Under the pieces are notes generated by a model. That model searched no databases. It saw only the letters and a program-made list of their open reading frames with translations, and had not been told where the DNA came from. Both the position numbers and the translations under genes were made by a program. Shown here piece after piece: positions 1-64,000 of a stretch of 64,000 nucleotides of DNA. The stretch comes from Octopus sinensis (lineage: Eukaryota): NCBI RefSeq assembly GCF_006345805.1, contig NW_021833012.1, positions 1 to 64,000 on the forward strand. Reading direction: 5' to 3'. Each line of letters starts with the position of its first letter. Positions within the stretch are counted from its first letter, which is position 1.

Positions 1-91
1 AGGGGTAGTGGGGGAGGAGGAGGGAGTAGGGCGTATCCGGTGTAGATGAGTAGGGCGTATCCGGTGTAGATGGTGAGAACAGGGTATACTG

Positions 92-215
92 GTATTGGTG
101 GTGGGGGTGAGAACAGTGTTCACCGGTATTGGTGGTGGCGGTGAGAACAGTGTTCACCGGTATTGGTGGTGGGGGTGAGAACAGTGTTCATCGGTATTGG
201 TGGTGGTGGTGGGGG
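92..215. repeat. G-rich ~34-bp tandem repeat, 3-4 copies
   Basis: Unit ggtattggtggtgggggtgagaacagtgttcacc repeated. Confidence 0.75.
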
Positions 216-839
216 GGGGGGGCACCGCCAATGGCGGAAAGATGGGAAAAGACGGGATTACGGCTTGAGGTAGCCTAAGGTTAAATTTCGTAGAGAGAGA
301 GATAGGAAAGATAAATCAAGTTATGGCGAAGGCTTGAAAGTAGCCTAAAAGGTTAAATTTTCGTAGTGAGTGAGATGGGTAAGACGAATCAAGTTATCAA
401 TGTATGAATAAACGTAGTAACAACGAATAAAAATAGTAAGATAAATTTTTAAGAACTTGCTGCGATATATATATATATATATATATACATATATTTATTT
501 ATTTATTTTATTTTCAGTATATATGTATCTTTATTCTTAGTATATATTTATATATGTATTCATTTTCAGTATATTTTTATTTTATTTTTATTCGGAAGTC
601 CAACAGTGAAGGGAAGGTGGTGAAGCAAGCAGACCTTACAGGTTGGAAGCATGTAGTGAGCGACCTGCACGTAGGTGGCCCATGCTGGATATAAAATCGT
701 CTCCTTGCCGCCCAAGACAGTGGTAAAATTCAGTTGCTGCATGGGTGTCTGAGCAGTTCCATTTGGAGAGGGCACCACTCACCTGGAGGCCGGGGAGGTT
801 GTAGAAAAGGTGAACCAAAAATTGCCTGTCTTTCTATAT

Positions 840-2316
840 CTGGTCAGATTAGCATGACTGAAACAAGATAAACACAAAATCTATGCTATTTTAGTCCAGA
901 GATTGCTTGTACACGAAATCAAATTGAATGCTGGATCAGGAACAAACCCAACAGAAGGGGATTCTGACAATGAATGAGAGCCAAATGGAATGAGATAGGA
1001 CTCTTCGAAACAAGTGAGCAATTGTTAGCCGACCAGGCAAGAGCAATTAGAGCAAAAAGGTGGTTAACGGACATGGAAATTGAAGAGATAAAAAGAAAAG
1101 TAGAAAGGAGAAATAATCCTTCACCAACAGATAACGTGCCCAGTGAGAACAGAGAAAGAAATAACGGCAGTGAAGATGTAGAACAAAGTGTAAATGTAAA
1201 TGCATTCTCCACAAATTAAGCAGAAGTAATAGGAAGAGCTGTATCACAAGAATACGGTGATGACCAACAAGATGTAGAGAGGATATATTTGAGAAGACCA
1301 GGATCAAGACCCTTCCCTCCATAATCTGAGGTACATTGACCAATGCAAGATCAAGGTTGAAACCATAAAGATAAATTCAGTTCTTGGGCTGTTCCATACG
1401 AGAAATATCACTGAAACTCACAAGATTATTTGGGGTGCAGCAACTGTTGCTGCAGATAGACTTGGATAGAAAAGGAAAGAACAAACAGAACGTAAAGAAC
1501 CGTTCTGGTGTAGAGGAATTTGTAAGGAACAAAGTCATTTAGGACAAGTTGATAGATTGAGAAGAGGGGAATTGCAGAATGAAAGTATAAGAATGATGCT
1601 GGAAAGGACAGATGGAATAAGAGATAAATTGTATGATGAGATATTGGAAGAAATGAAACAAAGAATTGGAGCAATCAAAGCAAAACAGGAAAGATAGAAG
1701 AAAATAATTCAAGCAGAACAGATTGTTAGAAGCATATGAGAAGTAACTGTTTCAGGAACTGGATGGGCAATTACACATAACAATGATACCAGAAGCAGAG
1801 GAAAGTAGGGCATTCTGGAGAGGGATCTGGGACCAATCTGCAGATGATAATAATGAAGCAGAGTGGCTGCATGAAATCCAAGATAGGTTAAGAAATATAG
1901 AAGGCAAAAAAGACATAAAAATAACTACAGAAATGATAAAAAAGCAGTTAAGAAAATTCCCAAATGGAAGAGCCAGGACTGGATGGGGTCCCAGATTATT
2001 GGATGAAGAAGCTGAGAGGGATCCATCAAAGGAGAGTGCAACAGCTAGATGAGTGCTCGCAGGAAGGTGCAGTACCCAGCTGGAAGACAAAGGGAAAGAC
2101 ATTGTTATGTGCCAAGGATCCTGGAAAGGGAAATGTTGCATCCAACTTTAGAACAATAACATGCTTTCTGCTCACGTGGAAACTAATGTCAGGTAATTTG
2201 GCTGCTGAACTGTACAGATGCTTGGGAAAAAGTGGGCTGCTACCCATTAAACAGAACGGGTACAGTAAAAGGAGCCAGGAAACAAAGGATCAGCTCTTGA
2301 TTGCTAATCTAATTAC
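840..2316 (+). mobile_element. Decayed R4/Dong-like non-LTR retrotransposon (N-terminal region to RT), cut off by the satellite
   Basis: [28 protein letters not shown]; FWRGIW; GLDGVPDYWMKKL; NFRTITCFLLTWKLMSG; TKDQLLI; multiple stops and frameshifts. Confidence 0.75.
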
Positions 2317-3460
2317 CAATTAAATAAGTACCAGTTGTGCACTGGGGTTGATGTAATTGACTTAGCCACTCTCCTGAAATTGCTGGCCTTGTGCCAAAAT
2401 TTGAAACCAAAATTCCAGTGATGTTTATGGTCAATAAAATAAGTACCAGTTGAGCACTGGGGTTGATGTAATTGACTTAGCCACACTCCTGAAATTGCTG
2501 GCCTTGTGCCAAAATTTGAAAGCAAAATTCCAGTGATGTTTATGGTCAATAAAATAAGTACCAGTTGAGCACTGGGGTTGATGTAATTGACTTAGCCACT
2601 CTCCTGAAATTGCTGGCCTTGTGCCAAAATTTGAAACCAAAATTCCAGTGATGTTTATGGTCAATAAAATAAGTACCAGTTGAGCACTGGGGTTGAGGTA
2701 ATTGACTTAGCCACTCTCCTGAAATTGCTGGCCTTGTGCCACAATTTGAAACCAAAATTCCAGTGATGTTTATGGTCAATAAAATAAGTACCAGCTGAGC
2801 ACTGGGGTTGATGTAATTGACTTAGCCACTCTCCTGAAATTGCTGATCTTGTGCCAAAATTTGAAACCAAAATTCCAGTGATGTTTATGGTCAATAAAAT
2901 AAGTACCAGCTGAGCACTGGGGTTGATGTAATTGACTTAGCCACTCTCCTGAAATTGCTGGCCTTGTGCCAAAATTTGAAACCAAAATTCCAGTGATGTT
3001 TATGGTCAATAAAATAAGTACCATTTGAGCACTGGGGTTGATGTAATTGACTTAGCCACTCTCCCGAAATTGCTGATCTTGTGCCAAAATTTGAAACCAA
3101 AATTCCAGTGATGTTTATGGTCAATAAAATAAGTACCAGTTGAGCACTAGGGTTGAGGTAATTGACTTAGCCACTCTCCTGAAATTGCTGGCCTTGTGCC
3201 AAAATTTGAAACCAAAATTCCAGTGATGTTTATGGTCAATAAAATAAGTACCAGTTGAGCACTGGGGTTGAGGTAATTGACTTAGCCACTCTCCTGAAAT
3301 TGCTGGTCTTGTGCCAAAATTTGAAACCAAAATTCCAGTGATGTTTATGGTCAATAAAATAAGTACCAGTTAAGCACTGGGGTTGATGTAATTGACTTAG
3401 CCACTCTCCTGAAATTGCTGGCCCTGTGCCAAAATTTGATACCAAAATTCCAGTGATGTT
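2317..3460. repeat. 115-bp tandem satellite (~10 copies) built from a SINE 3' half
   Basis: ORF track offsets of exactly 115 bp. The unit aataaaataagtaccagttgagcactggggttgatgtaattgactt matches the core of the SINE at 12045-12090. Confidence 0.92.
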
Positions 3461-3679
3461 TCTTGTATTTATTATAATTAATAGAGATAGTGTTTACTTA
3501 GTATGTGTTAAATGTTGGTTATATTTTTCTGTTTGCTAATGTATTATACTAATAACATATTAGTATGCTCCTTCACCATCCCTACCCCTAGTTTCGACCT
3601 AGGAAGGTAATGATCATACAGTGCAAAATATGAATGGGTAGTGTTATGCAGGTTGAATTGAAGGCTACTGTATTACTTG

Positions 3680-6600
3680 CTCATGAATTCTGCCAAATGT
3701 GAGCTTTCTTTTCAGGTACATGAAGCTACTGTCCACCGACGCAGGGTCTCTAGGGCCCATACTTCCCACACCCTCAGGGTTGGCACCCTCAACGTTGGCA
3801 CACTGAAAGGTAGGTCTGGCGAGATAGTTGAGATGCTTGAACGAGGTGTGTGGATATATGTTGCATGCAAGAAGTAAGGTGGAGAGGAGGTTCTGCTAGG
3901 TTCCTCACAGGCAAGGAACACAGGAAAAGATTTTCTGGGCAGGGAACACTGACGGGGTTGGAGGCGTGGGTATACTATTGCTGAGAAATGGGTAGATAAA
4001 GTAATTGAGGTAATCAGAGTATGCGACAGAATACTTAAGATTAGATTAGCGCTTCATCATAGTTTAGCAACCATTATATCAGCCTATGCTCCTCAGTCGG
4101 GGTTACCTGATGGACAGAAAGGCCGATTCTATGACACTCTACTGCAGACTACCTCGTTGACGAACGACAGAGACCTTCTCTTTGTGGCTGGTGACTTCAA
4201 TGGTCACGTTGGACGACATGCTGGGGGCTTCCATGGCGTACATGGAGGCTATGGCTCTGGTTCCCGCAACGAGGAGGGAACCAGGCTGCTGGAGTTCTGC
4301 GATGCAAATAATCTTATGATTTGTAACACTAACTTCAGGAAACCTACCAGCCACCTAGTCACCTACCGATCGGGCCAACATACCAGCCAAATTGACTACA
4401 TCCTTGCCAGGCAAAGGGAGAGATGGCTACTTATAAATGCCAAAACCTTCCCAGGCGAAGAATGTACCCCACAACATAGACTGGTAGTTAGTGACTTTAG
4501 GATCAGGAGTAGGAGGACAACCAGAAGACGACCAACATGGAGAAGAAGGATCTGGAAGCTTAAGGATCCTGCGAATGGACAGAGATTTAGAGACATGTTA
4601 CTTGAAGCCTTTGACGAAGTAGAAGGGGATAGAGTATCACATGGGGTAGAGGGCAACTGGACGTTTCTAAGGGACAACCTGCTGAGAGCCACAGACCAGA
4701 TCTGTGGCTGGTGCAAAGTCCCCTCTCGTCCCAAGGTAACGTGGTGGTGGAACAGTGTTGTAGACAGGGCTATTAGAGAAAAGAGACAGACTTGGAAGCA
4801 CTGGAAGAATGGGGGTAGCAGGGAATTGTATCAGACTGCAAAAAGGGAAGCTAGGAGACAGGTCTATCTAGCCAGAGGGGAAGCAGATAAGAAAAAATTT
4901 GCCAATGTTCTGCGCCGTGAGGACCAAAGACTGGAGGTGTTTCGCGTTGCAAGACAGTATGTGAGAGAGAATTGTGATGTGGTAGGAGAGAAGTGTGTTC
5001 GCATGGAAGATGGTTCACTTGCGCTAAACGAGAATGCAAAGAGAGAGGCTTGGAGACGCCACTATGAAAGGTTACTGAATAAAGAAAATGAATGGGATAA
5101 AGAGAGTCTGCTGAACGTTGACCCAACAGAGGGACCAGCTATCAGGGTTGATAGTTCCATGGTAGCTAAGGCAATTAGAAGCATGAAGACAGGGAAAGCC
5201 CCAGCCCATCAGGTATCACTGCAGAGATGCTCAAAATATCTGGTAGCGTCGGCTATAGCCTAGTCACCTGTATAGTTAATCAGGTGATACATGAAGGAGT
5301 CATACCCAATGACTGGTGTAGCAGCATAATAGTCAACTGCTACAAAGGTAAAGGTGATGCCCTAGATACAAATAATTACAGAGGTATCAAGCTGTTGGAT
5401 CAGGTGATGAAGGTTACAGAGAGGGTCATAAGCCAACTAATTAGAGAGAGAGTTAGTTTAGATGAGATGCAGTTTGGTTCGTGCCAGGGAAAAGTACCAC
5501 TGATGCTATATTCCTGGTAAGGCAGCTGCAGGAGAAATACCTAGCCAAAGATAAGCCCCTGTACCTGGCTTTTGTTGACATGGAGAAAGCCTTCGACAGG
5601 GTCCCCCGATCCCTCATCTGGTGGTCAATGAGGAAACTAGGAATAGATGAATGGTTAGTGAGAGCTGTGCAAGCCATGTACAGGGATGCTGCTAGTAAGG
5701 TGAGGGTTGGCAATGAGTACAGTGAAGAATTCCGGGTAGAGGTAGGGGTCCATCAAGGTTCAGTCCTCAGCCCCCTCCTATTTATCATAGTCCTCCAGGC
5801 AATAACGGAGGAATTCAAGACAGGATGCCCCTGGGAGCTCCTCTATGCTGATGACCTTGCTCTAATTGCTGAGTCATTATCAGAACTGGAGAAGAAGTTT
5901 CAGGTGTGGAAGCATGGTTTAGAATCGAAGGGCCTTAGAGTCAACCTAGCTAAAACCAAAGTCGTAATAAGTAGGAAGGTAGACAAATCACAAACGCCTT
6001 CAGGTAGATGGCTCTGCTCGATCTGTAGAAAAGGTGTAGGTAGAACTCTATAAGATGCACCAAGTGTAAGCTATGGACACATAAGAGGTGCAGCAATGTC
6101 ATAGGAAGGCTAACTAGGAAGATGGTTTTTGTATGTGGCAGATGCTCGGGAGCATTAACCTCTGAAAATCTGCAGAAAACAACTTCCGTCACTTTCCAGG
6201 GGGAAAAATTAGAAGTAGTTGATAGCTTCCGTTATCTTGGTGACCAAGTCAGTAGTGGGGGTGGGTGTGCTGAAAGTGTAACGGCTAGAGTAAGAATAGC
6301 CTGAGCAAAGTTTAGGGAGCTCTTACCTCTGTTGGTGACTAAAGGCCTCTCGCTCAGAGTAAAAGGCAGACTGTATGATGCATGTGTACGAACAGCCATG
6401 CTACATGGCAGTGAAACATGGGCCGTGACTGCTGAGGACATGCGTAAGCTCGCGAGAAATGAAGCTAGTATGCTCCGTTGGATGTGTAATGTCAGTGTTC
6501 ATAGTCGACAGAGTGTAAGTACCTTGAGAGAAAAGTTGGACCTAAGAGGCATCAGATGTTGTGTGCAAGAGAGACGATTGCGCTGGTATGGTCATGTGGC

Positions 6601-7506
6601 GAGATTGGATGAAGATAGGTGTGTGAAAAAGTGCCACACCCTGGCAGTTGAGGGGACCTGTGGAAGAGGTAGACCCAGGAAAACCTGGGTCGAGGTGGTG
6701 AAGCACGACCTTCGAACTCTAGGTCTCACCAAGGAAATGACCAGAGACCGAGACCTATGGAAGTATGCTGTGCGTCAGAAGACCCGGCAAGACCAGTGAG
6801 AACAATAAAAATCAAATCATATATCAGAAAGCAGGGGTTAAGTGACCCATCTGTTCGTGTCCACTGTCAGCCTCGTCTGGCACCCGTGTCGGTGATACGT
6901 AAAAGCACCATTCGCTCGTGGCCGTTTGCCAGCTCTGTCTGGCCCCGTGTCGGTGGCACGTAAAAGCACCATCCGTTCGTGTTCGTTGCCAGCCTCGCCT
7001 GGCCCTGTGCCGGTGACATGTAAAAGCACCGTCCGTTCGTGGCCGTTTGCCAGCTCTGTCTGGCCCCGTGTCGGTGGCACGTAAAAGCACCATCCGTTCG
7101 TGTTCGTTGCCAGCCTCAGCTGGCCCCCGTGCCGGTGACACGTAAAAGCACCGTCCGTTCATGGCCATTTGCCAGCTCTGTCTGGCCCCGTGTCGGTGGC
7201 ATGTAAAAGCACCATCCGTTCGTGTCCGTTGCCAGCATTGCCTGGCCCCGTGCCGGTGACACGTAAAAACACCATCCGTTCGTGGCCGTTCGCCAGCTCT
7301 GTCTGGCACCTGTGCAGGTGGCACGTAAAAAACACCCACTACACTCGCGGAGTGGTTGGCGTTAGGAAGGGCATCCAGCCGTAGAAACACTGCCAAATCT
7401 GACTGGGCCTGATGAAGCCCTCCGGCTTCACAGACCCCAGTTAAACCGTCCAACCCATGCTAGCATGGAAAACGGACGCTAAATGATGATGATGATGATG
7501 ATGATA
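3680..7506 (+). mobile_element. Near full-length RTE-clade LINE (AP endonuclease, RT, 3' UTR, (GAT)n tail)
   Basis: VGTLNVGTL, AGDFNGHVG, SQIDYIL (endonuclease); [38 protein letters not shown] (RT); [17 protein letters not shown]; stop at 6797-6799; GAT tail 7483-7506. Confidence 0.95.
6860..7330 (+). repeat. ~61-bp tandem repeats (alternating A/B variants) in the RTE 3' UTR
   Basis: About 8 copies of gtaaaagcaccatccgttcgtg...gccagc...ggccccgtgtcggtggcac; related arrays at 27880-28460. Confidence 0.85.
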
Positions 7507-7615
7507 TTACTTTGTCTTCAAATAATTTCCTGTATTTACCCACTGAACTCCCCAGCTCACCCCTAATCCCTCACCAACGAAATGATTTTATCTTTTTACT
7601 TTTTCATAATTTTAG

Positions 7616-9149
7616 TTGTGCTGGACGTTTGTAGCAGAGATCATATACTGCAAAATGTGGAGTTAGATGTTCAACCGTTCTGGGAACCATGTGAAGAAAA
7701 TACCATTTCAAGCCAGCAAGTCCATGACTATTTACTACCTTCCAAGTTCCATCTGACTTTCTTACAGAAACATAAAATCATAGTTAATGACCAATTAATG
7801 AGATGGGCTGAAGTAATTTGGAAAGATTCCAAGTTTAATAAACTGAAATTAAGTTATTCTGAAGGAAATTTGAAGCAAATTGAACAACGTTTGGAAGAGT
7901 TATTAAATTCCATTATGTTGAAATTATTGATGTTCCAACCGATATTTTTGAAGAAGTTGCTAGAACATTTAAAAGTGAAGAGGATAAGGTGTATTTTTAT
8001 TTTGATAACCGAAATTTCCAAGCTAATATTTTGGGATTTAATAAAAGTAACGTGATTAAAATGAAAAACAGACTTTTGGATACTTTTAGAAGGAAATGTG
8101 AGTTTAATTTAAATATTCATGAAAGACGTATTCTATCTGGTCACAGATTTTTTGAGCAGGCAGAAAGACAATTTGAAGGTCTACAAGTCAGAATTCATGG
8201 TAACAAAGTTGTTTTTGAATGCCAGTATTCCAAAGTAGCTAATTGTCAAAATAGTATGTATAAAATTCTTCAATCAATGGTTAAATCTGAATTGTGTTTG
8301 CCTTTAAATACTGGAATGATCATAAATAAAAAACCAGTGAAAGAATATCTTGATGACAAACTGAGGAACAAGAATTGTATTGGTTCATGGGAAACGGGTG
8401 ATGGTGATTCAGTAATACTTTATGCAAGTGATAAAACACATCTTTCACTTTTGGAAATAATTCTGAAACAAACTTTTGTTGCCAATACATTGAATTTTAT
8501 TGATAAAATTAAGGATACTCCAAATTATGGAAAGTGGCTGACATTTGTTGAAAAACTAAAAGAAGAGTTTCCAGATTTCCATTTTATTGGAGAAAATTCT
8601 ATTGTTGCTATTGATGCTGTAGTTAATGCTATAAAAAACAAAATTGCTAACTTTAAGCAATCTTTAACTTATGAATCTTATATATTGATGCCTCTTGAAC
8701 ATTTCCTCTTTCTTAAGAGTTCAAAGAACAAGAAATCAATGACTTTGGTGCGAAAAATAAAATTAAGAATGTGTGTCTCAAAGATTATAAGTTACACCTG
8801 GAAGGAACACAAGAGCAAATTAAAAAACTGGAAACATTTATAGAAAATTTAAGAAAGGATACCAGCTCACAAGAAGTGAAATTAGAAATGTTTAGATTTC
8901 GAGAATTTCTGCAGAGTGAAGAAGGAAACACTTTCTTGTGTGAAATGCAGAAGAAATCTGAGAGTATAATATCTTTAAATTCAGATTTAGGAAGTGAAAC
9001 AGACGGAATACTAAATTTTGTGTATAAAAACTGTGAAATAGTGTTGAAGGAAGATGACATCACGACTCTGGACACAGATGCTATTGTTAATGCTGCAAAT
9101 GGTAAATTGGATCATAAGGGAGGAATTGCGGCAGCCATTGTGCAGAAAG
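7616..9149 (+). CDS. PARP14: Large exon: RRM end, KH-like region, start of Macro1; two apparent 1-nt deletions (~7910, ~8718)
   Basis: Acceptor ttttag at 7614-7615, donor gtgagt at 9150. Reading passes frame 1 (..EELLNS) to frame 3 ([19 protein letters not shown]..) to frame 2 ([23 protein letters not shown]..) and ends in [23 protein letters not shown]. Confidence 0.85.
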
Positions 9150-9341
9150 GTGAGTAATACCATTTTTTATAGTTCATGTTTCTAGATCCAAGTGTGGTTG
9201 AGAGGCTTGCTTCCTGACCATGTGGTTTCAAGTTCAATCCTACTCAGCATTTTGGACAAGTGTCTTCTATTATAGGTCAATGGTTGGCCAAAGCCTTGGA
9301 AGTGGGTTTCGTTGATAGAAACTGAAAGAAGCTCATTGTAT

Positions 9342-9393
<52 letters not shown>

Positions 9394-12300
9394 GGGGGGT
9401 AACCAGGTGTAAATGAACATCACCATCACACACTTTTTACTTATTATATATTGTTCATTCATTTTTATACTTTTTGATATCTAGTTATACGTTTTATAAA
9501 AATATATTTGTTATTTATGTTTTGGTTTATGTCTATCACTGTTTGAGTTGCATAATACTGTGCCATTTCCAGTCTTCCATGAAAAACATGTCTGACCATG
9601 GAAAAATATTCCCTCATTTGGAAACATGTGGCAATTGGCTACAAGAAGGACATCCAACAATGGACATTAAAATACGGTGGTGGTGAATTGTTTATAGATT
9701 TGAGACACTTGATCACTGACCAGTCCCCAAAATCTGGATAATTATAAATGATTGCAGCAATGTTACATTCCATTTAAAGAAACTTATGTCTGATGCAATG
9801 CTGATCTCTTCTTCTGTTACACTCCATTCCATACCACTTGTGTCTCTCATGCTTCTATGTAGTTGCTCATCCTACTTTCCCCTCTCTTATCTCCTCTCTA
9901 TCACTCACGTTCATCATTCCTTGCCATGTTACTCTTCCTCTTATCTTTATGTCCTTTTTTCCCCTTCATTCTTAAACTCTCCTACCATTATCAACTGCAA
10001 ATGTTTGCCAAGTCCTGAACTGCCCTTAACTACAATTCAAAAAATATTGTCGTTCAGGTTTGGAAAACATCCCCTCCCTCCAAATGTCCCCACCACCTAC
10101 ATGACCTACAAGCCTGTAGCTCTTTCCCTTCTCGTGTCACTAAACCTGAATTCGCCCTTTGCTCTTCCCTACACTGCCATACATTTCCCTTCCTCTCTAG
10201 CACCACCATCTTCACTGGTGCTCACGACTGCTCCTTCCATATCATTGATTCCTTCTCTTGCACCTTCCGTAATCTGATTTACTCCATCCCCTTCACTCTT
10301 TGCCATTCCCCATACATTGGACCGACTGGTTGCTGCCTGTTTGATGAACACCTTCACATCATCAAGCTCTGTAATGACCCCCTGGTCTTGTGCCATTACT
10401 GCTTCATTGCTCATTCCCTGCAACATCTGTTCATGTTCAGACTGGCTTTGTAACAAATGCCACCCAGACTCCTGTCTCCATATAGAACGGGAAATAATTC
10501 TCCTTCTCTGTAGTCAAGTCTCTTACAGTCTAAATTCTGCATCCCTTTTCATTTCAAACCCTCCTTCACCTACAAACCACCCACTACTTACATTCCCAGT
10601 GTCCCCTCAACATCTACCCACCCACACACACACCTACTCTACACTGTTGAACTCATTACCCAACACCACATTCAAACAGCATGTACACACATCCACATGC
10701 ACTCATTCCTTCTCCTCCTCCTTTGCCCACACTGGCACCCACCCACCCCTCATGCTACCCATCCTCACGCTTATAACAGCAACTATATCATAACACACCT
10801 ACACTTCCCAACACCTACCACTTTCCTCACCCATCTTCCACCAAACACCTCTATCCAGTTTCACACTTAACACATTGAATCGGATGTCTGATAGTTTCAT
10901 AAATATACACACAAAAATAGAAAGCAGGGGCGCACACACATACACACACTCACACAAGATATGCACTCAATAGCTTCATATATACACACACACATCTACA
11001 CATACACGCATAAACACACACTTCTACACATAAACTCACAAACACACACACAGTGTACATGCACACAATAGCTATATATATACATCCTCTTGCTTGCACA
11101 CACAGTTGCATTGCATAAGCCTTATACACACACACATAAACCAAAAGGATGGACTTACATACACACATGCATAGATACTTATACACAGTACTCACACACA
11201 TGTGTGCTCACATACACGTGTCAAGTTCATAGTTGTCTCCCTTGTCACTAGCACTTCAAGTCAGCTCTCATAGATGTCTCCCTAGGTTGCCAGAACCACT
11301 CACATCTTCAGCAACCTCTTCCTCCTCTCATCATTTCAGCTTGTAGTGACACTCTGACACAAGTTTCTCCTCTTCTCTCTCTATTTTTCTCTCTCTCTTC
11401 TTCTATTCCTTTTGTCAAAGAGTAGGCTCAGAATGTTAGACACTTCCTAATTTCTCTAAGCATAAAGTTGATACGCTTCTGCTGTGGAGGACAGGTCTTC
11501 TTGAGCACAGCAAGCCACCAGGTATCTTGGTCCTTTGTCATCTCGTCCAAAAGGTTCACCGTTCTCAGGTTGTTCTTCAGTACTTCGCCCTGTTTTCCTG
11601 GGCCTCCCTCTTCCACAAGCCCCATCCACTTTGAATGTACAGCACTTCTTCGTGGAGCTGTCAGCATCCATCCACATCACATGTCTAAGCCAGCACTCTC
11701 TTCTCTCACACACTGCATCTAATTCTTCTTATGCCAAACTTCTCAATACACTAACATTCTGTTGCATATATATACATATACACACTTGTGTGTGTATATA
11801 TAGAAGTAACGTATTATAGAATTAAAATATAATACATATATTGATATAATATATCACAATATCATTATCATCATTGCTTAATGTCCGTTTTCCATGTTGG
11901 CATAGGTTGGTCAGTTTGACTGAAAAAGGCAGCAAGTGGGCAGAAACGTTAGCACGCGAAATGCGTGATGGTATTTCGTCTGCCATTAAGTTCTGAGTTC
12001 AAATTCCGCCGAGGTTGACTTTGCCTTTCATCCTTTCGGGGTCGATTAAATAAGTACCAGTTATGCACTGGGGTCGATATAATTGACTTAATCCGTGTGT
12101 CTGTCCTTGTTTGTCCTCTCTGTGTCTAGCCCCTTGTGGGCAGTAAAGAAATAGGTTTGACTGAAAACTGGTAAGCCAGGGGATTGCATCAGCTACCAAT
12201 CTGATTTGGCAAAGATTCTACGGCTTGATGCCCTTCCTAATGCCACCCACTCTGAGAGTGTAGTGGATGTTTTTTACATGCCACTGGCACGGATGCCATT

Positions 12301-15152
12301 GGCCTGACACTGGCATTGGCCATGACTACAGTCTCACTTGTTTTGACAGGTCTGTACAAGCACGGTATCTTACCAAAGGTCTCGGTCACCTGTGACTGCT
12401 TCCATGTGACCCAATGCTCAAACGGTGCTTTTTGTGTGCCACTGGCATCAGCCATGACTATGGTTTGACAGGTCCTCACAAGCTCAGCATATCACCCAAC
12501 ATCTGAAGGGTGCTTTATATGGGCCAGTTATGCTACAATGGCATTGGCCATTACTCCAATCTCACTTGGCTTGACAGGTCATCTCAAACATCACATATTG
12601 TCAAAGATCTTCGTCACTGCCTCTGTCAGGTTCAAAGTATGAAGGTCATGCTTCACCACCTCATCCCATTTCTTCCTGGATCTACCTCTTCCACATGTTC
12701 CCTCCACTGTTAGGGTGTGACACTTCTTCATACAACTGTCCTCATCTACATGCATCACATGACCATACCAGTGCAGTCATCCCTCTTGCACACAACATCT
12801 GATGCCTCTTATCCCTAACTTTTCTTTCAAGATGCTTACACTCTGTCAAACATACACACTGACATTGCACATCCAGTGAAGCATACTGGATTCATTTCTT
12901 TCAACCCTACATATGTCCTTGGCTCTCACAGCCCATGTTTCACTGCTATGTAGCGTAGCTGTTCGCACACAGGCATCATACAATCTTACTTTCACCTTTG
13001 GTTGCCAGCAGGGTCAGGAGCTCTCTGAATTTTGCCCTGCCATTTTTATTCTCACTGCTACACTCTCAGAGTATCCACCTCCACTGATGATTTGGTCACA
13101 TAGATAACAGAAGCTATCTACTACCTCTAGCTTAGACCTCTGGCATTTGATGGAGTCTCTTTTCTGTACATTTCTAGTGTTTATCGTACATGTGCCTACT
13201 CCACACACACAAACTTTTTTCCCTGTTAATCTTCCTTTGATATTGCTGCACCTTTTATGTGTCCATAGCTTACACCAGGTACATCTTACGGAGTTGCTAC
13301 CTATGCCTTTTCTTCAGATTGAGCTGGGATATTTGGAGGGATTTGTGATTTGTCTGCCTTACTGCTTTCAGTTTTGCCTGGTTAACTCTAAAGCCCTTCA
13401 ATTCTAGACCTTCTTTCTATACTTAAATATATTAATTTATGATATATATTAACATATATTAGCATGTATTAAACAGAAACTTAAGAAAGCAAATATCTTT
13501 GCAGGTGGGTTTGAAATTCAGGCGGAATCTAACAAAATTATGAATCAAAGAAGGAGTGAACTGAAAACTGGAGAAGTAGTGTCAACTAAAGCTGGTAAAC
13601 TCAAATGCAAGACTATCATTCATGCTGTTGGACCCGTTTGGAATAATGGACGAACCAATGAAATTTTTCACCTTTCAAGAGCTGTTCAAAATTGTTTGGC
13701 ATTCCTTGAAGAAAAGTCTTATACATCAATTGCAATTCCTGCCATCAGTACAGGTAAGAATTTACCATTTTTATTCTGTTCAAATTATTTGGTATAGAAA
13801 TAGTAATTACACTATTTAGTGTATAGCAAGGCAACTATCCTGTCCCTCTATTCTAACCTCTCCCCTGGCACCCATCCACTTCCCTTGGTTTCACTCCCCC
13901 TCTCAACTAAAAGCCTTTGTCTTGCAAGTAACTTGGCCATCCCACAGGTGCTTTTTACGTGACACCAGCTCCTGTGACGGTGTCACATAAAAAGCACCCA
14001 GTGCATTCTCTAAAGTGGTTGGCATTCTGTAAAGGAAGGGCATCCAGCCATAGAACCTATACCAAAAGAGAAAATTGGTGCCTGGGCAGCTCTCTGGCCT
14101 TGAAAACAGATGTGAAATGATGATGATGATGATAATGACTGGTGTCCGTGTCGGTGAATGCCGCTTGACTGGCGTCCGTGTCCGTGACATGTAAAAGCAC
14201 AAACTGATCGTGGCCGTTTGCCAGCCTCCTGTAGCTCCTGTGCTGGTGGCACCTAATAAACACCCACTACACTCACAGAGTGGTTGGCGTTAGGAAGGGC
14301 ATCCAGCTGTAGAAACACTGCCAAACCAGACTGGAGCATGGTGCAGCCTCCATGGCTTACCAGACCCCGGTCGAACCGTCCAACCCATGCCAGTATGGAA
14401 AACGGACGTTAATGATGATGGGGATGATGATGATATATTATTGTAGGAGATGTGGCAGCATGGTTAAAAAGCTGATGTTCCACATGATTTCTGATTCAGT
14501 TCCCTGGCAAGTCTTTTATTATAGACATGGGATGGCCAAAACCTTCTCAGTGGATTTGGTAGCCAGGAATTGAAAAGAGGCCTGTTGTGGCACAACTGAC
14601 ATTCTACAAGTACACTATTTGTTGTTGTTGTGTGAGTGTGTGACAGTCCCGGCACCCAAGCAGACAATTCTTGTCTGCCAACACTAACAATATAAGTGCC
14701 TTTATGCACCATATGAGAGGTTCTCTCACAGTAAATAACAAAGCATTTGGTGCTCAAACACAACATCCACATTTAGTTGGATATAAAAATTGCCTGTTGG
14801 TATTACTATTGCTTCTGTTGCTGTTAATTACCTTTTTCATAGGCTTGCTGGCTATTTGCAAAATCAGTGCCTTAACAGATACTGAAATTCTATATATGGT
14901 CAATAGATTTGGCTGTTATGTCTCCACTAGATGTCTTCTACTGAAGAGTCCAGGCAGGATGAAATCATGTCATCGTAGCAGATGGTTCTCGTCTGTTAAA
15001 AATATAAATATGAGTAATTTTATGCACCCAAGGCCCTGTGGGAGGTCCTCTTGAGGTAAATAATGCAGTTCTCTCTGTTCTAACATGACCTTTATGTTAA
15101 GTTGGATATAAAGATTGCTTTTCATATTAATACTGCTTGAGTCAACAATAAT

Positions 15153-15187
<35 letters not shown>

Positions 15188-15562
15188 ATACGTACATATA
15201 TATATTTGTACATATATATATATATATATATCTGTATATACAAACATAGAAGAGATACCTGAAGAATAGGATATCTGACTCGCTAGAAAGAGCAGTTAAA
15301 AACACCAAGCCACCAATTGTTGTAATTCCCAAATTATTTTTCAATCACTTTCGGAATTACAACAATTGGTGGCTTGGAGTTTTTAACTGCTCTTTCTAGC
15401 GAGTCAGATATCCTGTTCTTTGGGTATCTCTTTTGTGTTTGAATGTACACTGTATTCTTCTCTGAATGATATATAGTCTATTGACTAATTTTTTCTCTCT
15501 AGTCCATTGGTAACTAAGAATTTTTCGATAAATATTCTTGTTACCCTAAGTTTTTAAATATA

Positions 15563-15619
<57 letters not shown>

Positions 15620-15861
15620 ATAATATTAGGGAATAAATCCAAACTTACAGGGAAAAATGGGATTTAGGATTAAATCCAATCTTATTGTATAAATATATTA
15701 TATTATATTATATTATATTAAATTAAATTAGAGATAAAACCACTATTAGGCAAATCAAACAGTGAAAAACATAAGCCAATACATAAAATTAATTTTAAAA
15801 TATAAAGTTAAAAATAAAAAATTATTTAAATAATTTAAACTTATAAATTATATATATATAT

Positions 15862-15907
<46 letters not shown>

Positions 15908-18487
15908 ATTTTTATATTTATATATTATTTTATTTCTTAATTAATTAATTAATTAATTTTTTTTATATATCAAAAGTATTAAAAGTTTAATAGAAGATAA
16001 AGAGTAAAACACTACGATCGTTTCATGGCTGTACCAATTCGAATAACAATAATTTAAATTCAATTAATAATTCGAGTTATGGTTACAGTCAATCTTCAGG
16101 TTAATTGAAATATGTTAAAAATAATCAGAAATATTTAAACAATATTTTTAAGATATAAATAATATAATAATTTTACTTATAATAAACTCTATTATCAAAC
16201 TAGAAACTTAAAACTTAACAATTATGATTATATCAAAATCAATTATAATGTTAAATATTAATTTCAATTTATAAGGTAGGAAACACACCAATAATCTAAT
16301 ATCGGTAATAGTCTATATCTAATTACATAAATATTAAAAAAAACAAAAAAACTATTATATACAAATTATCAATGAAAATATATAAATGTATATAAATATT
16401 ATAATTAAGATCTAAAATAATCTCTATAAATAAATATATATGTACATATAATAAAAACCTAATAAATTAATTTTTCATATTTAAAGATGAAATAGCTAAT
16501 TTTAAAAATACAAACAAACAAACTTAAACGAACTTTCAGAAATCTTATGTAAAATACTTATAGAAATAATCAATTCGTAGTTATATAGTATCGAATAAAT
16601 ACTATAAATATAATTATCAATGGGAATAACTAGCGAATATCAATTTTAAAAGACAATAACTAAGTTATGCTATTAAGTTAGACAGGGCCTGGACCAATCT
16701 TTAGTCGAAACATATCTAAGTTTATCAAAGTTTATCTAATTTTAATTATAAAAAATTTAAAACTACAATTAATACTATTAATACATGTATATACAAAAGC
16801 CTAACTTTAGATACCTCCACTTGCAAAGACCTGTTGAAGTAAGTGAAATCATTGTTGTGGCTGATGACAGAACCGCCTAATTGGTACCTGTGCCGGTGGA
16901 ACGTTAAAAGCACCATTCGAGTGTGATCGTTGCCAGTGCTGCCTAACTGCTTCCTGTGCTGCTGGCACGTAAAAAGCACAATTCAAGCATGGTCATTGCC
17001 AGCGTCGCCTGACTGGCTCCTGTGCAGTTGGCATGTAAAAAGCACAACTTGAACATGGTCAATGCCAGTACCGCCTGACTGGCCCTTGTGCCGGTGGCAT
17101 GTTAATGCATGCACTACACTCTCGGAGTGGCTGGTGTTAGAAAGGGCATCCAGCTATAGAAACTTTGCCAGATCAGATTGGAGCTTGGTGCCAGCCAACA
17201 GTCATACCGTCCAACCCATGCCAGCATGGAAAGCAGACATTAAACCTTCATTGCACTGTCCTAACTGGCCCAAACTTCGAAGTCACTGTCAGTAATATTC
17301 CTGCCCAAATGTAATGAATTTGTTCTCTACAAAAGGAGAGAGTAAACTATCCGATTAGTATGAAATTGTTCCTATTATAACTGAACATAGAAGCAAACAT
17401 TAACTACATATAAATATCATCATCATCATTTAATGTTCGTTGTCCATGCTGGCATGGGTTGGATGATTCGACTGGGTTGGCATGCTGGAAGGCTGCACCA
17501 GGCTCCAGTCTGATTTGGCATATTTCTCTACAGCTAGATGCCTTTCCTAATGCCAACCACTCTGAGAGCGTAATAGGTGCTTTTACGTGCCACAGGCACA
17601 GGTGCCATTTGTATGATACTGGTATCTGCCATGACTGCAATTTTGCTAGGCATAATGGGTCTTCATCTCATAATGCCCAAGGTCTTGGTCATTGCCTCCA
17701 TGAGGCCCAAGACTCGGAAGGAGCTTGGCCACTTTGCCTCCATGAGGTCCAGCACTCGAAAGGAACTCAAACATCTCACCTCCGTGAGGCCCAACATTCA
17801 AATGGAACTCAGCTTCTTTGCCTCCATCAGATCCAATGCTTGAAAGGAACTAGTCACTATGCCTCCATGATGCCCAAGGTTTGAAAGGTACTCAGGTATT
17901 TTTGCCACTGAGAGGTCTAATGCTCGAAAGGTACTCAGCCACTTTGCCTCCATGAGGCCCAACATTCAAAAGATGTTCTTTAGGTGCCACCAGCATAGTT
18001 TCACTTGGCTTAATAGGTCCTCTTAAGCAGAACACATCGCCAAAGGTCTCGGTCACTTGTCTGCCTCTGTGAGGTTCAAAGTTCAAAGGTCATGCTTCAC
18101 CACCTCATCCCATTTCTTCCTGGGCCTACTGCTATCACAGGTGCCATCCACAGTTAGAGATCAGCACATCTTTACATAGCTGTCCTCATCCATATGCATC
18201 ACATGACCATACCAGCATAGGTGTCTCTCTTGAACACCACTTCTAACACTTTATACATATGTGTGTGTAATCAAATGATAGTTATAAACAAGGATCACCA
18301 TCTTACAAGCATTTCTGATCTTCAATGAAAACATGTGTGGCCATGGGGCAATATTAGCTTCCTTGGCAAGGGCTGGTGATAGGAATGTCAGCTACACATA
18401 GAAAATTTGCCTCAACCAATTCCACCTGAAGCATGAAAAAAGAGACATTAAAGTTATTATTATTATCATTATTATTATTGTTATTTC

Positions 18488-18521
<34 letters not shown>

Positions 18522-21500
18522 TAACTGTACAAACAACGAAGAAAAGAAACGTGTTCAAGAAGAGAGAGAGACAAACTTAGATCTTATTAAATACTGTCGT
18601 ATATTAATGAGTGTAAAGACCCCCCACCCCCGGTCATGAATGGCCATGATATTGCACCTAGAAAGTTCTCCTCTGTCTATTAAAGAATCTTCTTGTAAAT
18701 GATGGAATTGTGTTGTTTCTTGGTATTGCAGCTGATAAATTACTGAAATTATATCATATGTTAATCTATATGTATAAAACAAAGTATGTCTGTGTTTGTA
18801 ATATGTATGTATTTCTACAGTTTTCAACTGATTTTCACCAAACTTTACACACACATTACTTATGTGCCATGGATGTTTATGCACTATAACATTTTGTCCA
18901 GAGCTCCCACGCAATGTGACAAACTGACCATAAAAAAGTTCTTTACATGGCTTTTTCTCTAAAAACTGCAGTTTTTAACTGATTCTCTCTCTCTATTAAT
19001 CTCTTTTCCTTTTTCCCACTTTCACATATACAAATATTCATTTCTTTCTTTCTCTCTCTCTATTTCTCACTCTCACTCTATTTCTCACGCTCTCTCTAAC
19101 TCACTCTCTCTCTATTTCTCACTCCCTCTCTCTCTATTTCTCACTCACTTTCTCTCTCTTTCTCACTCTCTCTCTCTTTATTTCTCACTCTCTCTTTATT
19201 TCTTACTCTCTCTCTCTATTTTTCACTATATCTCTCTATTTCTCACTCTCTATTTCTCCCTCTCTCTATATTTCTCACTCTCTCACTCTCTATTTCTCCC
19301 TCTGTCTCTCTCTCTCTATTTCTCACTCTCTCCCTCTCTATTTCTCTCTCTATGAAAATTGGCTTCAGTGTGTTTCAGTTTTGTCGTGCGTATATATATA
19401 TATATATATATATCGTTGTCTTCATGCTATCTGAATGTTCTCCCCACAACATTACTTTGCTTATTTTAAGTTTCCTGCACTCTCTCTATTTAAATGCACC
19501 ATTTACATTTCTCCCTCTATCGGAAACCATTGTGTAATATTGTTTCCCTTTCATTCTTTCACTTTTGTGTGTGTGTTTGTGCATTCAATAAGGATGAAAA
19601 TAGTACAGGACATTTCAAACCTTGACAATGATGATGTCACTTATACAAGTGTGTATGTATCTCTGAGTGTATGTGTGTGTGGGTGTACGAGTGTGTGTGT
19701 GTCTCTCTGACTGTGTGTGGGTTTTCACACTAGGTACATTATTAAACACATGCACATCTACACATATGCATACACATGTGATGACTGATATGCGTGAATG
19801 TATGTCTGCATGTGTCTCTCTTATTATATGTATATGTCTGTTTGTGAGAGTGTATGTGTGCGTATCGTCGCATGTGTATGTGTCTGTGAGTGCGTGTGTG
19901 TTTGCGTGCCCACTACCTACATCAGTGCTTTTCAAACTTTTTGCTGGAGCAGAACCCCAAGGAAACATTCCACTGGCTCGAGGAACCCCTGTGCAATAAT
20001 TTAATAGTCTTATGCACACATATCTGCACAAGAGACTTAAAAATTACTGCCAATTTTAGCAGTTTTGTAACTTTTTGCGGAACCCCTGGACTGTACTGGT
20101 GGAACCCTAAGGATCCGTGGAACCCTGGCTGAAAACCACTGACCTACATTATTAAACAAGCTATCATCTACACAACCTCTTGACAAAAAACAATTACGTG
20201 GAAGGTCCAAATTATATGAAAATACATATCTACCGTTCCATTAACAGTTCATAATTATTGCAGCAGTTACAAGGGTGCAGGGTATTTGCAAATTGCTTAT
20301 ATTTGGTTAATTTATACAGTATACAAAAATATAGACATACTACATGCTTTCAAAAATAGAGATTAATGTATATTTTTTCTATGTTTATAATTTTTTGTTT
20401 AGAATATTGAAAAAAATTATGCCACCAAAGGAAAAACATAATCTTTCCAGAAACATCTATAAAGCAAGGAGTGCAGAAAACTGAAGGCGAGAGTCTCAAG
20501 AGATAATGGACATAAGACTTTGTCAACATCAGTAAAAGCATACTGTTGTTGTTAAGCAACAAGATGGGTAAAGGTGATTAGGTGATGGTCACGGGCTTAG
20601 GGGCGGGAGACCCCAGACCTTGGGAAAAAAAAAAAAAACTTTGGTCGTCTTGTAGTTGAGGGCTCTTCGTTGACACCCGACATCACTGGGAGGTGGCCCT
20701 CGAAGTCGCTGGAAATGGAGATCTCCAGGTCCAAATTCTTGAACGGCGTAGAAGCATGCTGCAGCATGTCAGATGTAGTCTCAATACAGAAGGGGCATGA
20801 CACTTTCCAAAGAACACCAAACGCATGCTGCAACGCATCAAATGGAGTCTGAAGACAGAAGATGAGACTTTCTGAACATCAGCAATGGCATGCTGCAGTA
20901 CATCAGATGGAGTCTCAAGAGGGAAGAAGGGACATGACACTTTCCAAAGATCACCAAACACATGCTGCAACACATCATATAGGACCTCAAGAGAGAAGGG
21001 AGATGAGACTTTCTGAAGATCAACAAAGGCATTCTGCTGGACATCAGATGGAGTCTCAAGACAGAAAGGAGATGAGACTTTCTGAAGATCAGCAAAGGCA
21101 TTCTGCTGGACATCAGATGGAGTCTCAAGACAGAAAGGAGATGAGACTTTCTGAAGATCAGCAAAGGCATTCTGCTGGACATCAGATGGAGTCTCAAGAC
21201 AGAAAGGAGATGAGACTTTCTGAAGATCAGCAAAGGCATTCTGCTGGACATCAGATGGAGTCTCAAGACAGAAAGGAGATGAGACTTTCTGAAGATCAGC
21301 AAAGGCATTCTGCTGGACATCAGATGGAGTCTCAAGACAGAAGGAGATGAGACTTTCTGAAGATCAGCAAAGGCATTCTGCTGGACATCAGATGGAGTCT
21401 CAAGACAGAAAGGAGATGAGACTTTCTGAAGATCAGCAAAGGCATTCTGCTGGACATCAGATGGAGTCTCAAGACAGAAAGGAGATGAGACTTTCTGAAG

Positions 21501-24500
21501 ATCAGCAAAGGCATTCTGCTGGACATCAGATGGAGTCTCAAGACAGAAAGGAGATGAGACTTTCTGAAGATCAGCAAAGGCATTCTGCTGGACATCAGAT
21601 GGAGTCTCAAGACAGAAAGGAGATGAGACTTTCTGAAGATCAGCAAAGGCATTCTGCTGGACATCAGATGGAGTCTCAAGACAGAAAGGAGATGAGACTT
21701 TCTGAAGATCAGCAAAGGCATTCTGCTGGACATCAGATGGAGTCTCAAGACAGAAAGGAGATGAGACTTTCTGAAGATCAGCAAAGGCATTCTGCTGGAC
21801 ATCAGATGGAGTCTCAAGACAGAAAGGAGATGAGACTTTCTGAAGATCAACAAAGGCATTCTGCTGGACATCAGATAGAGTCTCAAGACAGAAAGGAGAT
21901 GAGACTTTCTGAAGATCAGCAAAGGCATTCTGCTGGACATCAGATGGAGTCTCAAGACAGAAGGAGATGAGACTTTCTGAAGATCAGCAAAGGCATTCTG
22001 CTGGACATCAGATGGAGTCTCAAGACAGAAAGGAGATGAGACTTTCCCAAGATCAACAAAGGCATTCTGCTGGACATCAGATGGAGTCTCAAGACAGAAA
22101 GGAGATGAGACTTTCTGAAGATCAGCAAAGGCATTCTGCTGGACATCAGATGGAGTCTCAAGACAGAAAGGAGATGAGACTTTCTGAAGATCAGCAAAGG
22201 CATTCTGCTGGACATCAGATGGAGTCTCAAGACAGAAAGGAGATGAGACTTTCTGAAGATCAGCAAAGGCATTCTGCTGGACATCAGATGGAGTCTCAAG
22301 ACAGAAAGGAGATGAGACTTTCTGAAGATCAGCAAAGGCATTCTGCTGGACATCAGATGGAGTCTCAAGACAGAAAGGAGATGAGACTTTCTGAAGATCA
22401 GCAAAGGCATTCTGCTGGACATCAGATGGAGTCTCAAGACAGAAAGGAGATGAGACTTTCTGAAGATCAGCAAAGGCATTCTGCTGGACATCAGATGGAG
22501 TCTCAAGACAGAAAGGAGATGAGACTTTCTGAAGATCAGCAAAGGCATTCTGCTGGACATCAGATGGAGTCTCAAGACAGAAAGGAGATGAGACTTTCTG
22601 AAGATCAGCAAAGGCATTCTGCTGGACATCAGATGGAGTCTCAAGACAGAAACGAGATGAGACTTTCTGAAGATCAGCAAAGGCATTCTGCTGGACATCA
22701 GATGGAGTCTCAAGACAGAAAGGAGATGAGACTTTCTGAAGATCAGCAAAGGCATTCTGCTGGACATCAGATGGAGTCTCAAGACAGAAAGGAGATGAGA
22801 CTTTCTGAAGATCAGCAAAGGCATTCTGCTGGACATCAGATGGAGTCTCAAGACAGAAAGGAGATGAGACTTTCTGAAGATCAGCAAAGGCATTCTGCTG
22901 GACATCAGATGGAGTCTCAAGACAGAAAGGAGATGAGACTTTCTGAAGATCAGCAAAGGCATTCTGCTGGACATCAGATGGAGTCTCAAGACAGAAAGGA
23001 GATGAGACTTTCTGAAGATCAGCAAAGGCATTCTGCTGGACATCAGATGGAGTCTCAAGACAGAAAGGAGATGAGACTTTCTGAAGATCAGCAAAGGCAT
23101 TCTGCTGGACATCAGATGGAGTCTCAAGACAGAAAGGAGATGAGACTTTCTGAAGATCAGCAAAGGCATTCTGCTGGACATCAGATGGAGTCTCAAGACA
23201 GAAAGGAGATGAGACTTTCTGAAGATCAGCAAAGGCATTCTGCTGGACATCAGATGGAGTCTCAAGACAGAAAGGAGATGAGACTTTCTGAAGATCAGCA
23301 AAGGCATTCTGCTGGACATCAGATGGAGTCTCAAGACAGAAAGGAGATGAAACTTTCTGAAGATCAGCGAAGGCATTCTGCTGGACATCAGATGGAGTCT
23401 CAAGACAGAAAGGAGATGAGACTTTCTGAAGATCAGCGAAGGCATTCTGCTGGACATCAGATGGAGTCTCAAGACAGAAGGAGATGAGACTTTCCCAAGA
23501 TCAACAAAGGCATTCTGCTGGACATCAGATGGAGTCTCAAGACAGAAAGGAGATGAGACTTTCCCAAGATCAACAAAGGCATTCTGCTGGACATCAGATG
23601 GAGTCTCAAGACAGAAAGGAGATGAGACTTTCTGAAGATCAGCAAAGGCATTCTGCTGGACATCAGATGGAGTCTCAAGACAGAAAGGAGATGAGACTTT
23701 CTGAAGATCAGCAAAGGCATTCTGCTGGACATCAGATGGAGTCTCAAGACAGAAAGGAGATGAGACTTTCTGAAGATCAGCAAAGGCATGCAGCTGCAGC
23801 ACTTAATGCTGAATCATTAAAACGTTTAGCTCACCAGATTACACAGAGGTTCAATAGAATAGCTCTCAGAATCAGGTCACATACAAATTCGTTCTTCACA
23901 ACACCTGGAGCTTCTTTCAGATATGATCCATCGCATTCTTATAAAAATGATAATTCTGTTCAAATCGGTGACCTTTCTTGTCATCTGTGCATATATTCTT
24001 GTCATTTGTGCAAAGCTTTTACATTAACTCCACAAATGTTTTGTCATCAATGCAGCACTTTCATGTATCACCTGTTTCATATATATACAAACTATGCCCT
24101 TTTAATCCCGAGCAACACCGGGTATCTCTGCTAGTTATATATATTTTGAGTAAGAACATTTGTTGGATTAAATGTGTTGTATATTTTATTTATTACAGGT
24201 ATTTATGGTATACCCATAGAAGAAGGAACCAAATGTACAGTAAAGACGATAAAGAATTATCTTGATACTCACACAAATTCTAAAATAAAACATATTTGTT
24301 TAATTGATGTACGGAAGGAAGTAATCAGAGCTTTTAAGCTTCATCTAGAAATGGTGTTTGGAATCAGTAAAAGCAGAGGTAGGACTTGTTATTTGTTTGA
24401 TATTTTAGTGAAAACTTAAATGATTTATTTCAGGTGTTAATTAAGATTTTTCCTCCTTCAGTCAACTTTTATCTGATTCCTATTATTGGTTTATGGGCAC

Positions 24501-27500
24501 AGCCATGGATTTGTGGTTAAAAAGATTCATTTCTAACCATGTTAATTCCCAATGTAAGGCAACTCAAGAAAATATCTTCTAATATGGCCCTGAGCTGACC
24601 AAAGTCTTGTCAACTGGTTTAGAAGTTAGAAACTGATACAAGGGCTCCTCATATATGTACTGTGTGTGTTTGTACTCTTGTCTTGACATCATGTGATGGC
24701 TGTAAACGAGCATCCCCAGCATACAGGTGAGGTTGTTTGTTTCCTGTCTTCTGTGGAAACCATGTCTGGCCAGGGGGAAATATTACCTTGCTTGGAAACA
24801 GGTGAGGGTCAGCATCAGGAAGAGCATCCAGCTATAGAAAGTCTGCCTCAATAAACTAATCTGACCCATGCAAGCAGGGAACAATGGATGTGAAAACAAG
24901 GATGATGATGTTTAATTTATTGCGGTTGATAAAATACTCTTGTCTCACTCTGTGAATCCTGTCTTGTATAACTAACGAAGGATAATTATAATTATTTATC
25001 TGATACATTGTAAACATGAGTATTGCTTGTAATTACTATGAAGTTATAGATTCCCCCCCCCCACCTCAAAAGAAAAGGGCTTTTTCAATAAGTGAATGAC
25101 TTCTCAGTTTCTCTGACTAAAAATTAAAATTTAGTGCAATTTTTTTAATGACTTCTTTCTTTTTTGATTTGTTGTTATCATCTGCAGCAGTGGTGGGGGT
25201 GGGGGTCTTTTAGCAGGGATGCAGTCAGCAAAGTGAAGGTGGGCAATGAGTATAGCGATTAATCTAAGGTACAGGTAGAGGTTCACTAAGGATTGGTCCT
25301 CAGTCCCCTTTTGTTTATCATAGTCCACTAGACAATAACAGGGCAATTTAAGATATGCTGCCCCTAGGAGCTCCTCTATGCTAATGAACTTGTTCTCATA
25401 GTTGAATCACTTCCAGAACTAAAAAAGAAATTTCAGGTGTGGAAGCAAGGTTTAGAATCAAAGGGCCTTAGAGTTAACCTGGCAAAGACCAAAGTTTTAG
25501 TAAGTAGGAAGGCAGACAAATTACAAACCCCTTTGGGTAGATGGCCCTGCTTGTTCTGTTGAAAATGCATTGGCAGAAGCTCCATGTGATGTATCTAGTG
25601 CAAGCGATGGATACATAAGAGGTACAGCAATATCAGAGGAAGGTTAACTGGGAAAATAGTTTTGTGTTTGGAAGGGGCACAGGTACAATAAATACTAAAA
25701 ATGTACAGAAAATAGATTCCATTAATTGCTAGTGGGGTAAGCTAGATAGCTTCTGTTATGTAGGTGACCAAGTCAGTAGCAAATTGGATGCTCTGAGAGT
25801 GTAGCTGTGAGAATAAGATTAGGTTAGGTGAAAGTTCAGAAAGCTCCTAACTCTGCTGGCAACAAAAGGCCTCTCCTTCAGAGTGAAAGGCAGATTGTAG
25901 GATGCCTGTGGGAAAACAGCCATGTTCCATGACAGGGAAATGTGGGCTGTGATCACAGAGGACATGTGAAAGATATGAAGCTAGAAGATAGAAATAATTA
26001 CAGAGGTAACAAATTGTTGGTTCAGGTGATGAAGGTTACAGAGAGAGTCATAACCCAACTAATTAGGGAGAAACTTAGTCTAGATGAGATGCAGTTTGGG
26101 TTTGTGCCAGGGAGAAGCACCACTGGTGCTATGTTTCTGGTAAGGTAACTGTAGGAGAAATGCCAAGCCAAATCTTGTCTTTTGTTGACTTTTGACAGCG
26201 TCCGCTCATCCCATATCTGGTGGTCACTGTGGAAACTAGGGATAGACGAGTGGTTGGTGAGATCTGTACAACCCTTGTACAGGAACGCTACCAGTAAGGT
26301 GAAGGTGGGCAACAGGTATAGTGAAGAATTTGGAGTACAAGTAGGGATTCAGCAAGGAATGGGTGCTCAACCCCCTTTTGTTCATCATAGTTCTCCAGGC
26401 AATAACAGAGGAATTCAAGACAAGCTGCCCTGGGAGCTCCTATACCCTGATGACCTTGTTCTTATAGCTGAATCACTACCTGAGCTAGAGAAGAAGTTCA
26501 AGGTATGGAAACAAGATCTAGAATCAAAAGGCCTTAGAGTTAACCTAGCAAAAACCAAAGTCATTGTAAGTAGGAAGGCAGACAGATCACAAATCCTCTC
26601 AGGCAGATGGCCCTGCTCAGTCTGTAGAAAAGGTGTAGGTAGAAACTCCATAAGCTGCACCCATTGTAATCTTTGGACACAAAGGAAGGTTAACAGAGAA
26701 ATTAACTTTTGGTATGTGGAAGGTGCACAGGTACAATAAACACTGAAAATGCACAGAAAATAGACTCTATCAACTGCAGGTTAGAGGTAGTAGATAGATT
26801 CGGTTACCTAGGTGACCAAGTTAGTAGTGGAGGTGGATGTTCTGAGAGTATAGCTGTGAGAATAAGATTAGGCTGGGCAAAGTTCAGAGAGCCCCTGCTT
26901 CTGTTGGTAACAAAGGACTTCTCCCTCAGAGTGAAAGCCAGATTGTATGAAGCCTGTGAGTGAACAGCTATGCTACATGGCAGTGAAACATGGGCTATGA
27001 CAGCCAAGGACATGTGTAGGCTTGAGAAAAATGAAGCCAGTATGCTTCACTGGATGTGCAATGTCAGTATGCATGTTCGACAGAGTGTAAGCATCTTGAG
27101 AGAAAAGTTAGGCATAAGAGGAATCAGATGAGGTGTGCTGGTATGGTCATGTGATGCATATGGACAGGTGTGTAAAGAGGTGCCAATCTCTAACTGTGGA
27201 GGGAACTTATGATAGAAGTAGACCCAGGAAGACATGGGACAAGGTGGTGAAGCACGATCTTCAAACTTTGAGCCTCACAGAGGCAATGATTGGTGACCGA
27301 GACCTTTAGTGATGTGCTGTGCTTGAGAGGACCCCTTCAAGCTATGTGCACCCATGCCAGTGGAACATAAAGAACGTCTTTTGAACTTTGGGCCTCACAG
27401 AGGCAAATTAGCTGAGTTCCTTTCAAACATTGAGCTTCACAGAAACAAAGTGGCTGAGTTCCTTTCAAGTGTTGGGCCCACAGAGGCAATGACTGAGACC

Positions 27501-29042
27501 TTTGGCATTATGTTGTGTTTGAGAATATGACCCATCATGCCGAGCAAAATTGCAGTCGTGGAAGATACTGGTGTTGCACAAAATGACACCCATGCCGGTG
27601 GCATGTAGAAGCACCCATTACACTCTCAGTGTGATTGACATTTGGAAAGACATCAGCTGTAAGAACCATGCCAAATCTGACTGGAACCTGGTACAGCTTT
27701 CCAGCCTATCAGCTTCAGTCAAACCATCCAACCCATGTCAGCATGGAAAGTGGATGTTAAATGACGATGATTATGATGATGATTTACATTTTAAACAAAT
27801 CAAAATAGATGAACATCAATGGAATTTGTATCTTTGTGGTACCAGTGCTGGTGGCACACAAGAAAACCATCCGAACGTGGCTGTAGCCAGTACCGTATCG
27901 ACTGGCCTCTGTGCTGTGGGCACGTAAAAAACACCATCCGATTGTGGCCGTTCGCCAGCCTCATCTGGCACCTGTGTCAGTGGCACATAAAAACACCATC
28001 CGAAGACCCGGCAAGACTAGTCAGGCCATAACCCGTGGCCCCTACCTGGGACGTAGTCAGTCTAGCTGTGCATACCTTCCTTCTTGTGACACTTGTGAAG
28101 ACCTGTTGAGGCAAGTGAAAATCAAATCAAAAAATCAAAACAAATCAAAATAGATGAACATCAATGGAATTTGTATCTTTGTGGTACTAGTGCCGGTGGC
28201 ACACAAGAAAACCATCCGAACGTGGCCGTAGCCAGTACCGCATCGACTGGCCTCCATGCTGTGGGCACGTAACAAACACCATCCGATCGTGGCCGTTCAC
28301 CAGCCTAATCTGGCACCTGTGTCGGTGGCACATAAAAACACCACCCGAGCGTGGCCGTTCGCCAGCCTCGTCTGGCACCTGTGTCGGTGGCACATAAAAA
28401 CACCACCCGAGCGTGGCCGTTCGCCAGCCTCATCTGGCACCTGTGTCGGTGGCACATAAAATCACCCACTACACTCTCGGAGTGGTTGGCGTTAGGAAGG
28501 GCATCCAGCTGTAGAAACACTGCCAGATCTGACTGGCCTGGTGCAGCCTTCGGGCTCCCCAGACCCCAGTTGAACCGTCCAACTCATGCTAGCATGGAAA
28601 GCGGACGTTAAATGATGATGATGATGATTCTTTAAGAGAGAAATTTCTTGAAATAAGTGTTTTATCTTCTTACGTCCAATAATGTTGAACCAAGAGTTAT
28701 AGCGTTGTCTGACTCTGAAGTATTTACGAGAGGCCATTTAGCTCTGGAAGCCTTCTTCAACTGAATAACCAAGTTTCTTTCCTTGAACAGCTTAACCTGT
28801 TAGAAATTACTTATCACATGACCATCAGCCTGAGTCATGTGATGTGGTAAGCAGGTAAATTGTGTGAAGCAGACAACACTGCCATATGAGTGAGATATAC
28901 ATCATCATCGTTTAACGTCCGTTTTCCGTGCTAGCACGGGTTGGACAGTTCGACCGGGGTCTGGGAAGCCAGGGGCTGCACCAGGCTCCAGTCTGATCTG
29001 GTGAAAGAAAAATTACAAGAAAGGTTTTAAAATGTACCATAT

Positions 29043-29073
<31 letters not shown>

Positions 29074-32000
29074 CATATATATATGTATATATATGTGTGT
29101 GTATATATATATATATATCCTTGATTAAAGTTTAAAGATTATATGTTTATTTTGGACTTCTGGTCACACATATGCAATAATATACAGCAACTGGTCTGAG
29201 TATTACCTGTACCATACCCATACATGTATGTCCCAACAGATTTCTTTCCCTATAGTTTCAAGAAAAACATAATTTTTTAATGAAATTTTCTATAAATAAG
29301 CTTCAGATGGTATAAATTCCAATTCTATTGGAACATGTTGTAAAAAACAACAAAAAAACCCCACTCAAAAACAAATATCTGATGTGTATCAATATTTATG
29401 TATGCTATCCCAGCAATTTATATTTTTGCATCAAATTCCATTATTATCCTAATATACACACCTTGAAAGATATTTGTGGAAATTTTCCTTTAAAAATAGC
29501 CATTTTCCCAAAAGTTATGAGGAAACGAATTTGAGTTTATGTGAATTTTCTGAAAAACCTCTCTCCACTCCCTCAAAAACATTTTTTCACACCAAATTCC
29601 CAACTTAGTGGAATCTACACCATCTGAAGCCTGTTTTAATAAATGTTTTAAGCAAAAACGTTTCATAAGAGGTGGAAGATCACATTTTACTAACCAGTTT
29701 CACTGTTTTCAGACTTTGAAAGTTTCAAGTATGTTCTTCAATGTATTTTTAGTCCATTTGGTAGAAGAAATAGATGGAAATAACGTTATATAGCCTTGTT
29801 GCTATATAAAAGGTGTGTGTGTGTGGGGGGGGGGGGGGAGAATGACTACAAGTTAGCATGTATTCTCTTGCTAAATCATATTTTCAGAAAGGAATACCAT
29901 TACTATTTATATGGAATAAAGTAGTTCTTTTAAGAGAGAGAGAAGAATGTTCAATTGTTTATTTTCAGGAACCACATCATTCAACGCATCCCTTCTTGGT
30001 CCACAACAGAAAGCAGCCCCTATGACACCCAGAACTAATGTGGCATCCGGAGAAAATGCTGGCATCAAAATACAACTAATGATTGGTTCAATTTCTAATG
30101 CATCTGTGAGTAAATAGATTCACTTAACATATTTATATTTAATTGTTATTTCATTTGCAAATGAGGAATCATTTCCAGTTAATTAAAACATTTTCTCAAT
30201 CAAACTCAAACATTTTATTTCCTTCACATCTGATATCTTGAGTATATCTTTTGCTAACTTTAACAACCGCAGACTTACTACAGCCATTCTGTAGAGCCTT
30301 ACTTAACAACAATATCAACTGCAACAATGTATCTCTCTTCTCCACGGAATGTTCCTTAGCTGTTTACCATTAATTACTTTTGTAGGTTGATGTCATCGTT
30401 AACAGCACCAATAAAAACCTCCTGCTTAATAATGGTTCTATCTCCAATTTATTCTCAATGCTGCTGGTCCCCAGATACAAAGCGAATGTAGCCAGAAATA
30501 TCCTCAAGGTATTTCTACTTCTGAAGTAGCCATAACTAAAGGATATAACCTCAAATGTAAGAATGTTTTTCATCTGGCATTACCGCCCTGGGGTGTAAAC
30601 TCCTCACATTCAGTAAGTATTATTCATATGTATTTGATTTATTGAAACAGTTAATGTTTGAAGAGAACCTTATGCATGTTGTGTGAGAATCATAAAGCAA
30701 ATGTCAGCATCCTGTTTAATATTTGTTCTTCCAAGTTATCATTGGAAGGAAGCAGAAGATATCGATGAACAGGACACTTTTATATATAAATAGAAGGAAA
30801 AAAGCCTCATGGCCTAACAACAGTTATGTGACTGATAAATAAGACTATATTCAAACATATTTCTGTGTTTTACTGTCTGTATTGGTGAGTTTTTCTCTGT
30901 CATGGCACGAGCACTAGAGAGGTAGTCATGTCCTCAACAACACCAAAGACTCCTCTTGGGTCTGCATTGTCTCTCTTCATTCACCTATCATTTTACACGG
31001 TGGATTGGGTCTGTTTTATTGTAGCAGCATCATGAGTGAGGTTGCCTTGTCCCTTGCAGGACTAAAGAGTGATAGGAATGACAGTTGTGTTTAGCAGTGG
31101 CAGGAGTGAGAGGAGTTGTGAGAGGAGGATATATTTATTACAACTTAATGGTTTCTTCCTGTAATAAGAAAATAATTTAATAAAATGTTCATTATCAATT
31201 ACTAAACAATTATTTTTTTTAGACTCTGGCAAACTTGACTCAAATAATAACCATTTGTCTGGGGAAAGCTGAGAGAAGAGGAGCAAAAAGCCTTGCATTT
31301 CCTATATTAGGGGCTGGAAAATTGAGGTACCCCATTGAAAACCTACCCAGAACTATGTATGAAGCAGTGAAAAACTACTCAAAGCAAAATTCAAGCCAGA
31401 TCAAAGTTGTAAACTTTGTGGTTTATCCTCAAGACACAGAAATAGTAAAGGTTGGTTGATGTATTTGTTGTTTGTTGTTTTATGTTGATATTCTTGGAAT
31501 TCACCAAAACAAAGAAAATATTCTGCAATAAACAAAGGAAATCGAAATGAAAATAAAACTTAGAATCATGCTCGTTATTTATCACCTGTTTTCCATGCTG
31601 GCATGGGTTGGACAGTTTGACAGGAACTGGCTAGGCAAAGAGCCAAACCTGGTTCCATTCTTTGTTTTGGTATGGATTCTGCAGTTGAGATACCCTTCCT
31701 AACATCAACCAATTTACAGAGTGTACTGGGTGCTTTTTACGTGGCACCAGCACCGACAGAATTACCAATTATCTTGCAAGACAAGAACCCCTCAACTGGA
31801 CGGGAGTGGGGGGAATGGTACTGGTCGGCTGTGGCTTTGCGCCAGTTGAAAGACTTAGGGTATACTGGGGACAGAGAGAGGTATCTTGCTGTAGAGTAGT
31901 TACATGAATGCCCCAGTTGGAAGGAAAAGGAAAGAAGGGGTCAGATAGTAAGATAAAAAGAGTGATAGTGAGAGATATGATGGTGGAGATGTGATGGGAC

Positions 32001-33352
32001 ATGCCCTCGAGGGAGATGGGGTGGTGAGGATAGGTAAGGGGATATAGAGGCTTCAGCTGGGTGAGGGGGGCAGGATGAGATGATTGTAACAAATGATGCA
32101 GTGAAATATAGAAATGGCTTGTGGGGTTGCAGTAGATATATGTGGGTATTGAGGGCAATAGTAGATAAGCAAGGAGTTGATGATGGAGAGCAGCAGAGGG
32201 AGAAGAGAGAAGGTGCAGAAAGGAGGTGGGGTTAGTATGTGCCTATTCTGCTCTCAGGTAATAGAGGAAATGGTGGATGTTAGGAAATGAAATGTGTGTG
32301 TATGGAATGGGAGAGAAGGTTGACATGGCAGCGCCCCTCATGGACAAACATTATCGTTATTTGGATATCAATTCTGTTCTGGTGGGCATGTCTTCTTAAG
32401 TACAGCCATGTACCATATATCTCATCCCTTTGTCATCTCCTTCATAAGGCTCACTGTTTTGAGATTGGCCTTCAATTCTTCATCCCATGTCTTCCTGGGG
32501 TCTCCCCCTTCCATAGCTTCCAACAACATCAAATTCCAACTTGATATTTTTCGAATTAACCCAAAACATATTCTGTAATTAATGAAGGAAATGATTATGA
32601 AGATAAAATATGGAATCAGTTTTGTAAATTTATTTATTGGTGTCTTAGAATTCTTCAGTTGGAATGTTGGAATCTTTGATGTGTCTCATGGCCCTGTCTT
32701 CCATACTTATAGGTTAGCTTGGTTTTCTTCAACTCTTCCATTCCATGATTTAATTCTTTGTAACTTGATATGGATTCAGTGTAGCTATGCTGTGCCTTAA
32801 CTTGCTAGTAATGGCAACCAAGTGTCCCTTGCTCTCATTTAAATTGGATGAGTTTTAAGGGTGTTCAACAGGATACTTTCTGCTATTTGTTTCAGCCCTT
32901 GGCATTCTGAGTTCAAATCCTACTAATGCTGTATTAACCTTTTATCGCTTCACAATTGATAAAAATCTCCCAATCTTGATGGCTGGATTGGTGGAACTGG
33001 AAGAATGACATTTCTTCTGTGGTATTTGTTTCAGTACTTGGCATTCTGAGTTCAAATCCTGCCATGGCGTTGCCGGAGTGTTAACTTAAACCATCCTTTG
33101 GTTTCACACCAACCCTCGGCACCTTGGCTATGTTTACTGGAATTCCCTTTGTCACAAGCATTTCAGCGACGTGTCTGGTTTGAGGAAATTTAAGATTTCA
33201 GCAAAGAAGGAAGGGGAAATGTTTTAACTTAGTCTGAATCTAACAAAAGACTTGCTTGCTGTTTGAATTGGTCAGTGACTGAGTGAATTCAGCTGAAGAT
33301 TTTTATGATGTCAACAAGTAATGTTCACAAGTATTGAAGAGAGTGATAGAGG

Positions 33353-33394
<42 letters not shown>

Positions 33395-36300
33395 AGGAAA
33401 TACATGTGCTTTTAACAATAAGTTCAGCATGGGTATCAGTCTGGGTGTTTTAAAGAACTGATTTCCTTATGACTTTATTATTATTGAGTGAGAGAGCAGC
33501 GCAAGCCATCAAAGTGACACTGGAATAAAATATACGAAGCCCAATATACCCATCATGACAACCCGTCTGATAAGGGTACACCAGGCACATGCATCACAAC
33601 CATATGTGCATGGCATGGTGATCTCATATCAAGATAAACAGCGCATGACCTTGCAGGTCAAGTAGCCCATCCTGCTCAAAAGGTCCCTGAATAACGATTG
33701 TTTAAGGATATTGAATGAAATACCCATGTTTCCAGAGGTGAATTATCCAAACCCCAAATAATTCCTCTCAACACATGGCTATGATGCTCCCTCACTACTT
33801 CTGCTCAAACAACTGTGGTACTGAATTGTGGTATTGAGCAGAATATTTGCTGCAGCCCATCTTTCATACCAAGACAAAACAATGTACATGATAATACTTC
33901 CAATCAGTTAAGGACAGAAGCTATGACTGTCACTGCCTGGTCCTGCATCAGGGCATTTATTATTATCATTATTATTATTATTATTATTATGAAAGCTTCT
34001 CAGATGGTTCTTAATTACCAGTTATTCTTTACTTGAAAACAGTCAACAACAAATCACCAAAGGTTTTCCAAGTAGTGCCTTCTCCTATGACTCAAAGAAA
34101 CAATACTCTCCTTAAAATGCAAGCTGTACCCAACAATGCTGACTTCTGAATTACCTCGAGCCTGACAGCAGCTCCAATATTCTTAATATGTTTTACAAAG
34201 CCCTTGGAAACTGCTCCTAATGCTCCAGTTACCACTGGTGTCACCATTATTTTCCCCATGTCCCATAACTTTTCTATCTCGTCCCAGACTGATACCATGC
34301 TGAACTTATTGTTAAAAGCACATGTATTTTCTCTCTCTCTCTCTCTCTCTGACCCTCTGCCTTTTTACCCTTGCTCTCTCTCTTCTGTTTCCTTATCTTT
34401 CACCCTCAAATTGCCTGGTATTGCAACATCTACTATCTTTGCTTCTTTTTCATCTTTATGGATGATCATGATATCTGGTTGTCTCGCCTCTATGACTTGG
34501 TTGCACTGTATGTTAAAATCCCAGAGTATTTTGTAATGATCATTTTCCATTTCTCCCTGTGGCTTGTGTTCATACCTATTTCCTTTACTACCCACAAGGG
34601 GCCAAACACAAGGACAGACAAACGAATTAAGTCGATTACACTGACCCCAGTGCGTAACTGGTACTTATTTAATCGACCCCGAAAGGATGAAAGGCAAAGT
34701 CGACCTCAGCGGAATATGAACTCAGAACATAGTGGCAGGCGAAATACCGCTAAGCATTTCGTCTGGCATGCTAACGTTTCTGCCAGATTGCCACCTTAAT
34801 ACCATTGTTCTACTCTTTCAAGGTTTGCTTTACTACAGCCAGTAGACGTATCTGGCTACATTGTCATATCTCCTTTTATATTCATGTTGTGCAAGCTTAC
34901 AGCACTCACCAACAATATGGCATATACTTTCTCTCTTCTCAGAGCACATCCTACACTGTGGCAAGTCAGTGCTTTTATCAATGTGATATTTAGAGGAGTT
35001 TGTTCTGAGAGCTTGTTCTTGAGCGTTGCACACTAATGCCTCCAGTAGGCCCTTTTAAGTCTCCTTTCTGCAGCCATTGCCAGGTTCTATTCCAATTAAT
35101 CTCATCTTTATTCTTCAAGAACTGACTGTGCATGTTCTTGTCCTAATAAATTTCCTTCATCTGATTTCTCTAGCCTTCCTTAAATCGTGTTGGATCTACA
35201 GCTGCGTTCACTTTTAAGGTTCCCTGCATTTTCACTGCTTCAATCCTTTCTTCTTTATTCCCCTTGACATACCAAGCCAGGCTATTCTCCTCTTCCTTGA
35301 CACACCATTCACAACATACCAATCCCTGTCGTCCTTCCCTCCTCCTTTACATACAACCTTGACACATCACTCTTGTGGTTCCAATTTCTTGTTCATTGTC
35401 ATTAATTTACATGTTCTCCGGTCTATCTCTTGTAATTCATGCTTCTATCAAGATACTATTCCTGCCCCATATCTCATCAAAGCAACAGCCCATGTGTTAA
35501 TTGCTCTAATCTTATTGCAGCCATTTAGCTTCAATTGGAGCACAAGCCAAATTTCCTTCAAATACTCTTTCCTTAACTTTTCTTTGATCTCGTGTTTATT
35601 CATCTTATCTCTTTCAATGATACCCAGGTACCTATATCCTTCCTCTCTGAATTCCCTTATAGTTTCATCACTTTCCAGCTTGATCCCATGGCTTTTACTG
35701 ATTTCTCCCCCTTTTGAGAATCATTACACCACATTTCTTGATCTCAACTTCCATGCCAATATCTTTGCTAATCATCTGCACAGTTGCCATCAAGCTCTCA
35801 ATTTCTTTCTCAGTCTTAGTGAATAGCTTTAGGTTACTAACCCCAAGATTCCGAGTTTGATTCCAAGCAGTGACCTGAACAACAACAACAACCTTAGGTA
35901 TGAGAACCCAGGTTCAAAATTTCCTCAAAATGCCTGATGAAAAGCTGGAGGGTATATCAGTCGAAACGTTGTTTTAACAACAAACAAGATGAGGACAAAA
36001 ATCCATCAAATATAAATAATGTAAATAATGTACTTAATTCCTCATCTCTTAAATATAGAACTGTAATACCAGAACTTTGTTTCCTGTAGTATTTCTCTCA
36101 AGGGGATCATTCCCAGCATGAATATCAGTGGGAACACGCTGTCCCCTCTGGAAGATTCCTCTCTTGATTTTCACCTCTCCTAATACTTGATTCACCAGCT
36201 GTCAACTGCATTCTCCAACATTTCATGCTGTTCCATATAAGGTTGGTGGTGGTGGTCTGCTGCTGCTGCTTTTGTTTGTTTGTTTATTGAGTGAAGCAGT

Positions 36301-39300
36301 CTTCGTCCCAGAGCTCGCAAGATCGCGCCTCTATAGTAGGAGAAGGCGGAAACGTGGTCCTTTGCTATTTGTAAGACCCGCAGAAGAGAAAGCAGGTCAA
36401 CCCCCAATACCGAGAGCTTCAACGGATGGATGAATGCGCATCCAGGCTCAGTGGTTGCGTAGCAAGTCGGGGACAAGAAACAGGAAGAAAGAATGAGAGA
36501 AAGTTGGGGGTGAAAGAGTACAACAGGGGTCGCCACCACCCCCTGCCGGAGCCTCGTGGAACTTTAGGTGTTTTCACTCAATAAACACACACAACGCCCG
36601 GCCTAGGAATCAAAACCGCGATCCTCCGACCACGAGTCCACTACCCTAACCACTGGGCCATTGCACCTCCACTTGCTGCTGCTGCAGCATTGACATAATT
36701 GGTGTATATTCAAGGAAGAAGAATTGAGTAAAATAATGTAAACCAATATTGAAATAGAAGAAACATCTGAGACATGAAAATGCATATTAGTTTTTGAACA
36801 GCGTCTTTCACAGAAGGACATTTCCATCTTGTGATGTCTTTACAGAGGGACTTTAGTTCATGAAACTGGTGAAGAATATAATAAAACTAGCACTATGACC
36901 CGGCGTTGCCGGGTTATAATGCTAGTGCATGCGTGCGCGCATACACACGAGTACTGTCCAAATCTCTGACCAATCACATACAGCTAGCTGGCATTCAATT
37001 TGCGTATCAAGTTTCGGGCATTTTGATTGGGTTTTGGATAGAAAATTCACAAAAAAGTCACTTCTATTGATGTTTTAATGGCTTTGCGGGGTGACTGGGG
37101 AAATGTAAAGATGTGCACGACCACCCTTGGATGGTTTTGAATGACCATAGAAAGTGCGAGCCCTCTAACTGAAAAATTATGAATTTGTATAAAGGACACA
37201 CACACAGACAGACATTTTGCCGTTTATATATAGAGAGATGACTGAGAGAGAAATAATCATTCAACTAGTTTTCTGAAATGATTGAATGAAGGAAACCAAG
37301 GTAGACTGTGAGTTGTCTAGGTTGATTGTGTATAGGGACGAGCTAGAGGTATAAACAGTGACAGACAAACAGAGAGAGAAGGGGAGAGAGAGAGAAATCT
37401 TTTTGGAAGAAGGAATGTAAATCTTTATTCTTTCTATTTCTCTCTCTCTCTCTCTCTCTTTATCTTTCTCTATATAACACACACATACATGTACACACAG
37501 ATGCATTCTTATGTACGTATTATCATGATGATGATGATGATGGTGATGATTATGATGATCTCAGAAACAGATTTAAGAAAACACAACAAAAGTAGTAAAA
37601 CAGATCTGTAGTATCATCATCTTCACCCTCCCCCTCACCACCACAACCACCACCACCACCGCTGCCACCATAATAATAATTATCATGATCATCATAACAT
37701 CCACTTTTCTGTGCTTGAATGGGTTGGATGGAATTTGTTGAGGTGGATTTTCTATGGCTTGGTGCCTCTCCTGTCACCAACCCTCACCACCTTCCAAGGG
37801 AAGTAACTGTTTCCCCATTTTACAGAATATCACAAAATATTAGAAACAAAGGACACCACTTGCATAACAGGGACACTCGCTTACAACTATCACACAATGT
37901 CAAGGCAAGGAGAAATGCACTCACACACACACACACGTATGACAGGCTTCTTTCAGTTTCTGCTTACCAGACCTATTCACTAGGCTTTGTTTGGCCTAAG
38001 GCTGTAGCTGAAGAGACTTGTCCAAGGTGCCATTCATTGAGACTGAACCTTAATTAAGTCAATTAAAAACAATAGCAACAAATGCAGTATTAATATAAAA
38101 AGGTAAATTTTACATCCAACTAAATGTGGATGTTATGTTAGAACACCAAATACTGTGTTACTTACCTTGAGAAGAACTCTCATATTGACGCATGCTGCAT
38201 AAAAGCACTCATATTTATACTGCTAGCAGATGACAATCATCTATCTACTGGCACCAAAACTACCACATCACCTATTTTCGCTCTGCCTGGATCCATCAGT
38301 GACAGACATCCAAAAGCAACATAATAGCCGAATCTCACTGTCAGTCATATGTACACTTTTATGTCTTTTTGGACATTCATGTTGCAAATAGCCAGAAAGC
38401 TCATTAAAGGTAATTAATAGCCGGAAGGCTTATTAGAAATAATGAATAGCCACAAGGTTTATTAAACATAATTAATAGTTAGAAGGTTTATTATAGATAA
38501 TTAATAGTTAGAAGGTTTATTAGAAAAAATTAATAACCAGGAGGTTTATTAAAGATAATTATTAACCAGAAGGTTTATTAAAGATAATTATTAACCAGAA
38601 GGTTTATTAAAGATAATTATTAACCAGAAGGTTTATTAAAGGTAATTAAGAGCCACAAAGCTGATTTTTATTTTGATGTTGATGTACTTGACTCAGTAGG
38701 TCTCCTCAAGCACAGCATATCACCTTACGATCCAAGGTACTTTTAAGTGGGCTGGTTATGCGAAACTGGTGTGGGTTACAGCTGTGAACTCACTTTAATT
38801 GCCGGGTCTTCTCAGTCACAGCATATCTCCAGAGGTCTCGGTCTTTCGCCATTGCCTCTGTGAGGCCCAATGTTCAAAGGTCATGCTTCACCACCTCATC
38901 CCATGGCTTCCTGGGTCTCCCTCTACCCAAGATTTCTTCCACTGTTTGAGAGTGGCACTCCTTCACACAGCTCTCCTCATCCATCCGTAGTACATGACCT
39001 TACCAATGCAAACGTCTTTCTTGCTTGCCACATCCAATGCTTCTTATGCCCAACATTTCTCTCGGGGTGCTTACACTCTGTCGTGTGTGCACACTGACAT
39101 TACACATCCAGCAGATCATGCTAGCTTCATTTCTTTCAAGCCTACACATGTCCTCTGCAGTCACGGCCTATGTTTTACTGCCGTGAAGCATGGCAGTTTG
39201 CTCACATGCATCCTACAATCTATCTTTTACTCTGAGCAAGAGGCCCTTTCTCACCTATAGGAGTAGAAGCTTTCTGAACTTTGCCCAGGCAATTCTTATT

Positions 39301-42300
39301 CTAGTGGTAACGCTCTCTGAGCATCCACCCCCACTACAGACTTGTTCACCCAGATAGCAGAAGCTATCAACTACATCTAGTTTCTCCCCTTGTCATGTGA
39401 TGGAATCTATTTTCTGAGCATCTGTGGTGTTTATTGCCCCTGTGCATCTGCTGCACATGAAAGCTATCTTCCCGGTTAATCTTCCTTTGATGTTGCTGCA
39501 CTTCTTATGTGTCCATAGCTTACACTGGGTACATCTTATGGAGTTTCTACCTACACCTTTTCTACAGATCGAACAGGACCACCTGCCTGAAATGGTGCGT
39601 GATTTGTTTGCCTTCTTACTTTTTTTAGCATAACATGTTATCATCATCATCATTATTATCATCGTCTAATGTCCATTTTCCATGCTGGCATGGGTTGGGT
39701 GCTTCGACTAGAACTTTGGTCTTTACAACATTGACTATAAGGCGCTTCAATTCTAAACCTTGCTTCTACACCTGAAATTTCTTCTCTAGTTCTGGTAGTG
39801 ATTCTGCTATGAGGGCCAGGTCATCAACATAGAGGAGTTCCCAGGGGCAACCTGTCTTGAATTCCTGTTATTTCCTGGAGGACTATGATGAATAAGAGGG
39901 GGCTGAGGGCTGATACTTGGTGAACCCCTACTTCTACCAGGAATTCTTCACTATACTCATTGCCAACACTAACCTTACTAACGGCCTCTCTGTATAGGGC
40001 TTGTACAGCCCTTATTAACCACTCATCAATCCCCATTTTCTGCATCGCCCACCAGATAAGGGATTGGGGGACCCTGTAAAAGTCCACAAAAGCTAAGTAT
40101 AGGAGTTTATCTTTGGCTAGTTATTTCTCCTGCAGTTGCTGCACCAGGAATATGGCATCAGTGGTGCTTCTACCTGGCACAAAACCGAACTGCATCTCAT
40201 CTAAGCAGACACTCTCCCTAATTAGTTGGGCCATGACCCTCTCCCTGACCTTCATCACCTGATCCAGCAATTTGATACCCCTGTAGTTATTTCTATCTAA
40301 AGCATCACTTTAACCTTTGTAGCAGTTGACTATGGTGCTGCTACACCAGTCATTGAGTATGACTCCATCATGAACTACCTGGTTTACAATGCGGGTGACT
40401 AGGCCATAGCCCACACCACCAGATGTTTTAAGCATCTCAGCAGTGATTCCTGATGGACCAGGGGCTTTTCCTGGCTTCATAACCTTAATTGCTTTATCTA
40501 CAAGGGTGCTGTCTATTCGGATAGCTGGTCCCTCTACTGTGGCAACATTTGGCTGGCTCTCCTCCTCCAGTTCATTTTCCACGTTCAGCAGTCTTTCATA
40601 ATGGCTTCTCCAAACCTCTTTCATTTCGGAATCATTAAAAGCAAGTGCACCATCATCCATGCGGACACATTTCTCTCCTGTGACATCACAATTTTCTCTC
40701 ACACACTGCAATCCGAAATACTTCATTTCTTTGGTCTTTATGTTGCTGGACATTGGCAAACTTCTTTTCTGCTTCGCCCTTGGCTATGTATGCCTGTCTC
40801 CTAGCCTCCTTTCTGGCTATCTGGTATGGTTCCCTGCTACCCCAACCCCTCCAGGCCTGTTTCATTGCTCTGATGGCTCTGTCTACTATATTATTCCACC
40901 ACCACATAACTCTAGGTCTGGAAGGGACTTTGCACCATCTGTGGACTTGGTCTGTGGCACTCAGTAAGCTGTCCCGTAGGAATTTCCAGCTACCTTCTAT
41001 GTCCGAGGACTGTAGCTCCTCCTCCCTCTCATCATATTTCTTGATGAGGATATCCCTAAATCTCAGATCATGTGAAGGGTTCTTTAGCTTCCAAATCCTT
41101 CTTTTCTGGATTGGTCTGCTTCTTGGAATCCTTCTGGCCTCGAGTCTAAAGTCACTAATGACTAGTCTATGCTGGGGGTACATTCCATACCTGAGAGGGT
41201 CTTTGTATTTAAGAGCAACCCTGCGTCCCGCTGTCTGGTGAGGATGAAATCAATCTGGCTAGCAGAGTCACCTGATTGATAGGTTATCAGGTGGCTGCTT
41301 GGCTTCCTGAACTTAGTGTTGCAGACTAAAAGGCTACATGCATCACAAAACTCCAGTAGCCTGGTTCCATCTTCTTTTCAGGAACCAATACCATTATGCC
41401 CATGTACACCAGTGAAGATACCGGATTGCTGTCCAACATGCTCATTAAAATCTCCAGCTGCAAAGATGAGGTCATTGCCACTCATCTTTGAGGCAGCCTG
41501 TAGAAGGGTATCATAAAAATGGTCCTTCAGAGCATTTGGTAGGGCCACTTGCAGGGTCATAGGCAGAGATAATTGTAGCTATACTATTCTGCAAGACTAG
41601 CCTGAGCTTAAGCACTCTATCACATACCCTGACAACCTCTATGACCTTATCCACCCATTTCTCCACAAGGAATATACCTACACCCCCTACTCCATCGATG
41701 TTACCTTCCCAGAAGATTTTTATACCTATGTGCCTTGCCTGTGAGGACACTAGCTGAAGCTTCTCTCCATCTTACCTCTTATGGCAATTTTCTGTCATGT
41801 AAATTGTAGCAGTATGGGCAGCGAAATGTGATGTTGATGGTTCAATGTATGTTGTCGGGTGTCGCCGATGGAGATAGGACGACATCAAAGTAAAACAATG
41901 AGGATTGTAGTTTAAATAATTTATTTGATCCACACTTGCATCTACGTGTTGGATACTCAAAGTTTAATTTACAATATCAATGAAGGCTGCTACATGAAGT
42001 TACCAACAGCTTTGAGGTGGCAAAGTAAAAATAACAACAGGAGAAGTAGAATGTTGATTTGATGAAAGAGTGCATGGCATATTTTGTGTCTGTGTGTGCA
42101 TTGAACATTTGGTTGAGTTGTGTTGTTTTTCTGTCCTATCTTTTTGTGTCCTGCTACTGTGTTGTGTCATTGGCTATCATAATTCGCTCATGCTGACTAT
42201 GTGGCTCTCTGTTGGCTGCTTACCTGTTGCAAGCTGCCTGCTTATCTGTCCTGTATCTAAGGTCACTATTTATAATGGTCATCCTAGCAAGAAGAACAGA

Positions 42301-45300
42301 CATACCATTGGAGTCCTTACTACTTATCTAGGTCACCTGCTGTCCAGTTGAACCTTCAGTGACACAGCTCAGGTTAGAAATCCATCCATCACATTTTGAC
42401 AGGATAAAGAAATTTCTGTCACACCTGTTCGGCCAGTGGTGGATCAGGTCAGCGAGAATCCTTAGATTCAGTTTCGAATCTCAGCTCAGAAAATGAAATG
42501 TTAGTTTTTACATAAATAAAAGTTTATGTTAGTTTAAAAGATTTATCCAAAAAATCTTATTTAACTGTAATTTTTAGAACAACATGTGGGTGAAGGTAAA
42601 TAATATGCACACCCAGTGTTTAGGGCTAGGTTTAGGGTTTAGGGTTAGGATTACATGGAAGACGGATGGTGTGTGTATTCTTTAACTCTGCCCAATTCAT
42701 GTTATGTTACCAATAGTTTTCTTTCATATAAATAAATTTTGACTTAAAAATTTGCCAGTAAAGTCTTATAAAATGTTCCAAAAGATGTAGATGTTTATAT
42801 GATATACATGAAAATAAGAGTGAACAAAATATACTTAAAAAACAACTATATTTTGTAGTCATTATCCGTAATCTACTCCCAAAACACTTCAGTAGCTCTA
42901 TTTTGCATCACTTGCAAACTCATATGTTCTATGATCATTAAAGTGCAACGACCTCCACAATAACCAGCCTTCAATTTGATTTTCTGTTCCTAGATTAATC
43001 GGAAACATAGATTGCTGTGCTACTCATAAACCTTCTCGGTAGTTCAAGTAACTGGGGAAAAAATAACACCAAAGCAACTTAAACTGTCCAAAGGATGGGT
43101 GCGTTTCCTAGTTTAAAAATAATTAATAGCCATAAGGCGTATTAAAGATAATTAATTGTCAGAAGGTTTATTAAAGGTAATTAATAAACAGAAGGTTTCA
43201 TCATCATCATCGTCGTTTAACATCCGGTTTCCACGCTGTCATGGGTTGGACAGTTTGACTGAGGTTTGGGAAGCCAGAAGGCTGCACCAGGCTCCAATCT
43301 AATCTGGCAAAATTTCTACAGCTGGATGCCCTTCCTAACGCCAACCACTCCGAGAGTGTAGTGGGTGCTTTTTACATGCCACCAGCACAGGAGCCAGTCA
43401 GGTGGTACTGGCATCAACCACGCTTGAATGCTACCAGCACGAGTGCCAGTCAGGTGGCAGTGGCAATGATCACGCTCAAATGATGCCTGTTATACACCAC
43501 TGGCACAGGTGCCAATCAGGTGGTCCTGTTATCAGCCATGACAAGGATTTCACTTGCCTCAACAGGTGTTCGTAAGTGCAGTTTATTGCAGTTTATTAAG
43601 TTACTCTTAAATGGGCTGGTAATACTGCACTGGCATAGATCATGTTTATGGTCTCACTTGCATTGCCGGGTCTTCTTAAGCACAGCATATCTCCAAATGT
43701 CTCAGTCACATTTGAAAGTCGTGCTTCACCACTTCATCCCAGGTCTTCCTGGGTCTACTTCTTTCACAGGTTCCCTCTCTTGCTAGGGTGTGACTCTTTT
43801 TCACATAGCTGTCCACATCCAAACGCAACATATGACCATACCAGCGCAGTCGTCTCTCTTGCACACCACATCTGATGCTTCTTAAATCCAACTTTTCTCT
43901 CAAGGCAGTAACACTCTGTTGAGTATGCACACTGACATTACACATCCAGTGGATCATACCAGCTTCATTCTTTGCAAGCTTGTGCATGTCCTCAGTAGTC
44001 ACAAAGATAATTAATAGCCAGAAGATTTTATCATTATCATTATCATCATCATCATCATCATCGTTTAACGTCCACTTTCCATGCTAGCATGGGTTGGACG
44101 GTTCGATTGAGGTCTGGGAAGCCGAGGAGGCTGCACCAGGCCCAACCACAAGGCTTATTAAAGGTAATTAATAGCCAGGAGGTTTATTAAAAATAATTAA
44201 TAACCACAAGGCTTATTAAAGGTAATTAATAGCCAGAAAGTTTATCAAAAATAATTAATACCCAGCAAATTTATTAAAAGTAAATAATAGTCAGCAAGTT
44301 TACTAAAAATAATTAATAGCCAGGTCTATTAAGAATAATTACTAACCAGCAGGTTTATTAAAAATAGTTAACAGCCACAAGGTTTATTAAAAATAATTAA
44401 TAGCCAGAAGGCTTAGTAAAGATAATTAATAGCCAGAAGGCTTATTAAAGATAATTAATAGCCAGAAGGTTTATCAAAGATAATTAATTGCCAGAAGGCT
44501 TATAAAAAATAATTAATAGCCAGAAGACTTATTAAAGATAATTAATAGCCAGAAGGTTTATTAAAAATATTTAATAACAAGGAGGCTTAATAAAGATAAT
44601 TAATAGCCAGCAAATTTATTAAGAAAAAATCTACTACATATGTGGAAATCTGTGGGTGTGTTTGTTTGTGGAGTTGTTATCTAACTCCTCCTACATCGTT
44701 TTATCGATTTTGATGAAACTTGACACATGAGTAGAATTTATGTCTAGAAAACTAGTGACATACTTAGATTGTTGGAAAAATCGATAATAGGGCCCTTGGA
44801 AGGGATTCTTATAAGTACTACATATAACTAATATATTATTTTTAAACATCCAAGGGAAATAACCCATTCGCTCCTGAAAGGGATCCTTATATATAAATAT
44901 AGCCAAGGGAAATAACCCATTCATGTTCATAAGTTATTTGGTATAAATCAAATTGAGTATGCTTATTTCTTAGTATTTGAACTATTTGAGTTATTTTCAC
45001 AATTTATCCAGTACAATGCTTAAACAAGTAAATAGTATTTACCTAAACAATAGATCCACCTATTTCGGTTAGTGACTTATTCATGAATTTAACAACACTA
45101 GCGCCACTGAGGGTAATATTCTCTGTGAATGCACAAAAGCTTTTTTCAGAGTTATTCACTTTGAAGTGTTATTATCTCATATCTGATTAGCCTGTTATTA
45201 CATAACATGCTTCACAATTTTAGTATACATAACTTATTAGTATTTCCTAATAAGTTCTATAAACTCTGGGAACATATTAACCCCTTACCCAACAATTATT

Positions 45301-48300
45301 TTGAAAATGAATGTATTTTTTCAGACATATTTTTTAATTGTTTTATTTTACTATGTTTTGAATGGTGATTTCGAGGTATATTTCAAACCTTATTTATTAT
45401 GAATTTTAATTCAATAATATTGATTTTAAATTACCGCTTTGGGCAGAAACGAGTTAACCTGTTTTTTTCATAAATCATATTACTTTTACAAAAAATCATG
45501 TTATTTTATTTGGTTATCTTATTTTCCAAATTTAGAATGAATGATCAAAACATGATTGTTTACTTCTGTTGATTTTATTACTTCAAAACTTAGTAATGAC
45601 AAAAAAGAGAGACAAAATAATGAATTATCATCATCAGAGCTCGACATGGTGGGGTTATAATATAAAGGTATAAAAAAAAACAACGTAAAAACAAAGTGAA
45701 TACTTCTATTCATAAAATGTGCCTTCCAACCCTTCAACTGTCTCCAGGTGACTAAATCATACTCGGTCTTCAATGCCTTACTCAAGCGAAAGGTGGCAGA
45801 AATCGTCACTGCCAGAGGTATAAAGTGAGTGAATATACTCGTATTTGTCAAAAAAGAGTTTATAATAGACAAAGGAACTCGTTTGCTGTCGATTTTGGCG
45901 AGTCTATCTTTTGACGAGTTAACTTGCCAGAGATAGAAAAAAACGATTTCGGTCAAAACGCATATATTCGTTTCTGCCGGGTAAGGGGTTAAAGCCCTTT
46001 TCGGAGCTACTTTATTTGAATTCTTACTATTGGGTAATTAATTTCATGTTATTATATAACTGACTTCACAATTTGGGTATTCATAACTTATTAGGAATTC
46101 TTAAAAACAAGATCCTGTGTAAATACACAAAAACCGTTTTAAGGGCCACATACTTTGTATTGTTGTTACTGGATTAGTGAAACAATTATGAGAATGAAAC
46201 CAAGGAATAAGCCCTGCTTTCCTGGGAATTACTGGGTACATCAGATAGTAATTAATTGCCAGAAGGTCTATTAAAAATAATAACGATAGAAGCAGTATTA
46301 ATACCAAAATATAATATTTATGCCTTTCCACTGTAACAAAAAAATGAAGGAAATTTCTGTCCACTGTAGAATTGTTTGAGAACCTTTTTCTCTTTGAATC
46401 TTTTCTCTTTTCTTTGTTATGAAGGACCACGGTCTGAATTGTCAGGTTTCCTCTCATTCTTCCTTACAATGTAAAAATAATTACCTTGTACTCCTGTTTG
46501 TTCCTGAAATAGCTTTGGACAAACAGGATGTAACAAAAACGCCTCAAATTCAACATTCTTGATAGACATTTTGACTGCAAACACAAGGTTCAACGGTTCT
46601 AACCATGATGGTAACTGGATAGAAAAAAAAACAGTAGAACTTCAGCTACATGAAGACACCATTACCACATGTTTAACTTCACTAACACCATGTTGGTGGC
46701 CATGTAAAGCATGGGAGGTTTTTCTGCTCTATTCACTGTATTACCATATTGACACAGGTCTCATGTCTCCCAAAAGGCAGGAAGGCCATGGATAGAATAT
46801 CTTTGATCTGAGTGACAAAGTAATTTTCCTCATTTCCTTATTACAGAGTAGAAATAAATCATTAAATATTTCAAATATTTTGTTTTTATTAAATTAAATC
46901 TCTTCTCTTTGCAAAAATGGGAAAATAAAAATATAAATTGATTCTTTTTTGTTTTAACAGGAATTTGATGAATATCTCCGAAACAGAGGTAAAACATTTG
47001 TTTGTTAATATTGAATATTACGGTGTCTTGTCATGTCATTCTATGTTAAACATTACTGATAATTACTATTTTGGTTTTATTTCTGCAAGGAATTATGTTG
47101 ATAGCAAGTTACTACCTGCAGCCTCAGGTAGCCACAAGTTTTTAGCAGTCTTTCAAGTGCTTACAACCCTCCTGATAATCCTTGCTGTACCTAAAAGACA
47201 AACTTTCTGTAGAAGCTCTTCCGGGTATTCTATTTCAATATCCTTCAGCCATTTGTCTATATTTTGGCTTCCTGTTCCCAACACACCAATTATTATAGGC
47301 ACCACCTTTACTGTTTGCATGCTCCAAATTCTTCCTATTTCAAATTTTAAGGGATTGTATTTACTTTGTTTTTCTTCTTCTTTACGATCCTGGAATCAAA
47401 CAGACATGATGGGTCGATAAGTAAGCAGCTTCTCTTTTCCTTATCTATGACTGTAATATCTAGTCTATTGTTTTCTAACTTTTTCTCCATTTGAATAGGA
47501 AAGTCCCATAAAATCTTACATTTCTCCAACTCCAATTCTCTTTTGACTCAATGATTGTGCTTTGTGTTTCCAGCTTCAAATCCCCATTTCTGGCACAGTT
47601 TCCAGTGTAAAACTTTTACAACCTGGTCGTGCCTCCGTTTCTTATATTCTTCCTGTGCCAACTTGGGGCATTCTTCCACGATGTGTGCCATTGACTCATT
47701 CTAAGTTCCACAGGCTCTACATTTTTCTGACACATTCTCTCCATATATATTTTTACTCAAGTTGTTTGTTTTTATCGCTTGATCTTGGACTGTTACAATT
47801 AGGCTCTCTGTTTCTTTTTTTAATTGGCCCCTTTTTAACCAAGCCCAGGATTTTGTTCCACAATATGTCTTTAGTGACTCTCCAGAATTGGCCATGCAGA
47901 CGTTCCTCTTCAATCTGTCTGACATGATATCTTTGCATTTCATCCTTGTCCTTCTATCCTATTACATGCTTGATCCTCTTTTTTTTTATTCATTTCACAG
48001 AAAGTTCTTTCAGAAATAAGACTAAACTTTGTTTCTTGCACAGAAGATTGCTTGCTTCCAGTTTTGCACTCCCAAGCAACAGCATTCTGGGAACTACAGT
48101 ACCATTTGGATTAGGATTTGCTAATAGGTTCAGATATCTATAATACAAGACATTAAGAGGGTTAAAGTATGTAAACTGAATAAAAATATTAGATTTAGAA
48201 TTGAACCAAGCCTCATAAAATCTAACCAAAAAATATAAACTTGATATTGATTCTAATTGGTTGTAATTCTTATTAAAAGACTATCTTGAACATTATAATT

Positions 48301-51300
48301 TCTAATTGAAGAGAAGAGCTTTGGACTTTGTGATGAAGAAATTATTCTAAAATACCATCTTGCAATAAACTAAAATAACGTCTTTTGAGAGGGGAGTTAA
48401 CTCTTCAATGTCTTATGAGAGGGGAGTTAACTCATCAATGTAGTCTTCCATGACCATCTCATGTGTGATGATACAACATAAGTTACATCCAATTATTACT
48501 TTAGGAAAAAGAACCATAAATGTAATCTGATTGTAAATATTAAATTAATTAATAGTTATTATCATACTTAATGAGCTGATTCATTACCTCATTAATTGAA
48601 AGTTTATAGCTAGGCTCCTACTGAGTTTTGAACCATCACACTCAGGTTCTTCAGCATGGAACCATATTGTCAGCAAAGGAAAACCAGTTATGGAAAATAA
48701 ATCATGCCACTATGAAAGGCGCTAACACCTCTGTGAACATGGCTTGGCCAATCAGATCAGCTGATGTACAACCAAGGGCAATGGAATTTTCCCACCAAAT
48801 AGTCTGGTCAAACGTTTTTTGGAAAACCCTGCTGGGCATTATAAAAATTCTTATTTTGCATTTCTAGACAGAATGAGCTCTGATACTTCACAGATGTTCT
48901 CACTTTTCTTTTTCTGCTTAGAACAACCTACGGTGCTTCTCAAAGCTGTGTCAGTCAGTTTTGTGAGAAGACATTTTCATTGTTTCTATTAATTTTTTTC
49001 TCAGTAATTATGAACTGTCTTTGTATTACTATTCAGCATATTATACAGTGAAAACTTGTACTTATTTCCATTCAGTATCACTTGACTATTACTTTAGCAA
49101 GCAGAAGAATATGTGGAAATATGTGGGTATGACAAAAGGTCCTTTCAGAACCATATTTAACAATCCTAAAAATTTCCATTAATGTCCAGGAGAGACATAA
49201 TGCCACAACCCTGGCTAGACACATATGGTTATTGAAGAAAAATGCCATGGATTATAACATCAAGTAGAGAGTGATAGGGAGGTGCAACCGTTACTTCAAT
49301 AGTAGCAGACGGGGAAGGTTAAACCTTGCTTAGAAAAGAACAATATTCAAGAACTCTCTTCATTCAGACACTTAACTAAAGCCTAAACTGCAAGGGTGAG
49401 TTTTACTTCCCTGGGCATGGATACATTGTAACTCCAACGTCTGGCAGCTGACCTGGCAGACACCCATAAAATTATTAACCATATTACAAACAATAACTCT
49501 GAGCACCTTTTCAAACTTCATCTGTCTAACACCCGTGGACATGTTTACAAAGTCAGAAAACAGCACAATTCCCATGACTTTCGGAAACATTTTTTCACGC
49601 TAAGAGTTGCTGAAGCATGGAACAAACTGCCGGTATCAGTTGTTAGTTGTCGGAGCACTGTATCCTTCAAAACTTCCATGCTTCCTGAGATTCGCCAATA
49701 CTACACCTGATTTTCTCCCCTCCATACACACGCAAGCATGTATCTGATTCATACACTGTTCGCTTCCCAGACATTTGTACATTACTGCATATACTTTATA
49801 TGCACTTTTGACAAGTTGTGGTGCACCTGAGCACTGTATACAATAATTTCATTATTATTATTATTATATGCCTGCATGAAAAATAGTATGTGATCAGTTA
49901 TCTACAAACTCTACCATAACATTACGATTTCCACCAGCAGTCTTTCCAACACCACAACCTAAGAGTCCAATACTGACTACACCGAACCATATGCACATAA
50001 ACACATAGATATGCATCCGCATGAGTTTAAAGGTTTGGGTGCCTTCCCATGTCCTCTTTCAAAGTCCCTGCTTCCTGCACCAACTCCATACTGCCCACAC
50101 TCAAACTCCACTTTACTGGCAGTTATTTCTCACTCAGGGATTTGGGGCCAGGGACATAACCTTTGATGGAGTCCCTTCACTAGCTGTCTCCTACAGCAAC
50201 CACAACCAGATGTGTTACTTAAGATATTGTAAACTTTATGATTAACGTAACTTCTCTGTTGACAAATGTACAAGTGCCTGGTATTTCTCTTATGGAGTCT
50301 TAGACAATTTATATGCCTTGCTCATCATTTAATGTCCATCTTCCATTTTGGCTTGGGTTAAGCAGTTTGACAGGATCTGGTGAGATGCATTAGGCATGAT
50401 TTCCATGGCTGGCTGCCCTTCTTAATACCAAGCACTTCACAGTGTGGACCGGAAGCTGCTTTTTCCATGACCCCAGTGCTAGTAAGGTCACCAAGTAACT
50501 TGTAATAGAAAGTGAAAAATGGAAAGAGCCCTGTAAAAGTGGGTGGGAGTGAATTTGGGAGACGGGTAGGTGGCTTTATATCCGGGGTAGGAGAGGTTTG
50601 ATAGAGGGTCAAGTAGGGGTGTCTTGATATGGGGGAAATTCACGACTTGCTTATATTTTTTACAAAAGTGAATGAAAGTAGCTGGAAGGGAGAAAGATGG
50701 TGGTCATAGGGTGCAAGTGCATACTCTCAGTTTGCAAGGATGTGTGTATGGGGAGAGAATATAGAATGTGGATGAGGAAGGTAAGAAAGAGAGGGTAATT
50801 TCATAAGAATATGGGATGAGAGGCGTGGCAGATGGTTAGTGATGGGGCTAGAGGTGGATGTAGTGAGTGAGGAACAATGGTTTGGGGTGGAGTTGATGGC
50901 AAATATCTGTATGGAGTGGGGCAAGTGAGAGTTAGATGAGGTTTGGGTAGGAGGGAGTGACAAGTAGCAACGTAGGAGTAGCAGAGGAGAGCAGCAGAAT
51001 CATAAATTCATAGACAAGGAAGTGCAGAGATGATGCACAGGATGTGACAGTGGAAGGGATGGGTTGATGATGATGATCAACTGGGACAGAGATGGGAGTT
51101 AGAGATACATGAGGATGGCTATAGTGAGTGGGGAGACAAAATTGGAGGGAGTATTGATAACGGATGTGAGAGGGCGTTGGGAATAAATGCATATAGGAGA
51201 AGTGTTAAACATCAAGAATGGCAAACTAAGATGTAGCTAAGAGTGGGAAGGGAAAGATTAGGGAAGGGGCAAAAAGGGATGATCGATGGAAGGTTGTACG

Positions 51301-53296
51301 AACGGAGATGATGATGATGATGAAAGAGAGGCAACTGGTATTAATGAAAAGGGGTGAGAAGTGTTGTGCAGATTCTGCTCTCAAATGCTTACAGCAACAA
51401 AGTAGGGCCATAGTTAGAAGTGTAATGGAGGGATGGGTGTTAGGAAAATGAGATGTGGTGAAGGGTATGGTTGACATGGGCAAATGTCAGTGTAGGGCCC
51501 AACATGGACAGGAATAAGCACAATGCATTTAGGACCTCACTTTTGCTATGATGGATGTGTCTTTATATGTCATTTTGTTCAACTTGCATCAGTAGGTGTG
51601 TGGCCAGGTGGAAAACTGCACCAGACTTCTGTACATGCCAAAACAGACATAGAGGTCTGGTGCCATCTTCTACCTGGCAAGTTCATGTCAAATGATCCAA
51701 CCCATGCCAGCATGGAAGGTAGATGTTGAACGATGACGATGGTCATAATGATGACACACTGATATTTGTTTATTTCCAGAAACTAAATTATCAAGCCCAT
51801 CCTTTCCTGGTCCACAACTGAAAACAGTCCCTATCATACCCAGACCTTATATGACATCCGGAGAAAATGCTGGCATTAAAATAAACTTAATGATTGGTTC
51901 AATTTCTAATGCATCTGTGAGTAAATAGATTCACGTAACATATTTATATTTAATTGTTATTTCATTTCCAAATGAGGAATCATTACAGTTAATTAAAACA
52001 TTTTCTCAATCTAACTCAAACATTTCATTTCCTTCACATCTGATATCTTGAGTATATCTTTTGCTAACTTTAACAACCTCAAACTTGCTACAGCCATTCT
52101 GTAGAGCCTTACTTAACAACAATATCAACTGCAACATTATATCTCTCTTCTCTCCATGGAATGTTCCTTAGTTGTTTACCATTAATTACTTTTGTAGGTT
52201 GATGTCATCGTTAACAGCACCAATAAACACCTCCAGCTTAATGATGGTTCTATCTCCAAATTTATTCTCAATGCTGCTGGTCCACAGATACAAGCTGAAT
52301 GTAACCGGAAATATCCTCAAGGTATTTCTACATTTGAAATAGCCATCACTGAAGGATATAACCTCAACTGTGAGAATGTAATTCATCTGGCATTACCTCC
52401 CTGGGATGAAAATTCATCTGATTCAGTAAGTATCAATCATATTATATTGATTTATTGAAAGAGTTGTTGTACAACCCTAGGTTATCATTGATCCAGCATC
52501 CCTGTGGCATGAACGGAATTGTCCATAAAACTATGCACAATCCACAGATGTGTTTTTCCAGTCATACAACACCTCCGTCTGCTTCAGGACAGTAGCATGT
52601 ACTTTGATGTCCAGTGATGTACAGTTTGGGCTACAGTGTGACAGTCTGGTGTTGTGGTGTTCTGTACAGTTTCCAAAGCATGGATTCTGGTTGTTTGAAA
52701 TTGATGTAGACTCTATTGTAGATATTCCCTGAACATTTCGACTCAACCATAGTCTCTTGTGTGCAGTGTAGAGTCTTTTGTGCCTGTGGCGCCCTGCCTT
52801 GTGGGCGGTTTTGTTGCTTCTTACAGTATGTTCTCACCCAGGATTCCCTCTTGTAAATAATAATTAATCTCTCCGCTTCCCTATTATTGTTTTTGTTAAT
52901 TACAACCACCAAATCTTGGAACATTTCTCTTTCCATTCACGGCATCCATATCATCACTCAGACCTGACTTCCTGCTATCACATGATCTGTGCTGATCCTT
53001 CTGTTAAATGATGTGTTAATCCAATGACCACATGATCTGTTAATCCAATAATCACTAGAAGTTGTTTAATGTTATTTGAATCTGTAAAACATTTCTGTTT
53101 GAAACAACAAATTCCATGTGCAATGTGTTGATCAAAGAATATATTCATCATTTTACATTTGATGGATATTTGTCCTCATCTTGTTTGTTGTTAACACAAC
53201 GTTTCGGCTGATATACCTTCCAGCCTTCATCAGGTGTCTTGGGGAAATTTTGAACCTGCGTTCTTATTCCTAAGGTATTTTTCGATGTTAATATTA

Positions 53297-53337
<41 letters not shown>

Positions 53338-56300
53338 GTTCAGGTCACTGCTTGGAATCAAACTCGGAATCTTAGGATTAGTAGTCCACGGGCATATGGC
53401 ATAGTGGTTAAGAGTGCAGGCTATTAACACCAAAATTCTCAGTTCGATTCCAAGCAGTGACCTGAACAACAACAACAACGATGACAACACCAACAACAAC
53501 AACAATAATAATTATAATAGTAATAATAACAACAACATCGAAAAATACTTTAGGAATGAGAACCCAGGTTTGAAATTTCCCCAAGAAACCTAATGAAAGC
53601 TGGAGGGTATATCAGCCGAAACGTTGTTAACAACAAACAAAATGAGGACAAATATCTGTCAAATGTTAATAATGTACATAATTCCTCCTCTCTTAAATAT
53701 AGAACTGAAAGAATATTTTCATTACAACTTAATGATTTCTTCCTGTAATAAGAAAATAATTTAATAAAATGTGAATTATCAATTACTAAACAATTATTTT
53801 TTCAGATATTGCGAAACTTGACTAGCATGGTAGACACTTGTCTAGGAACTGCTTCATGTCTTAGTGCAAAAAGCCTTGCATTTCCTATATTAGGAGCTGG
53901 AGTATTGAAATATCCCATTGAAAAACTACCTGGAACTATGTATGAAGCAGTCAAAGAGTCACCTCGAAAATACGATATCAAAGATGTTTACTTTGTTGTT
54001 TTCCCTAAAGACACAGAAATAGTAAAGGTTGGTTGACGTATTTGTTGTGCATTGTATCATGTTCCTCCTCCTCCTCATCATCATCATCATCACCATCATC
54101 ATCATCATTATCACCATCACCACCACCACCACCACCATCGTCATCATCATTTACTGGGGAGCTGCACCAGATTCCAATCTGATTTGGCATGGTTTCTATG
54201 GCTGGATTCCCTTCCTAACACCAACCACTCCAAGTGTGTAGTAGTGCTTTTTACGTGCCATTGGCATGGGTGCTAGCTACACAATACTGGCATCAACCAC
54301 ATCTATGAGCCCACTTGGTTTGACAGGTCTTCTTAAGCATGCTATATTACCAAAGCTCTCAGTCACTTGTCACTGTCTCTGTGAGGCCTAACTATGATTT
54401 CACTTGGCTTGATGAGGCATTTCAAACACAGCATATCGCCAAAGGTCTTGGTTACCTCTGTGAGGCTCAATGTTCTATGGTCATACTTCACCACCTCATC
54501 CCATGTCTTCCTGGGTCTGTCTCTTTCACAGGTTCCCTCCACTATTAGAGTGTGTGGCACTTCTTCACACAGCTGTCCTTGTCCATGTGTATCCCATGAC
54601 CATACCAGCACAGTCGTATCTCTTGCACACCACATCTGATGCTTCTTATGGTTAAGTTTTTTTCTCAAGATGTTTACACTCTGCCATGTATGCACACTGA
54701 CATTGCACATCTAGCAAAGCATACTGGCTTCATTTCTCTCAAGCCTACACATGTCCTTGGCTGTTATAGCCCATGTAGCATGGCTGTTCACACACAGGCT
54801 TCATAAATCTGCCTTTCACTGAGAGAGGCCCTTTGTTGCTTGCAGGGGTAAGGGCTCTCTGAACTTAGCCCAGCCTATTCGTATTCTCACGGCTATGCTC
54901 TCAGAGCTTCCACTCCCACTACCGACCTGGTCACCTAAGTAATGGATGTTATCAGCTACTTCTAGTTTACCCCGCTGGAATTTAACTCTACCTGTGATTC
55001 TGCCAGACACAAAAAACTGATTTTCCTGTTAAACTTCCTCTGATATTGATGCACCTCTTATGTGCCCCACAACGTGCATTGGGTACATTTTATGGAGTTT
55101 TTACCTACACCGTTTCTATAGATTGAGCAGAACCTGAAGGGGTTTGTGATTTGTCTGCTCTTCTACATGCTAAGACTTGGGTTCTTGCTAAAATCCTCTA
55201 AGGCCTTTGATTCAAGACTTTGCTCCCACACTTAAAATTTCTTCTCTAGTTCAGGTAGTGATTCAGCTATATGAAGAATGTCATCGGTATAGAGAAACTC
55301 CCAGGGGCAGCCCATTTTAAATTCCTCTGTTATTGCCTGGAGGTCTATGATGAACAAGAGGGAGCTGAGGACTGATCATTAGTGAACTCCTACTTTTACC
55401 CTGAATTCTTGGCTATACTTGTTTCTAACCTTCACCTTACCTATAGCATCCATGTACATGTCTTGTACAGCACTCACCAACCACTCATCTATCTTTAGCT
55501 TCTGCATTGACCACCAGATAAGGGAGTGGGGGACCCTGTCAAAGGCTTTCTCCATGTCAACAAAAGCCAGATACAGGGGTTTATCTTTGGCTTTCTATTT
55601 CTCCTAAATTGCCTAACTATGAATATAGCATCAGTTGTGCTCTTGCCTGACACAAATCCAAACTGTATCTCATCAGATTGTGTCGTATAGCCAGCTGGAG
55701 ACAATATCTCCTGGGACTAAATTACAGTAACATTAGTCCTAAACCAGGACTGACTACGAAATCCATACTTGTTGCAAAGTGTCCAATGGACAAGCCTGGC
55801 TATATTGTCATGGTGTCTCATATATTTCTTCTGGGCTAGTGGTGTACATTGGCTAGTAATATGCCATATGGTTTCACCGTTTTGTCCACAGATTCTGCAC
55901 TTATCACTTTTTGCTGTGTTGTCTATTCTGTATTTTATGTAGTTTGTTCTTAGTGCTTGCTCTTGGGCAGCACAGATTAGTGTCTCTGTTTTTGGTTTTA
56001 AATCACTTTTAGTCATCCACAGCCATCATTTTTCTCTGTCTGTCTTATCTTCAACATCCCTATGAAATTGACCATGCATTTTACTTTTTAACCCACCTAT
56101 TTTCAGTTTCATTCATTTTCAATTTTTTGTATAGTGCTTTATCTTTGCAATCTTTCATCCTACACAAGCCTGACCTTCTTACTTCTAATAATAGCAGTTC
56201 CATAGCATTGTTTACATACCATGCTATGTTGTTTTCTTCTGCTCTAATGCTGTGCTCGCATCCAATAAGTCCTCTTCCCCCTCTTTTTCTTGCTACATAC

Positions 56301-59300
56301 AGTCTGTCTGTGTCACTTTTTTGCATGGAGTGCCCCATATCTAGTTAGCAACTTCCTTGTCTCTCTGTCTAAGCTGTTTAGTTCGTCTACTGTCCATGCG
56401 ATTACTCCTGCTCCATATCTAAGGAGTGAAACTGCCCAGGTGTTGATAGCTGCAATCTTATTCTGTCCATTTAATTTCGACTTAAGGATCAGACTCAGTC
56501 TGTGCAAGTACTCCTCCCTAAATTTTTCTGTCATTTCTTTTTCCATCAATTTATCCATTTCCAAAATACCCAAGAACTTATAGCCCGTCTCTTCTATCTG
56601 CTTCATAACATCCCCTGATGGTATCGATAGCTCGTCCATACATTTGATTTTGCCTCACCTCAAGACTAACACACCACACTTTCTCAATCTGAACTCCATT
56701 CTGATATCAGCACTGAAATATACACCCTATCAACAAGGGAACTGACTTAGGCTTCATCTTTACCATAAAATTTGAGGTCATCCATGAATAACAAATGGTC
56801 GACATTTTGTTGGCGGCTTTTGGATACATACCCAGCCTTTGCTTTCCTAAGAATCAGTGTTAGTGGTATCAAGCACAGTACAAATATCAGTGGGGACAAG
56901 CAGTCCCCTTGGAAGATGCCCCTCCTAATTTCTACTGACCCTAAACTTCTTCTGTATGCTGTCAGGTCCATCCTCCAATTCGTCATACTTTCTCCAAACA
57001 ATCGCTCAACATTCGATGCAATACCAAATAGGTTCATACACTCCATAATCCAAGAATGTGGGATCATATCGTACGCCTTATGATATGGCTAAGTTACTTT
57101 TCCTCCTCTTGCAGTCTCTGAGCACAGTTTTATCTATCAGGAGTTGATCCTTGGTACCTCTGCACTTACGCTTGCAACCCTTCTGCTCATGTGGCAGGAC
57201 TCCATTTTTTGCCAGATGTTCATACATTGACTCTGCGAGTATTCCAGTCAATAATTCCCACATAAGTGGCAAACAGGATATCAGCCTGTAATTGTCTACT
57301 GTATTGCCTTTTTCAATGTTTTTCAGGCACAGCACTGTCCTACCAAATGTCAACCACTCTGGTATTACTTTGTCAGCATTTGACCAAGTGTTGAGTTGCG
57401 CAACTATTCGGGCATGACATTCACCAAAACTTTTGTTCCAGTAGATTTAAACCCCATCTGGTCCCGGTGCTTTCCAGTTGCTAATTTTTTTGCTGATTTC
57501 TTTCATTTCCCTAACTGAAATGACTAGTTCTGCCTATTTTGGACAGACTACTGTTTGTTTCAGTTCTTGCAGCCATTCAGCATCCTTCTTGCGCTCCTTG
57601 TCTTTGCTCCAGATGTCACCCGAAAACCTTTCACTTTAAATGTTATTTGGTCACGCTACAAGAAAAAGAAGATAATTTTGAACAACTGCTTCAAAATCTC
57701 CAGCTTCTATTTCAGGATTACAAATTTACATCAAGCCAAAGTATTTCAACACAAATATTCTTCTTTTGTTTTAATTAGTTTTGAAAATAACGAAGAATAA
57801 AGTAAATTAGCTTTGTCATTATTGAGCTGGTGTTTGGACACAACATGGAATCTTGATACCAAATTCAATTCCGTGAATAATTTTTTACAGTCACTTAAAC
57901 AAGCAAATTTCATTTCTTTTTATTCTGTAAGTAAAAATTCCTCCCCAAACTACAGAATATTCAAAAGCCTGTCCATCATAGGAAGTTATTCTATGATACA
58001 ATAAATGGAAATATTAATTTAAAACAATATTTGTGATAGAAACAATGAGTTAAAACATTGCATTGTAATTAGCAGAAATTAATTATTTTCTCATTGAGTA
58101 ATGATAAATTATTTGCTTACTTTTAACAGAAATTTAAAGAATATTTCCAACAAATGTCAGCAGATGGCTCAGCTGTAACATCAGGTAAATTGTTTCTTTT
58201 TTCTTATATTAAATATCATTTAGGAAGAAACTAGGGACAGTTTTTCTGATCACCATCATCATCATCATCATCATCATCATCATTATTATTGAGTTAGAGA
58301 GGAGCACATGCCATCAAATTGACATTGGGGTACAAATATATGAAGCCCAATAAATGGTATTAGTTTTTGATTCACCCTCGTATGTTTTTAAACATTTTGA
58401 ATTTGACATGTTTTGTACTCAACAATAACAACAAATCCAAAGAACAACACCTCTAAAATTATATTTAAAAAATAGGCAAATAAAGAAAAAAAGAGATATT
58501 TGTAGTTAAAAAAAAGATTTTTGAGAAGAAATCAAAGAAATCATCAGCATCGTTTAACATCTGGCATAGGTTGTGTCAGGACACAGAAAGGGTCTCAATT
58601 AAAATGCTAATAGTGAGAATAACAACAACTTCTAAATACGGACAAGTTTTGGTCTGAGAATGGGAAAAATTGTGTCACAAGTGATTTTGTTTCCTTATGA
58701 GAAAAACTTATTCAGGAGTGGTGGGCAAGGTAGAAGATAGTGTACCTCTACCTTACAAAAAGGAAAGGGCTTTCTGCATGCCCTTAAAACAATGACTAAA
58801 AGAGGCATTAGCCAATGTATGAAACAACATTTTATTCATTGACCAGAAGAAAGCTTATGCTGCCATTTGCCTGACCTTCAAGACCAATGGTGAGACATGA
58901 GAGCAGGTAGAAAGAGGGCAAAAAACATTCACTCATGGGCCCTTAATGCATTGCATTGTCAAATGGGACACAAAAGCGACAGCAATGACAGCATCAACAG
59001 TGACCTTGATCCCTCGTCTGTTGTCACCTTTATAGGGTTAGTAGAGAGTGCAAAGGTAACCTTACTCAGGAAGGGTCAGTATAAATTTATAAATCCTAAT
59101 GGGCCATGAAAACCTCAAGTCCATTCTAAGGCCATGACCCATGATGTGTTCAGAACACAAAGCAATAATTCTACTGCTGGAAGGCTGAGCCTCATGTCAC
59201 GCTTAACCGTAAAGACTACAATAATTAACTGTGACAACTTAAAACTAATTACCCAAATGATGTGGGGTACAACATGTCACATACAACCTTAGAAATACTT

Positions 59301-60809
59301 GTGGGTGCCTTTGGATGCACCAAGTTTCCAGAAGAGATGTGACAAGGAGACACAGTACAGACAAGAGAAACATATAAGGAGAATCCACCACCACCACCAC
59401 CACCACCCTCACACCCCAGATTCACTCAATTGAAGTTCACAGTTCTTTGTGAAACAAAAGAAGAACTGATGGAGCCATCATGTGCACCAAAAGAAGACAA
59501 AATTAAGCATCCGCAAGTTGAATGAAGAGGAGATGGACTCTGCTCTGATTTTGTGCAACACCCATACAAGAGAACACTAGCAAAAGAATCACATGAGCTA
59601 TCCATGAACCACTAATGTGCAATTTTGTAGAGGATGTGGAATATTTCATCCTTGGGATAATAGTAAATTTGTCCAGTTGTACCTTTGAATATATGTTTCT
59701 TTACTACCCGCAAGGGGCTAAACACAGAGAGGACAAACAAGGACAGACAAATGGTTTAAGTCGATTACATCGACCCCAGTGCGTAACTGGTACTTAATTT
59801 ATCAACCCCGAAAGGATGACAGGCAAAGTTGACCTCGGCTGAATTTGAACTCAGAATGTAACGGCAGACGAAATATGGCTACGCATTTCACCCAGCATGC
59901 TAACAGTTCTGCCAGAACACCACCTTATCTTTTTGTCCTGCACCTTTGAATATAGCAGTTTGAATGAGTGGCAGAAAGTCAATATTGTTGGGATATTCTG
60001 GTTCAACTTTCTGGTTCGACTTAGCTAAGTTGATTTCCCCCTCCACATGGGTTGCTTTCCTTAAATGCTTTCCAGGTCTTTGAATTAAATTATATTTTGC
60101 TTAAATTATTGTGTTTCATATATGTTTATATATTATTCCTTGTTTATGTTGAATTGTTATTGTGTTTGTTGCATAATGTGAAAGGGCCTCTGAGTCAACT
60201 TAGCAAAGACCAAAGTAGGCAAACAGACAGGACTGTAGTCGCTTCAATATATAGAAAAGGTGTATGTAGAAATTCCATACAGTGTACCTAGAGGTAGCAG
60301 ATTGCTTCTGCTCTTTAGGTAGATTAATTAGCAGTGGAGGTGGATGTACTGAAAGTATAGTTGCTAGAAAAAAAACCAGCTTGAGAATGTTCAGAGACCT
60401 TCTACTTCTGTTAGTAACAAAAGTCTGCACATATTTTATACCTGCTTAGTGCTACCAGTTATCCTTCTCTTGAAACCACTTCATTTGACATCCATTCATC
60501 ATTCTCAACAGCATCACTTCTGACATTATTTTCCACTGCATCAATATTTCTTGCACTTTCCATTGTGTTGTTGCCTTTATTGAACTCATAAAGCAAAATA
60601 TGGCGAATATGCTCCTTTGCCTCTGTCATTATAGCTTTGAAAAAATAACTGTTAAAATCGAACTGCACTCTTCAAAACTTGCACTAAGAATAAGTAAAAG
60701 GTAAAATTACTACCTGCTTTGATAGCAAGTTAATGCAGGTAGTTTATCCCATACCCCTCTAACTTTGGTTCATGCAAATGAAAGAAATCACATTACTTAT
60801 GGGATGATC

Positions 60810-60841
<32 letters not shown>

Positions 60842-63722
60842 CATCATCGTTTAACGTCCGTTTTCCACGCTAGCATGGGTTGGACGGTTCGACTGGGTTC
60901 TGGCAAGCCAGGAGGCTGCACCAGGCCTCAATCTGATCTGGCAGTGTTTCTTCAGCTCGATGCCCTTCCTAACACCAACCACTCCGAGAGTGTAGTAAGT
61001 GCTTTTTACATGCCACCACCACAGGGGCCTGAGGAGCTGGCATTGACCATGTTCAGATGGTGCTTTTTATGTGCCACTGGCATGGGAGCCAGTCAAGGTG
61101 GCACTAGCATTGGCCATGTTTAGATGGTGCTTTTTACATGCCACCATGGGGATACATACATACATATATATATATTTCGTTCTTGGATTTCGCTTTCGGA
61201 TTATAAGGCACATACCCAGACACAACAGTATATATATATATACATATATATAAACCATAAAAAATCAGAAGGCATGAGAAGTGAATATATATTTAATTAC
61301 TTGTCAACCTTTTGGGGTGTATTTATAATTTCAGTGCATAATGAATTATTTGTACATGTCTGAACTAAAATGCATGTTAGGTATTATACAATACGATTGT
61401 ACGAGTTCTGATCAATAAGTATCCGGACTGGGGCTATAAAAACAAAACTGCAATACATACCAATTTGGCATTTAATCTTCTTCAAAATAATCCCCTTCAG
61501 AAGTCACACACTTAATCCAGCACTGTTTCCAGTGATGGATGCATTCCTGGAACTCGTTTTCTGGGATAATCAGTAGCAGCCTTCTTGCATTCACTTTGAT
61601 TTCTTTGACATCCTGAAACCTTCCTTTCAAATGATTTTTGGTAAGAGGAAAAAGTCAGAAGGGGCGAGATCTGGGAAATACCGTGGCTGCCAGACCTTGA
61701 GAATCCTGTGCCTAGCCAAAAACTGTTGCACAAACTGCACTGAATGGGCAGGTGCATTGTCATGGTGCAATTACCACTCACCAGATGCATCCAACTGTGG
61801 CCTTTTCCAATGAATAGCATCTGGCAAATGCTACAAAATGTCACAGAAGTACTCCTTGTTTACTGTCTGACCAGATGGAGCATACTCATGATGAACAAAT
61901 CGCCTTGTAGTCAAAGGAAACGGTCAACAGTGTCTTCACATTGCTTCAAGTCATGCTTTCTTTGGTCTCAGAGAGGTTGGGGGTCTTCTTCTGCAAAGAC
62001 AGAGCCTTTGTTTCAAGGTCATAGCCATAAACTCATGAGTTATCACTTGTTATGACTGTTTTCAAAAAGTTTTCATCGTTCTCAAGACAATCAAGGAGAA
62101 CTTGTGCAACTGAAACCCAATGATGCATTTTACATGCCACCAGAACGGGAGCCAGTTAAGGGGCACTGGCCACAGCTATGATTTTGGTTTTACTTGACTC
62201 AACAGGTTTTCTTGAGCATATCATATCGCCCGACACATCAAAGGTACTCTTAAATGGGCCAGGCATGCAACATTGGCATTGGCCATGGCTGTGATCTCAC
62301 TTTAGTTGTCAGGTCTTCTCAATCACAGCATATCTCCAAAGGTCTCGGTTTCCTGTCATTGCCTCTGTGAGGCCCAATGTTTGAAGGTCATGCTTCACCA
62401 CCTCATCTCATGTCCTCCTGGGTCTACCTCTTCTACAGGTTCCTTACACAGTTAGGGTGTGGCACTTCCTCATGCAGTTGTCCTCATCCATACGTAACAC
62501 ATGACTGTGCCAACATAGACACCTCTCTTGCACACTACATTTGATGCTTCTTTTCTCTCAGGGTGCTCACACTCTGTTGTGTATGGACACTGACATTATA
62601 CATCCAGCGGATCATACTAACCCCGTCTCTTTCAAGCCTACACATGTTTTCAGCAGTCATGGCTCTTGTGGTAGAGGTAGACCCAAGAAGACAGGAGACA
62701 AGGGCATGACCTTTACTGTCAGCATGTAAAAATCACGTTCTGAGTGTTGGGCCTCAATGCAGCAATGACAAATGACTGAGGCCCTTGACCATATGCCATA
62801 CTTGAGAAGACCCATCATGCTGAGTGAAATCATAGTCATGGCAGATACTGGTGTCACACAAATGGCACCCATGCCAGTGGTATGTAAAAGCACCCATTAC
62901 ACTCCCAGAGTGGTTGGCGTTAAGAAGGGCATCCAGCTATAGAAAAATCAGAATGGACTCTGTTACAGCCCCTCAGCTTATCTGCCCTGGTCAAGCTATC
63001 CAATCTATACCAGCATGGACAATGGACTTTAAATGACAATGATGATGATAAGGATGACGATGATGATGATGATGACGATGATGATGATGACAACTATGAT
63101 GATGATGACAACGATGATGACGATGATGACGACAATGATGATGATGATGATGATGATGATGAATTAGAGAGATTTGAAATTTGAATACAAACAAAGAAGA
63201 AATAATTTTAACAACACTCGATATCATTCACTATGCAGAGTCCCAGGATGGTAGCAGTGGTCTGAAATAGTCATATTGTAAATATGTACATATGTACTAG
63301 ATGGTGATGTATAGCAATAATTAAAGAGCAGTTGATATCACTCCCCACAGGGATAAGATGATAGTCTTTTTCAGGTTAACTTCATTATCTCAGGAATTGA
63401 CACCTCTTCGCTAAACAGAAAAGCAAAGAACACTAGAATTAATATTGAATGTTGAAGTGTCAACACAAGAAGTCTTCTGCTGATTGCTTGGTTATTTTTC
63501 TTTGACAAAATGAATATTTCTTTTATTTCAGATGATGAAGATGACGAAGATGAAGAAATAGAAGATAATGTCTCTACTGGTCAACACGATGATGGTGTCA
63601 CCTTGAAATTCTTTGCTAAATACCAAAATCTTGACAATGCTATAGAAACTGTTAAAAAAGAATACCTTTCTCTGTTGACCACTGAGGAAATACCATTTGA
63701 TACAAATTTAACAGAATCTCGA
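7616..63722 (+). CDS. PARP14: PARP14-like macrodomain mono-ADP-ribosyltransferase, partial: 12 coding exons, gene extends beyond both window ends
   Basis: Exons 7616-9149, 13505-13753, 24199-24378, 29969-30105, 30386-30612, 31223-31450, 46961-46988, 51780-51916, 52198-52425, 53806-54027, 58130-58184 and 63532-63722 all have AG/GT boundaries and matching phases. Macro motifs: [63 protein letters not shown]. The RRM-KH-3x macro-KH order fits the PARP14 family; orthology within PARP9/14/15 is not established. Confidence 0.85.
9191..9425 (+). mobile_element. tRNA-headed SINE, family 2 (related copies ~14452-14680, ~24503-24910, ~37900-38045 minus)
   Basis: Shared caagtgtcttctat...aaagccttg...agaaactgaaagaagc followed by (TA)n/(TG)n. 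Confidence 0.6.
11420..13415 (-). mobile_element. RTE LINE 3' fragments with a nested SINE
   Basis: [27 protein letters not shown] on the minus strand; 3' UTR motif aggaagggcatc. Confidence 0.8.
11927..12154 (+). mobile_element. SINE family 1 (gtcgactttgcctttcatcctttcggggtcg core) with 13-bp TSD
   Basis: gtttgactgaaaa at 11914-11926 and 12155-12167; B-box-like gagttcaaattcc. Further copies at 34578-34798 (-) and ~59695-59925 (-). Confidence 0.9.
13505..13753 (+). CDS. PARP14: Macro1 middle exon (phase 1-1)
   Basis: tttgcag acceptor; GFEIQAES...[24 protein letters not shown]...IAIPAISTG; gtaaga donor; 249 nt. Confidence 0.92.
13900..14435. mobile_element. Two RTE 3' UTR fragments
   Basis: cacccactacactc..ggcgttaggaagggcatccagc..ccaacccatgccagtatggaaaacggacgttaatgatgatg, plus a related partial copy. 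Confidence 0.65.
15241..15441. repeat. Long inverted repeat: 89-bp arms, 23-nt loop
   Basis: 15241-15329 versus the reverse complement of 15353-15441: 83/89 identical. Confidence 0.95.
15627..16830 (-). mobile_element. Extremely AT-rich Penelope-like terminal-repeat relic with a hammerhead-like motif
   Basis: Minus strand ctgaaga..(long stem)..gaaacgatcgta at 16011-16099; no recognisable ORF. Confidence 0.45.
16850..18240. mobile_element. RTE 3' fragments (16850-17230 +; 17417-18240 -)
   Basis: Same 3' UTR repeats and GAT/CAT tails; minus-strand RT C-terminus. Confidence 0.75.
19923..20141. mobile_element. hAT-type MITE (219 bp) nested in the Helitron
   Basis: 8-bp TSD acctacat (19915-19922, 20142-20149); TIRs cagtgcttttcaa / ctgaaaaccactg. 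Confidence 0.9.
20750..23790 (+). repeat. 69-bp tandem array: 40 near-identical units (21003-23759) plus diverged edge units; encodes [23 protein letters not shown]
   Basis: Period 69 bp = 23 codons; three 68-bp units (AAA to AA at ~21341, ~21961, ~23479). Confidence 0.97.
24199..24378 (+). CDS. PARP14: Macro1 C-terminal exon (phase 1-1)
   Basis: ttacag acceptor; (G)[21 protein letters not shown]...[17 protein letters not shown]; gtagga donor; 180 nt. Confidence 0.9.
25190..28626 (+). mobile_element. Cluster of decayed RTE LINE fragments and 3' UTR tandem repeats
   Basis: [52 protein letters not shown]; GAT tails at ~27765 and ~28612. Confidence 0.85.
29969..31450 (+). CDS. PARP14: Macro2 exons a, b, c (29969-30105, 30386-30612, 31223-31450)
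   Basis: [14 protein letters not shown]|[32 protein letters not shown]...|TLANLTQII...[13 protein letters not shown]...[11 protein letters not shown]. Exon b is 227 nt, one A short (tccaattt) relative to the 228-nt duplicate (tccaaattt). Confidence 0.9.
33480..33830 (-). mobile_element. SINE-like interspersed repeat, another family
   Basis: Tail gtaccccagtgtcactttgatgg-like sequence shared with 58296-58350. Confidence 0.45.
33960..35825 (-). mobile_element. R4/Dong-like LINE 3' portion (RT end, CCHC, RLE) ending at (TAA)n, interrupted by a SINE
   Basis: [18 protein letters not shown]; [14 protein letters not shown]; [23 protein letters not shown]. Confidence 0.85.
35831..36064 (+). mobile_element. 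5'-truncated hammerhead-bearing SINE-like copy with degraded stems
   Basis: Homologous to 53390-53707; ctgatga at 35934-35940, gaaacgtt at 35963-35970. Confidence 0.8.
36190..36672 (-). mobile_element. tRNA-derived SINE (resembles octopus OR/OK types)
   Basis: Minus-strand head ggtgcaatggcccagtggttagg...gcggttttgattcc (A and B boxes) followed by a non-tRNA body. Confidence 0.7.
36887..37238 (-). mobile_element. 352-bp non-autonomous Helitron
   Basis: Minus strand: A|TCTCTCTATATATAAAC start; cccggc-aac-gccggg hairpin; gtgCTAG|T end. Confidence 0.85.
38680..41750 (-). mobile_element. Decayed RTE LINE (endonuclease-RT) in several pieces
   Basis: [63 protein letters not shown]. Confidence 0.9.
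43198..44150 (-). mobile_element. RTE 3' fragments
   Basis: [24 protein letters not shown]; 3' UTR and GAT tails. Confidence 0.85.
45281..45988. mobile_element. piggyBac-type non-autonomous element (708 bp)
   Basis: TTAA at 45277-45280 and 45989-45992 flanking TIRs CCCCTTACCC / GGGTAAGGGG. Confidence 0.8.
46961..46988 (+). CDS. PARP14: 28-nt micro-exon closing the Macro2 module (EFDEYLRNR, phase 0-1)
   Basis: Acceptor ttctttttgttttaacag, donor gtaaaa. It supplies the phase 0-to-1 link required between 31450 and 51780 and resembles the equivalent exon at 58130 (KFKEYFQQM). Confidence 0.7.
47030..47960 (-). mobile_element. R4/Dong-like LINE 3' fragment
   Basis: [31 protein letters not shown]; [19 protein letters not shown]. 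Confidence 0.85.
49373..49868 (+). mobile_element. CR1-clade LINE 3' end
   Basis: [30 protein letters not shown]; (ATT)n tail. Confidence 0.8.
51780..54027 (+). CDS. PARP14: Macro3 exons a', b', c' (51780-51916, 52198-52425, 53806-54027), duplicate of the Macro2 module
   Basis: Same splice sites and phases as 29969-31450; open frames [14 protein letters not shown]|[28 protein letters not shown]..|ILRNLTSMV...[13 protein letters not shown]...[11 protein letters not shown]. Confidence 0.9.
53146..53707. mobile_element. Head-to-head inverted pair of a tRNA-headed, hammerhead-bearing SINE-like element (53146-53390 minus, 53390-53707 plus)
   Basis: A box TGGCATAGTGG 53397-53407; B box AGTTCGATTCC 53441-53451; (AAC/AAT)n linker; homologous tails in opposite orientation. 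Confidence 0.85.
53193..53238 (-). ncRNA. Minimal type-I hammerhead ribozyme motif
   Basis: Minus strand GACAC-CUGAUGA-A-GGCUG-(10-nt loop)-CAGCC-GAAA-CG-UU-GUGUU. Stem I GACAC/GUGUU, stem II GGCUG/CAGCC, palindromic ACGU stem III, predicted GUU cleavage site. Confidence 0.75.
54150..55680 (-). mobile_element. Decayed RTE LINE fragment
   Basis: [44 protein letters not shown]. Confidence 0.85.
55700..57535 (-). mobile_element. R4/Dong-like LINE RT region
   Basis: [69 protein letters not shown]. Confidence 0.9.
58130..58184 (+). CDS. PARP14: 55-nt exon closing the Macro3 module ([18 protein letters not shown])
   Basis: ttttaacag acceptor, gtaaat donor, phase 0-1 as required. Confidence 0.78.
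58620..59600 (+). mobile_element. Possible Penelope-like RT relic
   Basis: Weak resemblance of [16 protein letters not shown](A)M to a PLE RT; heavily decayed. Confidence 0.3.
60445..60813 (-). mobile_element. mariner transposon 5' relic
   Basis: [18 protein letters not shown] (mariner N-terminal HTH); TIR-like ttggatcatcccataagtaatg. Confidence 0.7.
61400..62110 (-). mobile_element. mariner transposase C-terminal relic with TIR
   Basis: Minus frame [31 protein letters not shown]; TIR tacgagttctgatcaataagtatccgg. Confidence 0.85.
62120..63165. mobile_element. RTE 3' fragments in both orientations with a long (GAT/GAC)n tail
   Basis: RGRPKKT and 3' UTR motifs; tail at ~63030-63162. Confidence 0.75.
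63532..63722 (+). CDS. PARP14: Post-macro acidic linker and KH-like exon
   Basis: ttttatttcag acceptor; [15 protein letters not shown]...[22 protein letters not shown]; gtaagt donor; phase 1-0. Confidence 0.8.
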
Positions 63723-64000
63723 GTAAGTTATCCACAATATTACAGAGTTTTTATTTATTCGCTTGTTTATTTATTATTGTCATCATTTTCTGATTGAATT
63801 GCATTTTATTTTCAATTTCCGACCAGGTTTCAACTAGAGACCTAAGTTACATAATGGAGGGAAAAAACTGAGAATGTGGGCAGTTGATGCCAACACAGTG
63901 TTTTGGGTCCCATAGATTGTTGGTTTCCCAGCATGGACAGAAACCACATGTTGAGCAAAAGAGTAAAAGCTTGCTTGATCTCGTTTTTCAGTATGAATGT

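Follow-up and report, generated by a model that had tools for sequence, protein, structure and literature searches.

An intronic Helitron relic of Octopus sinensis carries a 69-bp minisatellite probably expanded from a coding repeat of its transposase

The 64-kb window studied here (the whole 64,000-nucleotide stretch of Octopus sinensis DNA that was analyzed) contains a single 69-bp tandem array, the unit of which encodes 23 residues. The preliminary description had assigned the segment to a Helitron, likened the unit to the STPR repeat, and suggested that a repeat protein of great length might be encoded by the array. The question raised by this locus is whether such an array is a gene or tandem DNA that has inherited an open frame. 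Our overall reading, which we hold to be very probable, is that of an HLE1 Helitron relic whose coding repeat expanded into neutral tandem DNA. The features are as follows, with junctions marked by a slash.

13498-13753, + strand: upstream macro-domain exon, with a donor at 13754; the same exon split is found in Argonauta hians
18765-24134, + strand: the whole element, 5,370 bp, in sense orientation in the intron, with an A/TC 5' end and a CTAG/T 3' end, both like those of element B
18765-18800, + strand: 5' terminus TCTATATGTATAAAACAAAGTATGTCTGT..., of which a 29-nt pattern recurs in the 5' terminus of element B
19040-19351, + strand: CT-rich low-complexity tract in the 5' part of the element (Tandem Repeats Finder, periods 8-48)
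20419-20548, + strand: ancestral transposase start and first diverged repeat unit, recognized by translation, with ATG at 20419 and the stops TGA at 20482 and TAA at 20533
20549-20713, + strand: stretch of ~165 bp with an A14 run, interrupting the repeat region and absent from related copies by L001/L006 homology; a probable insertion
20714-21047, + strand: about five old diverged units of 58-72 bp, with TAG as a stop at 20776; the unit at 20842 has lost 4 bp
21048-23804, + strand: core block of forty near-identical 69-bp units, each encoding 23 residues (Tandem Repeats Finder and unit table)
23797-24045, + strand: linker and Cys-rich N-terminal motif of a Helitron transposase (family alignment A3), with homology ending at ~24045
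23976-24017, + strand: in-frame 21-bp tandem duplication inside the Cys motif, which in A3 adds 7 residues that all homologues lack
24108-24134, + strand: 3' terminus CCGAGCAACACCGGGTATCTCTGCTAG with a putatively decayed hairpin (pattern, alignment, DNA fold)
24199-24378, + strand: downstream macro-domain exon, with the acceptor AG at 24197-24198
36887-37238, - strand: element B, the comparison element, a 352-bp non-autonomous Helitron with A/TC...CTAG/T ends and a strong 3' hairpin

The host is apparently a macro-domain gene of the PARP14 type, the spliced peptide matching Pfam Macro with an E value of 9e-26. The element had been placed 64 bp upstream of a PARP exon acceptor; the distance from its end to the acceptor AG is indeed 64 nt, but the exon encodes a macro-domain, and a PARP catalytic exon did not turn up within the window. 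No effect of this proximity on splicing of the host gene is claimed.

Tandem Repeats Finder localized the array to 20769-23796 (period 69, 43.9 copies, 96% matches, 0% indels, score 5558), and the 40 near-identical copies reported earlier were recovered. The mean pairwise identity of these core units is 98.7% (n=40), and 29 of them match the consensus exactly. Specific variants occur in 11 of the 40, in a non-random order: for example, units 15, 36 and 37 share a TCC-CAA/CAA variant, and CGA is seen in units 34-35. A length of 68 bp was found for exactly three units, those starting at 21324, 21944 and 23461, each of which lacks the identical A in AGAAAGG. One further diverged unit is located upstream of the five edge units, at 20485-20548. 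Since the units at the edge are far more diverged than those of the core, the array fits a recent expansion within already old sequence.

When the repeat and the tail were searched together against 1.84 billion (1.84e9) representative proteins, 40 hits were obtained at E<=1e-3, and N-termini of Helitron Rep/helicase proteins were matched at phmmer E values of 2e-23, 2e-16 and 5e-10, which confirmed that the flanking peptide is Helitron-related. The window sequence shares 39% identity over 162 residues with P0001 (tail pairwise E 2e-31), and matched P0002 and P0005 at E 2e-16 and 2.9e-9, respectively. Also among the hits are P0004 (1655 aa), which possesses STPRs, Helitron_like_N and PIF1, and P0026, with STPRs and Helitron_like_N within one ORF; in L003/L004 an STPRs ORF lies 61 bp upstream of a Helitron_like_N ORF. 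The family profile A3, which includes the window, matched residues 14-181 of the Helraiser transposase in 7lcc (E 8.7e-6), the PDB entry that contains the Helraiser N-terminus. The N-terminal ~170 codons are homologous to the N-termini of Helitron transposases. Helitron_like_N found no match in the window's peptides at E<=10, and Pfam searches of these peptides did not find Rep and helicase domains, whose absence is as expected for a deletion derivative.

The unit has exactly the 23-residue length of STPRs, as evidenced by the 69-bp period without indels, and of the conserved STPR positions Glu1, Thr/Ser2 and Arg9 (PMC4856987) it possesses Glu1, Ser2 and Arg9, with Leu10 as well. Direct searches gave no support: Pfam STPRs (PF21107) was not matched at E<=10 by the four window peptides or by a synthetic 4-unit consensus, the FMBP-1 STPR domain compared with the window unit gave nothing (E 23), and the window's own repeat had no match in PDB. 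Among the homologues, P0002, P0005 and P0020 passed the Pfam STPRs gathering score, with 36, 30.4 and 27.7 bits (cutoff 27), and profile A3, again with the window included, matched the FMBP-1 STPR structure 5d23 (E 4.9e-6). The HMMER comparison that had been proposed, against Pfam STPRs and Helitron-like N-terminal profiles, hence returned no hit for the window peptides but was passed by their homologues on the STPRs side, and the term STPR-like is justified only by way of these intermediates, as a transitive assignment. With five Asp/Glu and four Lys/Arg residues, the unit is not basic like DNA-binding STPRs.

The number of units in related sequences bears on when the array grew. L001 and L006, both collinear with the window on both sides of the array, contain about 2 and about 6.7 diverged units, respectively, and the 40 protein homologues have 1-11 (1-10 by HMM count); the largest DNA array found among the relatives has 10.7 copies with an 85% match. 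Because of these low and diverged counts, the 40-copy block apparently arose by expansion in this copy or its lineage only. A possible, if unlikely, alternative is that the array predates the insertion and that a family of non-autonomous Helitrons spreads it, in which case it would be a dispersed satellite seed and not a local accident. Non-autonomous Helitrons and Helentrons commonly contain central tandem arrays, which spread together with them (PMC7492417; PMC12628747), and the number of STPR units changes easily even in Helitron genes that look intact, as evidenced by the 10-11 similar units of P0026, P0019 and P0029. Against this, the window holds one array, element B is devoid of it, and L001/L006 carry 2-7 diverged units; the closest protein to the homogenised unit among the 1.84e9 representatives is <=59% alike; and an exact-match scan of metagenome contigs, a collection that is a poor proxy for this genome, gave 0 matches. 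The earlier statement that a coding repeat has become a satellite stands for the Helitron coding repeat, while "satellite" is unproven from one locus; with a single locus seen, "minisatellite" would be the safer word.

The Helitron termini A/TC and CTAG/T of the preliminary description were found at 18764/18765 and 24134/24135. The 5' end starts with TC (TCTATATG... at 18765), and its 29-nt pattern occurs in the window only at 18765 and at 37236 on the minus strand, with 0 occurrences expected by chance; the 5' ends of the two elements align locally over 37 nt at 76% (E 0.014). At the 3' end, which reads ...TGCTAG at 24129-24134 and so has the CTRR form, the pattern GCAACRCCGGGT-N6-GCTAG has two occurrences in the window, at 24112-24134 (+) and 36887-36909 (-), where chance would give 0, and ~68% of the last 31 aligned columns are identical between the two elements. 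The hairpin reported at this end is homologous in sequence to that of element B (-14 kcal/mol, z -6.7), but consists of only a 4-bp stem, CCCG-N8-CGGG, which at -3.2 kcal/mol and z -0.5 folds no better than shuffled sequence; it reads as a putative decayed hairpin. The flanks are ...GTTAA and TTATAT, a target-site duplication is absent, and in an empty-site comparison with the orthologous intron of Argonauta hians only the 3' flank aligned, up to the junction. The segment 18765-24134 is most likely an internally deleted, non-autonomous relic of a canonical (HLE1-type) Helitron, and it is probably immobile.

The position of the 5' boundary, for which the short similarity to element B and the A/TC rule argue, leads to a second alternative: the segment may be composite, with a 5' terminus derived from another Helitron fragment and an array-bearing piece that starts nearer 20230, where homology to L001/L006 begins. 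The 1.6 kb between 18800 and 20230 consist of low-complexity and nested repeats that match neither L001 nor L006, and the 5' similarity is short. However, both ends resemble both ends of element B, are correctly oriented and have A/TC and CTAG/T junctions, and the 5' regions of Helitrons are more variable than their 3' regions (PMC11417382); we consider a composite origin rather improbable.

The array length given here is that of the assembly. Long near-identical arrays are error-prone in assemblies, and the copy number, possibly also the three 1-bp deletions, could be artefacts of a real array that is much shorter or longer. We see only a slim chance of this, in view of the 11 variant units, whose non-random order is unlike a simple artificial expansion of one unit, and of the ease with which single long reads span a 3-kb array.

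The coding state of the array was evaluated from its frame, which is split into ORFs at 20862-21350, 21347-21970, 21967-23487 and 23484-24134 (162+207+506+216 = 1091 codons); the last of these has its stop codon within the terminal CTAG. As had been described, restoring the A missing from the three short units yields one frame of about 1090 codons at 20862-24134 that ends at this CTAG. The unit itself is open in three of its six frames, so that ORF length alone carries little information. Against an HMM trained only on repeat units of Helitron homologues, the unit scored 13.8 bits, and its two open minus-strand frames gave no score. In the tail, the frame stays open over 111 codons, against 5 and 8 stops in the other two frames; only 2.5% of background windows of this length are open. 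Upstream, protein homologues begin MPPKKSNLSKRTKK / MPPKKRKP..., and the region 20419-20548 is collinear with L001 562-762 and L006 412-653, L001 having CGA where the window has TGA. Substitution stops follow the ancestral ATG at 20482, 20533 and 20776, and homology to L001 and L006 ends at 20532 and is picked up again in the units. With these stops, the insertion, the frameshifts and the missing Rep/helicase, the transposase gene is apparently dead. The array's open frame is inherited automatically through the copying of an open unit, and the array is probably not a working gene.

The frame 20862-24134 could still be open, since all three frameshifts consist of an identical deletion in a short run of A and might be errors of the assembly. 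The array and tail would then be, or would recently have been, translated into an STPR-type protein of up to ~1,090 residues, either a product of the transposon or a DNA-binding protein that has been domesticated, the frameshifts being sequencing errors or being bypassed by restart at the ATG present in every unit. The 111-codon tail is in keeping with this, as is the way in which STPR helices bind DNA, following the major groove with 4 bp to each repeat (PMC4856987); if true, ~44 such helices could in principle run along the groove for ~170 bp, in by far the longest STPR protein known. The stops in the ancestral start and first units cannot be homopolymer errors, however, the Cys motif is truncated and disrupted by the 21-bp duplication, the unit is not basic as DNA-binding STPRs are, neither a gene model nor a similar protein for array plus tail was found in the databases searched, and at 98.7% identity a dN/dS test is impossible. 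The suggestion of a very long repeat protein is therefore not supported, and it is highly improbable that the frame is still translated or that the expansion took place in a Helitron transposase that was still working.

The array is best regarded as neutral tandem DNA of transposon origin. A canonical (HLE1) Helitron would have inserted in sense orientation into the 10.4-kb intron of a multi-macro-domain gene, and an internal deletion would have removed Rep and helicase, joining the first ~170 transposase codons (start, basic N-terminus, 23-residue STPR-type repeats and Cys-rich motif) to the final ~90 bp of the element. The STPR-type region would have been a short array beforehand, of about 6-8 diverged 69-bp units, from which one unit may have spread into 40 near-identical copies via unequal exchange or replication slippage between neighbours, leaving a 2.8-kb minisatellite with the inherited open frame of its unit. 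This mechanism, the timing (in place and after gene death) and the lack of function are what we infer; the data would fit either order of the expansion relative to the insertion and to the deletion. Diverged units at the array edge, together with 2-7 units in relatives, make this a clear and datable birth of a minisatellite from coding sequence.

Compared with the N-termini of canonical Helitron transposases, the relic shares the MPPK-basic start, the 23-residue E-[ST]...R-L...D-x-x-R-H units, and after them F-x-Y-D-P...I-G-x-[LM]...C-x-x-C-x-A, the window tail reading FRYDPSHSY... here. It differs in having 40 homogenised units instead of the 1-11 of the homologues examined, no Rep/helicase, a broken frame and a unit that scores below the Pfam STPRs model. 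A HELIANO survey found Pfam STPRs almost exclusively in HLE1 (PMC11417382). With the STPRs of Bombyx FMBP-1 and human ZNF821 (PF21107, 5D23), the unit has in common the strict 23-residue period, Glu1, Ser2, Arg9 and Leu10. Unlike FMBP-1, which has four repeats, it is not net basic and shows no direct similarity; the DNA-contact residues Tyr16 and Arg20 of BmSTPR correspond to Arg and Gly in the window unit.

It is already published that the transposases of Helitrons often start with STPRs and that non-autonomous Helitrons often bear tandem arrays able to seed satellite DNA; that such an array has a coding origin appears to be new. The locus joins these two facts, its unit being by our analysis a piece, in codon phase, of the DNA-binding-type repeat of the transposase itself. 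Helitrons have a tandem repeat built in, in the form of their 69-bp STPR region, from which arrays may arise recurrently, and in practice annotation should not treat very long ORFs in arrays of this kind as genes. Plant tandem arrays of truncated Helitrons, which arise by aberrant rolling-circle replication (Xiong et al., 2016, as summarized in PMC12628747), are likewise tandem DNA derived from a Helitron, but there the truncated element is repeated as a whole, and the 5' ends with it, whereas here a 69-bp internal coding repeat lies between a single 5' and a single 3' end. Closer are oyster Cg_HINE (PMC7492417) and Drosophila DINE-TR1 (cited in PMC12628747), which also have a tandem array between conserved Helitron-type ends, able to seed satellite DNA; their arrays are non-coding, dispersed in many copies and mostly HLE2, whereas the octopus element has HLE1-type ends, one array-bearing copy known, and a unit that is a piece of the transposase frame.

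Tandem Repeats Finder reported a single array at 20769–23796 (period 69, 43.9 copies, 96% matches, no indels) within the Helitron that occupies 18765–24134 on the plus strand. Cutting the array into units yielded 40 near-identical ones at 21048–23804, 29 of them equal to the consensus, with a mean pairwise identity of 98.7%; this confirmed the ~40 near-identical copies of a 23-aa repeat in the preliminary description. Diverged, older units lie upstream of this homogeneous block at 20714–21047, plus one at 20485–20548. One A is missing from AGAAAGG, the same A each time, in three units (starts 21324, 21944 and 23461), and because of these units the plus-strand frame is split into four ORFs of 162, 207, 506 and 216 codons, with the final stop within the terminal CTAG at 24134; the earlier sum of ~1090 codons after restoration of three A's was right. 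ORF length alone is no evidence of coding, since the 69-bp unit can be read without stops in three of its six frames and a 616-codon ORF is present on the minus strand. The 216-residue ORF was sought as a called gene in the records and none was found.

Exhaustive phmmer of the 216-residue ORF against 1.84 billion representative proteins returned 40 proteins at E ≤ 1e-3 (lowest values 2e-23, 2e-16 and 5e-10, with the repeats and the tail, i.e., the frame after the array, both covered), and these hits are the N-termini of Helitron transposases. The homologues share a layout that begins with a basic start of the MPPKK type, continues with 23-residue units E-[ST]-x-E-x-R-x-x-R-L-x-x-D-x-x-R-H, and ends with F-x-Y-D-P-...-I-G-x-[LM]-...-C-x-x-C-x-A-x-K-[FW]-x-G-E-x-P-G-M-C-C-x-x-G-K. 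In the homologue P0004 (1655 residues), Helitron_like_N occurs together with PIF1, P0026 combines STPRs and Helitron_like_N within one ORF, and in L003/L004 an STPRs ORF precedes a Helitron_like_N ORF at a distance of 61 bp. Homologue P0001 proved 39% identical across 162 residues in a pairwise comparison (E 2e-31), and in A3, an alignment of the window repeat and tail with Helitron transposase N-termini, the tail is aligned up to ~24045. An HMM made from homologue units only gave the window unit a score of 13.8 bits but matched neither of the two open minus-strand frames; the 616-residue minus-strand ORF was rejected as the true frame on this ground, and further because the homologous tail continues only from the plus frame. 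Judged by sequence comparison, the plus frame is the ancestral coding frame and the 69-bp repeat a Helitron N-terminal repeat, as had been proposed for a coding repeat running into a Helitron peptide. Queried with two units and the tail, the word-indexed protein database gave no hits, a profile search of it brought up no cephalopod relatives (rotifer sequences swamped the output), and Rfam had no match anywhere in the window.

The repeat had been called STPR-like, and this held through intermediates but not in direct comparisons. At E ≤ 10, the HMMER check of the window peptides matched neither Pfam STPRs nor Helitron_like_N, with noise only (YpeD-like, DUF1299); the repeat had no match in the PDB, and pairwise comparison with the STPR domain of the Bombyx protein FMBP-1 showed no similarity (E 23). 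In contrast, homologues P0002, P0005 and P0020 reached the Pfam STPRs gathering score, and the A3 profile matched the FMBP-1 STPR structure 5D23 (E 4.9e-6) as well as the Helraiser transposase at residues 14–181 (7LCC, E 8.7e-6). The STPR-defining residues are Glu1, Ser2 (Thr/Ser) and Arg9 (PMC4856987); all are present in the window unit, plus Leu10. The Helitron N-terminal repeat family is STPR, by a transitive link.

Two short public contigs, L001 and L006 (Logan assemblies of runs SRR11869394 and SRR11869391, respectively), are collinear with the window on either side of the array. Positions 562–762 of L001 correspond to window 20330–20532 and positions 724–1003 to window 23673–23965, with only about two units between these segments; L006 has ~6.7 diverged units at 611–1070, whose divergence was too high for detection by Tandem Repeats Finder. 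By HMM count, the 40 protein homologues contain 1–10 units each. The largest inspected DNA array, that of the P0026 gene (L005; GCA_015476425.1, contig JABAIE010000169.1, 9941–10680), comprises 10.7 copies of 69 bp at 85% match inside an apparently intact Helitron gene whose single ORF of 842 residues holds both STPRs and Helitron_like_N, so that coding Helitron genes, too, have a labile number of STPR units. The edge of the window array shows the ancestral state, some six to eight diverged units, after which a single unit type was copied ~40 times; the expansion to 40 units belongs to this copy or its lineage. That expansion came before transposition, giving a satellite-carrying Helitron family, is conceivable and in our view doubtful; an exact-match scan for the 69-bp unit in metagenome contigs, a poor proxy for the source genome, found 0. 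The copying would most simply have come about by unequal exchange or replication slippage between neighbouring 69-bp units that were already alike, which fits the clustering of the variant units and the spread of one deletion to three units.

The element starts with A/TC at 18765 and ends with CTAG/T at 24134 (slashes mark its boundaries), as first described, and the same layout is found in a second Helitron, a non-autonomous element of 352 bp at 36887–37238 on the minus strand. The 3' motif GCAACRCCGGGT-N6-GCTAG has only two sites in the window, the two Helitrons (0 expected by chance), and the 5' motif TCTATATRTATAAA-N4-AAARTGTCTGT again occurs only there. The close match claimed for the two 3' ends proved to be a common motif with only ~68% identity across the last 31 aligned columns; the 5' ends are 76% identical over 37 nt (E 0.014), and when all other window sequence was searched with the element by blastn, similarity to the second Helitron was confined to short terminal motifs. 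The two elements are related rather than of the same family. A terminal hairpin had also been claimed, and a 4-bp stem does exist (−3.2 kcal/mol, z −0.5) but it is decayed; the short element has a strong hairpin (−14 kcal/mol, z −6.7). Canonical HLE1 Helitrons by definition have a 5' TC, a hairpin plus CTRR and A-T insertion (PMC11417382), with which the termini of both elements are consistent. We consider it unlikely that the element is a composite with its true 5' end elsewhere than 18765. A ~220-bp MITE-like insert, recognized by eye, is nested in this Helitron at 19924–20143; it has imperfect terminal inverted repeats CAGTGCTTTTCAAAC and CAGTGGTTTTCAGCC (arms unreported by the repeat tool) and is flanked on both sides by ACCTACAT, resembling an 8-bp hAT-type target duplication.

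The Helitron makes up 5,370 bp of a 10,445-bp host intron, in sense orientation, and its 3' end lies 64 nt before the splice acceptor.

Macro-domain exons of the host gene
13498–13753 and 24199–24378, plus strand, host exons; spliced peptide a macro domain (E 9e-26)
30386–31456, plus strand, further macro-domain exon
52198–54033, plus strand, further macro-domain exon

The best database match of the spliced peptide was an Argonauta hians protein (65% identity), and the exon split AISTG/I[FY]G is common to the A. hians gene and the window gene (AISTG/IYG), which marks the host as a cephalopod, probably an octopod. The orthologous A. hians intron contains neither Helitron nor array, and it aligns with the window 3' flank as far as the junction and no further. 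The distance of 64 bp to a PARP exon acceptor stood, but the exon is a macro-domain one; no PARP catalytic exon was found within the 64-kb window, and the name 'PARP exon' is accordingly better replaced by macro-domain exon of a PARP14-type gene. One plus-strand gene with at least three macro domains extends over more than 40 kb, and its introns are large and repeat-filled.

Other repeats in the window
2317–3461, 115-bp tandem array, 10 copies, 96% match
6847–7330, 16873–17082 and 28264–28466, tandem arrays with periods of 61–66 bp (higher-order 121 and 243 bp)
38387–38655 and 44146–44630, arrays of the 29-bp unit CCAGAAGGTTTATTAAAGATAATTAATAG
4157–6053, 25368–27300 and 38700–41800 (minus strand), LINE-type retroelement remains, all broken by stops

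The 61–66-bp arrays have the common motif GGCAC(G/A)TAAAA(A)GCACC and resemble tandemised SINE-like repeats, scattered in the window. One 29-bp array adjoins the reverse-transcriptase-bearing retroelement at ~38700–41800. Pfam RVT_1 matched at 5481–6053 (E 9e-25), with a weak endonuclease/RT match at 4157–5263.

That the copy number of the array is an assembly artefact seems to us quite improbable. The transposase gene of the array-bearing element is dead.

Decay of the transposase gene (plus strand)
20419, ancestral ATG
20482, TGA stop; a CpG-to-TpG change, because L001 has CGA
20533, TAA stop
20549–20713, extra ~165 bp with an A14 run, not in relatives
20776, TAG stop
Unit at 20842, 4-bp deletion
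Within the Cys motif, 21-bp in-frame duplication
~24045, homology lost, ~90 bp before the 3' end of the element

Rep and helicase are absent from the element. Along the tail, the frame runs through 111 codons without a stop, against 5 and 8 stops in the other two frames, and only 2.5% of background windows are open at this length; we read it as a vestige of coding in the fairly recent past. This open frame leaves a slight chance to a translated giant STPR protein from array plus tail, which is very improbable, and the three stops, the extra ~165 bp and the frameshifts speak against the very long repeat protein suggested earlier.

In a full-text literature search, Helitron and STPR came up together in no paper but that on HELIANO, with its preprint, and no report was found of an array derived from the Helitron transposase's own coding repeat. 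STPRs in HLE1 Helitrons are known from the HELIANO survey (PMC11417382), and satellite-seeding arrays borne by Helitrons and Helentrons are well described (PMC7492417; PMC12628747).
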